From NCBI RefSeq assembly GCF_021869535.1, contig NW_026262690.1, positions 91,016,001 to 91,080,000 on the forward strand: 64,000 bases of DNA. The letters are read 5' to 3'. Below, one piece after another: positions 1 through 64,000 of this stretch. The notes under the pieces are model-generated. The model saw only the letters and a list, made by a program, of their open reading frames with translations. It did not search any database and was not told where the DNA came from. The position numbers and the translations under genes are program-made. This DNA comes from Mytilus californianus (Eukaryota). Positions within the stretch are counted from its first letter, which is position 1; each line of letters starts with the position of its first letter.

Positions 1-229
1 TATACATGCATACATACATGTACTCTGACATTGTAGTTCATTAAAGGAGAGACAGGAAAATTGTTTTTTGTACTCAAAAGATAATTTTTATATTTAAGAG
101 TATCCTTGTGACTGATTGAAAGCTTTCTGTACATGAATCTCAACATCTATGGATTTCATTGAAACTTCACAAAAAGGTACATTACATTTTGCATAGTTTC
201 TTCCGTTACCTATTTTAACAACGGACTCT

Positions 230-615
230 GACTTCTTTTAAACTGAGCTTTACTGTGCTTTTTTTGTGTGCTTGTTTATTCCACATTGGCTAGTGGTATA
301 GGGGGAGGGTTGACATCTCACAAAATATGTTTAACCCCGCCACATGCTTGCACCTGTCCCAAGTCAGGAACTTCTAGCCTTTGTTAGTCTTGTGTGTTTT
401 TAAATTTTGGTTCATTTCTATCTTTCAGAGTTAAGTGTAGTTTGAGCTGGTATACATTTTTGTTTATGGGCCAGCTGAAGCACGTCTCCGGGTGCTGGAT
501 TTTCTCACGGCGTTGAAGACCCAAAGGTGGCCTTGGGCAGTTTTCTGCTATTTGGTAGTGTTATTGTCTCTTTGACCATGTGTTGACACATTCCCTGTTT
601 CCATTCTCTATTCTA
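230..615 (+). repeat. Copy of an abundant interspersed repeat family
   Basis: Shares core ttattcca..ttggctag..ggggagggttga.atctca...tgcacctgtcccaag.caggaac.tctagcctttgt with 7795-8115; related to 9935-10100 and 20795-21300 (inverted). Boundaries approximate. Confidence 0.7.
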
Positions 616-1780
616 TGCAGTACACGTACATAAAATGAAGATATGAAGAAAGTATGACTGTTGACATGGCTGCCATGTTGTAAAGCATTGTAGCAGTTCC
701 CAAAAATTTGTTAATCTGACCAAAAAGGTTCATGAAATTAATATAAGGGCTTCTTCCTCTTTGGAAGGTACAGTATAGTTTGGGAGTATTTTGCCATGTC
801 CATTTGTTGGAGGGGGTACAGAGCTTTTAAAGCCCTTTTTCTGAAATAATTAGCTTCAGTACATGTAGATTCCATCATTTGTCGGGTTGTTTCTGGCATT
901 GTTTTGGACTATCTCAAAGACAGATTTTAAAATACTGGGGTCATTTGGGGTGAGGGAGGGGAAGAACGTGTCAAAGGATATAGTGACATGAAAATATTGT
1001 GGCCAGAAAATGCACTAATTGGAAGATCGTGTATTGCTAGAGTCATGATATATATTTTCATGAGACCATCCAGTGTCAAAAGCAACACCTACAAATAACA
1101 TAATTTGTTTTCATCACAAAAAACTTTTTTCTTTACTATTTAACAGCAACATTATGTCAAAGAATTGGTATGAGAATAATAAAACAAATATTGTTATGTT
1201 TATGGGTTGTAAACTTCCCCCTTAACTATTTTCAGTTATATTTAGCCTAAGGTTGTCCTTAGAAGTTTCGCTGGGATTGTTTACTCGTGCTATAGACTTG
1301 ATGTCCAGACTTGGATATTTAAATCTCGTCTGGACAATATTTCTTTACATTCAGGAAAACTTCCATACTGGCAAGTTGAACTTTAAAATTAATTTTATTC
1401 AGTTTCAGTGTTTGACTTCAATGTTCAATATTTATTTCTTTACAAACTTATATTTTTTGGGTTTTATAGTCTACATTTCTGTTAGAAAAGAATAGAAAAA
1501 ATTGTACACTCTTTGAATACTAGTTTTTTTATGAACAACAGGTTTATAAAGAGACGGGATACATTTTGATAGAGATATTCAAGAAGATGGTTAATCGGAG
1601 AAGGATATTTTAGAGTTATGGTTGTCAATCTTCTGAATTGTTCGAGCCGTACTATGGAACTAAATTGTGTATTATCGCATGGTTTTTAAGTTCTTAAACC
1701 CGTCAATGCTATAGAATGATCAGTTTCAGACTGTGTTCTGGTTAGGCCAGGATTTAATTGGAATTAATTTAATACCATGT

Positions 1781-2535
1781 TTTTAATGGCCCCACCACAA
1801 TTTGGTCGGGGCCATATAGTGTTACCCTTATCTGTCATTCTGCAACGAATAGTTATACAGATATTTTTTCTAAATGCCTTCACATATTGAGCTGATTTTT
1901 AGAATGTGTGTCTACTATGATGGTGTACATATCAAGTTAACGTTTGGTTCCTCTCTACTGATTTTTGCAGAAATTACAAGCTTTGGACTTTGAAAATTTC
2001 ATGAAAATAACAGTTATACTGACTTTTTTTCTAACCGCCTTCACATATTAAGCCGATTTTCAGTACATGAGTTAACTATGATGAATTACTAATTGAGATT
2101 ACATTTGGTTCCGCTCCTTTAATTTTTGCAGAACTTACAGGCTTTGGACTTCATGAAAATATCAGTTATATGAATGTTGAGTCTACTATGATAAGTTACA
2201 GATCAAGTTTAGGTTAGGTTCTGTTCCGCTGATTTGTGCCGAAATTACGACTTTGGACTTTGAAAATTTCGTGAAACAGTTATACTGACTTTTTTTCATA
2301 AGCCTACACATAATGAGCTGATTTTAAGTAAGTGAGTCTACTATGATGAAATATAGATCTACTTAAAGTTTGGTTCCGCTCCTCTGTTTTTTGCCGAAAT
2401 TACAGGCTATAGGCTTTGAAAATTTTGTGAAGATAAGTTATACAGACTTTCATTCTAAATTTTGCACTGCTAAAAATGGCTTCAATCTTTTTTATCGAGC
2501 ATGACCCTTTGTGTCGTTCCGACTCATCTAGTTTT
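1781..2535 (+). mobile_element. HINE-like (Helentron-derived non-autonomous) element with internal tandem repeats
   Basis: Starts in a T-run with the hairpin atggcccc...ggggccat; about 4 degenerate units containing ttggactttgaaaatttc; ends in ctagttttt. Confidence 0.6.
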
Positions 2536-2703
2536 TCTTCTGGACAGACTCTGGTCCCTGGTGCATGCAATTACGAGGTTCATGTTTTAGTCTCTCAAAG
2601 GACAGTGTTAACCAGTTGATGTATTTTTGTTATATCTCGGAATGTGTGACGTCATGAACTTGATTGATTGATGTTAGTTTTTTCTAAGAACAACTAGTGT
2701 ACA

Positions 2704-3279
2704 TAGTGTTTCCTGCAGCTTTTGAAAAGGGCAGAGTATTTTTGTTCTCAGAGGGCACTGTTAGGGCGATTGACTACACTTTAAGGGCATCATTTGCACG
2801 GAGGACTATACTTTTAGGGCACTCTTTACATAGATATAAAGGCACTGTTATTGATAAGGATTTAATAGAATATACCATTGTTTCATATGTATTGCCTGGC
2901 AGTGGTAATGTTCATCCCAGGCATCGTAAAATTTTAACTCAAACCATCACCTGGTTCCCTTTTAGATTGTCTACATTTTAAATTTGTAGAGGTACAAAGT
3001 TCCTATAAGATTCAATCATGAACTCACTGCCACTATTTTGTACTCTGTCGCTTCAAAACTGTTCAAACATAATTACGAAATTCAATAAAATTTCGGCCAT
3101 TAAAATTTTTAGTTCGTTCCAAGAGAAATAACTCACAATGGTTTTGCTAAAAGATGAATGGCAGAACCAAATTACGGCGGGCGTTCTAAAATACGATGGA
3201 AAAGGGGCATGGCGCCAAATTTTATTCCTAAAAAGGGCAGGGCGCCATACCACGCCAAAACCTCCTATAGGAAACAATA
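2704..3279. mobile_element. Non-autonomous TIR DNA transposon with 5-bp TSD (hAT5-like)
   Basis: Termini TAGTGTTTCCT ... AGGAAACAATA; flanking direct repeat GTACA at 2699-2703 and 3280-3284; subterminal AAAGGGCA motifs. Confidence 0.75.
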
Positions 3280-4236
3280 GTACAATTCTTGATATTTCAG
3301 TAACTGGTCACATCTAAATTTCTAGTGTCTGAATTTAGAATTAAAAAAAAACTTACAGCACTAATACCATGAATACCAAACACTTTCATTTTTATTTGAT
3401 TTATCATGGGCATTTTTCACTTCAAATGCATTGCACAGTTTTATCCTATAGGGCGAGGTTAGAAAATGTATTGAACGTTCACAGTTTAAAATGTCATATT
3501 GAGATACCACGATATTTGTGTTTTATTGTCTTGGATTAATAGATATGAAACTGTTCTATTGATCTTGGTTATTTATTATATGAGCGAATTCATTGCTTGG
3601 CACAATCATCACCTCTCATCATTTTTAGGTTTCTGACACCTGTCAGTTGTTGTAATGTGTTGGTTCTTAAAATTGTCAGTATGTTGTCTAAAGACCTGGT
3701 GGGAAAGCACAGACCGAACGGTTGAGTTACAAGGGTATTATTCTATGAGACAAAGTACTCTTAGATTAACCATCTTCTTTAATATCGCTATCAAAATCTG
3801 GGAACAGTACATCTAATTGGAAATGAATCTGATAGGCTTTTCAGTATAAAATATATAAAAAATACCGAGATTTATGGATTTTGGAAGCGTCCGACTGAAA
3901 AACTATTGGAACTGCTCAATAAATTAACCACATAATTCCAAACATTCAGCAAATACAATGAAATGATAAGTTTTAACGTAAAGTAGATATATTTTGTCAT
4001 ATAAAATGACCAATATAAGTGTGATTTATTTGATGTGAAGTGCTTTATAATGGTATGTGAAATTGACGGTTACCGAAAATGCCATCGGCACCATTTTTTA
4101 TTACCCTGTTTGCATTATGAACCCTTCTGTTATGAAATGAATGCCATTATGACAAATTTGAAGTTATAGATTACAAGTTTTATACACTGGCATCACTTAT
4201 TACTTAGTTTGAATGACATTTTATTGATATTATCAG

Positions 4237-5756
4237 TAGTGTTTCCCCTATCAAACAAAAAGGGCATGGTAACTTAATTGAAAAAGGGCATCTAGAGCGC
4301 GCAAAAATTTATAAAAAGGGCACCTATAGTGTATGGAAAATTAACAAAAGGGCACCTACAGTATGCTGAAAACAAGAAAGACAATAAATTGTCATATTGC
4401 ATAGGTAAAGTATGTACTGGCAGTTGTTGATGGAATCAGAAATCAAGATAGCAAGTGTATTGTTTCAAAATAATATTGTATATGCATCTTTAAATAAAGA
4501 TAAAAATTAACATTATTTCGGGTAAGAGCAAGGGACCAAGGATGTATGTATATTACTAGCTATACATCTTTGTCAGACTTTGAAGGACTAAGGCATACAT
4601 TTACTAGGCAGTAATTACATGATTTGACTGATGTGGCACTTAAATATGAAGATTAGGATATAAGATCTGAAAATCTAGTTCAAAATTTCAATTCAATTAG
4701 TTTCAGGGGACAGTCCTCATCAACAAAAGTTGGGCCCTTTATTTAAACCAGGATTCACAATTTAAATGAACTTGTAGAATTTTGTAAGACTATTACAAGA
4801 CATAATCAATATCCTTATAATAAGTTTAGATCGATATTAAGAATTCATTTCTATAAAGTTGGAACCAAGTAATTGTACAAATTCTTATTGGAACGATTCT
4901 AATAACTGTAAATTGTAAATTAATCGAGAATTGATCATGTTTATTTTCGATTTACAAATGAAATGTAAACGGGAAGTGACGGATTCATCTACGGATTGGT
5001 TTGTTTTAAAAAAAAGGCAGTAAATTATCATTTTTTGAATTTGATTTGCTTAGTAAGAACTATATTTGTCTCTCTCATTTATTTTAACCTAAATTTGTTT
5101 CGTAATTTACGTTTTAGTGTCTATAAATTCATAGGAATACTTTCACGCATGCGCAGTATATTGTAAACAATAAAGGAAGCACCTGTTTGACTCTTGAAAA
5201 CTTTTCTGAACGTTTTGAATAAAGTTCTATCTTTTTAATTGAAATTGAGTGTTTTATACAAAAGATCAAGAAAATATGATCATTTGACGAAACTATGACA
5301 AACAAACTGCAAATTGTGATCGTTTTAGAAATATTGAAATTAAAAAGCGAGCTGTCCGGGGGAAAACAATTTTGATCAAATGACGAAACTGCGACAAACG
5401 AACTGCAAATTGTGGTCGTTGGCCTTGAGAAATATTGAAATTAAAATGCCGACTGACTGATTTTACAGGGGAAAATTATTATGGTGGTCATATATGAGGT
5501 TTATTAATAATTAACGGATTAGTGACCACTCCGATGGCGATAAGCGAATTAACTGTAATCACAACTTTATAACACCTGTTGTAAATGTTAATTAGCTGAG
5601 GGTCATAAACTTGTCAGAAACATGAAGACAGGAAGAAAGGGCATTTTTGAGACAATGGCGTCATCCAAAGAAGTGAAAAAAGGGCATGGCGTCATTTAGT
5701 AAGACAAAAGAAGGGCATGGCGTCATTTTAAAAGGGCATGCTTGGGGGAAACACTA
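4237..5756. mobile_element. Non-autonomous TIR DNA transposon with 5-bp TSD (hAT5-like)
   Basis: Perfect TIR TAGTGTTTCCCC/GGGGAAACACTA; TSD ATCAG at 4232-4236 and 5757-5761; clusters of AAAGGGCA at both ends. Confidence 0.8.
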
Positions 5757-5991
5757 ATCAGAAATTATTAAGATAATAGCGGGTATGTATTGTACACGTC
5801 CGTTTCCGTATCGTGTCATTTATTAACTATGACCAGACAATAAATTGGCTTTAATGAGGTAGTGTCAAGTCCCTTTGATATATATATCCCATCTCTTTAT
5901 TAAATAAAATAACTAGTTATTCAACGAGTATTCAAAACATACATAAACCCGTTTACATTGCAATATTCTTTGTCAAATTACTTAAATTAAC

Positions 5992-6107
5992 CTCTGATAT
6001 CCATCAATTGCTTCCAGTGGTTGACCCCACAAGTCTACATCGGTGCACCTTTCAAACGCTTTATGCCATGCAGCTATCAATTTATCTTCATCGTCAAGAA
6101 AAGACAT
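5992..6107 (-). CDS. AIDA: Axin interactor, dorsalization-associated protein homolog, first coding exon (gene continues off the left edge)
   Basis: Minus-strand ATG at 6107 reads MSFLDDEDKLIAAWHKAFERCTDVDLWGQPLEAIDGYQ+AG, then a GT donor (phase 2). It resembles the vertebrate AIDA N-terminus as I recall it (WGASFRRGADFDSWGQLVEAIDEYQ). No downstream exon was recognised in 1-5991. Confidence 0.8.
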
Positions 6108-6594
6108 TACAGAAAAACACTCATAATAAGTAAATATAGTGACAGAATATGTATCACTGTCTTTTCTTTGTATACAAATTCATTAATTTCATGAGGAAAT
6201 GAGCGTGGGAATTTTTGTTTATTTTCTGCTCTGTGTCTAATTGACGCTTTCTGGTCAAAATCTTTTGGAGGCTTGTAAATATTCTTTGATGCGCATGCGT
6301 AAATATCTCTAAACAATTAACTTCCTGTTATCATTTTTTGCGGAAGCACACACCAACACAACTTAATTTTTGTTTATATGTGTACACTTAACATTACAAT
6401 GTCTTGAAGACGTTCAATCCCTTAACAATGTATACAAATACAGTTAAATAGAACACTTTTTATCAATACAAATATGTAGATTTATCAAAAGTTTGAAGGT
6501 CATGGCTGAACTTCTTACTACGATACGTCCATCGATTACAAATTCAATCATGGCATTACAATTTGTAACATAAAACGGTTAAGGAATTATAGCG
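6108..6594. promoter_or_regulatory. Putative bidirectional promoter between AIDA and SOS
   Basis: 487 bp between divergent ATGs. NRF1-type TGCGCATGCG at 6290-6299; ETS-type ACTTCCTG at 6320-6327 and GCGGAAG at 6340-6346. TSS not determinable. Confidence 0.6.
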
Positions 6595-6696
6595 ATGTTT
6601 GGTACACCATCATTACAAGAAAATCTCAGTTATAATTTTATGTCGGATGACAATGCTTCAAAATGGAAAGGTCAATTTCTGCATGCATTACAAGAG
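6595..6696 (+). CDS. SOS: SOS coding exon 1
   Basis: [34 protein letters not shown], donor GTGAGT; resembles SOS1 YEFFSEENAPKWRG. Confidence 0.88.
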
Positions 6697-9600
6697 GTGA
6701 GTAGACCCTTATTGTTTGGTGATCTAAATTTGTGTAGTAAAGATATGTTGACATTATTTGTTCTCAAAGCTGAATGTCAAGTGTTTATTCTTATCCCCAC
6801 AATCATTTCTTTTGATTATCAGTAAAGTAATCAGTAATTGGAAGGATATATAAAGCTAATGTTTCTTATTACATTTTTTACACTTGTTGAATTAATCACC
6901 TTTTTAAATCTTATTGATTTAACACCTTTCGTGATAACCTTATGATTAAGTGGTTATGTTTTATCACCTTTCCTATTGCCAATCAATACAACCCATAAAA
7001 ATTATATCAAATATTGTTGATTTACAAAGCATAAAACATTTATCTTAAAATCGTGTATTATTTGAAATTTTGAACAATCATTACTGCATTTATATATATT
7101 TGTAATCACTTAAGTGCATTATTACACCATCATGATGTTTTTAATTTATTACTGTCATGACATGGTAAGGTGTATTGATATCTCCTGGATGCATGATTTT
7201 ATTTTTCTGTGCCATTTTTATGAACTGGTGCATACACAAGACATGTCACTGTAACACTAGGTAAGTCCTGTTACATGTATCATCAAGATTATCCTTCAGC
7301 TGTCAATAATTATCAAACATGACTGCTTAAAGGTAAATCCTGAGAGAGCCAAAATTAATAGATTTAATCACATAATTGATAGTATTTCATACAGGAGGGT
7401 TTGTCACCCTGCCACTTTTCTGTTGACATTGACACTTTGCTATAGGCCTTTTCCTTTGTATTTTATCCATCTCATTTAGCATCTTCTCTTGGAGCCTCCT
7501 GCAGACGGGTCACCTATGAAGAGATATTGACCCCTCCGCATCTGGATCTAGGAGGTCCTTGGATATAGGAATTTAAAACTTAAACTCTTCCAACACTGCA
7601 TTTCATCTTTAAATAAGATCATTTTGATTATTTCCCTTTAAACGAATGAAAAATATTTATGGCCGACTTTTTTTTTGAAATTTCATATTAATGTTTGAAA
7701 ATATATTATTTGACTGAATACAAATACGGTTTATAACTAATCCAATAAGGATTAAAGCAATTTACTTGTGTGTATTGCTGTGTAATTGTTTATAATTTAT
7801 TCCAAATTGGCTAGAGGGGAGGGTTGAGATCTCACTAAACATATTTAACCCGCTGCATTTTTGCACCTGTCCCAAGCCAGGAACCTCTAGCCTTTGTAAG
7901 TTTTTTTTTTCTTTTTTAAATTTTGCCTCATTTATATGTTTCAGAGTTAAGTGAGGCATCCATATTGCTGAACTAGTATTATACATTATTGTTTAGGGGC
8001 CAGCTTTAGCCCCCAGGATTTTCTCGCTCGTTGAAGACCCATTGGTGGCCATTGGCTGTTTTCTGCTCTTTTATTGGGTTGTTGACACATTTCTGTTTCC
8101 GTTCTCAATTCTCTTTGTACCTCTGTGAATTTCTAAATGTAGATAATTTAAAGGGGAACCTAGCAATTCTTTGAGTTATAGTTTTATGATACATGTACAA
8201 TGTACTGAACATTAAGTAAACTATCAGCTGTTTGTTTAAATGTATATTTTAACAATTGGTTGTATTGAGTGTTAATTTACATTGTCTTTCTTACTGTCAT
8301 GACTGTTGTTACAATGTATCTAAAAAAATTAAGTTAAGAGAATAGCTGATATTGATTTGATTGCATCTACAGTGCATAATATTTCCCTTTAAATCAAAAG
8401 CTCATAACACAAAAGCTGGAAGTGATATTGATGGTATTCTAATATTGATGCTATTCAATATAGCGTGAGAACTATTTTTAAATCTTAGGTGTTGTCCATT
8501 GCTTTATTGAAAGAAAAACAATTCATCAGTAGCTTGCGGGGGACATAGAAACACTGGTCGTCTGTCTGTCCGGTCTTGTAAGTGCTCTCACACTCACAGG
8601 TATAATTCTTGCCAGATTTTTATATTACTTATACTATAGGTTAATATCAGCAATATCTCGAACAAGTTCTATAATGGTGGACAATCGACTTTTTATACGA
8701 CCGCAAAAAAATTTTGTGGTCGTATATTGGTACATTTGTATATTGGTATCACGTCGTCGTCCGTAGGCACTTGGTTTCCGGACAATAACTTTAGTATTAG
8801 TAAATAGAAATCTATGAAATTTAAACACAAGGTTTATAATCACAAAAGGAAGGTTGGGATTGATTTTGGGGGTTATGGTCCTAACAGTTTAGGAATTAGG
8901 GGCCAAAAAAGGGGCCCAAATAAGCATTTTTCTAGTTTTCAGACAATAACTTGTGGAACAGTGTATGGATCTCTCTGAAATTGTACAACAAGTTTCCATA
9001 CCACAAAGGGATGGTTAGGATTGGCTTTGGGGGGTAATGGCTCAAACCGTTTAGGAATTAGGGGCAAAAAAGGGGGAAAAACAAGGGTTTCCTTGTAAAT
9101 GGACAATCACTTTTAAGTACAATGTTAAATTTGGATTACCTCCCTTACACTGCTTTAAAATAATGTATAAAGAAATTTTGTATTGTCTTGAGGTGATTAG
9201 CTGTCAATTTATTTTTAGAAGTTACTAATTAAAATGCTGATTAAAGATATATTAATTATTTTTGGACATGATTATGTATGTCATTTTCTATTTTATTACT
9301 TTTATGATGTATTTAAATGGGTAATTAAGGTTGCAATTTGAATTGGGATAATAACCATATCTTGAGGCAAAGATTTTTTTTTTTTGGAAAAAGGGGAGGG
9401 GGAGGGGAGGTGAAAAAAATTGGGGGGGGGGGACAATTTTTTTTTCTCATTACAGAGAAATTGGGGGGGGGGGGGTCAACTTGCAACAGCATAGTGTATT
9501 AAATTTATGTAAAATGGCCTTGTCACAGGTACAATTCTTGGCAGATTTTTATAAAACTTATACTATAGGTTAATATCAGCAATATCTTGGACAAGTTCTA

Positions 9601-12600
9601 TAATGGTGGATGATCGACTTTTTTAAAAGAGTTATTTCTTCTTCCCTTGGAAATATTAAATTTTTGGAAAATGACCTCGTCATCACTCTAACAGGTACAA
9701 TTCTTGCCAGATTTTTATCAAACTTATAGTATACTGTAAGTAATGCCCTTGAAGGTCTGTTTGAAATGTAATTTATTTTCTTTAACAAGATAATCAAAGA
9801 TCTATTTCAGCAGTCTATGAATTATGTGCAACACGGGGGACATTGGAACTCTGTTCTTTTATTGTCTTAAAAAATGCATGGAAACATGATTTTAACAATT
9901 TGTCCTTCCACTTTCCCAGGTTAGGGGAGGCTTGGGCACCTTCAAACATGTTTAACTTAACCACATTCTGTATGTGTCTGTCCCAAGTCAGAAGTCTGTA
10001 ATTCAGGGGTTGTTGTTTGTTGCTGTACATCAAGTTTGTTTTTCCTATATAATTGTACATTCATCAGGACATTGGTTTTCTCGTTTGTTTTGTTTTTATT
10101 TTCATGATTTTGTCATCTCTTGTTATTTGTGAATGAGATAACTTCAGGAAGAATTATTGTAAATCATAAGGACCTATGTTTCATTTATGAATTGTTATAA
10201 TTTTGTACAATTTTCATCTTGTAATTAATACAAGGACATATATATATAATTTTCAATAGTGAAGGACATCTGCCAAAATGTTGAATGCATTCCATAGGTT
10301 TTTTTTTAATTAACAAATGTCAGAGCTATTTCAATTACATTTTTACTTGCAGACATTTTTAGGAACAATGACAATTAGTAAGCTGATATTTTAGCTAACA
10401 CATGTCTAATGCCATTTTTATACCTCAGTCTCATTGATGCAAACAAGGTTATATAGTGATGCATATGTCCATCCATCACACTTTTGATTTCTGGATGATA
10501 ATTAAGGTACTGCTTGAATTTTGAAATGGTTTTTTGAAATTTGAACATTATGCCATCAACTCTAAAGATATAGGTCAAGTTTGAGTTCTTCAAAATTGGG
10601 ATGAAATACCCCTGCACACATCTTTTTAATTTTTAATGAACTATAAGATACTGATCATTTTCAATTTTGAAGGTTTTGGCATAGATCTACTGTTCAACAG
10701 TGTTAACTGTTATGTTCCATGTGTTCAGTAATTATCCTTAATTTTAATACGACAGCAAAAAAAAATTGGGGTCGTATATTGCTATCACTTCGGTGGCGTC
10801 GTCGTCGGAAGACATTTGGTTTCCCGACAATAACTTTAGTTTAAGTGTATGGATCTCTATGAAATTTAATCAAAAGGTTCAAAACCACAAAAGCAAGGTT
10901 GGGATTGTTATTGGGGATGATGGTCCCAACCGTTTAGGAATTAGGGGCCAAAAAGGGACCCAAAACAAGGATTTTTCTAGTTTCAGGACAATAACTTGTG
11001 TATAAGTATTTTGATTGATCTGAAATTGTACCACAAGGTTCAATACCACAAGTAGAAGCTTAGGATTCATTTTGGGGGTAATTGCCCAAACTGTTCAGGA
11101 ACTAGGGGCCAAAAAGGGTCTAAAACAAGCATTTTTCTAGTTTTCAGACAATTTGTGTTTAAGTGTATTGATGTCTCTTGAATTTTTAAAAAAGAAAATT
11201 TCTTCAAATGTTATTTTTTTTTTGGAAAGGGGGAGGGGGGTGGTAAAAAAAAAATTTGTTGGGGAAGGGGCAAATTTTTTTCCACAAATTTAAGAAATTA
11301 AAAAGAAAATGTCTTCAAATATTTTTTTTGAAAAGTTGGGGGGGTGGAGGGGTAAAACAAAATTTTTGCAGAGGGGGTCAATTTTTTTTATCAAGATTTA
11401 AAAATTTGTCAATTTTCCAAAGAAAATTGGGGGTCACAATTTATTTTGCTAATTCTTTGTATATAGTCTGAAAACAGATTTATAAAGTATTGCGCAACAG
11501 CACATTGTATTGCACAAAATCTTCAATTGAATATAAATTCAAATCATATACATGATATAACCAATTTCAAGTTCTTTGACTACATTTATTCTGTGTCAGA
11601 AACCTATAATGTGTCAAATATTTAATTACAATCCAAATTCAGACCTGTATCAAGCTTGAATATTGTGTCCATTTTTGTCCCAACTGTTCAGGGTTAGACC
11701 TCTGCTGTCGTAGCCAGCTGCGCTCGGCGAAGCAGTTTATTTTGTTTGTAGTCACTAGATCACTTAAATTCTAGTTTATAACTAGTTGATTTCCTTTAAC
11801 ATGTTTACCTATGTCCTGGAAATATACAAAATTAGTGGTACCCCACGAATAATAATGAATCTACAGTAGCTGCAAATGTAATTTAGTAGCATGCCAATTT
11901 ATATAATGGCATGCCACAACAAAACATCATGACAGTTTATGTGGCACCTATCACTATATTAAGTGGCTTATACTACATCTAGTTTGTTATTAAGTACAAA
12001 TTACTGATTTAAATTTATTTCTATTTCAGGTTCAGCTTCAAGTTCATCCATCACTTAGTGCTAAAGATGATGCCTTAGAGTATATAGAAAATTTGATACT
12101 GAATTTATTGTCAAGCTTATGTGCATCGCAGCCTCACACAAAACAGGATGTGGAAGACAGAGTTCACAAAAACTTCCCGGATCCCATTGATAAGTGGGCG
12201 ATAAAGGAAGCACAAAATGCCATAAAGAAAGGAAATAGAAATAGTCCATTGGTGTTGCCTGTTGATAAGATTCATCAGCTTTTAGTGAGGGTACATATTT
12301 CATTATCTTTAGATTGGCAATCAAAATTTTACCCGTGTTCTCCCATGGGCCTTAAAACAGCATCGTACCATGGTGCTATCTGAATAGATTTTATGATAAA
12401 ATTGAATAATACATGAAGATTTGGTGCTATGATTTAAGGAAAATTGAACTTCTTCAAATTCCATGGTGCTATTTAAAAATACTAAGTACAACATTGTATT
12501 GTACTATGCATATCACTCTTGGTGTTGATTTTTCATAATGGATAGTGTTAAAATGTGGACAAATCATTTTAAAATATCTTTTTGTGTGTTCGGCCTGTTA

Positions 12601-15600
12601 TCTAGGACGAAGTTATATATATTAGCATGTTACCACCCGTAGTAACCCTATTTCTCTGTGATTTATTTTAAACCAAGGGGAGTGATTTACCATTATATTG
12701 CCTTGTGTGTACTGGTACATGTATATCTAAAAAGTTCAGTACGGTGATTTTTTGAGATAATTTTTGGTATCGGAATAGAATCACCATTGTTTATTAAGTT
12801 TGCCTTACAATGGATCAGAAATTTTTTAAAAACGCCAGTCCGTCTCGATTGGTTTTTCCGGAGCATAACTTTTTGTTTGATTTGTGTATGATGCATAACT
12901 TTTGTACCATAGCACATAGATTGACAAAACTTTGTATGCAGAAACATCATGGGATCTGATGTCTCCTATACCAAATTCAGGTCACTCTGACCTTGATCCC
13001 TATGATAGTTATTTGTATTTTGTCTCTGGAGAACTTCCTTTAACCAACTAAGTCAAACTAAGTGTGCAGATGCATTATGGGAAGGAGATTTGTCAGTAAG
13101 ATTAGGGCATTGTAGCTTTGACCTTTGACCTCAAAAGTTGATCGACCCTTAACATTGTATCAGTAAAAATGGCAGTGATTTCTAAATATCCAACAAATAT
13201 CAAATTGCAATGATTATATAAAATAAATGGCTGAAAGCCAAAAATATCAAAATGGCATTTCTTCGATACTTAATTTCACAGGAACAACTAAAATGCATGT
13301 ACATGGTATTAGTTGCGCTATGCAGACAGTTATAAGTTTAACATTTGATGATGGAAAACCACTTGAAAAAAGAAGATGATATTTTTTTACAAATTGAGTT
13401 CATTTTAGAGATTCCACTGACAGTTTTAATCACCAAAAGAATTAGAATGTCTCAAATTTCTCAAAAAGTTATATTAAACAATACAAAACATAGAAGTTAA
13501 AAAATCCACTTTGCTTATTGCTTTATTATGTTACCTTGTGATGCAAGAGTACAAATTGATTGCTTTTAAATTGCATGTATGCTGCATTAGGTAGACATTT
13601 TATTTATTTTTTTTTCTATTTTAGGAAGTTCTTGGTTATAAGATAGACTTCCAGGTGACAGTGTACATTGTTGCTGTTCTTGAATATATAGCTGCTGATA
13701 TATTGAAGGTAATTATTGTTACATGCAATATTTTTTGGATGAATATGAGATTTGAAACTGTCAAAATTAACATTGCATGCAATATTTTTTTGATGAATAT
13801 GAGATTTGAATCTGTCAAAATTAACCAAACTAACTATTTGATTATGATTATACCATAGCATCCTCTAAAAAATTAAGCATTTCTCACAAATTTGCAAAAA
13901 AAAATAATAGTCAAACCAAATTTTCCATCAAATATTATACAAGGCTTTCAGAGATTTGAATTATCTCAACGACCTTAACTGGTAACCCAAGGGCAAAGGA
14001 TTAATGAAATTGTTTTTGTTACCTTGCATCCAATGGTGTGGTACAAAGTTATGTACAATTGTGGATAATTTTTAAAAAATTGTACCCAATGTCATGGACT
14101 ATAAAAGATAGGTCAAGTGTTATTTGTATGGTTTTGTCACTTATGATCCAAGAGTTATGATTCCAAATTTACTTAAAAAATTTGGATTTTTCCTGTTTCC
14201 TTATGATAATTAGAGAACCGTGTGTCCAATGTTATAGACCATAAAATAAAGGTCAAGTTTTAGTTTGATGGTTTTGACATTAATGTTAATAGTTACACCC
14301 TATAGTCACCAGTAAGATACTCATACAGCTTTTATGTTAAATAGATTTGCAATCATTAATTTTAATTCCAGATAAATATCAAAAGTAACAATTTAAAAAA
14401 AAATATTTTGTATTCAATTTTTATAGTTAAAGCTTCTAAAAATGATCTAAAAGTCTGTACAGAAGTTAAAATAGATGGTGTGTTTAACTGGTCAAGATGG
14501 CAAAATCCTTCTTAAAATGACTAGTCCTTAATAATCAAATATAATACCACTTGAAAAAGTATATAAATAAAATAAACTGGTAAATTGGACAGTTTGAACA
14601 TGGGTTAAGCTTGCGATTTGTTGAATTGGCCAGGGGAGACCTCTAATGTCTCTAGCGGAGTAAATAGACAATGGGCCTGATGACCAACAAGAACACATGA
14701 TTTGTTAAGTCAGCCATTAGGATTTGTAAATGAAGTCATTGTGTAAAGAAATGGAAGCCATGATTGAACAAAAAAAAAATTTAGATTCAATTGCTCATAA
14801 GTATTTGTGTGTATCAGAAAGTTTTTATGCCCCCGCCGTAGCAGACGGGGCATTAAGTTTTACCCTTGTCTGTGTGTACGTACGTACGTACGTCCCAAAA
14901 TTGGTTTCCGTTCTCTAACTTGAGTTTGCCTCAACCAAATGTTATGAAACTTATACACAATGCTCATTATCACAAAACGCTGATCTAGTTTGAATTTTGG
15001 TGGCGTCACTTTTACCGTTCTAGAGTTATGTCCCTTTACAAATGGAAAAATTGCTGAAATATTCGTTTCTGTTCTACTTTAGTTTGCCTCAACTAAATGT
15101 TATGAAACTTATGCACAATGCTAATAACCAGAAAATACAGATCAAATGTGAATTTTGGTAGCGTCACTTTTACTGTTCTTGAGTTATGCCCCTTTACAAA
15201 TGGAAAAATGGCTGAATTTTTCGTTTCTGTTCTCTAACTAAAAGAGTGCCTCAACTTAATGTTATGAAACGTATACACAATGCTTATTACCACAAAACTC
15301 AGATCAAGTACAAATTTGGGTAGCGTCACTTTTACAGTTCTTGAGTTGTGTCCTTTTATAACGTTATATGCAAGCAGGGGCATCATCTGTGAACCCATGG
15401 ACACATTCCCCATTTATTTGATTCATGTTGCAAATGTTTCAAGTGCTGTATGATGATATATTTTATCTGAGCCGAAAATGTTTCCAAAATGATTTTTCCC
15501 CCTGGCAAATAAACATGTTAAACAGACCAGAAAAGTTATTTAACAGATATCATGTATATTTAGGCCTATATAATTTTCACTTATTTAACAGGCCTGTGTT

Positions 15601-18600
15601 GAAAAAGACAGGCCTTGCCTGGGCCTATTAGCTGACCTAAATTTCAAACTTCTCTTTGAATTGAAACAAGGTTGCCATCGAGGAGTGTTTTCTTAATGAA
15701 AATTTCTGAATGATCTATGATATTGACCATGTTGACCACTTTATACTTCTGATGAAACCTATCATTATATTTGAAAAATTTAAGAATCAGAATATAATTT
15801 TAAAGTTTTTGAAAACAAATCTTTTAATTTTTTGCATCTTTAGTTCTCACTACATGTAGTTCATTTAACATTAAGATAAGTTATTAATTTTCATTAACAA
15901 TATTTCCTTCCCATGACAAAACTGTAGGATATGACTAACTAAAATTATAAAGTAAATTATTACTTTGTCATGAAACAACAATATTCTTCAATTTTTGATT
16001 GCTGGAAAAAATAAAAACAATTATTTTCTTACCTGGGAATTACCCTTTATCCTTTTCACAAATTCATTGATTGAGGTACGTGTTGTATTGTCTGACTTGG
16101 AAAATCCATTGACGGTTTCTCTGTCCAGTTTTCAGTGATTCACTTTTGAGTCATCAGCAGTTTCCTGTTGCTTTTTTCACAGGATGTCATATCTCCCTGT
16201 TATCAATAAATAAGTTTTGGTTTTCCTTATTTGATCGTTGATAAATTGCGTAGGAGGTTTATTTACTCTTATTGATTTATTTTAGATAATAAAAATATCT
16301 GATATTGGGGTCATTAAAATAAAGATCTTTTTGTTCAGCTTCTGATGTAGCTTCCTTTAGATGCATTTTTTTGTTGTTCAAAACACAAAGAAAGTCCTCA
16401 TGTAGGTCAATGTTTATTTTTTAACAATTATTATTTTTAAAGACAAATCAAGACCATGAGATGGATCACGTGAGACAACGTCTCATGAAAAACTGGAAAA
16501 ATCTTTTCATAAAAAACATATGACTTGTAAGACATTCAATCGTAACTTCATCTTTATAAATATCAACTTTATATTAAAGTACATGGTCATTCTGATAAAA
16601 TATAGAAGATATTTATTGTCTTTAGTATGTTTGGGATACTTGCCACTGGACTTAAGTCTAAAAATGATGATACATGTACTTATAGTTCAAATAATTAAAA
16701 AAGTAAGTAATGAATATTTTTAGGTTGTTTATTGTAAACAAAATCACTAGATCTTTTGGGGGTTATTTTTTTAATCTTTTACAAAAGTTCATAATGAAGA
16801 TTCCATCAAAAGAACTTTTAATTTTACGATCTCAATCCCATCAAAATTACCTCTAAATTATCAACAGTCACTTGTTTGAAAGTTTGAAATGTTACAAACA
16901 AAATAATGTGATCAGAATTTAAAGTGTTGTTTGCTTAACATCCAGTGGACGATATTTCATGCATATCAGGACAAAATAGTATAAAGTGTGAATTTAAATC
17001 AATATGATATTGATCCCCTCATGAATATTTTTTTAGCAGTAATAAAAATGTTACAAAAAATTCTAAAGTTTTAATAACTCTCTTGAAACTTTAGATGAAA
17101 GTCAAATTTTCTCCCTTAAGGGTGCGGATTAGGCAACTACCTTTCTATGTTTATTTTGCTTGTAAATAAGAATTTTTAGGTAAAGATTGTTTGCAAAAAA
17201 AAAAATTTTTAATTTTAGTTGACAGGGAACTATGTACGGAACATAAAGCACAAGGAAATAACATCGCAAGATATCAAAGTAGCAATATGTGCAGATCAGG
17301 TCAGTTAAAAGTTTTGCAGAAGACATATTTATATGAATTAAAAAAATGCTTTATGCCAACTGCAACAATCCTAAAACACATTAAAAAAAGACTAAACATC
17401 AAATGAGCAGCTAACTGTCTTCAACAATATTGTCTACGTACATGTAAGGTATGTTAAAAAGCTCTAAATTGTACATCGTGAGCCGTGCCAGGTTATAGAT
17501 AAAAGTCACAGCCATCTGCCATCGACACCATATTCTCTAAGGGCTATTCCATTAAAATGTATGTGGGAGGGTAGGAAGGGAAGTTTAATTATTGAATGTG
17601 GGTCATGGGTCTATTTTCAGTATGCGTCTATTACCATTATGCAATATTATCTAAAAAATGGTTCTTGGTTGTAGGGATATTTTGAAAGTCCCTTCCTACC
17701 CTCCTACATACTTTTTAATGGAATAGCCCTAAGTTTAGAGCATTGTTATTAACAATCTTGCAGTTGTAAAAGAAGTGGAGGTTTGAAATGTTAATATTGT
17801 GATAGAGTGAGTGAAATGAGGAAAATTGAATGCAATTTCAAGTAGGGTGGAGGTTTGGGGAATGCTTAGTGCTTGTGTCTCCTTAGTCCACAGGTTAATC
17901 TGCCACATATGAGATTATCGTTATGTTGCAGCTAATGACTTTTAGAAAATACTGTAAACCAACTAATTTTCGTGAGTAGAAAAATAATGTGAATATAAAT
18001 CGTGGAGAATATGTGAAACTTCTGTCTTACCTAACATAAATACATGAAGAAAATTAAAAAAACCGCAAAAAAAAATCGCTGTGAAGTCTGCTGAAAAGGG
18101 CTTAATGCAAAAATAAAATAGCCACGAAAATAAGTTGGTTTAAAGTAATGTTATCTTTATCATGTTTGTGGGTGCTGTACCTGACCTATTTTGACATTTT
18201 TTATTGTTTGGGAAGCATGTTAACAAATGTATTTTACTCTTCTGTTCCACAGGTATTGATGGATATGTTCTCTCAAGAGGAGGAGGTTTCCATGCCAGAG
18301 TTAGAGGAACCAATCAGACTGGAATCTCTTACTTACGAAGAAATTGTTAAAGATTTTATTTTTGAAGAGACTCAGTATATGAGAGACTTAAATATGATTA
18401 TTAAAGTGTTCAGGGCTCCGTTTGTTAAACACTTTCCAACAAGTAAGGTAATTATGTGAATAGTTCGTACACTTTTTAAAATTAGTCAGAATTTTGGAAA
18501 ATATTTTTTCAGGTACATGTATTTGGGAATTGTGAGGTAAATCAAACTGTCAACATTTTCTTCATAAAAAAGTTAACATTTCTTTTTTAAGTTGAATAAT

Positions 18601-21600
18601 ATTAATTGTTTTCCTTTTAAATTAAATTGAATTATACAAAAGATTTGTTTAGCCTCTTAGCATTTATTTCAAAATTCGGACAAAAGAGCAATTATTTGGT
18701 ATGCTTGAAATTTATTGATAATATTCCATATTTTTACAAAAACAGATGATGGAGGAAGGCAATTGCTTCTCTCTTTTTTATTGGCAGAAAAGACTCAATA
18801 CAACACAAATAAAGTGACTTTAATGTTTATATTATATATTGTAGGATTTAGACGTGATCTTCAGCAATATCTTGGACATCTATGAGTTTACAGCAAATTT
18901 ACTGAGTTCTGTAGAGGAACAAGTAGAACTTGCTGCAGAAAATGCCAAACCAGAAGTTGGAATTTGTTTTCAAGATATGGCTGAGGTAATGTAACATTTG
19001 TGTCTCAGCTGTTTCTAAGAAAAATGGTGAAATCAAGTCTTTAAATGAAATAAAATCCATGATTACATCAGTGACATGATATTGGTGTTATTTTGACACA
19101 ACTTTAGTAGGGTTTAAACAATAGAAGAGATTACTTATAATAATGTTATCATGATTGTTGATTCTTGATTTAACATTTCTCTCATTTTGATATTATTGTT
19201 TGGAACAAGATGCTTTTGACAGACAACACTTTAAAAATAAAAATAGATTTAAATGAAACTTCTTTGATTATATATCCTCATGTTGTTATTTTGCAAGTGA
19301 TCATAATAATTGTGTTCATATGTAAAATACAAACCATGGCCTCTTATTTGGGAACCTCTGGGATTGGCAACATAATAGAACGCAGCCATTCTTATGTTAT
19401 AGATTTCCTTTTATGCAATCATTTTAACTGGTTTACATGGTAAACTATTTTTATTCGAAGATAGTCTATTCAACCAGTGAAAAATTTGAATTCAATATAT
19501 GTCAAAACAATGCCAATATTTTAATACCAAAAGATAAGATACAAATGTGTTGCCAAATTTTAAGAAATTACAAACTGACTCTTGTTTTCCTCTCTGAATT
19601 TGATGACCAGGAAATAGTACTTTAATATTAATACAGAGACATGTAAAACACTTTTAAATGAGTTATATTGTGTTTTAAAATAGAATATAATATTTACTTT
19701 TAGGCAGAAGAATTCAGTGTATATGAGAAATATGTTGATGACATGTTAGCCCCTCATGGGAAAGAAAGGCTCAACATACTGTTAAAAAGAGATGATCTCA
19801 GTAAAACATTAGAGGTAAGTCAAATTTGAAAGAGATGATCTCAGTAAAACATTAGAGGTACTGTGGATTCATTTATTTTCGTGGGTACCAATTTTCGTGG
19901 ATTAAGGAAAACTTATATTTTCGTGGATATTTAATTTCGTGGTTTTGCCGAAGTCTGCATATAAGCCTAAGGAAAATTTGTTATTCGTTGAACATTTAAT
20001 TTCGTGGTTCACCAGTACCCACGAACTCCATGAAATTTGGTATCCAACGAATAATAATGAATTCACAGTAAGTCAAATTTGATGTAGATTATCTCAGTAA
20101 AACATTAGAAGTTAGGCAAATATAACTCAGTAAAACATTGGAGGTTATGCAAATATAAAAGTGAGGATCTCAGTAAAACATCGAGGTAAGTCAAATTTAA
20201 TAAATGATCTCAGTAAAACATTATAGGTTAGTCAAAAAATAAAAGAGATAATCACAGTAAAACATTAGAGGTTAGACAAATATATATATGTTAGTTGCTC
20301 CTTAACAATGAAATATTAAACTTCGAAAGACACTTATACAGCAGAAAGCATTACTGTGTTAACCAATTTTTATGCAACTGGTCTGCATTTAAAATTTCCT
20401 CATTAGCTTCTTATGGATTTTTTTGTGTACTGAAATGGGTATTACTTTGGAGAAACAGCTTGTTTTATGTGACTTCAATCGAGGTTCACTTGAGCAGTTT
20501 TGGTTTCATCTGCTGTCATTTTTTAATAGCTCTCAAAAGATTTGATCACTTGCAAATAAAATGTTAACAATTGTAAGTTGTGAACTCTGTTTTAAATACT
20601 GAAGGTATATTTTTTAATAGCTCTCAAAAGATTTGATCACTTGCAAATAAAATGTTAACAATTGTAAGTTGTGAACTCTGTTTTAATTCTGAAGGTATAT
20701 TTGAAATTTTGACCAGAAATTACAGTTAAAGAAAAAAAGTACTGTTATGGGCAAAACCTATTTATAAATGGAATAAAAAGTTGGAATAGCAAATCATATA
20801 AAAAGAAGATGTGGTATGTTTGCCAATGAGACAACTCTCCCCATTAGACCAAATGACACAGAAATTAACAACTATAGGTCACTGTATGGCCTTCAGCCAT
20901 GAGCAAAGCCCATACCGCATAGTCAGCTATAAAAGGCCCTGAAATGACAAATGTTAAACAATTCAAACGAGAAAACTAACGGCCTAATTTATGTACAAAA
21001 TAATGTACAAAAAACAAATATGAAACCCAGCAACAAACGACAACCACTGAATTACAGGTTCCTGACTTGAGACAGGCACATACAGAATGTGGCGGGATTA
21101 AACTAGTTTGTTGGCACCAAACCTTCCCCCTAACCTGGAACAGTTGTGTAACAGTACAACATATAAGAACAAACTTTAAAAATCAGTTGAAAATGGCTTA
21201 ACTCATGAGATTGATACAAAGAAGAAAAACATCTTAACAAAAACATTGGACTGGACGTTGCAGGGTATTTATACAACTCCACAACAAAACAGACACTAAG
21301 AACAGATTTGAGAGTACTCGCAGTGAATATATGCGAAGCTTATATATTGACAGGGAAGTGATTTACTACATGGTATATTTTTATGAGACACAAACAAAAA
21401 GAAATGAAACAAAAGTTAATGCACTTAAAATTATAAAAACAAATCACGTTAAGAATGCACTGCTTCATAAATATTTTGTTATAATATGTATATTAGATTT
21501 TTCCAATTATATAAAATTAAATATAAGTCGTCTCACTCCTTTCACAAACAAGTGGAAACATAGAGGACTTGTTTATGACTGATTTTACTAAAAAGCTAAG

Positions 21601-24600
21601 AAACATATGAAAATGTGAAATGATTTATGGAAGTGAAGCAAAAATAAGGGGGGATGAAGGAAATGAGAATCATAAAACAAAATTTGTGTGGCCAAAGTGT
21701 GGCAAATAGTACTGTATATGTATATATATATATTCTCTTTTTTAGGTTGAGGGGCATGGATTCAAAGATGCCATGAAATTTGTCTTGCCAAAACTTTTAC
21801 TAGGACCCATTTATCATTGTTTACATTATTTTGAAGTCATAAAGGTATGTATTTTAAAAATCTAATATACACTATTATAGGTTATAAGAGCTATTGTCTT
21901 TTTTCATGTGTCCATATTGGCATATTTTCAACATCCTTAATTGTAGTGTCTTATAAATATTTATACCGAGGTAATATTAATTACAAATGAAATGCTATTG
22001 AAAGTTATTTGACTTAATTTAATCTAATTTTACCATTTTAGATATTCTGGAAAAAATTTAATATTTCTTTCATGAAAAAATCATATAATAGATAAACTTT
22101 TATATATTGAAAAAGTTACATGCAAAAAACATTACAATTGTTTTCACATTTAAATTGTCACTTGTTACTCCTATTTAAGGCTCTGATGACTGCCAGTTCA
22201 AGTGAAGAAGATGAAGATTGTTTTAAGCAGGCAGATGGCTTGTTGATGGCACTTAAAACGATGCTTGAAAGAAAATTCAGTGGAAATATGCCAAAGAAAA
22301 AGCCATGGTATGTATCAGAAAATGAATACAAAATAGCATCAAGAATGTCCTAGATTCAAGGGTTATAGGTTTCAGAACAAGTGAGAATTATAACTATATC
22401 AACTCAAGTTATCAGGGCTGCTCCATTTAAACATTAATGGTACCCAGGGAAGTCACTGAAACTTGGGTAACCACCTATAGAAGAAATTTATGAACATCAC
22501 ATTTTCGCTTTATCAAAAAACATTTGACACCTACACCTAGTTGAGATTTAGAATTGCCTGATCTATGGTTTTCATTTATGTTTTTATGGAACAACCATAC
22601 TGATAAATGAGCATCTGGCTTGAATTTAAATTCATTAGTAAGAATAGACGTGAAGAAAATTCAAGCCAGTGTAAATATAATATCTGTTTATCAGAATAGA
22701 CATGCAGAAAATTCAGATAGAATATTATCGGATTTATGAAAATTAGGAATGTCTTATTTTCAATATTTAAATTACTTTTATTACATTTGTTACTATTTGT
22801 ACCATTTTACCTAGAGAAAGTATTAAAGTAGACATCTAACATGTCTAAGTACACACATGATCTATACAGGTATTTTGCCAGACAGTCCTGATTTGAATGA
22901 TTTTCTATTACAATGAATTGTGGCAACAGTGTATTTGTTTGTTATTTCTTCACAATTTTTGGAAATACTTCTCATGGTGATCAATGGGTAACTCACAGGA
23001 AAATGGCATTTGTCATTGGCATGCCTGTAATAGTAAGAATATGTCGGCCTATTTATCAAAATTACTCAGTAAACACTATTTTTACAGTACCATTATTTAA
23101 AAAATGCTAAAGTCGGTACATAATTTTATTTTTATGAAAGATGACACATCACAATTTGTAATATATCAACTGCAAAGAAAGTGGGAGAAGACAAGTGTTG
23201 TTCCGAGCAGTGTCTACAATTACTGAAGTTTTTTTATGAGCTCATTTAGATGAGCACCAATATGATTAAGCACATGTTAATGCAGTACATCTTGTTTCCT
23301 GTAGGCCCTCCCCTTAGTCATTGTCTATGGACTTCTGACATTTTTGCCTAATTTACATTTTAGGCAGGACATTATATTTTCTTATGCCTAAAGAAAATTT
23401 GGTTTGTGAATAATGTGTTGAAAATTTGAATTTAATATGTTTCAAATTTTAGGGAAACGTCGTTACGATTACATGGCAGAACCGGGAGACAAGCAATAGT
23501 ACAGAAAATGACAGAATTACAAAAGAGTATTGATGGATGGGAAGGAAAAGATATCTGGCAAAGTTGTAGTGAATTCATTTTAGGTAAGATGTTTTTTGGG
23601 TTAGACTTGCATCTCAGAACAATCATATGGAGCCAAAACATCTGTTTAAAATAGAGAGGCGAAAGATACCAAAGGGATATTCAAACTCATAAGTTGAAAA
23701 CAAACTGACACTGCCATGGCAAAAAACAAAAAACAATGAAAAGGGAAACAACAGTACACAAAACACAACATTTAAAGCATTTAATTCTTTTAAAAAAGGG
23801 AAACAGTAAATTTCATAGATTACTTCATAAGATCATAAACAAAAGGATGCAACATAAACAAATGAAAGCATGTCCATATATAATATATAGAATTAATAAA
23901 CTTAAATATTAGTATACTTTTTGTCGAACCTTTCGACTTTAGTCGAAAAAGCGAGACATAGCGATCCTACATTCCGTCGGCGTCGTCGTCATCGGCGGCG
24001 TCCACAAATATTCACTCTGTGGTTAAAGTTTTTGAAATTTTAATAACTTTCTTAAACTATCCTGGATTTCTACCAAACTTGGACAGAAGCTTGTTTATGA
24101 TCATAAGATAGTATCCAGAAGTAAATTTTGTAAAAATAAAATTCCATTTTTTCCGTATTTTACTTATAAATGGACTTAGTTTTTCTGCCAGGAAATATTA
24201 CATTCACTCTGTGGTTAAAGTTTTTAAAATTTTAATAACTTTCTTAAACTATCCTAGGTTTCTACCAAACTTGGACAGAAGCTTGTTTATGATCATAAGA
24301 TAGTATCCAGAAGTAAATTTTGTAAAAATAAAATTCCATTTTTTCCGTATTTTACTTATAAATGGACTTAGTTTTTCTGCCGGGAAATATTACATTCACT
24401 CTGTGGTTAAAGTTTTTAAAATTTTAATAACTTTCTTAAACTATCCTGGGTTTCTACCAAACTTGGACAGAAGCTTGTTTATGATCATAAGATAGTATCC
24501 AGAAGGAAATTTTGTTTTCTTCCAGTTAACATTACATTCAGTCTGCAGTTAAAGTTTTTAAACATTTATTAGATTCATAAACTATCCTGGATTTTTACCA

Positions 24601-27600
24601 AACTTGGACAGAAGCTTCTTACAATCAAAAGATAGTATCAAGAGGAATATTTTTATTGATTTACTTCCTCATTTTTGTTGAGCCTGCGATTAACAGAAAA
24701 AGTAGGCGAGACACTGGGTTCTGCGGAACCCTTACGAATTTTATTCTAAAAGAGCACTAATTTGGAATAAATCTCCATAAAAATTTTACCATCAGTAAAA
24801 ATGAGTTCATTGACCAAGTGTATTGCTGAGTAACAGTGCTTATTTTTTGTGATCAAAATTTTGCCATTAAAACTGAAGAGAACCAAGTTTGCTACATGTA
24901 AAATTTATTTCAACAGATGGTGTGTTGAACAAGTTCTCTACAAGATCAAAAACTACAGAAAGATATGTGTTCTTATTTGACGGACTAATTGTTTTGTGTA
25001 AACAAAATACACGAAGATCATCAGTCACAGGAGTACAACCAGAGTTTAGATTGAAAGAAAAATTCCAGATCAGGAAAATGGAAGTTGTTGATCGAGAAGA
25101 TACAGATGGTATAATACATGAAATTTTGAAATTTATACTTTTGCTTTAATATACCAAATCTTTTCAGAGTGTACCAGAAGAATTTGCATGTGCAGTTTTT
25201 ATTTTTATCAGGTTCTGTAACAAGCTGAAGATAACTTGATCAGCTACTAGAAAATGAATTATATCTGGAAATTAACTTATGGTCTTCAATGATAGACCTG
25301 TCATATATATATCAAGCTCAAAATGCAGTGTTCTAAACAAAAATAGAATGTGCTTTCCTTTGAATAAATAGAGAGGTGGAATACAATTCAATGAGACATC
25401 AATCCAACAACAAAAAGAAATGCATAAGACCTTTTCAAGTTATATATTTTCCATGGAAAAAATATACAGGAAAATGGGGAGATATAGTAGCACTAGTCTT
25501 CTTAATAAAAACATTTTATTCAAAAGTACTATGGGTCGATGCCACTACTGGTGGGGGTTTACTCCCCGAGGGTATCACCAGCTTAGTCAGCACTTCAGTA
25601 TATGATATGGTTAAAATTATAAATTAATTGTTAGCAAAACTTTGATTTCTTTTTTATACGACTGCAAAAAAATTTTGCTGTAGTATATTGGTATCACGTC
25701 TGCGTCAGCGTCGTCCGAAGACATTTGGTTTCCGGACAATAACTTTAGTTTAAGTGTATGGATCTCTATGAAATTTTATCAAAAGGTTCAATACCACAAA
25801 AGGAAGGTTGGGATTGTTTTTGGGGGTGATGGTCCCAACCGTTTAGGAACTAGGGGCCAAAACAAGCATTTTTCTAGTTTCAGGACAATAACTTGTGTAT
25901 TAGTATTTTGATTGCTCTGAAATTGTACCACAAGGTTCAATACCACAAGTAGAAGGTTGGGATTCATTTATGGGGTAATTGCCCAAACTGTTCAGGAATT
26001 GGGGGCCAAAAGGGTCTAAAACAAGCATTTTTCTAGTTTTCAGACAATAACTTGTGTTTTAGTGTAATTTGTAGCACATTTTACAAAAAAGAAAGTTTCT
26101 TCAAAATTAATATTTTTGGAAGAGGGGGTTAAAAAAAAATTTTTTTGAGTGGCAATTTTTTTTCCTCAAAAGAAAATTCTCTTCAAATATTATTTTTGTT
26201 TGGAGGGGGGGTAAAAAAAAATTTTTTGGGGGGTCAATTTTTTTTCCCTCAAGATTTAAGAACTTGTCACTTTTCCAAAGAAAAAAATTGGGGGTCACAA
26301 TTTATTTTGCTAATTCTTTGTATAGTCTGACAACAGATTTACTAAGTATTGCGCAACAACACAGTGAATTGCACAACAGCAAGAAATCTTCAATTGAATA
26401 TAAATTCAAATCATACAACCAATTTCAAGTTCTTTGACTACATTTATTCTGTGATAGAAACCTGTAATGTGTCAAATATTTAATTACAATCCAAATTCAG
26501 ACCTGTATCAAGCTTGAATATTGTGTCCATTTTTGCCCCAACTGTTCAGGGTTGGACCTCTGCGGTCGTATCCAGCTGCGCTTGGCGAAGCAGTTTATAT
26601 TGAAATACTAAGGATTTTCTACCCCAGGAATAGATTACCTTAGCTGTATTTTGCAAAACCTTACTTAATTTTGGGTCCTCAATGCTCTTCAACTTCGTAC
26701 TGTATTTGGCCATTCTAACTTTTTTGATGGGAGCGTCACTGATGAATCTTTTGTGTATCAAACGTGTGTCTGGCGTACAAAATTTTATCCTGGTATCTAT
26801 GATGAGTTTATTAAGTATTAGTGAGCAATATCTCACAGTACAATGCACATCTTGTATTTGCAGATTGCAAGCATGGATTTGAACTTCAATCAAGAGATAG
26901 TCCCAGTCACTGTGTTCTTCTTATGGCTAAAACTGCTGAAGAAAAAAGTAATTGGATGGCAGCTTTGATATCTTTACAAACTAGAAGGTAAGTTAAATGA
27001 CTTTAACCTAATAGGTTATTGCTGATAACATCTTTAAATATTAAGTCAAAATGTTTAAACTGGAATTGAAAGATATAATTGATACTGTAAATTCAGAAAT
27101 TATTGTGAGGTTTTTATAAATGTGAAAAGTACAACTCGCTGAACATCACAATAATAAGTACTCACATTCTGATATCTGATAGATATATATATGTATACAG
27201 CTTTTCCATAAATCGCAATAATTAAACTCGCATTTTGTTCATTCTTCAAAAATTGCAATAATAAATGCATGCAGTATTTCTGAATTTACAGTAGATGTTT
27301 TTAATTTCATGTATTGGTGTGTAACAAGAATGATATAAAACATTTTTTAAAATTTCTTTTGGAGAAAAAAAATTGTTTCAGATCAAATATCTTCACTAAG
27401 TGATACTTTTTCTGATTGCATTGTAAGCAAGGTAGATAACTTATTATATATCAAAATGGAAAACAATTGTGTGGTAAAGAAAGGGTTTTTAAATACAATA
27501 CATTTTAGTATTTATCAATTCTAAAGTAATGTAACATAAAGTGCAGGTTATTATAGAAATATTTTTGTACCGTGTTTTAAATTTGTTTTAGATTTCATTG

Positions 27601-29789
27601 TAAATGATATTTTCAAGGGAGATAATTTATTATAAGTCTCAAGGTTCAAATCAATGAAAAAAAGAAACTTCCTAAAAAAGAAACAGGGTTTATCACTTTA
27701 ACCTTTCTGAACAATCAACAACCATTATAACAAGGCCATAAATCTACATGGCTAAAACTATCACATTTGGACAGTCAACAAATTAGAAATGTACTTGTTA
27801 TGTATCAATTAGGAGCCAAACCTGTATATACATGGAAGAGAAATATGTTGCCTTTATGAACAGGTGCCCTTTATACAAAGGTTTTTTTTTCAAGCTTTGT
27901 ACATGTATGTTTACAGTAACTTTATTGACAGGTGTTTGCATGTTTATTTGTTGCTTAAAAGTATGGTAATAAAGAAATGAGAAATTTAAAAAAAGACTAT
28001 ATGAATATTTTGCCTTTGCAGTATGTTGGAGAGACGATTAGACAGTATTTTGAGAGAAGAAGACCTTATGCAGCCATTACAACTGCCACCTCCACAAATC
28101 TACAGGTAACTGTTATACTGTCGATTCATTGATTTTCATTAATTGAAGAAGAAAAATCATATTTTCCTGGTTTTGTATACAAGTTTATAGAAAATTTGTA
28201 CTCTATGAAAATTTTAATTTGTGGTTCACATGTACTCACAAAATCCACAAAAATTGGTATCCAACAAATAATAATGAATCTTCAAGAAGCATACAAAAAA
28301 TAGTTTTTGATAACTTCTCAAGATATGAATATTTACATTGAATCATATTTGTTTGGTATTTTCTCTTTTTCTTAGTAAAGTTTCTTTCTTTTATTGATTT
28401 AAAAAGAAATCTTACTCGCAAATAACTAAACTATTATCTGCTCTACTCTGTTTAAACAATAAATATGCTGTTGTGATCGGCAGGAAGTTGTAATAACCAG
28501 TTCTATTTCAATTCACCGTTTCAGAATCTTGTGCATTCTGGGTTATATTTTCAAAAGAGAACACCAAAAGGCTTTGATTGGCTTACAACGTCAAAAACAA
28601 TTGAAAGTCAACAATGACCTGACATTGTTTTTATTTTGGAGGACAAGCAATGAAATTACCCTGGTTCATAAAATTCTGAAACGGCGAATTGAACAGAAAT
28701 TACATGCAACAACATCTAACACACATTACTTTTCAGATTCGGTGAAAAAGATTCAGAATCCAATATTGTGATGGAAGATAAAGAGAAAAGACATAATCCA
28801 ACAGAAAGTCCATTAATCAAAGGTGGATTACTGCTGAAATTGATAGAACGGTTAACATACCATATGTATGCTGAACCTAAGTTTGTTCGGACATTCCTAA
28901 CTACATACAGATCATTCTGTTCTCCTCATGAACTCCTCGATCTTCTTGTTGAAAGGTCAGTCATTTAATATATATATGTGTCTTTGACTGTGTTTGTCTA
29001 AATTTTAAAGCTATTTTTTCAAGGATGAAACAACAAAAGTGTAAAAACTGAGACACTTTTTTTTATTACACATTACTAGACTTCATTTTAAGAACAAATG
29101 AATTGAATAAGTACTGTAAGTCATTGTGTTTAAGATTTTTTTATATCCAAAGTTTATTGTCTGTAAACATAACAATTATGCAACTATTGATTTTCTGACA
29201 CAAAATCAAACTCAAACAACTACATTTAGAAACAGTTGGAATATTTTTATTAGAATATGATTTTTAATGGCATTTTTTTCATCATTTGCTAAAGATTTAA
29301 AATTTCTTGAATTAACAACATATTTTTGGTCACTATTTAGGTTTAATATTCCTGAAAGCCATATTACTCAAACTGAGTCCAAAGATAATGAAGACGTGAA
29401 GATTCAGAGCAGAAACGACATGCTGAAAAGATTCCGAAAAGAATATGTTAAACCTGTTCAATTCAGGTAACGTGAAAATTTATTCCTGAACCTGCATTAT
29501 GAATTCATAGTTATAAGTTAGAGTAATAATCATAGTGAACAGTGTGGTACAATTGAACTTCAATTTTTAAGTGATGAACAGAATAGAAATTTCCTGGTAT
29601 GCAGAATTTGTTCAAACTATAAAAACCAGTATCCAAAGAACAATTATTGTTTCTTCATCTGCCTAAATTGGTACCAACAAAAATGAAGAAATCTACAGTA
29701 TGCATGAGAATTGTTGAAAGAAGACTAAGATTGAAAGTGTGTTAATAGGACTCAATTGGAGCTTTTAGAGATCTATGCACATGAGAAAC

Positions 29790-29820
<31 letters not shown>

Positions 29821-32800
29821 AAACAACAACAAAACAAAACAAAATAAAAATTCTATTCACTCGTGGCATTGATAAGAAAAATTTATTATTATTGAATTAA
29901 CAGGTTTGTCCTCCTAAAAAAACAGTAAAGATTCTTGTATCGATAAGAAAGAAATTAAGAAAAGGAAAATTGAAATGGAAGAGATCAGTTTATATAGGTT
30001 TTGATTTAAGAGTAAAAATGCAGTTTTCTTTCAATATTGAATAATACAAAATACTTTTGTCTATTTCATTAGAGATTGGTTTTAGATTGAAACATTGGTT
30101 TTAAATTGAAACATTGGTTTTACATTTTAGAGTTGTAAATGTATTACGACATTGGGTTGATCACCATTACTATGACTTTGAGCGTGATACTTCATTAATT
30201 CATAAACTGAAGGAGTTTCTTGGTAATGTGAAGGGAAAAGCCATGAAAAAGATGGCAGAATCAATAATTAAAGTCATTCACAGACGGGTAAGTAGTTAAT
30301 GTTTATCAAAATTGTATTTCTTGAAGACAGTTTCTTTTCCAATATGTTTTATTTTTATGACCATAATATTCAGTGTGAGAAGTAAAAATTATTTTTAGTA
30401 GAATTATTATTCATTTATTTCCAATATTTGGATATGAACATGTATATTCATTTGATACAAGTTTTCACATACTTCAATTTCATCAAGGTATAACATTGCT
30501 TTTTTTATATTTTCAATTTTTTTCAGTTTATAAATAAAATGAATTATAAAGCAAATGCAAATATATTATCAGACTTTAGGACAGCACTTAAAGACTTTTT
30601 AAGTATTTCCAGTAAGATAAACAGACTCTTGCATTACGAAAAAGAATAACTATTGATGAAAAAATGGTCTTTGTCAAGATTTTAAATCTACCTTGAAACT
30701 GGAAAAAGGTTCCATTTATCAAGGTTACATTCTATTTCAATCTGATAAAAATGCTGTTTACATGCTTTGCTTACAAGAATTTGACTTTGTCCGCTTTCTG
30801 TTTTAAAAACTTTCAAAATCCTCTAGTTTGACCGTAATGATATACATCTTCAAAAATTTGAGGGTTATAATTTCACTGGTTGGTGTTGTAATTACTAGAA
30901 TAGAAAGTAGAACAGAGTGTTGTCAGATTCATGTAAGGAAAGCATCCACATCGGGGTCCGTATTGTCAGTCTGATTTAATTTTGATGTTTTCTTTTTTTT
31001 CTCTTTTGTTAAGGCTGTTTCAACAAAGCATTTCTATTTTCAGTTTGAGAGTATGAGTACAGAAAGGGAGTTAACTCTTCAAAAACAGCCACCACCAGTG
31101 GAATGGCATATAACTAAAAAGAGAGAAGAGTTTCATTTAATGACGGTTTGTAACTTCTTAAACTGTGAACCTAAATACTACATGAAAATCTGTTCTATCA
31201 AACATTAGTTTCATGTTAAAAATTAACTTAATCTCCCATCTCTTTTTCAGCTTAGAATATTGGTAAAAAAAGGACTTTATTTTACCAAATGACATAAGGA
31301 AATCACAATTAAAATCCTTCTTATGAATTTATATTGTATGATAGACACTTCTAACATTTGTCTAAGCAATGATGATGATGGATGACTGTTTAATCAAGTG
31401 GCATGTTAAATGCATATTCTGGACGCTTAACATGAACATGTTAATATAATATGAATATAAACTCTGCTTTGTAAAAGACCAACACACTGAGCTGGATTTT
31501 TAACATGCTATTTTACAAGGTAACAGCACTCAGGAAGACATGTAACCCTACCAGGACACATTATTCTTACTCCAAACTGACCTGTCTTTTCTCTTGCTAT
31601 TTAATACAACTTGCATAGCGGAGAAGCAGCCAACACCAATTTTAAAGTCTTTGATTTGACCCTGCTGGGGGGAAACAATAAACCTTTTTATGCCCCAGTC
31701 ATAGGGGAGGGAGCATTAAGGTTTACCCTTGTCTGTCTGTATATCGGTTCCTATGTCCAGAATTTAGTTCTGTTCTCTAACTATAGTTTGCCTCAACCAA
31801 ATGTAATGAAACTTATACACATTGAGTCAGATCAAGTTCAAATTTGGTTGGTATCACTTTTACCGTTCTGAAGTTGTGCCACTTCATAAATGGAAAAAAT
31901 GCTGAATTTTTCATTTCCATTCTCTAACTTCAGATGACCTCAACAAAATCTTATGAAACTTATACACAATGCTTATTTCCACAAAACACAGATTAAATTC
32001 AAATTTTTGGGGGTCGTCACTTTTACAGTTTTCTAGTTATATCCCTTTATAACATTATATGTAAGCGAGGCATCATCTGTGTCCCATGTCTCCATTTATT
32101 TTTTAAAGATACATAAAAATTTCAGCCAAGTGAAAAAGGCAGCCTTGCAAACCGTCCATGCAATTTGCTTTATGATTTAATGTTCAATGGATAATACAAT
32201 CAATTACTGAAAATTCAGAAATGTTTGCAGATGATTTTATAATTGTGAAAATTACTACAGAAAAGGCATCAAAAAGATAATACCTCAAATTTTAAAATTT
32301 TGAAAGCATTATTTGTATACAGCATGTACTCAAATCCCATGAATAAATGTATGCAAAAATTTGTGAATTTACAGTATATAGACGAAAACTGTGCAACAAG
32401 AAGAAAATATACTGACTATATTCATGATATTTGTCAATACTAGGAAAAGACACAAGTTAAAAAATCATATCTTGTATTTTCAGCTTCATCCGATAGAAAT
32501 AGCTCGACAGATTACATTGTTAGAATTTGATTTGTACAGAGCTGTTCAGCCGTCAGAATTGGTAGGCTGTGCTTGGATGAAACAAACCAAACATAAAACT
32601 GCTCCTAATCTCCTAAAAATGATCAGCTTTACGAATAATGTAAGTAGTGTCCTTGTGAAAGGTACAGAAAAGCTTCATACTGATATCAAATTTGTGAGTT
32701 ACATATTACTATGGTAAGAAGTAAAGAGATCTGATCAATGAGATGGTCACCCATCAAAGATATAAGGCCACTGACATTGCAATAGTGAAGAACAGCATGT

Positions 32801-35800
32801 AGCATATTGCATACTCATCAAATTGAACAAACAATTCAGCAGAAACAAGGATGTTCGCTACTCTGTTTTAAAATAACAAGCTTTTTAAAAGACTGTTATA
32901 GATGGATAGTATATAAATAAAGGAATTTAAAAAGCAGAAAAAAATGAAGGGTCCGTGTGCTTGTTTTCGAGATATAAGCCATTAAAAATTTGGATGGAAA
33001 TAATTTTCTCTAGATTTTTCATACATTTAACATTGGCACCTTTTTTCTTTTAAAAAATACAAAAAAATAACAAGGATTTTATAGGATTTTCAAATATGGC
33101 TTTTTAAACTATATGTAATAAAATTATGAAAAGAAAAGTAGGGGTTAGCGGGGAAAATTTTGTAATGGCACTACATGGATAAAACCAAAGGATTCCGAAT
33201 ATCTGGCAAAAATTCAAAAGCAAGAGGAGCGAACATCCTTAACTGCCATTACTTCACCAATGTAATTAATTGAATTGCAAATTATGTTTCAGCATCAGCT
33301 TATGATTGAAAATGAGACTATAGTACAATTACGTTTAAAATTGTGTGTGAAATTACAGGGTGAATACTATGATATACTCAAGTTTTGAATGTACTATTAT
33401 TGTGCTTGTCAATTAAGATTGGATTTGAAAGCACCTTGCTGAACTGAGTTCAAACTCACTGTGTTACTCACAACATCAGTGTTGACAGGCTAGGGATTAC
33501 TGAAGCTGACTACTCGGCCACAGAGACTCAGATGTTCCTATGAAGCAAGGTGTAGTGAAGTGGTTGATTGAATGTTGATTGCTTTGATAATATCCAGTAT
33601 ATCAACAATAGTCTTACCATGCAAATTCAAATGACTGGCTTATTTGTTTCCTAGCAAATTTGTAAATATCAAACATAATATTATCAGATCCACTAGGAAA
33701 AATATCGAATTTATTTTATATTTCAGTTCACATTTTCTTTGGAGAAGTGTATTATTGAATCAGAAAATTTAGAAGAAAGAGTTGCTGTTGTACATAGAAT
33801 TATAGAAATTTTGTTAATATTTCAAGAACTGAACAATTTTAATGGTGTTCTAGAAGTGGTTAGTGCAATAAATTCTGCTCCAGTTTACAGACTGGAGAAA
33901 ACTTTTGAGGTTAGTGTGGTCATTATACTGTTAATCGTCGTCCATTTGTGTTATTTTAAAAGTATATGTTTTTGTTTATAGCAACTTCCAATGTATGATG
34001 GCAGATTTTCTAGTGAATTCAATGAAAAAAAACATTGTTTTCTTGCTTTTTTATCTGAATTGTACTAGAATTACAGCATCAAAACTTTACAAAGATAACA
34101 GAACAAATTGATTAATAAATTTGGAATCTAATTTCAGAAATTTTTTAAGGTATGTATAGTTGTTGCAATTTTGGAAAATGCTATCACAATTAAAAACATA
34201 ACTTTATTTATGCGAATTCAATATAATTTAAAAACGCAAAATTTCTGAATTTATACAAGCATGATATAAGCATGAGGATTATGTATAAAAAAAATTGCAA
34301 GACTGCAAATGTAGTTATTTCTTCGATCCTGTACTACCTTTTCATGATACTTGTATGATGTTGTTGTTATGTGTTTCTCCAAGATTTCAATAAGAGAAAG
34401 GTGCTTTTGATGTTGAAAAAACATTTTAATGCCATTTAAAAGGGCAATAACAATTGAAAAGAGCAGATTGAATGACATCAACAAAGTTGCACAATAACAA
34501 CTAAAAAGGTTTAAATACCTAAATTGAAATTGACCTTGAATATAGAAAACACTGCATGTGAACAATTTTGAAATGTGAAGAATGATGATTGATTGATTGA
34601 TTGTTGATGAACTACTTAAGACTACTTGTCCCTGAGGTTTAGAATGTGAAGTGCATAGAGAAATATAATCATACTGTGGATTCATTTATTTTTTTGGAAC
34701 CAATTTTCGTAGATTGACGAAAAGTATTATTTTCACGGATAATAGATTCAAATATCACGAAAATACAACTTAAAAAGGGTTTTACAGCAAATCTTCTCTT
34801 CAGTTCAAGTGGCCTTAAGGTCACGTGAGCTTTTGCCATCACTTTGGGTCCATCGTCATTGTCTGTCAGTCCTTGCAAACTTATTAAAAAATCTATTCCT
34901 TTGAACTACTGGATCAAATGTTACCAAACTTTATCCAAATGTTCTGAAGTATACCTAGTCTGGTGATTTGATCCATCAACAAACCTGGCTGTTGTTAATA
35001 AATATAGAACAATGGGGTAAAATTGACCAGCAGGTCAAGTTCTATCTCCTGCTAAATGTTTTGAAAAATCGGACAACCCATTTTACAATTATCACCCCTG
35101 ATTTTGTTTTCAGATTTCCTTGAACCTTTTGGTTAAATTTCATAGAGATCCATACACTTAAACTAAAGTTATTGTCCGGAAACCAAATGTCTTCGGAAAA
35201 ACACCAACTAGGACGACGACGTGATAGCAATATATGAACGCAAATTTTTTGCGGTCATATAAAAATTACAGGAGTTATTGCCCTTGAAAGATGGTTTTAA
35301 TCCATTTTTTTTCTTTTTTGAAGAAATCTTTGTAGATAGAGAAAAAAATTTAAAAATCAAAGATAACTACCACAATAAGATCTACAAATAAGTCAACATG
35401 GCTAAATTGTTAAAAAAAAAAACACCTGTTAGGAGTTGTTGCCCTTGAAAGATGATTTTTTTATTTTTTGGTTATTGTGCTGCTTTTGCTAAAACTGTAA
35501 TAGGTAGTGGTAATCAGTAAAAAAAAGCAAATTGTTTAGCACAATAAGGTCTATAAATCAGTCATCATGACCGAAACTGTCAAAAGTCTCCTTATAGAAG
35601 TTATTTCCTCTGAATGATTTTTATCCATTTTTTGGCAGTTTTGTCAAAAAATAGTGGAGTTGGAGAGAAACTTTAAAACATAAAAAAGATCTGCCTGTAA
35701 GTCAACATGGCCAAATTGTCACACTAGTAATAGGATTTAATTCCTTTAAACTGATTGAAATAAACAGGAAAAAATAAATATCAAAATAACTTGTTTTTTA

Positions 35801-38800
35801 CCAGTTTAGTTATTCAGGCTCCTAAGAGCCTCTTGTTTAAAAATTTACTTAGAGAGAGATCTCCAATTTAGAAGGTTTGAAAAGCAGTGATTTCAACATT
35901 TATGAAACAATTTTTGAAATGAAGAAAGTATTTCTTATCAATTTCGCCACTTAAATTTGTAAAAGTAAAAAAATCACTTGTACAAATTTTTACCTGGCAA
36001 CAAGTTTATGACCCCAAGCTTATCAACATTCACAACAGATGTCATAATTTGTTGTTACAGGTAATCACCTTATCCCATGGATCATTACTGATCATCAAAA
36101 TTTATTCATACAAATAGAATTGGTCAGTCAGCATTTGTCATTTCGAAAAAAAAAAATTTCATGCGACCACCTGATTTGCAACCTTTACTGTAGTTTTATG
36201 ATGAAAATGCCTTTATGAACGTATTTAAAGACATCGTTTTACTTGAATTCAGTTAAAAATGTTTAATCCAGACATATTTGTCTTTGCCTTTTAACTTTTG
36301 ATATAAAAATAACAAAACAGGTGGCCATTGATTGTATTGAGTTGTGGTGCAAAGTTAAGAGGGTCTTGGTAGGGGTTTGGGAGGAGGCTTTGGTCATCAT
36401 TTTCTGTATTCTTTATTTTTATACAAATTTTCTCTTTTCTGTATACTTAAGCACCCATTAATCTCTCTTCTTCATTTTTTGGCCCATTTTTCTCTATTCC
36501 TTATTTTTTATTTTAAAGCATATTCTCTATTCTATCGCATATACAGACCATAAGTTAATTATAAGGACAGAAACATTGACTAATAGATTCATTATATTAG
36601 TCCTATTTAGTCCTTGTTTTGAGACGTAAAAATAAAAAAAAATAAAAAAACAATATGTAGCTTTCGAAGAAAAACAGCTGTTTTGTTTTAAAATTCATTG
36701 TAAATTTTTATTTGTATAGTATATATAAATAAGAAAATGAAAGTACACGTTTTTTTCATGTATTTAACCCTAAACAGTAACTGCCCTATTCCTATGATGT
36801 TAAGCTGTTACCCAAGAAAGGTAGTATCTTATCACTCAAAAGTGACTTAAGCCCTCAAAATCCTAGCTTAAACCCTGAAAATTTGACACTGAGACATAAT
36901 GTTTTGGAAAATAATGTTTTGGAAAATAATGTTTTGGTTGAATCACACATGAAAATGGCTGTGATGTCTAAAAAATATATAAATGGTAAAGTGTTGATTA
37001 TGGTTTATATTACAGGCAGTTCCTAATAGGTTGATGAATGCTTTTGAAGAAGCTAGACAACTGAATTCGGATCATGGCAAAAAGTACATGGAAAAATTAA
37101 GATCCATAAATCCTCCTTGTGTTCCCTTTCTTGGTAAGTTGTCTTTTTTATGAGGATTAAAACCATCAGTAAGATTTTATAGTCTGGCTTTTGATATCCA
37201 CAGATGATTTCGTTCTGATTGTTAACCAATTTTTCATTGGTTTTCTGAATTTTTTTTCATTACAGTTTCTTGATTATACCATATGATTTCCTCAGGTACA
37301 GCCATTTCTGCTTTTAATAAGAGCAAAATCATTTCTGAATATCTAGGTGTTAGAATAGAACAATATTCAAAGATGCCATTATGAATAAATACATTACTGC
37401 TTAATCTGTTTGTCAACTGAAGCAAATATTTGATATGATATTTTGTGGACTATTAAGTATACTTCACATAGCTTTCTATTCAACTTTAGGCCAAAAATAA
37501 AATTTAAAATTGTTTGATGTTGCCTTCCTACCCAACTCAATTGGTAACAAGCAGAATACCCTAAAAAATTTATGACACAAATTGTCTCAAATTTAAAAAA
37601 AAAAAGATTTTTCCTTCTCTAACGTTGTTTTCTTGTCTAAAACATGTAACTTATGCTGTTGCAAAAAAAAAAAAAAAATCCCTTCCTACCTACCCAACTT
37701 TACAAGGCATGGGTAGACAACATCAAACAAAGAGTTTCTTCAGGGTGGCCTTAACTGTTCATTATGTAAAACAAATGTGAAATTGATATTTGTAGGTATG
37801 TATCTGACAAATATTTTGAAGATTGAGGAAGGAAATTTAGATTTTTTACCCAATCGTCCTCCTGGGTTAATCAATTTCAGTAAGCGACGGAAAGTAGCAG
37901 AAATCACAGGAGAAATTCAACAGTATCAAAATCAACCATATTGTTTGAGTATTCAGCAAGATATAAGGGTAAGTTCACTGATAACAAGCCAATCTAAAAG
38001 TTTTTGAGGGTAGTAATGATCTTTACCGTCAGGCGTAAAACGGTCATTTTGGGCTACCGTTAGCATCAAATTGGTTAAAATTTTATCGTGATTCGTCAAA
38101 ATATCCTTATCGTGATTCGTCAGTGGTCTAAAATAATTATCAGGGGTGTGGAAATGCAATGCCTGACTCGCCTGACTCGTACATTTGACAGACCGGACAA
38201 GCAGTTTTTTGTGTCATTGTTGCCCGTGGACTAGTAAAAAAATGTTGCTTGATAAAGGACAAATAGTATTCAAAAATAAAGTGAATAGAGGATTTTAAGG
38301 GAAAAGGGTGGGTTGGTGCAAAAAACAATCCAACAATTCATCAATTATTTTGTCCTAATGAAAATGTACATTTTATCGTCATACACCTAAAATTGCCGTT
38401 AACGTCATTTGGCAAGATTTTTTACAGTTATTCATCATGAAGGTACCCCCATTACGACCCTCTTTTTTGTTATGAATCATATTATTACCGCCTTAGTGGT
38501 CTTGTGTTCGCCTTGAGTGCAGGAGGTCGTGGGTTGGAACCCCGGCTGGGTCAAATCAAACACTTTTTAATTGGCATTTGCTGCTTCTCTGTTAAGCATC
38601 CTGCATTAAGGGGTAAGAGCAAAGACTGATTGGCTGGGAGTGTTAAAAATCCAGCTCAGCATGTTGGTCTTTTACAAACAGGGTTAATATTCATATTACA
38701 TTTATCTGTTCTTGTCCTGAATATGCATTTAATTTGCGACTGGATGTTAAACACCATCCATCGTCATCATATCATATTAATTACAGAAGATGTCCTGATT

Positions 38801-41800
38801 TTATACATCATGTCTTATTGATTCCGGAATATCCAAATTATAAACAATATCATTGGTCAAAGAATTTTGAGCAAAAAAAAGAATTGACTTAGATCCATAA
38901 GAAAATTGTAATGACTTGTTCCAAAAGTTTTGTGATGTAGAGATCTGAATTTTGATTGACGCAAAAGACTTTCAGTAAAAATAATTAGTGAACCTGAATC
39001 GTTATGATTTTCTGTCAAATAGTATGAAAATAAACAGAATGTTATGAAACAGGACCAATATAATTGTGTATTTATGATAAATATTGAGTAAGAAATGATA
39101 ATTTTGTCTGAATACATTTTATATTTTTCCTAAGATTGTTATGGTTTTCAGACTAATCATCACCCATCAAATTAAAAGTGAATGTTTTCTGATCCCACCC
39201 AATAAATTCTAGAACAGATCTGATATGTAACCACATTTTCCAAATTTTCACAATATAATGTGCATTATTTAATATTTGCAGGAATATCTTGAGAGTTTAA
39301 ATCCCCGTGAGGAATTGTCAGAGAAAGAATTTAATGATTACTTATATGAGAAATCGTTAGAGATAGAACCAAGGAACTGTACAAGGCCTCCAAAATTTGT
39401 ATGTATATTAATACACAGTTGAAAGCAAAGTCATTTTGGAATTACATATATAATGAAAAAAAAATTCTCCAGCTGATATCATGATTACATTCTTGATGTG
39501 ATACATTCACAAAAATAATGTAGATGTGAGCTTCATATGCACTAAATTAATATTTTCTATATTGATTGTTTAAAAAATGGCAACCACTTTGTTGATATTA
39601 CTCTTATATTTTACCTATGAAAGTTGGGGTTAACCGTTAGCTTAAATTGCTGCATAACTCAAGAACATTCTTTTTCATAAGAGAAATACATGGAAATACA
39701 TGTATATACCTGTAGTAATACAAATGAGATGAGATTTTACAAACACTCTTATTCTTAAATAGATTCTTTTTTTGAACAATGTACCTCCGTTGCAATGCTC
39801 ACCTCAAGAACTGGATGTTGTGGATCCATGGCTGGGTCAAACTCAATACTTAAAATTAGTATTTGCTGCTTTTTTGCTAAGCACAGGGCATTAAAGAGTA
39901 AGAGTGAAGACCAGCTTGTCACAAAATAATGTGTCAGGGTATAATGACTTGTCTTCCTGTGGACTATTACCTTTGAACTAGGATGTCAAAAATTTCAGCT
40001 CAGCCTGTCAGTCTATTACAAAGCAGGCTTCATATTCATATGACATAAACATGTTCTCATTTTGAATATATATGCATTTAACTTGCCACTGGATGTTAAA
40101 TAGCCATCAATCATCATCTTTTCAAACATTTTATACAAAATACATAAATTTATGTTAACCTTTTGAAAATCTGTTTCAGGCAAGAAAAACAGACTATCCA
40201 TTGAAGTCACCAGGAATCAGACCCATTACAGCAAAACATTTAACACAGAAACATGCATCATTTCCATTTAACGCAACATTTGGTTCAATGAGAGAAGATG
40301 CGACTGATGTAGAAGCATCCTCTCCGCATAACACAACACCATCAACCCCTACCACACCTCTGTCACCGCCACACAATGGAGACAGTGTGTTCTTACCAGT
40401 CACAATCGGCCAAGGCATAGGTAATGTTGTTGCCGAGGAGGCAGATATTATAAATTATTTAAGGTCCCTATCATAAGGGTTTCTAACACATCACTACATA
40501 TAGGTGCGTTCGACTCCTAATCTTAATTAACTAGGATTTTCAGTTTTCATACCGAAGGTCAGTGCTTCTCTCCAGGCACTCCAGCTTCCTCTGCCAATGA
40601 AAACTAAACACTACGAAATAGCACAATTGTGCTGAAAGTGCCGTTAAACACCAATCAATCAATCAGTCAATCTTACCACTAAGTTACCAGTCACAATTGG
40701 ATAAGGCAAAGGTAATGGTATTGCCAAGAGGCAGATCTGTTTAATCTCTATGTAACAGATCCCTCTAATACTGTGGATTCATTTATTTTCGTGGATTCCA
40801 ATTTTCGTGTTTTGTGGAAAACTTGAATATTCGTGGATATTTAATTTCGTGGCTTTGGGAAAGTCTGCATGCATTCCTTTAGAAAATTGGTAATTCGTTG
40901 ACCATTTAAATTTGTGGTTCACCTGTACCCACGAAATCCACGAAAATTGGTATCCAACGAATAATAATGAATCCACAGTACCTCCACGCAATAAAGACAA
41001 GTGTGTTCTACCTTTTCATTATCCATAAGGGCATATGTTATGTTGTTGCTCAGGCATATGTTATGTTGTTTCTCAGGCATATGTTATGTTGTTGCTCTGG
41101 CATATGTTATGTTGTTGCCAGAAAAGCAATGTGTTCTACAATTCACAACTTGCTAAAGAGGCATATTTAAGAAATCATATATAGTCACTTTCATAATGCA
41201 CTTTTACCACCCCTTAACAATTGAGAGGGCATGTAGTAACTATCTGCCAAGGCTTAGGTAAATTGTACCTTTTTCACCTCTACATGATGTGGTCAGTTTA
41301 TTTATACAATTCCTTTCTTTCGTTGGACGAGTGGTCTAATTAGTCGAACTACTGTATCACTAGCCTGTCAACACTGAGGTTGTGAGTTCGAATCCTGCAC
41401 GGGGCCTGTGCACTTGACTCCAATCTTTAATTGACTAGGATAAAAGTAGGATTGTCACTACCGCAGGTCGGTGTTTCACTCTGGGCACTCCTGCTTCCTC
41501 CACCAATAAAAACTGACTGCCACAAAATAGCATAATAGTGTTGAAAGTGGTGTAAAACACCAATCAATCAATCTTTCAGATTTTCTCGTATCTTGTATGT
41601 TAATATGAATATAATTTTTGTAATAAAATGGATACCAAGAAAGTCAGTCAAAATTGATAACTTTATGTATTTGAATATTTTTAGTAATGAGACAAAAAAT
41701 ACTGATATAAAAGATTGTTGCCATGTGATTAATTAGATTAGTTTAATTTTCTGCATAATTATGAAAACCTGATGTCCTGTTAGACAAATAAATATATAGC

Positions 41801-42595
41801 TAAAAAGTTGATTAATTTTTTTAAAAATTACCAATAAATATTCTGGTAAAATTGAAGAAATGAGTTAGTTAGGTATAGGTTATATTATGTATTATATATA
41901 TATAGCAAGTAAGAGTTGATTGGCTTAAATTTATTATTAAATTTTTGAAACATTTATGGTGACGATGGAGTATAGCTATTTCCATTGATAATTACATTCG
42001 GTCATTGATCTGAGAAGTTAGTGTTGTCCATTTCAAATACTCGCAGTCTGCATCTGGGTTGTAACTAGATGAAATCTTATTTATTGTTTTCAATTTTATT
42101 TTTCTGACAATCTGTTTTAGAAATATTTAGAAACAAAGAAATCCTTTTATAAAATAATATTTTAACTTTGCAGACCACAGTACAAATCCATCACAAAATA
42201 ATGAATTTCCAGAAAATGAATTACCAATGGATGGACTTTTACCACCCCCACCATTACCGCCACGGAGGAAAAATCGTGATAGTGAAGACGGTTCACCAAG
42301 AATTGACAATGCTCCAGAAATCCCTCCTAGGGGTCTGCCGCCTCCCGTTCCTCCTCGCAAAGACTCAATGTTTGGCTCACTTACACGCTGTCAAAGTGTA
42401 TCACAACAGCCAACGAGGCATTTATCTGGTCATTTTCAGAACTTAAATGCAACATTACCACGGTGTAGTGCCATGGAAAGGGAATCACGACCATCAATAC
42501 CAATAAACTTTAACGGTGAAGAAGATATTTCATTGACAACTACTCCTAAACTGCCGCCAAAGACTTATAAACACATTAGACAACAGAGTAGCTAG
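6595..42595 (+). CDS. SOS: Son of sevenless Ras/Rac GEF (histone fold-DH-PH-REM-CDC25-proline-rich tail); whole gene, 24 coding exons, 3747 nt, about 1248 aa
   Basis: All 23 introns are GT-AG with consistent phases, and the joined frame is open to TAG at 42593-42595. Diagnostic motifs: [92 protein letters not shown], and C-terminal [22 protein letters not shown]. An extra small exon in 40421-42173 cannot be excluded. Confidence 0.97.
7795..8115 (+). repeat. Interspersed repeat, same family as 230-615
   Basis: Directly alignable by eye with 275-615. Confidence 0.7.
8527..9730 (+). mobile_element. Nested HINE-like elements
   Basis: Unit acaggta.aattcttg.cagatttttat at 8596, 9525 and 9691. A truncated tttttatacgaccgca family copy is inserted at the T-run at 8690. 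Confidence 0.6.
10742..11740 (+). mobile_element. HINE (tacgac-gca family)
   Basis: 5' subTIR TACGACAGCA, gtc microsatellite, tandem units, 3' subTIR TGCTGTCGTA, hairpin, T-rich end; colinear with 25651-26596 and 57501-59317. Confidence 0.78.
12030..12290 (+). CDS. SOS: SOS exon 2 (histone fold)
   Basis: tttcag acceptor; [20 protein letters not shown]...PIDKWAI...KIHQLLVR; GT donor. Confidence 0.95.
13625..13708 (+). CDS. SOS: SOS exon 3 (histone fold)
   Basis: [28 protein letters not shown]; AG/GT. Confidence 0.95.
14822..15418 (+). mobile_element. HINE (atgcccc family) with internal tandem array
   Basis: tttttATGCCCC ... GGGGCAT subTIRs, gtac microsatellite, about 3 tandem units, terminal tgtg..ccatgg.acaca hairpin. 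Confidence 0.75.
17219..17299 (+). CDS. SOS: SOS exon 4
   Basis: [27 protein letters not shown]; AG/GT. Confidence 0.93.
17541..17729. mobile_element. PIF/Harbinger (Tourist-like) MITE
   Basis: About 40-bp TIRs GGGCTATTCCATTAAAA.GTATGT.GGAGGGTAGGAAGGG, flanked by TAA on both sides. Confidence 0.8.
17952..18145. mobile_element. TA-target MITE (CTGTAAACCAACT termini)
   Basis: TA-CTGTAAACCAACT ... AGTTGGTTTAAAG-TA. Confidence 0.65.
18253..18447 (+). CDS. SOS: SOS exon 5 (start of DH)
   Basis: VLMDMFSQ...[31 protein letters not shown]...SK; AG/GT. Confidence 0.95.
18845..18985 (+). CDS. SOS: SOS exon 6 (DH)
   Basis: [47 protein letters not shown]; AG/GT. Confidence 0.94.
19704..19814 (+). CDS. 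SOS: SOS exon 7 (DH)
   Basis: [37 protein letters not shown]; donor GTAAGT. Confidence 0.92.
19797..20282 (+). repeat. Minisatellite (about 43-bp unit, 7 copies) derived from the SOS exon 7 3' end and donor site
   Basis: ctcagtaaaaca core at 19797, 19840, 20093, 20126, 20169, 20209, 20253 (last copy ca for ct). Confidence 0.9.
19861..20068. mobile_element. TA-target MITE (CTGTGGATTCATT family)
   Basis: TA-CTGTGGATTCATT ... AATGAATTCACAG-TA; removing 208+2 bp restores the 43-bp period of the host minisatellite. Confidence 0.88.
20519..20701 (+). repeat. Tandem duplication, 91-bp unit x2
   Basis: ttttaatagctctcaaaagatttgatcac...gaaggtatatt at 20521 and 20612, nearly identical. Confidence 0.9.
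20795..21300 (-). repeat. Longer copy of the abundant interspersed family (fragments also at about 47740-47980 and 53500-53600)
   Basis: gaagatgtggtatg.ttgccaatgagacaac...ctataggtcactgtatggcc...aattacagg.tcctgacttg.gacagg; reverse-complement similarity to 9935-10100 and 350-370. Confidence 0.65.
21746..21844 (+). CDS. SOS: SOS exon 8 (DH)
   Basis: [33 protein letters not shown]; AG/GT. Confidence 0.95.
22180..22307 (+). CDS. SOS: SOS exon 9 (DH end)
   Basis: [42 protein letters not shown]+TG; phase 2. Confidence 0.92.
23453..23583 (+). CDS. SOS: SOS exon 10 (DH-PH junction)
   Basis: ETSLRLHG...[26 protein letters not shown]; phases 2/1. Confidence 0.95.
23918..24741 (+). mobile_element. 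HINE with 192-bp internal tandem array
   Basis: T-run start, gtcg microsatellite, units at 24010/24202/24394 plus a degenerate one, 3' hairpin GGGTTC-tgcg-GAACCC then T-run. Confidence 0.8.
24917..25108 (+). CDS. SOS: SOS exon 11 (PH)
   Basis: GVLNKF...[15 protein letters not shown]...[22 protein letters not shown]; phases 1/1. Confidence 0.95.
25651..26596 (+). mobile_element. HINE (tacgac-gca family)
   Basis: 5' TACGACTGCA, 3' TGCGGTCGTA, hairpin, T-rich end; colinear with 10742-11740. Confidence 0.78.
26864..26987 (+). CDS. SOS: SOS exon 12 (PH)
   Basis: CKHGFEL...[20 protein letters not shown]; phases 1/2. Confidence 0.95.
27085..27291. mobile_element. TA-target MITE (CTGTAAATTCAGAAAT family)
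   Basis: TA-CTGTAAATTCAGAAAT ... ATTTCTGAATTTACAG-TA. Confidence 0.82.
28022..28105 (+). CDS. SOS: SOS exon 13 (helical linker)
   Basis: [28 protein letters not shown]; phases 2/2. Confidence 0.93.
28737..28955 (+). CDS. SOS: SOS exon 14 (REM)
   Basis: [11 protein letters not shown]...[35 protein letters not shown]...LLVE. Confidence 0.96.
29341..29466 (+). CDS. SOS: SOS exon 15 (REM)
   Basis: FNIPE...[14 protein letters not shown]; phases 2/2. Confidence 0.95.
30131..30287 (+). CDS. SOS: SOS exon 16 (REM)
   Basis: [19 protein letters not shown]...[19 protein letters not shown]; donor GTAAGT. Confidence 0.96.
31044..31145 (+). CDS. SOS: SOS exon 17
   Basis: [34 protein letters not shown]; AG/GT. 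Confidence 0.92.
31478..31672 (-). mobile_element. tRNA-derived SINE, same family as 38487-38670
   Basis: Reverse complement contains gggtcaaatcaaagactttaaaattggtgttggctgcttctccgct and ataatgtgtc. Confidence 0.6.
31685..32098 (+). mobile_element. HINE (atgcccc family)
   Basis: Colinear with 14822-15418. Confidence 0.72.
32207..32374. mobile_element. Degenerate CTGTAAATTCAG-family MITE
   Basis: TA-CTGAAAATTCAGAAAT ... TGAATTTACAG-TA. Confidence 0.65.
32484..32639 (+). CDS. SOS: SOS exon 18 (CDC25)
   Basis: [28 protein letters not shown]...[12 protein letters not shown]. Confidence 0.96.
32849..33238. mobile_element. TIR MITE, possibly Kolobok-type
   Basis: GGATGTTCGCT ... AGCGAACATCC; right flank TTAA, left flank ACAA (imperfect TSD). 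Confidence 0.55.
33400..33522 (-). mobile_element. Degenerate head of the 41318 SINE family
   Basis: tcacaacatcagtgttgacaggctag...ctcggcca is the reverse complement of 41324-41385. Confidence 0.55.
33727..33909 (+). CDS. SOS: SOS exon 19 (CDC25)
   Basis: [22 protein letters not shown]...[28 protein letters not shown]. Confidence 0.96.
35113..35265 (-). mobile_element. 5' fragment of the tacgac-gca HINE family
   Basis: Reverse complement of tttttatatgaccgca...gacatttggtttccggacaataactttagt. Confidence 0.7.
37016..37133 (+). CDS. SOS: SOS exon 20 (CDC25)
   Basis: [39 protein letters not shown]+G. Confidence 0.96.
37489..37750. mobile_element. PIF/Harbinger-type MITE
   Basis: TTA-GGCC ... 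GGCC-TTA; ends 45 nt before the SOS exon 21 start. Confidence 0.6.
37796..37968 (+). CDS. SOS: SOS exon 21 (CDC25 helical hairpin)
   Basis: [13 protein letters not shown]...[34 protein letters not shown]. Confidence 0.96.
38487..38670 (+). mobile_element. tRNA-derived SINE (possible Meta-type central domain)
   Basis: Remnant A box TAGTGG, B box GGTTGGAACCC, central aattggcatttgctgcttctctgttaagca; further copies at 39785-39990 and 31478-31672. Confidence 0.6.
39282..39398 (+). CDS. SOS: SOS exon 22
   Basis: [39 protein letters not shown]. Confidence 0.94.
39785..39990 (+). mobile_element. Degenerate copy of the 38487 SINE
   Basis: ggctgggtcaaa...aattagtatttgctgctt...gctaagca...gcattaaagagtaagag...ataatgtgtc. 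Confidence 0.55.
40180..40420 (+). CDS. SOS: SOS exon 23
   Basis: [15 protein letters not shown]...[12 protein letters not shown]...GQGI+G; donor GTAATG, phase 1. Confidence 0.88.
40502..40673 (+). mobile_element. 5'-truncated copy of the 41318 SINE
   Basis: Shares ggcactcc.gcttcctc..ccaat.aaaact...tgaaagtg..gt.aaacaccaatcaatc and the (TCAA)n tail. Confidence 0.7.
40771..40978. mobile_element. TA-target MITE (CTGTGGATTCATT family)
   Basis: TA-CTGTGGATTCATT ... AATGAATCCACAG-TA; 208 bp, like 19861-20068. Partial copies near 28117, 34673 and 50508-50731. Confidence 0.88.
41030..41119 (+). repeat. Minisatellite, 23-bp unit x4
   Basis: ggcatatgttatgttgttgctca at 41030, 41053, 41076, 41099. Confidence 0.9.
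41318..41573 (+). mobile_element. Near full-length tRNA-derived SINE (V-domain-like core)
   Basis: A box TGGACGAGTGG at 41324-41334, B box GTTCGAATCC at 41386-41395, core ctctgggcactcctgcttcctccacc, (TCAA)n tail. Confidence 0.75.
42174..42595 (+). CDS. SOS: SOS terminal coding exon (Grb2 SH3-binding proline-rich tail)
   Basis: ctttgcag acceptor, phase 1; [28 protein letters not shown]; TAG stop. Confidence 0.9.
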
Positions 42596-45500
42596 AATAT
42601 GTTGTTGTTCATTTCAAAATCTTCAGAGAGTCTGGAATGGAGTTTCTATCATGAATAAAGTGATTGGATAATAATTTACCAAAGAATGGTGTCTGTTGAT
42701 ATGGGATATTCTCTGGCAGAATATAAAAAACAGCTGTGCTGCTAATTTCTTTGCTTAAATAAGACGTGTCATCGTATGATACAAATCATTGTGATGTATT
42801 CCAGTGTTTTGACCCAAATACATTTAGCTAGTGCTACCTGAGCTAGTAAATTTGATAATCAGACGTTGCTTATTATAGCAACAAAGAAATGCAATATACA
42901 CTTGTGTGCGTGTGTGAGTGATGTTGACAATGATGAAAGACATTTCAGGGATGGGAATATAGAAATATGTTATACACAGGTGAAACTTTTTATGGCAAAA
43001 CATTTGTAGATAAAAATGAGTGATGGAAAGGAAGGGTTGTACTATGTCACTTTGCACTGTTAGACAATGGTATCTTTTCTCCAGTACCTCTATGTACTGT
43101 TACATTACTATTCCAGAAGGCAAACATTTACAGCAGAAACCAGGCATGTGTGAACTGAATTCTTGCAACTTGCCAGTTTTCATTTGTAGTATTATCAATG
43201 GCTATTTGATAAATTGTTAGGCATTAAGATTAATATTGTATGATGAAGGACATGATTCATGTGGCTTTGCCTTAGATTTATATTATCTGCCATAGCAGTT
43301 TTGGATTCCAGCAAATTTAAATATCTCTTGATGAAATTGATAAATTGCCCACTTGCCATTCTTGCAGAAAATTTTAATTAACACATGAATGCTTTCTGGT
43401 TAGAAATGAAAATACAAGTTAACAAATTTTATTTCAAATGGTCTTGCTTATTTAGATTTATATCAAGCTTTTTGAAAGAATGTTTAGTTTTATAAAGAGC
43501 AGTCTCAAAAAGGTAGTTGTTAAACCAAAGTTACTCAAGTGAAACTTAGGTAAAATCTAAGGTAGTAATATGGATCAAGCATTCAACTGATCAGTATTGC
43601 CTTCAATATCCAACAATTGCTTAAATAGGTTTATATCAAATTAAACTGAAGAGTTGCAGGAAATTGGTTTAACGCTTGAATGGTTTTTGCTGTAAATCTG
43701 CATTTTGTTATGATTATAAAAGGATCTCAACCTGAATAAATATGAAATATTTGACAGTGCATGTTATGATATGCAATGGATCGATTGATCAGACTTTTCC
43801 AATGTATTTAATGAATTGCATAACATGAGATTAATTCTTCTTAAATCTTGCCTTTAAAATTTTCCTGGTAAAAAGAATGCCTTCTGAAATAATCTATAGT
43901 ATTGTTATGTTCATTGTTGTCATTTTTGTGTTAGAATGTACAAGAGGTCCAACAATGTAGAAATTTGTATTAATTGGAGAAAAGATATCATTGTTATATT
44001 ACTCTGGAAATATGGCATTATGGGTATTTGTTTTACTTTTAAAATCTGGTAAAAGAATGTTTTTATGAAGTTGTCACAATGTCTTCCATTTCGTTCATCA
44101 GTTAACATTTCTGTTAACAAAATACCAGCTAACAGATAGAGATAAAATATGATCTTTATCTATTTAACATCATTTCATTTGATCATTTTTTCAGTTTCAG
44201 TCATATTAAAGATTTTCATTTCCTGTTTTTGATTCCGTAAAGTAAGGAATTTAAAGATTGTTTGTAAATATGTTAAAGCTTTATTGTACAATGCCATATT
44301 TCCATTGTGTTGAACCAGCTTGTCCACGTCAAGAAATGGCCAAAGATTATTGCCAAAGATTTTTATTCTGTAGCAGAAAAATGTGATATTATGATTTTAA
44401 AGTGCTTTTAACTCTTTGTTGTTTATTTTATTGATAAGAATCTGTCTGGCATAGATATTGTTTACTGCTAAACTGCTGGCGATGTCACTGTTTGCATATT
44501 TTTTTTTAGTACTATTAAGTTTTGCTTTCAGTTTATATTTGAAATATTGCAACAAGATTGAAAACTCCTTTGCTACCAATGACCTTAACCTTCACATATT
44601 TTTGGATTTTGCTGATTCAATATTTAAGATTCTGAATGCAAAGAATTATTTTTACAAGCATAAAGATTTTTCATGACTAATGAAAGCATCTGTCAGAGAG
44701 AATGGTCACTGTGACCTATATTTCATGTGCCCTAATTTCAAAAACAATGAATCTGTGCTATAGGTTAATTCACTGAATGAATTTGGTTCACTAGAAAAGG
44801 CATTGCATTATTTAGTGTCATCTTATCTGGATGGATATATAGGTCAACACTGAAGGAAAATTTGGTCAGCATTTCTTAATTTCAGGCTCTTAAAGACTTC
44901 AGGGAAATATCTCTTCCTATAAAAGGTGAAATACACATTCATATCTTTCTATAAAATAGTTTATATACTTCAAAAAAGGTTCCAGTTGGAAAAAAATTAT
45001 CCAATTAAGTCCAATACAAAAAAACAAGATAGGACAACAAAAACACATTTTTCATCTAAACAGTGAGAATACATTTGGATTAAAAGAAACGATTGAAATT
45101 CATTCTTCAATAGTCAATTGACCCTGTAATTAATTGAAGATCCTTTTTTTCAGTTGTCTCCCTAGGATGGACAGAAATTTTCATTGACAATGTAGATCTA
45201 GCGGAAAGAGCAAATTTGTATGTGTGTAATCTTTTTCAAATCTTTTAATTACATTTAATTTTATTTTGAGCTAAAAAAAATTGATACCCGTAGATATTTT
45301 TAGCTGCAAATTAGTTGAAAAGCTGATATATAACTTTCAACTTATCATACTTGGAATGGGCAGAAGCCTGTTTTGTCCAGTATAGAACCTGTCTACGATT
45401 GAAAAAGGGAAGCAATTTGTGTTATAAGTGTGTAATAACAGATTCAAATTGGTAACTGGCAAATGGACTATTGGAATACCTTGAAGTCAAATATATTTAA

Positions 45501-48500
45501 ATACAAATTGAAAAATGTTATCAGATAAACTAATTTACTGCAATCTGTATTTACTGGTCAACATTGTCTTCCAATATAAAATTTTCACACATTACTACAA
45601 AGAAACCAATTAAGTTACCATGAGAACTGCACATAATATATATTTAAACCATAATCTTTATGATTAATGAATAACTAATTCAAAGTCATTGGTAGCATCA
45701 ACTCGTTTTGAATATGCACAAAATATTTGCCACTTAACATTCTGCAAACTACAATCAATCAATATTAACAACCCCGGTTACAGGATTTTTCTAACAGTTC
45801 TTTATAAAACACAGAGAAGTCTATGTCAAAATTTAGCTTTACAAAATATTTAGTCTTTAATAAAGTTTTATATTGAACACAAATTTTTGAAGCCAAAAAT
45901 TATTATTTTGTATCAAGAAAAGAATTTGATTTTTTTTTATAGTTTCTTCAGACCTGTAGACAGGAAGTACAGTTATTGTTTTGATATTTTGTATGTTTAT
46001 TTAATTGTAATTTTCATATTTCCTTTTACATTTTTGTAGGAGTTTATTTTATACAATGGAATTTTGTCATAATGAAAACTGGTCAGTTGTTTGATGTGGA
46101 CTCCTAGTACAGCTGGTTTTGAAATATATTTGTTTTAGTGACAAGTCATCTTATAGAAATATGTACCAGACTGCATCTTAATCGTTTAAACAAAATCCCC
46201 AAGGATTCATTTTTTTCTTGAAACGTACTTTGAAATGTACAATACTTTGCAGTTTTATTCAAACAGAGCAGTTCATTAATAATAACAAAACACATGTTCA
46301 TTATCCTCGATTTTTCAAAACCATTTATTCCTTCTAATAAAAAGAGGCCATTTCAAATACACTTGTCCCAATCTTCTTATGAACTGGACTACTCATCTTA
46401 TACACTGGTGAAATATCGTATAGACCTTCTGTAACTTATACTGATAACAAACCTCATAAAAAAAAACTGTAATAGTAAACCATGATTTTCCTTCCAAAAC
46501 TACCCATATTCCAACCTATCCATTATAAGAAGAACCTATACATAAGTCATATTACAAGTGGGGCGAGTTAGCAGTTGAAAATCTTTATTCCGAAGACGTT
46601 AACAGAATTCGTGACAACTGGTGTTTTCTTAAATTCTTATGAACTTATTATATTCCAGCTAGCATAATATATTTTATGACCAAAGAATTTTCATCACTGT
46701 TCATCTTTAGCCTTTCTATACTATCAGATCAATTATAGCAGGAGTAAAAATGTATATATACATTGAAGATGATATTATACAAAACACCATTCACTTTGTT
46801 CATTTTAGATAAAAAAAATAACATTGCCAATCTTTTCACCCTTGCAATGTTTTTCTGACATTTGAACCATTTTGTCCATAATTTCTGAAATTCACAATTT
46901 ATTTAAATTTGAATCATCCTTTAATTACTTCTAAAATTCACATGACTAATATAACCATCGTTAAATGGGTTCCCGTCTTCCATTTAAGGAATAAATGTTT
47001 TAAGACACAGTCTGGTACATGATTTTGTGTGATACATTTATCCAGTGCAATGCCACAGTAATGTCAGCAGTGGTTTTTTTATGTTTTGAAGACTGCCTTA
47101 TGTGATTGTTTCATATCAATAAAAGTTCTTCACAACATCAATAAGACGTTATGCTATTATTTTGTCTGTGGTCTAGCTGTCACAAAAAATTCGCTCAGCT
47201 TGTTGGTCTTGTACAAAGTAGGTTTTATAGGTATATCCCAAAGATGGTCTAGTTTAGAGTGTGTTCAGAATACAAACGGACTGAACACTTTTTCAAGTTG
47301 GAGTTCTTGTACAAATAATTTTCATTCATGCACATAGTTATGCAGGATACAAAGTTTCAATTGGATGAAAAACTTCACAACCAAAGTCAATCTTTATTTC
47401 TTATGAGCCAATCTCTTCTTAAACTACACTAGTTTTAGACTCAAGGGGATTTATGATTGATGATTGGAAGTCCCTCAACAATCATCATTTAATGTTGATC
47501 AGATAGCAAATATGGTGGCATAAGTGGCAAGTAGGTCCTGTTGAGACCCTATGGCCAGATTTAACCTTAATTGACAGGATTGATATATGGAATGTTCTGA
47601 TGAAAAACATTGCCAGCAGAGCAAACAATTGATTATGATTGGCCAATTTTAAAATATGCAACTACAAGGCTAAAGGTTTCATTCAATATTTTTACACCAC
47701 ACACACTTCTGTATATATGCCTATATGAAAATAAGGATATGTGGCATAATTGCCCAAGAAATAATTATCCACCCAAGTTTAAATGACATGGATGTAAGCA
47801 TATATAGGTCACTGTATGGCCATCAAAAATGAGGAAAACCCACACTGTATACTAAGGTAAATAAGGCCCTGACATGGAAAATATGAAGCAATATAAAGAA
47901 GAAAACTAACAGCTTGATCTATGACAAAACAATTAAAAAACAAATATGACATACAACTGAATCACAGGCTCCTACCTAGCAACAAGAGGAAATGAAAATT
48001 CTCTCTGTGACGTCCTGCAAATCTTAGAGGTGAGGCAGCAGAAAGGTGTCTACAATAAGTCAAGCTTTCAATTGGTCAAAGTCTAAAAACATGAAAAATT
48101 AAAAAGAGATCTGTCTAAATGACAACGAATATTGAGATATGACAAAAGACAACTACTGTTGAAGCCTATGTTTATTGAAATATTTATTGTATATATATAT
48201 ATACTGAGACATAATAACAAACTACATGTATAAAAATAATAAATAAAAATACAACCTATAAATTACATAACAAATATTTGGTATATAAAAAACATTATCT
48301 ATGTAAATGCACACCTAATATTTGATTAAAAAATACTGAATGATTTGTTCATTGAGATGAAGGTAACAAGTAACCCCTCCCTCACCACTTTCCTCTAACA
48401 ATTTACATAAAAGGTGCATCTTCCTTGTTATTTCAATATTTGCAAACAGAATACTACTGGTCAAAGAGTAGTTCTTGCTGGGTAGCAATTCTTGCCACCA

Positions 48501-49235
48501 TACTTTTTTTTTAAATTTGATGGTCAAGTTTATCGGTATATTCATCATCCAGAAATTTAACTTTAATTAAACTTTGATTCATTTGTCATGTTATCAACGA
48601 TAATCTTTCTTATTGATAAAAATTTTATTCTTTTTGTTTAAAATATTGTTACACATTGTAGTAATCTTGTGATGAAGAGCCTGTGCAGTCATGGTGTTGC
48701 ATTTTATTTAGATATAAATCTTAACTTTAAAACATCAAACATTGTTGTCAGCCCATCAAATGATGGGAATCCTTATCAAACATCAATGTAAGGTAATTAT
48801 TATTATATAATAAAATACATTATGTATTGGCTTAGTGGCTTATTCTCAAGAAGAAATGAAGCTCTATCCAAGGGTTACAATTTATTGTACTCCTCTTGAA
48901 GCCATGATGCAAGAACTATTGCTCTTATTATTGCAAAAACTAGCAGATATTCATAAGTCCAAGGTGGTCTTATATTTATAGAAATAAGCATGTGTCCTAG
49001 TTTGGTAATTGATACCTGTCCTTAATTATGGTAAAAAATTTCATGTCATTTCAGTTAATTTATAAAAATACACATTAATCAAATCCAGATCTATAAAAAT
49101 TCAATCAGCTGATAATAATTTATTATTTCCAGGTAAAAATAAAAAAAATCTTAATTTTTACTAAGGTCCTGCTGTTGACACTTGACTAGGAATACATTAA
49201 CAAGGCCATCAAATATATTAATATAAGCATACATA

Positions 49236-49467
49236 TAAATGGAGAATGTGTCCCATGGGACACAGATGATGCCCCTGCTTGCATACAACATGATAAACTT
49301 GATCTGTGTTTTGTGGTACAAATGTAATAAGCATTAAGTTATAGTGTATAAGTTTCATAACATTTGGTTGAGGCAAACTAAAGTTGGAGAACAGAAACCA
49401 ATTTTGGGACATACGGACGGGAAAGGGTAACATGTAATGCCCCTCTTCAGCGGCAGGGGCATAAAAA
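49236..49467 (-). mobile_element. Short HINE (atgcccc family)
   Basis: Reverse complement of the 14822 family, with a perfect TGTGTCCCATGGGACACA hairpin. Confidence 0.75.
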
Positions 49468-50047
49468 TTAGGCTTAGGGGAGTTTTGGAAACAGGAATAC
49501 ATTTTTTATCCTTGATCATGTTGATAAAATATACAGTATCTTCAATATTAAATTTTCTTCAAAATATATGTACAATGTAAAAAAAAATCTAACAACTTGA
49601 AATAAATAAAATGAAGCTACATTCTGAACAGGTATTGCCTAAATGCTACATAAACATGCTAAATATGAACTATGATTTGGCTGAACACACACAAGTGGTA
49701 AGATATTACCTCTTAATCTTTGGTAAATTATCATTTTATTTCTCATTTTTCATTTGAATAAGTCAAATTGCCAATGAAACTTGGTGAAATTTACATATAC
49801 ATGTACATGTACTGTTGCATTTTCATATAAATTTCACTAACCATCAATTTTCTTAATTTTATCTTTATGGAAATTATAATACATCAGGACAGTTCAAAAA
49901 AGTGTAAGGTGTAATAATTTCTTCTCTGAAACATGAAAGAGTAACAAACATGAAAAGTTTGACATATTGCAAATATTACAATAATATAGACAATTTTCAA
50001 TAAAAGATAACATTTCTGATCTTTCTGCTTTGTTTTTCTCTGTCTCT

Positions 50048-50098
50048 CTACCACTCGTCAAGAAAATCAAACCCAGTTTTTTGAAGATTAAGTGAACT
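50048..50098 (-). CDS. C1orf198: C1orf198-like exon 4 (terminal)
   Basis: aatttcag acceptor; SSLNLQKTGFDFLDEW*. Confidence 0.88.
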   Translation of the reverse strand, partial: SSLNLQKTGFDFLDEW

Positions 50099-53000
50099 CT
50101 GAAATTAAAAAAAAAAATCATTTGAATTATGATGTATCATGTTAGTCAAATAAAAAATCCATATTCTTTATCTTTCTTTTTGTATCATAGATATCAAAGA
50201 AATTTTTTGAGTGCTGATTATGTCTTAAGATTTTTGTGAAAAAGGAAAACAACAAACTATATACATATACATCTCTACATTGTACTCCACTAAATATAGC
50301 TGTCTGGACAAGGACAAATCTTCTATTTTACTTATGAATTTATTCATATAGGATGCATATTTATGACTTATTTTTTTGCCTTATCAATAAATTAGTAAAT
50401 AAAAATTTTGAATTGTTGGTGTCTGGTTTTGTAAAAGTAGAAATCAGGTCAAAATATCAGCTTTTAGGAGGACCTAATTATATACATGTATACTTATGCT
50501 TAAATACTGAGGTTTCATTACTCATGTCACTATTCATGAGGTACCAGTTTTTGTGAACTTCATGGTTAAAAGTAGACCATACATTTAAATGTTGAACAAA
50601 GTGTACATTTGTGTAAAGGTTTGTATTCAGCAAAATTTTGAAAAACAAAGAAACCAAATATCCATGAAAAACACAATTTTTCCTCAATCCACGAAAATTG
50701 GTACCTACAAACAAAAATAAATGAATCCACACTTATACATTCCAGAAATATACAAGTAAAAAGTGTATAGCATAGTTTTATACATGTACATGTATGTAGC
50801 TATATAAGTTGTAACTGCATTGAATCAAACTGAAAGAAGGAAAAGCTTTACCTAAACTCTTACAAGTTTTAAACTAATTGAGAATCTCATAGATGAATAA
50901 ATAAATCATGCTTGTAACATAGAAGGAAAGTAAAATGTATTTATTAATTAGGAAATAAAGATGTAGAAATCCATGAAAATACTTAGGTTTAAGTAAAACA
51001 TATATTTACAAAAAGTCACCTAAAAGTCCACCTAGATTATTGACAAAAACAGAAGATATAATTAATTCAAACAGATATACATTGTAGATCTACAACATGG
51101 GGTGCTTTCCTTGATGGTGTGTACCCAAAATCTGGTATCTTTAATCGTTAAAACATGTTTGATAAGGGATCAGTAACAATTTCAGTGATTTGAATCAGAT
51201 TGGTAATAGAAAACTAATAGAGAAAATTGAAATCAATAAGTCTAGAGACTATCATTTATAGTATAAAATAGCTAATCAAAGAATTCAAATCAAAAAAATA
51301 TATTCAACTCAAAACCTAACTATAGTTATACTCTCACTTGTTTGGTCATATAAAGTTGAATAATAGTTTAGATTTGAATTCTTGGATTAGTTATTATTTT
51401 TATTACATTGACATTTTAAGCAAATAAAGTACAAAATGCAATAAACCTATCTTTTTCTAGACATTCACTTCATTTTGATACAAAATTATTGTCAACATCT
51501 TGCAAACACTATTGATGTATGAGGTCAGAGGAGCGAAAATACAGGATTTTTTTCATAGGTGAATTTATGGGGTTTTATGGTCCTACATGTATTTATCAAA
51601 TTCAAAGTTAAAATACAAAATAATCTTACCATGGAACCATGTGAATCATTTAGTGAGTATGACCCTTTGTTCATATCTACTGCTATCAATTCAGTATCTT
51701 CATAATCCACGTTAGAAACTAGATGAGATTTGTCATTTGTTCTACCATCCAATCTGTCGTCATGATCAATACTTTGTGCTGGCGGTTCGTACAACTGAGA
51801 TTTACCAGAACTATAACTTTCCTGGCTGTCCCCTTTCAATAATGGTTTTCTGGAAGGTGACCCATCTGTATTAAAACCTTTCAATAAAGGACGATGTGAT
51901 GGCGAAGTTGTTGCACTACTTAAGCTATCCTCATCCTCAACTACATGTGAAATCATTGGGTTTTCAAACACAGACATTTCAATATCATGTTTTCTTTTTG
52001 AAACAGATCCGTTTGATGCTATCCCTTGCTCAGCAGGTTTCTTATCTGAATAGAAACTTGGATCAGTTTTACTATTTCTACCTTTTTGTTCATCGGTATC
52101 GATAAAGCTGTCTCTATTAAATGCATAATTGATTTCTTCTGGAGAATTATCGTTTTTTATAATTACGTTTTTCTGAGGTAGGAGATTTACAGTATCAGCC
52201 TTTTCATTGTGTGCTTTGGTTAAGTCAACATTTTTTAAGTTTTGAAATTCCGAATACCAGAAGCTTTTTCCTGGTTCCATTACTTTAAATTCTGTTGGTG
52301 CTTCTCGTGATGCTTCTTCTGACAAATCTTTGGAACTTCTTCTTCTTGTTTTGGACTGTTTTGTCATCTGCTCTGGTTCCAAGTCTAATAAGGTAAGATC
52401 CTGTTGACTCTAAACGATAAAAGATTAAAGAACTAGTTATTATAATTTTAAAGGAACATATCAGATGAGCAGGAAGAACTTTATCAATTTCTTTTGAAAA
52501 CTCATGTACATTTTTATCTAAGGCAAAAAAAAAATACTTCTGTTTCCTGCCTTGCTGCCTACTCTAAATTTCCACAACTAAAGCAACTTACATTAATTTT
52601 GAAATTTTTCCCAGTATTCCCTTAAATGCATTGAGTTTAAAGGTCAAAACATTCGAGACAAAATTAAATTGAAATATATTATGAATGGTATCTGAAGGAA
52701 TAATGTCTTGTGAACATTTGGTGGATGAAAGTTTTAAAACACTTCTTGATCATGTTTTTTTTTTCAAAATATAAACATGATAAAGTGGAAAATGGCCTTA
52801 TCATGTACCTACTTTTATTCTTAAATTTCAAAACACCTTATCGCTATTTGTCTGCCATTACTGGACATCACAAAGGTTCCCGTAAAAGTTTGTCATCATA
52901 ATAGCAAATGTCTGACACCACAAAGGAAAAGCGATTGTTGAATGACATCAATAGTTCAATTGTTGCAGATTCCCAAATAGCATTAGGTCTATTATACTCA

Positions 53001-54903
53001 AATCAATTCTAAAATGTTAACCATTTTTACATTTTCAAAAGAAAGTGAAGAAATTAGTGAAGTCTCCAGATATATTTGTGCATGTTATCAGGAGGGGTCT
53101 TTCAGTCTTCTATTTCAAAATTCCCATCAGTTTTAATAATTCATGATTTTTCATACAAACCTTAGTTTTCCAAGAAAAAGGTCCAGAAAATTCATCTTGC
53201 CATGTCCAAAACTGTAACAAAAAATGTACACTCTAAGTAAGCCACAGCTTTTTTTTTTTAAAGATGGAATACATATGTACAATTGAAAGAAATGAGATAT
53301 TCATGAATAACATGAACGGTTTAAGTTTGTAATACCCTGTGAATATGATCCTTATACGATAGAAGCACAATTTAAATCGAGATGATAAGTCCAAACAACT
53401 GAAAAGCTGCTGGAATTTTTAAGCACATAAAACAGTAATAGACTTTGCTCCATGGACTACAAACTTTATGATTGTGTTGACGGCTCTAAATGTATGCAAA
53501 TAGTAAGTTTTCTGTCACCTATAGTTGTTAATTTCTATGTCATTTGATCTCTGGTGGAGTGTTGTCTCATTGGTAATCATACCACATCTTCTTATTTTTG
53601 TATTAATATTGAAAAAAAATGTTTGCTACTAATATACACTTTCTTAATGTTCAATATGGGGCCACAGATTATAAACTGCATCTTAATAATAGAAAAAGGT
53701 CGTTACTTTAATATTAGAAAATAGAATATGCAAACTCTGTAATGAGGAAATAGAAGATGAGATGCACTTATTTTAAACATGTAAAGCTTTGGTTAATGTT
53801 GGAAGTTTCTTTCTTAGCAAAATATTTAGTAAAGATAAAAATATTTCAAAACTTAATTCTCTTTTTTATTTGGTTAATGGAAAATCAAGATAAAAACAGT
53901 GTCAATCATTAGCAATGATTAGAGGTTTTAAATAAAAATAGAAAAACAACATTAAATTAGATTGCCTTGTATAGAGTTACAAATGTATAGATATATATGT
54001 ATATATGATCATATATGCATTTACATTAATAACATTCAATTAATAATGATATGCTACATTAAGGTGTGCTGTCCAGTACAGGGTCCAGAATAACAAACAA
54101 TGGGTCACATTATATTATAATCTTTTATTATAACAAATTACTTATTTCATTTACCATGTTTACTTTAATATTAGATGTTAATCCATTGAATCAAAACTAA
54201 TGTTATAATTTGTTTAACCTATTTTTATTTTACTGATATTATGTTTGAACAATTATATTGTAAATATTCTGCCCATTTTGGAAGTTGTGATTTGCAAATA
54301 AAGTGTATTTGTTTGTTTGTTCATAACAATTGAAGTACACTGTTGGTACAAAATGTACATTAAAAATAAATTTTAATTTAATTCATTTTTCTATATAATC
54401 ACAGTGATTTCTTCATTTTCAGATAGGTTTGACATTACTTAATAGGATTTCGGTACATTCTAGATTGATTTCAGCATTCAAAGGGATTTTAGCATCTTAA
54501 GATTATGGACCTCTATTGGACAGAAAATTTTTTAGGGAATCTTCTAATAAAATTTTAGGAAATATCAACCCTGTTATACAATGTCATTATGACTTGACTA
54601 GTAGTGACACGCTATACGCATTTTTGTTCTTACATCATTTGTTTCATCAACAACAATCTTTTCCCCCATCTGAACCTTGAGAACTGGATAAGATATTGGG
54701 TATACATCCCCTTTACCATAATCTTTATATCTGTCGCGGACATCTGGATGGACGAAGTAATCATCAAGAATGTCATCTTGTCTTTTTTCATCAAACGTTT
54801 CCCATTTTTCATTGAAAAGTGATTTGACCATTCGCGTTTCTTGAACAATTTTACGTGTAAGGGGGTTTATAGATTCAAAATATGCAGCAGAGATGGTATC
54901 CAT
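50048..54903 (-). CDS. C1orf198: C1orf198-like (DUF4706) protein; whole gene, 4 exons (54634-54903, 53161-53211, 51630-52409, 50048-50098), 383 aa
   Basis: All introns phase 0 and GT-AG. The N-terminal YFESINPLTRKIVQE, internal TWQDEFSGPFSWKTKSQ and C-terminal KTGFDFLDEW* match vertebrate C1orf198 motifs as recalled (YFSSLSPMARKIMQD, TWQDEHSAPFSWETKSQ, TGFDFLDNW*). Confidence 0.88.
51630..52409 (-). CDS. C1orf198: C1orf198-like exon 3 (low-complexity Ser/Asp/Lys-rich region)
   Basis: SQQDLTLLDLEPEQ...SHGSM, donor GTAAGA; this exon explains ORF 51525-52382. Confidence 0.88.
53161..53211 (-). CDS. C1orf198: C1orf198-like exon 2
   Basis: ttgttacag acceptor; FWTWQDEFSGPFSWKTK; GT donor. Confidence 0.88.
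54634..54903 (-). CDS. C1orf198: C1orf198-like exon 1
   Basis: MDTISAAYFESINPLTRKIVQE...EKIVVDETND; donor GTAAGA. Confidence 0.88.
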
Positions 54904-55283
54904 AATTGTAATAAACGGACAACTGTCTGATTAACAAGGAAGTGACTCAGGAAACAATTTGACAGCCCAGCGGCAAAATTCTCTGATTGGATTGAAGACT
55001 TCCGAGATTAGCGAAAGAAAAATTGATGTACAACGCTGAAGGAAAATTAAATGTGAATGATACAACAGAAATATAGAAAAATATTCAAATGTTATTGATA
55101 TATTTATTATTTCATGTAAAGTTAATGCATAAAATAATTTTAATATCCATTTATTTGCATTCTAATTTTATGTTGATGTGTGCAATCGGTTCTGACCTTC
55201 ACCTTTTCTCTTCCTAGTGTAAACAGAAAGGGCACCTTTCAGTAATTCAGATAACATTTTTGTTGTGTATTTAGTAATATAAC
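54904..55283. promoter_or_regulatory. Putative bidirectional promoter between C1orf198-like and CHP1-like genes
   Basis: 380 bp between divergent ATGs. GGAAGTG at 54938-54944 overlaps TGACTCA at 54943-54949; ATTGG (CCAAT) at 54986-54990; ACTTCCG at 54998-55004. Confidence 0.6.
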
Positions 55284-55350
55284 ATGGGAGCTCGAGCATC
55301 TATACAGCTGCAAGACGAGGAGATTGAAGAAATACAAAATGAAACAGGAT
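55284..55350 (+). CDS. CHP1: CHP1-like exon 1
   Basis: MGARASIQLQDEEIEEIQNETG+T; donor GTAAGA. Confidence 0.93.
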
Positions 55351-58300
55351 GTAAGAAAAGTTATTTGTTATTTATTGTAAACAAAATTCTTTTTTTAATA
55401 TTTACACATGTCATTCCTGAGATAATCAGATTTTGTATAAAATATTTTCAGAACATACTGTACATGATGAATATATTGTGTTTAAAATATTTTCAAAACA
55501 GACTGTACATGACGAATCTGGGTGGATTCACCTTGATTCCAGTACACACCCTGAGTGGAATTGGCCCAAATTCCTGTTGGTCCCTATTTCATTGTTTGTT
55601 CACTCTAATTTTTGCTTGGCCAATGTCATTTCACCCTATTCCTATTCACAACTTGTCATTTCTTTCCTATTAAAAACTTAATTTTATTTGGTAAAGAATA
55701 TGAACTATCATGTTTTTTTATTATCAGTGCGAAAATGATATCTAAAAATGAAAATTGATTCCTGTGAGTAAAAGTTTTAATAGCTTTGTTTATTGAAAAC
55801 ATCTTGTAACTAAGCTGAGCAATGTAAAAACATACATCAACATATTAGTAATTATTAGGCAAGTCTTTTATTCTGGCATTAAAAGCAATAAATAAGTGAT
55901 TGATTAAACTGTCAAATTATTAATAACGGTAATCATTATTAACACCTTTTTGATCAATTATATAATATATAATTAAATTCATAGATATTTAGAATAGAAA
56001 GTAAAAGTCCATATCAATATGAAGACTTTATAAACATCCATAATTCAAAATTATATTATTAAAAACCCATATCATGCATATAGAATGTAATTTTAGAGTA
56101 GAGATGATTATAAAGACTTAACCTTAATTCAAGATTTTATTTTCAATTTCTATACACATATACATTTGTACCTTAATTCAAGATTTTATTTTCAGTTTCT
56201 ATACACATATACATTTGTTCCTTAATTCAAGATCTTATTTTCAGTTTCTATACACATATACATTTTACATCTATTTATACCATACCATCACAATTTATGT
56301 GCAAACAATGTCCTGAAAGGTTTAGACAATCTGAACTTTACATTGATAAATTTATTATGTTAAGACTTATTTTAAAACAAAATTCATCTGTTTTATTTTT
56401 AGAAAAACTCAACAGTAGCTATAGTAATTACACATTTTATATTAAAGAATAAATGTTATTTATATATTTTAAAAACAATGGTGAAACAACTACTTTTTTC
56501 CGGGTTTATTCCACTCAAAGCAAAACAACTGATGCTAACAGGAATCTGTTAAACTACCTATTACTGTAACAGTAGATTTTTTGTACATTGTTTACTCTAT
56601 TTGTTTTTAAAATGTCCATTATATTTTTGCTGAAGATATGATTATGTTAAATATTTATCAAGCAAACTTTCAGATGACAGGACAAGGGATTATTGTTCTG
56701 CTGAGAGACTAGTCTTTCAAGTGTTGAAAATATTTTTTGAAATAAGGATTTTCATGAAATAGCAAAAATATTCATATAAAATGAAAACAACTATTAAAAA
56801 TGGGAAATTTATTAACAGATAACCTATTAACTTATAATTAGGACAAACATGACAAAGACCATGTTAATAAAATTTCCATTATTTTTCAAATTTTAGGGAT
56901 GTGTTATTTCAATTTAAGTTGAAATACACAAATGTACAAAATGTACCTGATGGCTTTTGTTTAAAAAAAAAACATTTTGACCTATGTATTTAATACACTT
57001 ATTGTTTTAGCTAATTTAAGTACTTCAGACTTCTCAATATAACAAAAGCAAAACACACACAATAGATAAAACTGCATTGTGAGCATGTCTGATTCAACAA
57101 TAAAAACAAACCAATGGTCAAATGTTTATTTGTTACTTTGTATACAATTCTTTTTTTAATACATACATGAATTTTATTTACGTACATTATTTTTCAGTTT
57201 CCAGAAACCAAATTATCCGATTATATAGCCGCTTTGAAAGTTTAGACAAAAGTGGAAATGGATTTCTTAGGTATTGTATTTTAAACAGTTTTGTAATTTT
57301 TAAGTTTATGGTTAATTTTGATGATATAAGCAAACATTTCAAGTATGCCCTTATTCCATAACTATAATACAAAATTTTGTATAACTTACATGCATTGGGG
57401 TGTAACGCATATTTTTTCATATTCTTAGTAATATTTGATTTTAAAAATCTTTTTTTTTATGCTTGAAATTCTAGAATACACAGTAAATTGCTCATATATT
57501 TTTTTATACGACCGCAAAAAAATTTTTGTGGTCGTATATTGGTATGACGTTGGCGTCGTCGTCGTCGTCGTCGTCTGGCGTCGTCCGAAGACACATTGGT
57601 TTTCGCACTCTAACTTTAGTTTAAGTGAATGGATCTCTATGAAATTTTACCACAAGGTTCAATACCACAAAAGGAAGGTTGGGATTGATTTTGGGGGTTA
57701 TGGTACCAACAGTAAAGGAATTAGGGGCCAAAAAGGGGCCAAAAATAAGCATTTTTCTAGTTTCCAGACAATAACTTGTGTTCAAGTGTATGGATCTCTC
57801 TGAAATTGTACTGCAAGGTACCATACCACAAAGGGAAGGCTGGGATTGATGATGGGGGTAATTGCCTCAATATTTTAGGAATTAGGGGCCAAAAAGGGGC
57901 AAAAAAAAAGCATTTTTCTAGTTTTAGGACAATAACTTGTGTGTAAGTGTATGGATCTTTCTGAAATTATACTACAAGGTTCCATACCACAAAGGGAAAG
58001 CTGGGTTTGAGTTTGGGGGTAATTGCCCTAAATGTTTAGGAATTTGGGGCCAAAAAGGGGCCAAAAAACACATTTTTCTAGTTTCCAGACAATAACTTGT
58101 GTTCAAGTGTATGGATCTCTCTGAAATTGTACTGCAAGGTACCATACCACAAAGGGAAGGCTGGGATTGAGTTTGGGGGTGATGAATCATAAGGGGGTTC
58201 AAAAAATTTGGGGGGGGGATTTTTTTTTTTTTTCATTTTTTTTCTTTTTTTCATTTTTTTTTCTTTTAAAATTTTCCATTTTAAGTTGGTTATTTCTAAT

Positions 58301-61300
58301 TTATATTTAAAAGCAAATAATAATGATATGGTAGGAGATACGCACCAAACAAGATGTGTAAATTATTATATAATAAGTATTGTGCAATAGCAAGAAATTT
58401 TCAATTGCACAGTATTGCACAATAGCAAGAAATCTTCAATTGCACAGTATTGCGCAATAGCAAGAAATCTTCAATTGCACAGTATTGCGCAATAGCAAGA
58501 AATATCCAATAGCACAATATTGCGCAATAGCAAGAAATTGTCAATTGTACAGTATTGCGCAATAGCAAGAAATATTTAATTGCACAGTATTGTGCAAAAG
58601 AAGATACTTCGTATAAATTGCTTATTTCTTGACCAATTTCAATGGGGTTTTATTCTTGAATTCTTGGGGTTCTTTAATATGCTGAATCTAACCGTGTATT
58701 TAGTTTTTGGATTTTGGGCCCCGTTTTTAAATTGGTCCACATTGAGGTCCAAAGGGTCCAACATTAAACTTTGTTTGATTTCATCAAAAATTGAATTATT
58801 GGGGTTCTTTGATATGCCGAATCTAACTGTGTATTTAGATTCTTAATTTTTGGTTCCGTTTTCAAATTGGTCTACATTAAGGTCCAAAGGGTCCAAAATT
58901 AAACTTAGTTTGATTTTAACAAAAATTGAATTCCTAGGGTTCTTTGATATGCTGAATCTAAACATGTATTTAGATTTTTGATTATGGGCCCAGTTTTCAA
59001 GTTGGTCCAAATCGGGGTCCAAAATTAAACTTTGTTTGATTTCAACAAAAATTGAATATATGGGGTTCTTTGATATGCTGAAACTTACCATGTATTTAGA
59101 TTTTGGATATTGGACCATAATAGGTGAATGTCCAATTTAAAATTTTTAAGTTCTTAGACCACATTCATTCTGTGTCAGAAACCTATGCTGTGTCAAATAT
59201 TTAATCACAATCCAAATGCAAAGCTGTATCAAGCTTGAATGTTGTGTCCATACTTGCCCCAACTGTTCAGGGTTCGACCTCTGCGGTCGTATCAAGCTGC
59301 GCCCTGCGGAGCATTTTATTAACTTATATGTTTGCTACAGCTAATTACATGGACAGATGTTCATAGTATAAAACACAAAGAACAAAACCGAAAGAAAAAA
59401 TGAATAACCAAAAACCACAAAAAACAAATTTTGTGCTTGACGGAATTGAAGCCTTATTTTCTGTAAATATTACCGGTACTAAATTATATCAACTGAAAAT
59501 TCTATAAGATATATGTATACATAAATGTAATAAATCACACAACACTGCATGACAGCTTTAAAGCACTGACTAACAATTATCATTTTGAAATTTCTAGTCG
59601 AGAAGATTTCCTTAGAATTCCAGAGTTAGCCATCAATCCACTTGGTGACAGAATAGTGCATTCTTTCTTCCAAGAAAGGTAAGTACAGATAAATCATCAG
59701 AACATTGTTGTTTTAAGAACTGGCTGTTCCTATATACGGTCTGGCTATCTACCCTTCAAACCTTTGACCAAAAATTAGAGATCCATTTCAGTGTTCCAGC
59801 TAGGATTTCAAAAGGGCAGGGTGCCAATCCTGAAAAAGGGCATTTAACGCGTGATATGATATGAAAAGGGCATGTTTTAATAAAGATTATAATAAAACTT
59901 TGTTTGTTCATTGAATCACTGGTTATATATATACAAGAACAACATCATTACCCCAGAGAAAAAACTATCTTTCTACTTTTTAGGCTGAAAACTTATCAAG
60001 CAGCTTGTCACACAAGTTTTAAATCATTGCTTGGCACAGTTAAGCTTTATATGCAGTATTTTTTGAAAAATGTCCTGCTTCATTCTGTTTCTATGATCTG
60101 ACACACTTTACACGTTTCACCTTTCTACCTTTTCTGTGCTTAATGGCAATACAGCACAAAACAGCTGTAAATGCACAATGTTAGGATATAGTGAACAGTG
60201 AAAATTTGGATTGAAAATAAAAAATACAGAAAAAGATGACCAAGGCACCCTACCAACCTTGCTACTAAGACCCTCTTTAACTTTTCCCATGACTCAAAAC
60301 AACTTAACATATAAATTCTAAAGCCAGAAGTATGAAGACATATTTTATAATATCTTAGTAGGTTACTCAATGCTAGGAAAAAATAAGATTGAGTTATCTT
60401 TCTTTATTTGGGTGTGCTCCTTCTTTGGAGAATAATAAACAGTACGTAGACGGTGTAAATACGATCAACAATATGGCGACCGATTTTGTTATTTTCGTAT
60501 AAAAAATGAAGGCAGTCAATGAAAAATACGTCTTAATTTGCTATTTATTTCAAGGAAAACAATAAGAGCAATGTTTTTAACGAGTTGATTATGGTTTTCG
60601 ACTTTCTGTCAATTACGTTTTCTCCATGAAACTATGGTAAACATTGCTAATTGTGCCCAAGTTGTATGAACATTTCTTCAAGTTCAAAAACAAACAAATG
60701 CTGACTGACCGATTCTATTTGAATGAATTAATGTTGATGATCATTAAATGACCCATCCGATAAACGGATTACCTATAACAACAGATTATGACACCTGTTG
60801 TAACCGTTGATTAGCTTGGGGTCGTAAACAAAGTCATATACTTGTCGCCAGGTAAATTTTCGTAATTGGCTGATCATATCAATATGAACAAAATATATAC
60901 CAATCGCTCTTCAAAAAAGGCAGGGCTCTCCTAAGGGAAACAACTCATACAAATGGATCTCTAATTACAGGGTCAATTACAGTTTTGACAAATAGACTAT
61001 TAATAGGCTTTTATTGGTACAATGCAGATATACTGCTTTGTGTTGTATAGTATCACAGTATTTTAATATACCGGTATATTTTTTTAACTTTAAAACTGTT
61101 TTTCAGCAATGATGAGACAGTAAATTTCAGGCAGTTTATACATGTACTGGCTAGATTTAGACCTACAAAAGTTAAAATCAGTAAGAATAAGCTGAATACC
61201 AGGGAAGAAAAATTAAGATGTAAGTTTTGATATGCATATGCATGTACATGCACAACAATTAATTATAAAAGTACCAGGGTAAATAAAAATTTGAAATGAT

Positions 61301-62102
61301 ATCAATGCACAATAAAATAATAAAAAGATACACATTATCTCTGCAGGGCACATAACACAGGCAGTATCTTATACATTTAAAGCTATAAAAATATGAAGTC
61401 TGAAAAATCTGGATGAGTTGAAATCAAATTAACTGGTAGTTGTAAATTGTCTCTTTTACAAGAATTAATTGTGAAGTAAAAGATCTGTATATAAATTCAC
61501 AATTTTATTAAGGATATGATTCAATTTCCCCATTTTATTAGATTTCCACATCTGATGGTAATCTATAATTTTGTCTAGTAAAATTTCTTTGTTATACATA
61601 GTAATTGGTTTGCTGTACAGCCATTTCCGCTTTTATTTAAGATGAGGAAAATCAACTCGGATATAAAAATAAGTTTATGTCACGTCGATGAAGATTAGGA
61701 TGAGACTTAGGCATGTTTTTTCCAATGATGTTTGTGTTAGCATCAATGATTGATAATGTTTGTGATTAGGTCTGTTTATTAAGAACCACTAACGGCATGT
61801 CAATAATATTTGGTAGACAGTTATTACTATTTGCAAATCTTATTTCCATGGAGGTTATTTGGCCATGCCCCATCAGTCATGTTCCTTTCTCAAATTGAAT
61901 GAAACTTTTGCATAGTTTACATGTACATAGTTTACATGTTACAAAGGTGAAACATATCTCTGTGTCCACAATTTATTATAATAAGCTCTATATTTTAGTT
62001 GCCTTTAGAATGTATGATTTAGATGGTGATGATAAGATATCTAGAGATGAATTATTAGCAGTTTTACATATGATGGTTGGAGCAAATATATCAGAAGATC
62101 AA
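55284..62102 (+). CDS. CHP1: Calcineurin B homologous protein (CHP1-like), 5' part: exons 55284-55350, 57198-57270, 59598-59678, 61107-61219, 61999-62102; continues off the right edge
   Basis: MGARASIQLQDEEIEEIQNETGFSRNQIIRLYSRFESLDKSGNGFLSREDFLRIPELAINPLGDRIVHSFFQESNDETVNFRQFIHVLARFRP...REEKLRFAFRMYDLDGDDKISRDELLAVLHMMVGANISEDQ; myristoylation motif MGxxxS; consistent splice phases. Confidence 0.95.
56122..56265 (+). repeat. Minisatellite, 49-bp unit x3
   Basis: ccttaattcaagat...ctatacacatatacattt at 56122, 56171, 56220. Confidence 0.9.
57198..57270 (+). CDS. CHP1: CHP1-like exon 2 (EF1)
   Basis: SRNQIIRLYSRFESLDKSGNGFL; phases 1/2. Confidence 0.94.
57501..59317 (+). mobile_element. Long HINE (tacgac-gca family) with three internal tandem arrays
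   Basis: TACGACCGCA/TGCGGTCGTA subTIRs, (gtc)n, about 155-bp array (57600-58190), 35-bp array (58377-58600), about 130-bp array (58660-59100), 3' hairpin. Confidence 0.82.
59598..59678 (+). CDS. CHP1: CHP1-like exon 3
   Basis: REDFLRIPELAINPLGDRIVHSFFQE; phases 2/2. Confidence 0.95.
59789..60945. mobile_element. Degenerate relative of the 4237-5756 TIR element
   Basis: CAGTGTTCC start, AAAGGGCA motifs at both ends, internal segment at about 60790-60835 matching 5570-5615; termini and TSD imperfect. Confidence 0.45.
61107..61219 (+). CDS. CHP1: CHP1-like exon 4 (EF2 region)
   Basis: NDETVNFRQFIHVLARFRPTKVKISKNKLNTREEKLR; phases 2/1. Confidence 0.93.
61999..62102 (+). CDS. CHP1: CHP1-like exon 5 (EF3)
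   Basis: AFRMYDLDGDDKISRDELLAVLHMMVGANISEDQ; donor GTCAGT. Confidence 0.94.
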
Positions 62103-62204
62103 GTCAGTATATTTAACATAAATGTACACAAATTTAAAGTTTGTTCACCATTGCAAATAATGAAACATTGTTCTGTTCATTTTCTGTCGCAAAAAATGTG
62201 CTTA

Positions 62205-62410
62205 CTGTAAATTCAGACATTATTGCATACATTTATTATTGCGATTTTTAAAGAATGAACAATTTGCGAGATTAATTATTGAGGTTTCTGGAAAAGCTGC
62301 ATACAGATATAGGTATCAGATATCAGAATGCGGGTTCTCATTATTGGGATACTCACCAACTTGCATTATTCCCATTAATCAAAAACTCGCAATTATTTCT
62401 GAATTTACAG
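62205..62410. mobile_element. TA-target MITE (CTGTAAATTCAG family)
   Basis: TA-CTGTAAATTCAGA ... TCTGAATTTACAG-TA. Confidence 0.8.
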
Positions 62411-62507
62411 TATCATAGATTTCAAATTTTCATTATATCAAGGAAACTTAAGTGATTATTAATAAAAAGAACATGTTTTATATGAATTGCCCATACTGTG
62501 GATCATT

Positions 62508-64000
62508 AAGTCTCCCTGGGAAACGGAGTTGGGGTGATATACTGTTATTGTACGATTCTTTTTTTCTTTTTTTCTTATTCCACACTTTTTGTCCAGCTTA
62601 GTTCTCGGAATTGAATGGACCAATTTTGATGGAACTATACCATAATGTCAACCACCATGTGTAGTTGTGCACCTGACTTTGGAATTTAAAAAATGGCTGC
62701 CATTGCCATGAAAACAGCAAAAATGTGAAAAATCGAAAAGTGTTCCAAATTTAATGAAACTTTGTGTAAATGTTACTTGTCAGCAAAAGATGTGCAAACC
62801 ATCTTTGGAATTTCCAAAATGGCCGCCATTGCCATGGAATCTGGGCAAAGATTTACCATTGAACCTTATGGGAAAATCTTTTAAGTAGCATTTTCTCTCA
62901 TAAAATCGTAGATAAAACCTAGTAAAACTTTGATTTTATATTGCCCGTCATGTGAGATGGTGGTATCTGTCTTGGGAATTTTTTTAATTTTTACCGTTAC
63001 CATGGAAACAGTAAAATGTTAAAAAATCTCAAAACTTTATGAAACTTCACAGAAATGTTAACTGGCATATGTACAGATGTCATGCATAAATGTACATTCA
63101 GTGTTTAATTTTTTCAAAATGGCTGCCACTTAGTGGCAATGGGCGGACTGGGGTGACATCCGCTATTGCTTGCAATGGCAATTCTAGTTATTATGTCACC
63201 CGATCGACAATGTCGGGTGACATATTGCTTTTCCTCTGTTTCTTTACTATTATTATGTCACCCGATCGACAATGTCGGGTGACATATTGCTTTTCCTCTG
63301 TTTCTTTTTCCCTATTATTATTATTTTTCTTCCACCTAATTTTGTCTGGCAGTTTTCTCAGAGGCAATGGAACCAATCTTCATGATTGTTGCATAATAAG
63401 GACCACCATCAGTGGAGTTGCAGTGAAACTTTGGAACTTTAAAATGGCCACTGTTTCCATGGAAACAGCAGAAATGTGAAAAATAATTTTTTTGTTTTTG
63501 ATGACTAATTTGAGAATGCCTGAACTAAAAATCATCGGAACTACTGTATTGCCATGGAAACTGGGGAAAGGTTTCCCATCATAACCCTATGGGAAAAACC
63601 TTAAAGTAGCATTTTCTCTCTTAAAATGGTAGGTCAAATCCATTGAAACTTTGATGGTATGTTCCCTCCCATGTACCAATGTGGCATCTGTCATTACAAT
63701 TTTGGGAATGGTCATTGTTACCATGGAAACCAGCAAAAATTTCAAAATGCACCAAACTAAATATAACTTTATATTAATGCTAACTGGCATGTATAGATAA
63801 GACTTTTGACTTTGGACTTTCCAAAATGGTCGCCGTTGCCATGGAAACAGTAAAAATGTGAAAATTTCAAAATGCTCCAAATGTTCTGAAAATTTACAGA
63901 AAGATGTATTGCCATGCATATAATATTATTATGTGCATTCACTGTTTAATATTTTTAAAATGGCTAACACTTAGTGGCAATTGGGGAAGGTTGACATCCG
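62508..64000 (+). mobile_element. Two head-to-tail HINE-like elements with ccatggaaac tandem units
   Basis: The first ends ...gtgacatccgctattgcttgcaatggcaattctagtt (about 63187). The second starts at 63188, and its 3' part (aaaatggct..cacttagtggcaa...gacatccg) mirrors 63115-63162 at the window edge. Confidence 0.65.

Follow-up and report, generated by a model that had tools for sequence, protein, structure and literature searches.

Methionine at the Trp729 position of SOS in all surveyed molluscs suggests an ancient remodelling of the DH-REM regulatory surface

In human SOS1, M269 of the DH domain packs on W729 and L687, T266 lies opposite K728, and L690 makes a packing contact with I733 (PMC3118925). 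To silence positive feedback in SOS, W729 is the field's residue of choice for mutation, and Noonan syndrome affects it too: allosteric Ras binding is lost in W729E (PMC3762125; PMC4722452), while W729L is a gain-of-function Noonan allele (PMC3762125). The class 1A Noonan alleles of SOS1 (T266K, M269R/T, K728I, W729L and I733F) alter the same DH-REM positions that concern us here, and K170E is a Noonan allele as well (PMC3118925). In addition, an engineered, activation-compatible SOS1 mutant, E268A/M269A/D271A, weakens the interface (bioRxiv 10.64898/2026.06.12.731952). On evolutionary timing, Bandaru et al. (2017) proposed that Ras-to-SOS feedback may be a late, vertebrate feature, and showed that one choanoflagellate Ras fails to accelerate human SOS (PMC5538825). 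Our literature searches returned no W729 change in molluscs or other invertebrates and no W729M in mutational scans; the supplement of one pathway-scale variant map (PMC13692094) may include W729M.

The window, a 64,000-nucleotide stretch of Mytilus californianus DNA, carries the coding part of the SOS (Son of sevenless) gene at 6595..42595 on the + strand, as are all features below. Using tblastn with the orthologue P0173 and a splice-site search, we modelled 24 coding exons encoding 1248 amino acids, with the stop codon at 42593-42595. All junctions are AG/GT and the frame stays open throughout; the numbering of exons 6 and 16 in the initial annotation agrees with this model. The 1.65 Gb assembly contains a single copy of the gene, whose product is identical to Mytilus trossulus SOS at 1220 of 1248 residues (97.8%). 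Exons 1-4, which encode the histone-fold part, lie within the window, and the alignment of P0173 (97.8% identity with the window protein) to 3ksy_A starts at residue 4 and runs through the histone folds. Pfam searches with the orthologue identified the DH domain (RhoGEF; PF00621, E 1.1e-15), the SOS-type PH domain (PF22697, SOS1_NGEF_PH, E 8.8e-17), REM (RasGEF_N; PF00618, E 2.4e-30) and Cdc25 (RasGEF; PF00617, E 1.4e-51). The last exon (42174-42592) encodes a Grb2-type PxxP tail, with [10 protein letters not shown] and PPPVPPRKD. A FastTree phylogeny of 75 sequences agrees with the species tree and groups the window protein with M. trossulus as its sister, within bivalves and within molluscs.

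Residue numbers refer to PDB chain 3ksy_A (human SOS1 residues 1-1049), aligned by phmmer; in the full-length alignment mussel SOS matches human SOS1 residues 4-1044. With human SOS1 (3KSY, 1XD4, 1NVV) and SOS2 it shares the domain order, F929 in the Cdc25 hairpin (37127-37129), the lock of R552 with D140 and D169, W432-E433-G434, C441, R688, R694, K728 and I733. The control residues initially listed as intact, namely D140, D169, W432-E433-G434, C441, R552, R688 and F929, are so in the full-length alignment. The mussel protein differs from human SOS1 by W729M, V730A, L690V, L687F, T266Q, M269L, T270A, D271A, A299V, F307G, K170Q, M166I and N442S.

Several of these differences fall on the two faces of the DH-REM contact. 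Coding exon 6 (18845..18985; ag/gt), 100% identical to that of M. trossulus, encodes the DH helix that docks on REM (human 241-288), with the translation [47 protein letters not shown]. It places Gln (CAA, 18920..18922) at T266, Leu (CTT, 18929..18931) at M269 and Ala (GCA, 18935..18937) at D271. On the REM side, coding exon 15 (29341..29466) ends in Phe (29462-29464) at L687, a residue also found in 14 of 22 other invertebrates, and the first two bases of the R688 codon. Coding exon 16 (30131..30287; frame from 30132; ag/gt) encodes the REM helices with the allosteric-site residues (human 688-740); its translation, [52 protein letters not shown], aligns to human 689-740. This exon has Val (GTA, 30135..30137) at L690, Met (ATG, 30252..30254) at W729 and Ala (GCA, 30255..30257) at V730. 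The human-type Trp729-Met269 pair is therefore absent, with Met at 729 and Leu at 269, and the rest of the human-type site is present (R688, R694, K728 and I733 kept; Phe at 687). For Met729, two nucleotide changes from TGG, as for Leu269 and Gln266, the initial reading is borne out by the sequence, the phmmer alignment to 3ksy_A and the codon table. The packing of M269 on W729 that the initial annotation describes is documented as a hydrophobic contact within the autoinhibitory DH-REM interface (Lepri 2011, PMC3118925). Two further exons carry differences: the end of coding exon 4 (17285..17299, histone fold) encodes Ile (17285-17287) at M166 and Gln (17297-17299) at K170, both mollusc-typical at sites invariant elsewhere, and coding exon 7 (19704..19814) holds V299 (19734-19736) and G307 (19758-19760), which are fixed only in molluscs.

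RNA evidence over region 28000-33900, which includes exon 16, supports the genomic reading. One spliced RNA contig, assembled in a separate study of 2017, joins 29339-29464, 30129-30286 and 31043-31139 and has zero differences over exon 16, so the transcript has ATG, not TGG, at 729. Raw RNA reads also cover exon 16, with no variant listed.

We then compared 33 mollusc SOS sequences (bivalves, gastropods and octopus) with 92 full-length non-mollusc sequences. Met729 together with Gln266 occurs in 33/33 molluscs, 22 of them named proteins. Outside molluscs Trp729 is not commonly variable, being present in 91 of the 92 sequences, and Gln266 occurs in none. Keepers of Trp729 include a brachiopod, annelids, a priapulid, arthropods, deuterostomes and vertebrates; the drosophilid Zaprionus has Trp, in keeping with the residue that the initial annotation gives for Drosophila. 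All Met-type fragments among 150 representative matches carry mollusc-like motifs. T266Q is the DH change that tracks Met729 perfectly, and alongside it come V730A (Ala in 31/33 molluscs), L690V (Val in 29/33 molluscs; Leu in 80/80 others) and mostly D271A/Q (Ala or Gln in 28/33; elsewhere nearly always Asp or Glu). Across the whole protein, only columns 266, 299, 307 and 729 are fixed in molluscs and have the mollusc residue nowhere else. Among 462 columns that non-mollusc invertebrates and vertebrates both conserve, molluscs refixed only five; two of these are W729M and V730A, and W729M thus exceeds chance drift. At the same time, 31-33 of the 33 molluscs keep R688, R694, H695, H700, Y702, K724, M726, K728 and I733.

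Position 269 behaves differently. Heterobranch gastropods, Batillaria and a scallop retain Met there, other molluscs have Val, Ile or Leu, and Leu is confined, among the 33 molluscs, to Mytilus, Pinctada and two further relatives. Leu at M269 would thus be only a local variant of a site that tolerates Met, Val, Ile or Leu. The initial annotation had suggested that W729M and M269L could be a co-evolved pair, an idea that the data do not bear out, as Met729 is mollusc-wide and residue 269 varies beneath it. The orthologue comparison it called for did date W729M, to the mollusc stem, but did not couple M269L to it. Since the gene tree recovers molluscs as a single clade, one Trp-to-Met change on their stem suffices. 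By the same token, the mollusc changes amount to one event on one branch, which offers no statistical test of covariation, and their co-occurrence is not evidence of coupling. An enrichment of mollusc-signature residues in the DH-REM network known from the literature was nominally significant (p about 0.001), but we rejected it as independent support: it depends on positions 266 and 729, and without both only L690V is left.

Other invertebrate SOS proteins (Zaprionus, Lingula, Capitella, Priapulus, spiders and echinoderms) have the same architecture as the mussel protein and keep W729, mostly with Thr or Ala at 266 and Met at 269. Trp729 has also been replaced, by residues other than the mollusc Met, in the nemertean Tubulanus (Gly), a spiralian-like metagenome contig (Cys) and an SOS-like paralogue of the ant Anoplolepis (Cys). 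In these three independent non-mollusc losses positions 266 and 269 are ordinary, with no Gln266 and with Met or Ile at 269.

Our best reading of this pattern is that the DH-REM/allosteric surface of mollusc SOS represents an ancient, selectively maintained remodelling. The DH docking surface on REM, which is also the allosteric Ras-GTP site, would have been remodelled instead of lost: the bulky hydrophobic contact between Met269 and Trp729 would have given way to an aliphatic or Met-Met contact, and neighbours would have altered on both sides (DH 263, 266, 270 and 271; REM 690, 729 and 730). DH docking and Ras binding may well persist, with the changes compensating one another. Because the remaining site residues are unchanged, the surface is probably still used, with other affinities for DH docking, Ras-GTP or both. 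Human alleles point the same way: W729L is a gain of function while W729E abolishes binding, so an SOS with an aliphatic residue at 729 can be active. We find the following joint explanation reasonably probable: the window gene is a Mytilus mussel's only SOS orthologue, comprising histone fold, DH, PH, REM, Cdc25 and proline-rich tail; Met729, Ala730 and Gln266 are ancient fixed characters of mollusc SOS, gained a single time in the stem lineage of, at minimum, bivalves, gastropods and cephalopods, and retained ever since; and the surface was remodelled with them.

What such a surface would do is a more tentative matter. Judging from sequence patterns, a regulatory surface wired in another way could conceivably govern the Ras-SOS switch across molluscs, either as a compensated 'Noonan-like' DH-REM interface (Gln266/Ala271 with Met729/Ala730/Val690) that shifts the set-point of autoinhibition, or with weaker or absent Ras-GTP feedback. 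W729L, like the mollusc Met, exchanges Trp for an aliphatic residue (PMC3762125). Each Noonan allele, however, is one substitution that frees human SOS1 from autoinhibition, whereas the mollusc state is a fixed configuration of several residues at the level of a phylum; moreover, mollusc T266Q is uncharged, unlike Noonan T266K. With the engineered E268A/M269A/D271A mutant, Mytilus shares Ala271 and an altered 269. Unlike that mutant, molluscs keep E268 (33/33) and a large hydrophobic residue at 269.

The strongest rival holds that molluscs lost or strongly weakened allosteric Ras-GTP feedback, so that Met729 marks a site for DH docking alone, or nothing. We regard this as unlikely, although allosteric Ras binding by human SOS1 hinges on W729, several protostomes have lost this residue, and the late vertebrate origin proposed by Bandaru et al. 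(2017), with a choanoflagellate Ras that does not accelerate human SOS (PMC5538825), fits. Nearly all other invertebrate phyla keep W729, which argues for a conserved role well beyond vertebrates. A discarded surface would also not be expected to stay invariant across molluscs, as Met729 and the residues around it do, and the Noonan allele W729L raises signalling but does not abolish it.

Alternatively, the exchange could be near-neutral: any large hydrophobic residue would suffice at 729, and the mollusc state would be a frozen accident that left regulation unchanged. Gly, Cys, Tyr, Leu or Ile are seen, and evidently tolerated, at 729 in other lineages, and 269 likewise drifts among hydrophobic residues. 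We nevertheless consider this improbable, as Trp in 91 of 92 full-length non-mollusc sequences and Met in all 33 molluscs, across class-level splits, indicate strong selection on each state, and the adjacent V730A and L690V hit sites that are invariant elsewhere. An assembly error, pseudogene or divergent paralogue has a negligible chance of explaining the data and was ruled out by the intact 24 AG/GT exons, the single genomic copy, RNA over exon 16 and the same residues in 22 named mollusc proteins.

A replacement made once, phylum-wide, and kept for hundreds of millions of years with few changes in the facing DH helix provides a concrete set of substitutions for human SOS1. It also bears on when Ras-to-SOS feedback arose (Bandaru et al., 2017), as the sequence-level pattern suggests a Trp conserved far beyond vertebrates, yet dispensable in several protostome lineages. 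If the surface is indeed differently wired, mollusc SOS would be a natural experiment that separates DH occlusion from allosteric activation.

Finally, we modelled the DH-PH-REM-Cdc25 part of the orthologue (P0173 198-1046) with AlphaFold2 from a 47-sequence alignment (mean pLDDT 78.8, pTM 0.57). Prediction of a complex between DH-PH (P0173 201-552) and REM-Cdc25 (569-1046) scored 0.00, which is no answer and speaks neither for nor against docking. By Foldseek, the whole chain matched 1XD4 with TM 0.54 and an rmsd of 10.7 Å and did not recover the domain layout of that structure; the inter-domain arrangement is of low confidence and so uninformative either way. The REM-Cdc25 part of the model matched solved SOS1 and SOS2 structures with TM 0.90-0.94.

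The SOS gene of the window has a coding part of 24 exons on the forward strand (6595-42595), in a model guided by P0173, the Mytilus trossulus 'son of sevenless homolog 2-like' protein, with AG/GT at every junction. Its product of 1248 aa shares 1220 identical residues with P0173, its closest named SOS orthologue, and matches the Pfam models RhoGEF, SOS-type PH, RasGEF_N, and RasGEF; the last exon encodes PxxP motifs. The window sequence contains no N, and exon 16 has a single match across the 1.65 Gb assembly. Exon 6 (18845-18985, +), whose translation matches the annotated M. trossulus SOS protein at 100% identity, and exon 16 (30131-30287, +, in frame from 30132) both have ag/gt bounds and align by phmmer with residues 241-288 and 689-740 of human SOS1, respectively (PDB chain 3ksy_A, which spans residues 1-1049 and keeps the human numbering).

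This alignment and the codon table from the gene model place Gln at T266 (CAA, 18920-18922), Leu at M269 (CTT, 18929-18931), and Met at W729 (ATG, 30252-30254), all on the forward strand, confirming the three substitutions reported in the initial annotation. Its peptides for both exons and its human numbering were correct, and a full-length alignment bore out its statement that D140, D169, W432-E433-G434, C441, R552, R688, and F929 are intact.

Four runs were mapped, as reads and contigs, on window positions 28000-33900. A spliced RNA contig from an independent 2017 run (29339-29464, 30129-30286, and 31043-31139) showed zero differences over exon 16, so that the transcript reads ATG rather than TGG at 729. 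Unassembled RNA reads from a 2026 run covered exon 16 to a depth of ~5, with no variant listed; RNA junctions 31144/32483 and 32639/33727 were also present. Since neither contig nor reads differ from the genome here, the Met codon is transcribed as written. An artefactual origin of W729M is excluded.

SOS proteins were collected by searching a representative protein library with the exon-16 peptide, and named orthologues by a word search with a full-length match; the window protein was aligned with 135 SOS sequences. Gln266 and Met729 occur in 33/33 mollusc sequences and Ala730 in 31/33. Of these, 22 are named and come from Octopus, nine bivalves (the protobranch Solemya among them), and eleven gastropod species ranging from Patella and Lottia to heterobranchs; ten further sequences nest among the named ones. 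Trp729, by contrast, is present in 91 of 92 full-length non-mollusc proteins, from Lingula, Capitella, Owenia, Priapulus, chelicerates, myriapods, and insects to echinoderms, hemichordates, amphioxus, and vertebrates, the sole exception being the nemertean Tubulanus (Gly). Position 729 is thus not commonly variable among invertebrate SOS proteins, and the Trp that the initial annotation gave for Drosophila is found in the drosophilid Zaprionus. Among the 150 best representative matches, 114 have Trp and 14 Met, the remainder having Ile, Cys, Gly, Tyr, or Leu; all 14 Met-type matches carry mollusc-like motifs. Maximum-likelihood analysis recovers the molluscs as a single clade, in a gene tree that agrees with species relationships; a single W-to-M change on their stem therefore suffices.

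In autoinhibited human SOS1, Met269 makes hydrophobic packing contacts with Trp729 and Leu687, as the initial annotation had described for the DH residue, while Lys728 lies opposite Thr266 and Ile733 is packed on by Leu690, Val697, Ile718, and Ile736 (Lepri et al., 2011, PMC3118925). The same study assigns T266K, M269R/T, K728I, W729L, and I733F to Noonan class 1A. W729E prevents Ras from binding at the allosteric site, W729L raises signalling (PMC3762125; PMC4722452), and E268A/M269A/D271A serves as a mutant with a weakened interface (bioRxiv 10.64898/2026.06.12.731952).

M269L had been proposed as the co-evolved partner of W729M, but residue 269 varies in the 33 molluscs (V 15, M 7, I 6, L 5) while Met729 is constant. 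Leu269 occurs among molluscs only in Mytilus, Pinctada, and two relatives; outside molluscs the position is often Ile in insects and Ala in annelids. This makes M269L a conservative variant of local occurrence, not the partner of W729M. Coupling cannot be shown, as all mollusc changes fall on one branch, and independent 729 changes argue against a general 729-266/269 rule. Tubulanus (P0179) combines Gly729 with T266 and M269. A 'son of sevenless-like' paralogue of the ant Anoplolepis gracilipes (P0144), a long branch, has Cys729 with V266 and I269, the latter two resembling its orthologue; ant orthologues (Odontomachus) retain Trp729. A compact, spiralian-like SOS gene on a metagenome scaffold (L003; with P0057, P0074, and P0096) has Cys729, A266, M269, and Ile687. 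A gastropod-like SOS with very long introns on ENA ERZ26859072 contig ctg12092 (L002, L004-L007), possibly a divergent second copy, has Ile729 (KAMRNIARSI) and retains Q266, V269, V299, and G307.

Two fragments with Tubulanus-like motifs (P0080 and P0111; KGKAMKKGVDSI and KGKAMKKGADTI) also have Gly729, which may be widespread in nemerteans. Babylonia areolata has two SOS genes on separate chromosome-scale contigs (P0152 and P0154), both with Q266, V269, and M729.

Of 462 columns conserved in both vertebrates and non-mollusc invertebrates, five are refixed in molluscs (M166I, N442S, R489K, W729M, and V730A). Across the whole protein, only Q266, V299, G307, and M729 are mollusc-fixed and essentially absent elsewhere; looser thresholds add I263V, T270A, L690V, K170Q, and H827F. 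Mollusc-typical residues at otherwise almost invariant positions are encoded on the forward strand at 17285-17299 (M166I and K170Q, histone fold), 23568-23570 (N442S, adjoining C441), and 32628-32630 (H827F, Cdc25); K170E is a Noonan allele (PMC3118925). D271 is Ala or Gln in 28/33 molluscs, and E268, R688, R694, H695, H700, Y702, K724, M726, K728, and I733 are unchanged in 31-33 of the 33. From the published contacts, the mollusc-specific changes sit on the DH helix face and the opposing REM surface. Their overlap with the published network (hypergeometric p ~0.001) is carried by 266 and 729 themselves and is not counted as independent evidence. An AlphaFold2 model of the mussel protein, which is likewise not counted as evidence for or against, has a low-confidence domain arrangement (pTM 0.57; TM 0.54 to 1XD4), although its REM-Cdc25 part fits solved structures well.

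The pattern most likely means that the DH-REM/allosteric surface was remodelled once, in the distant past, and is still under selection: a large hydrophobic residue is retained at 729, neighbours are altered on both the DH and REM sides, and the rest of the site stays frozen. Met729 need not abolish Ras binding, given that W729L is active in humans. A real alternative is that Ras-GTP feedback on SOS was lost or weakened in molluscs; feedback has been proposed as a possibly late innovation (Bandaru et al., 2017, PMC5538825), but conservation of Trp729 across most invertebrate phyla implies some old role. The strict conservation of both states, Trp in non-molluscs and Met in molluscs, makes a near-neutral W729M less likely. 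Our literature searches for a mollusc-wide W729 replacement found no paper noting it; the proteins are already public under ordinary SOS names, and the change is a variant of a known regulatory site. The replacement, known here from sequence, lends itself to direct mutational tests of SOS.

Introns 17 and 18 contain stretches (31743-32136 and 32728-33318) with huge depth in all four runs, up to ~48,000 in the run X16, and numerous loose ends and internal joints; these are high-copy dispersed repeats rather than SOS expression. Downstream of SOS lies a second gene (55278-62210, +) whose exons encode MGARASIQLQDEEIEEIQNETG, NQIIRLYSRFESLDKSGNGFL, and VAFRMYDLDGDDKISRDELLAVLHMMVGANISEDQ; its last exon matches EF-hand models, and the product resembles a calcineurin-B-homologous (CHP-like) EF-hand protein. 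Similar ORF fragments recur in several introns (19856-20079, 34669-34770, and 40769-40879), suggesting a dispersed repeat family.
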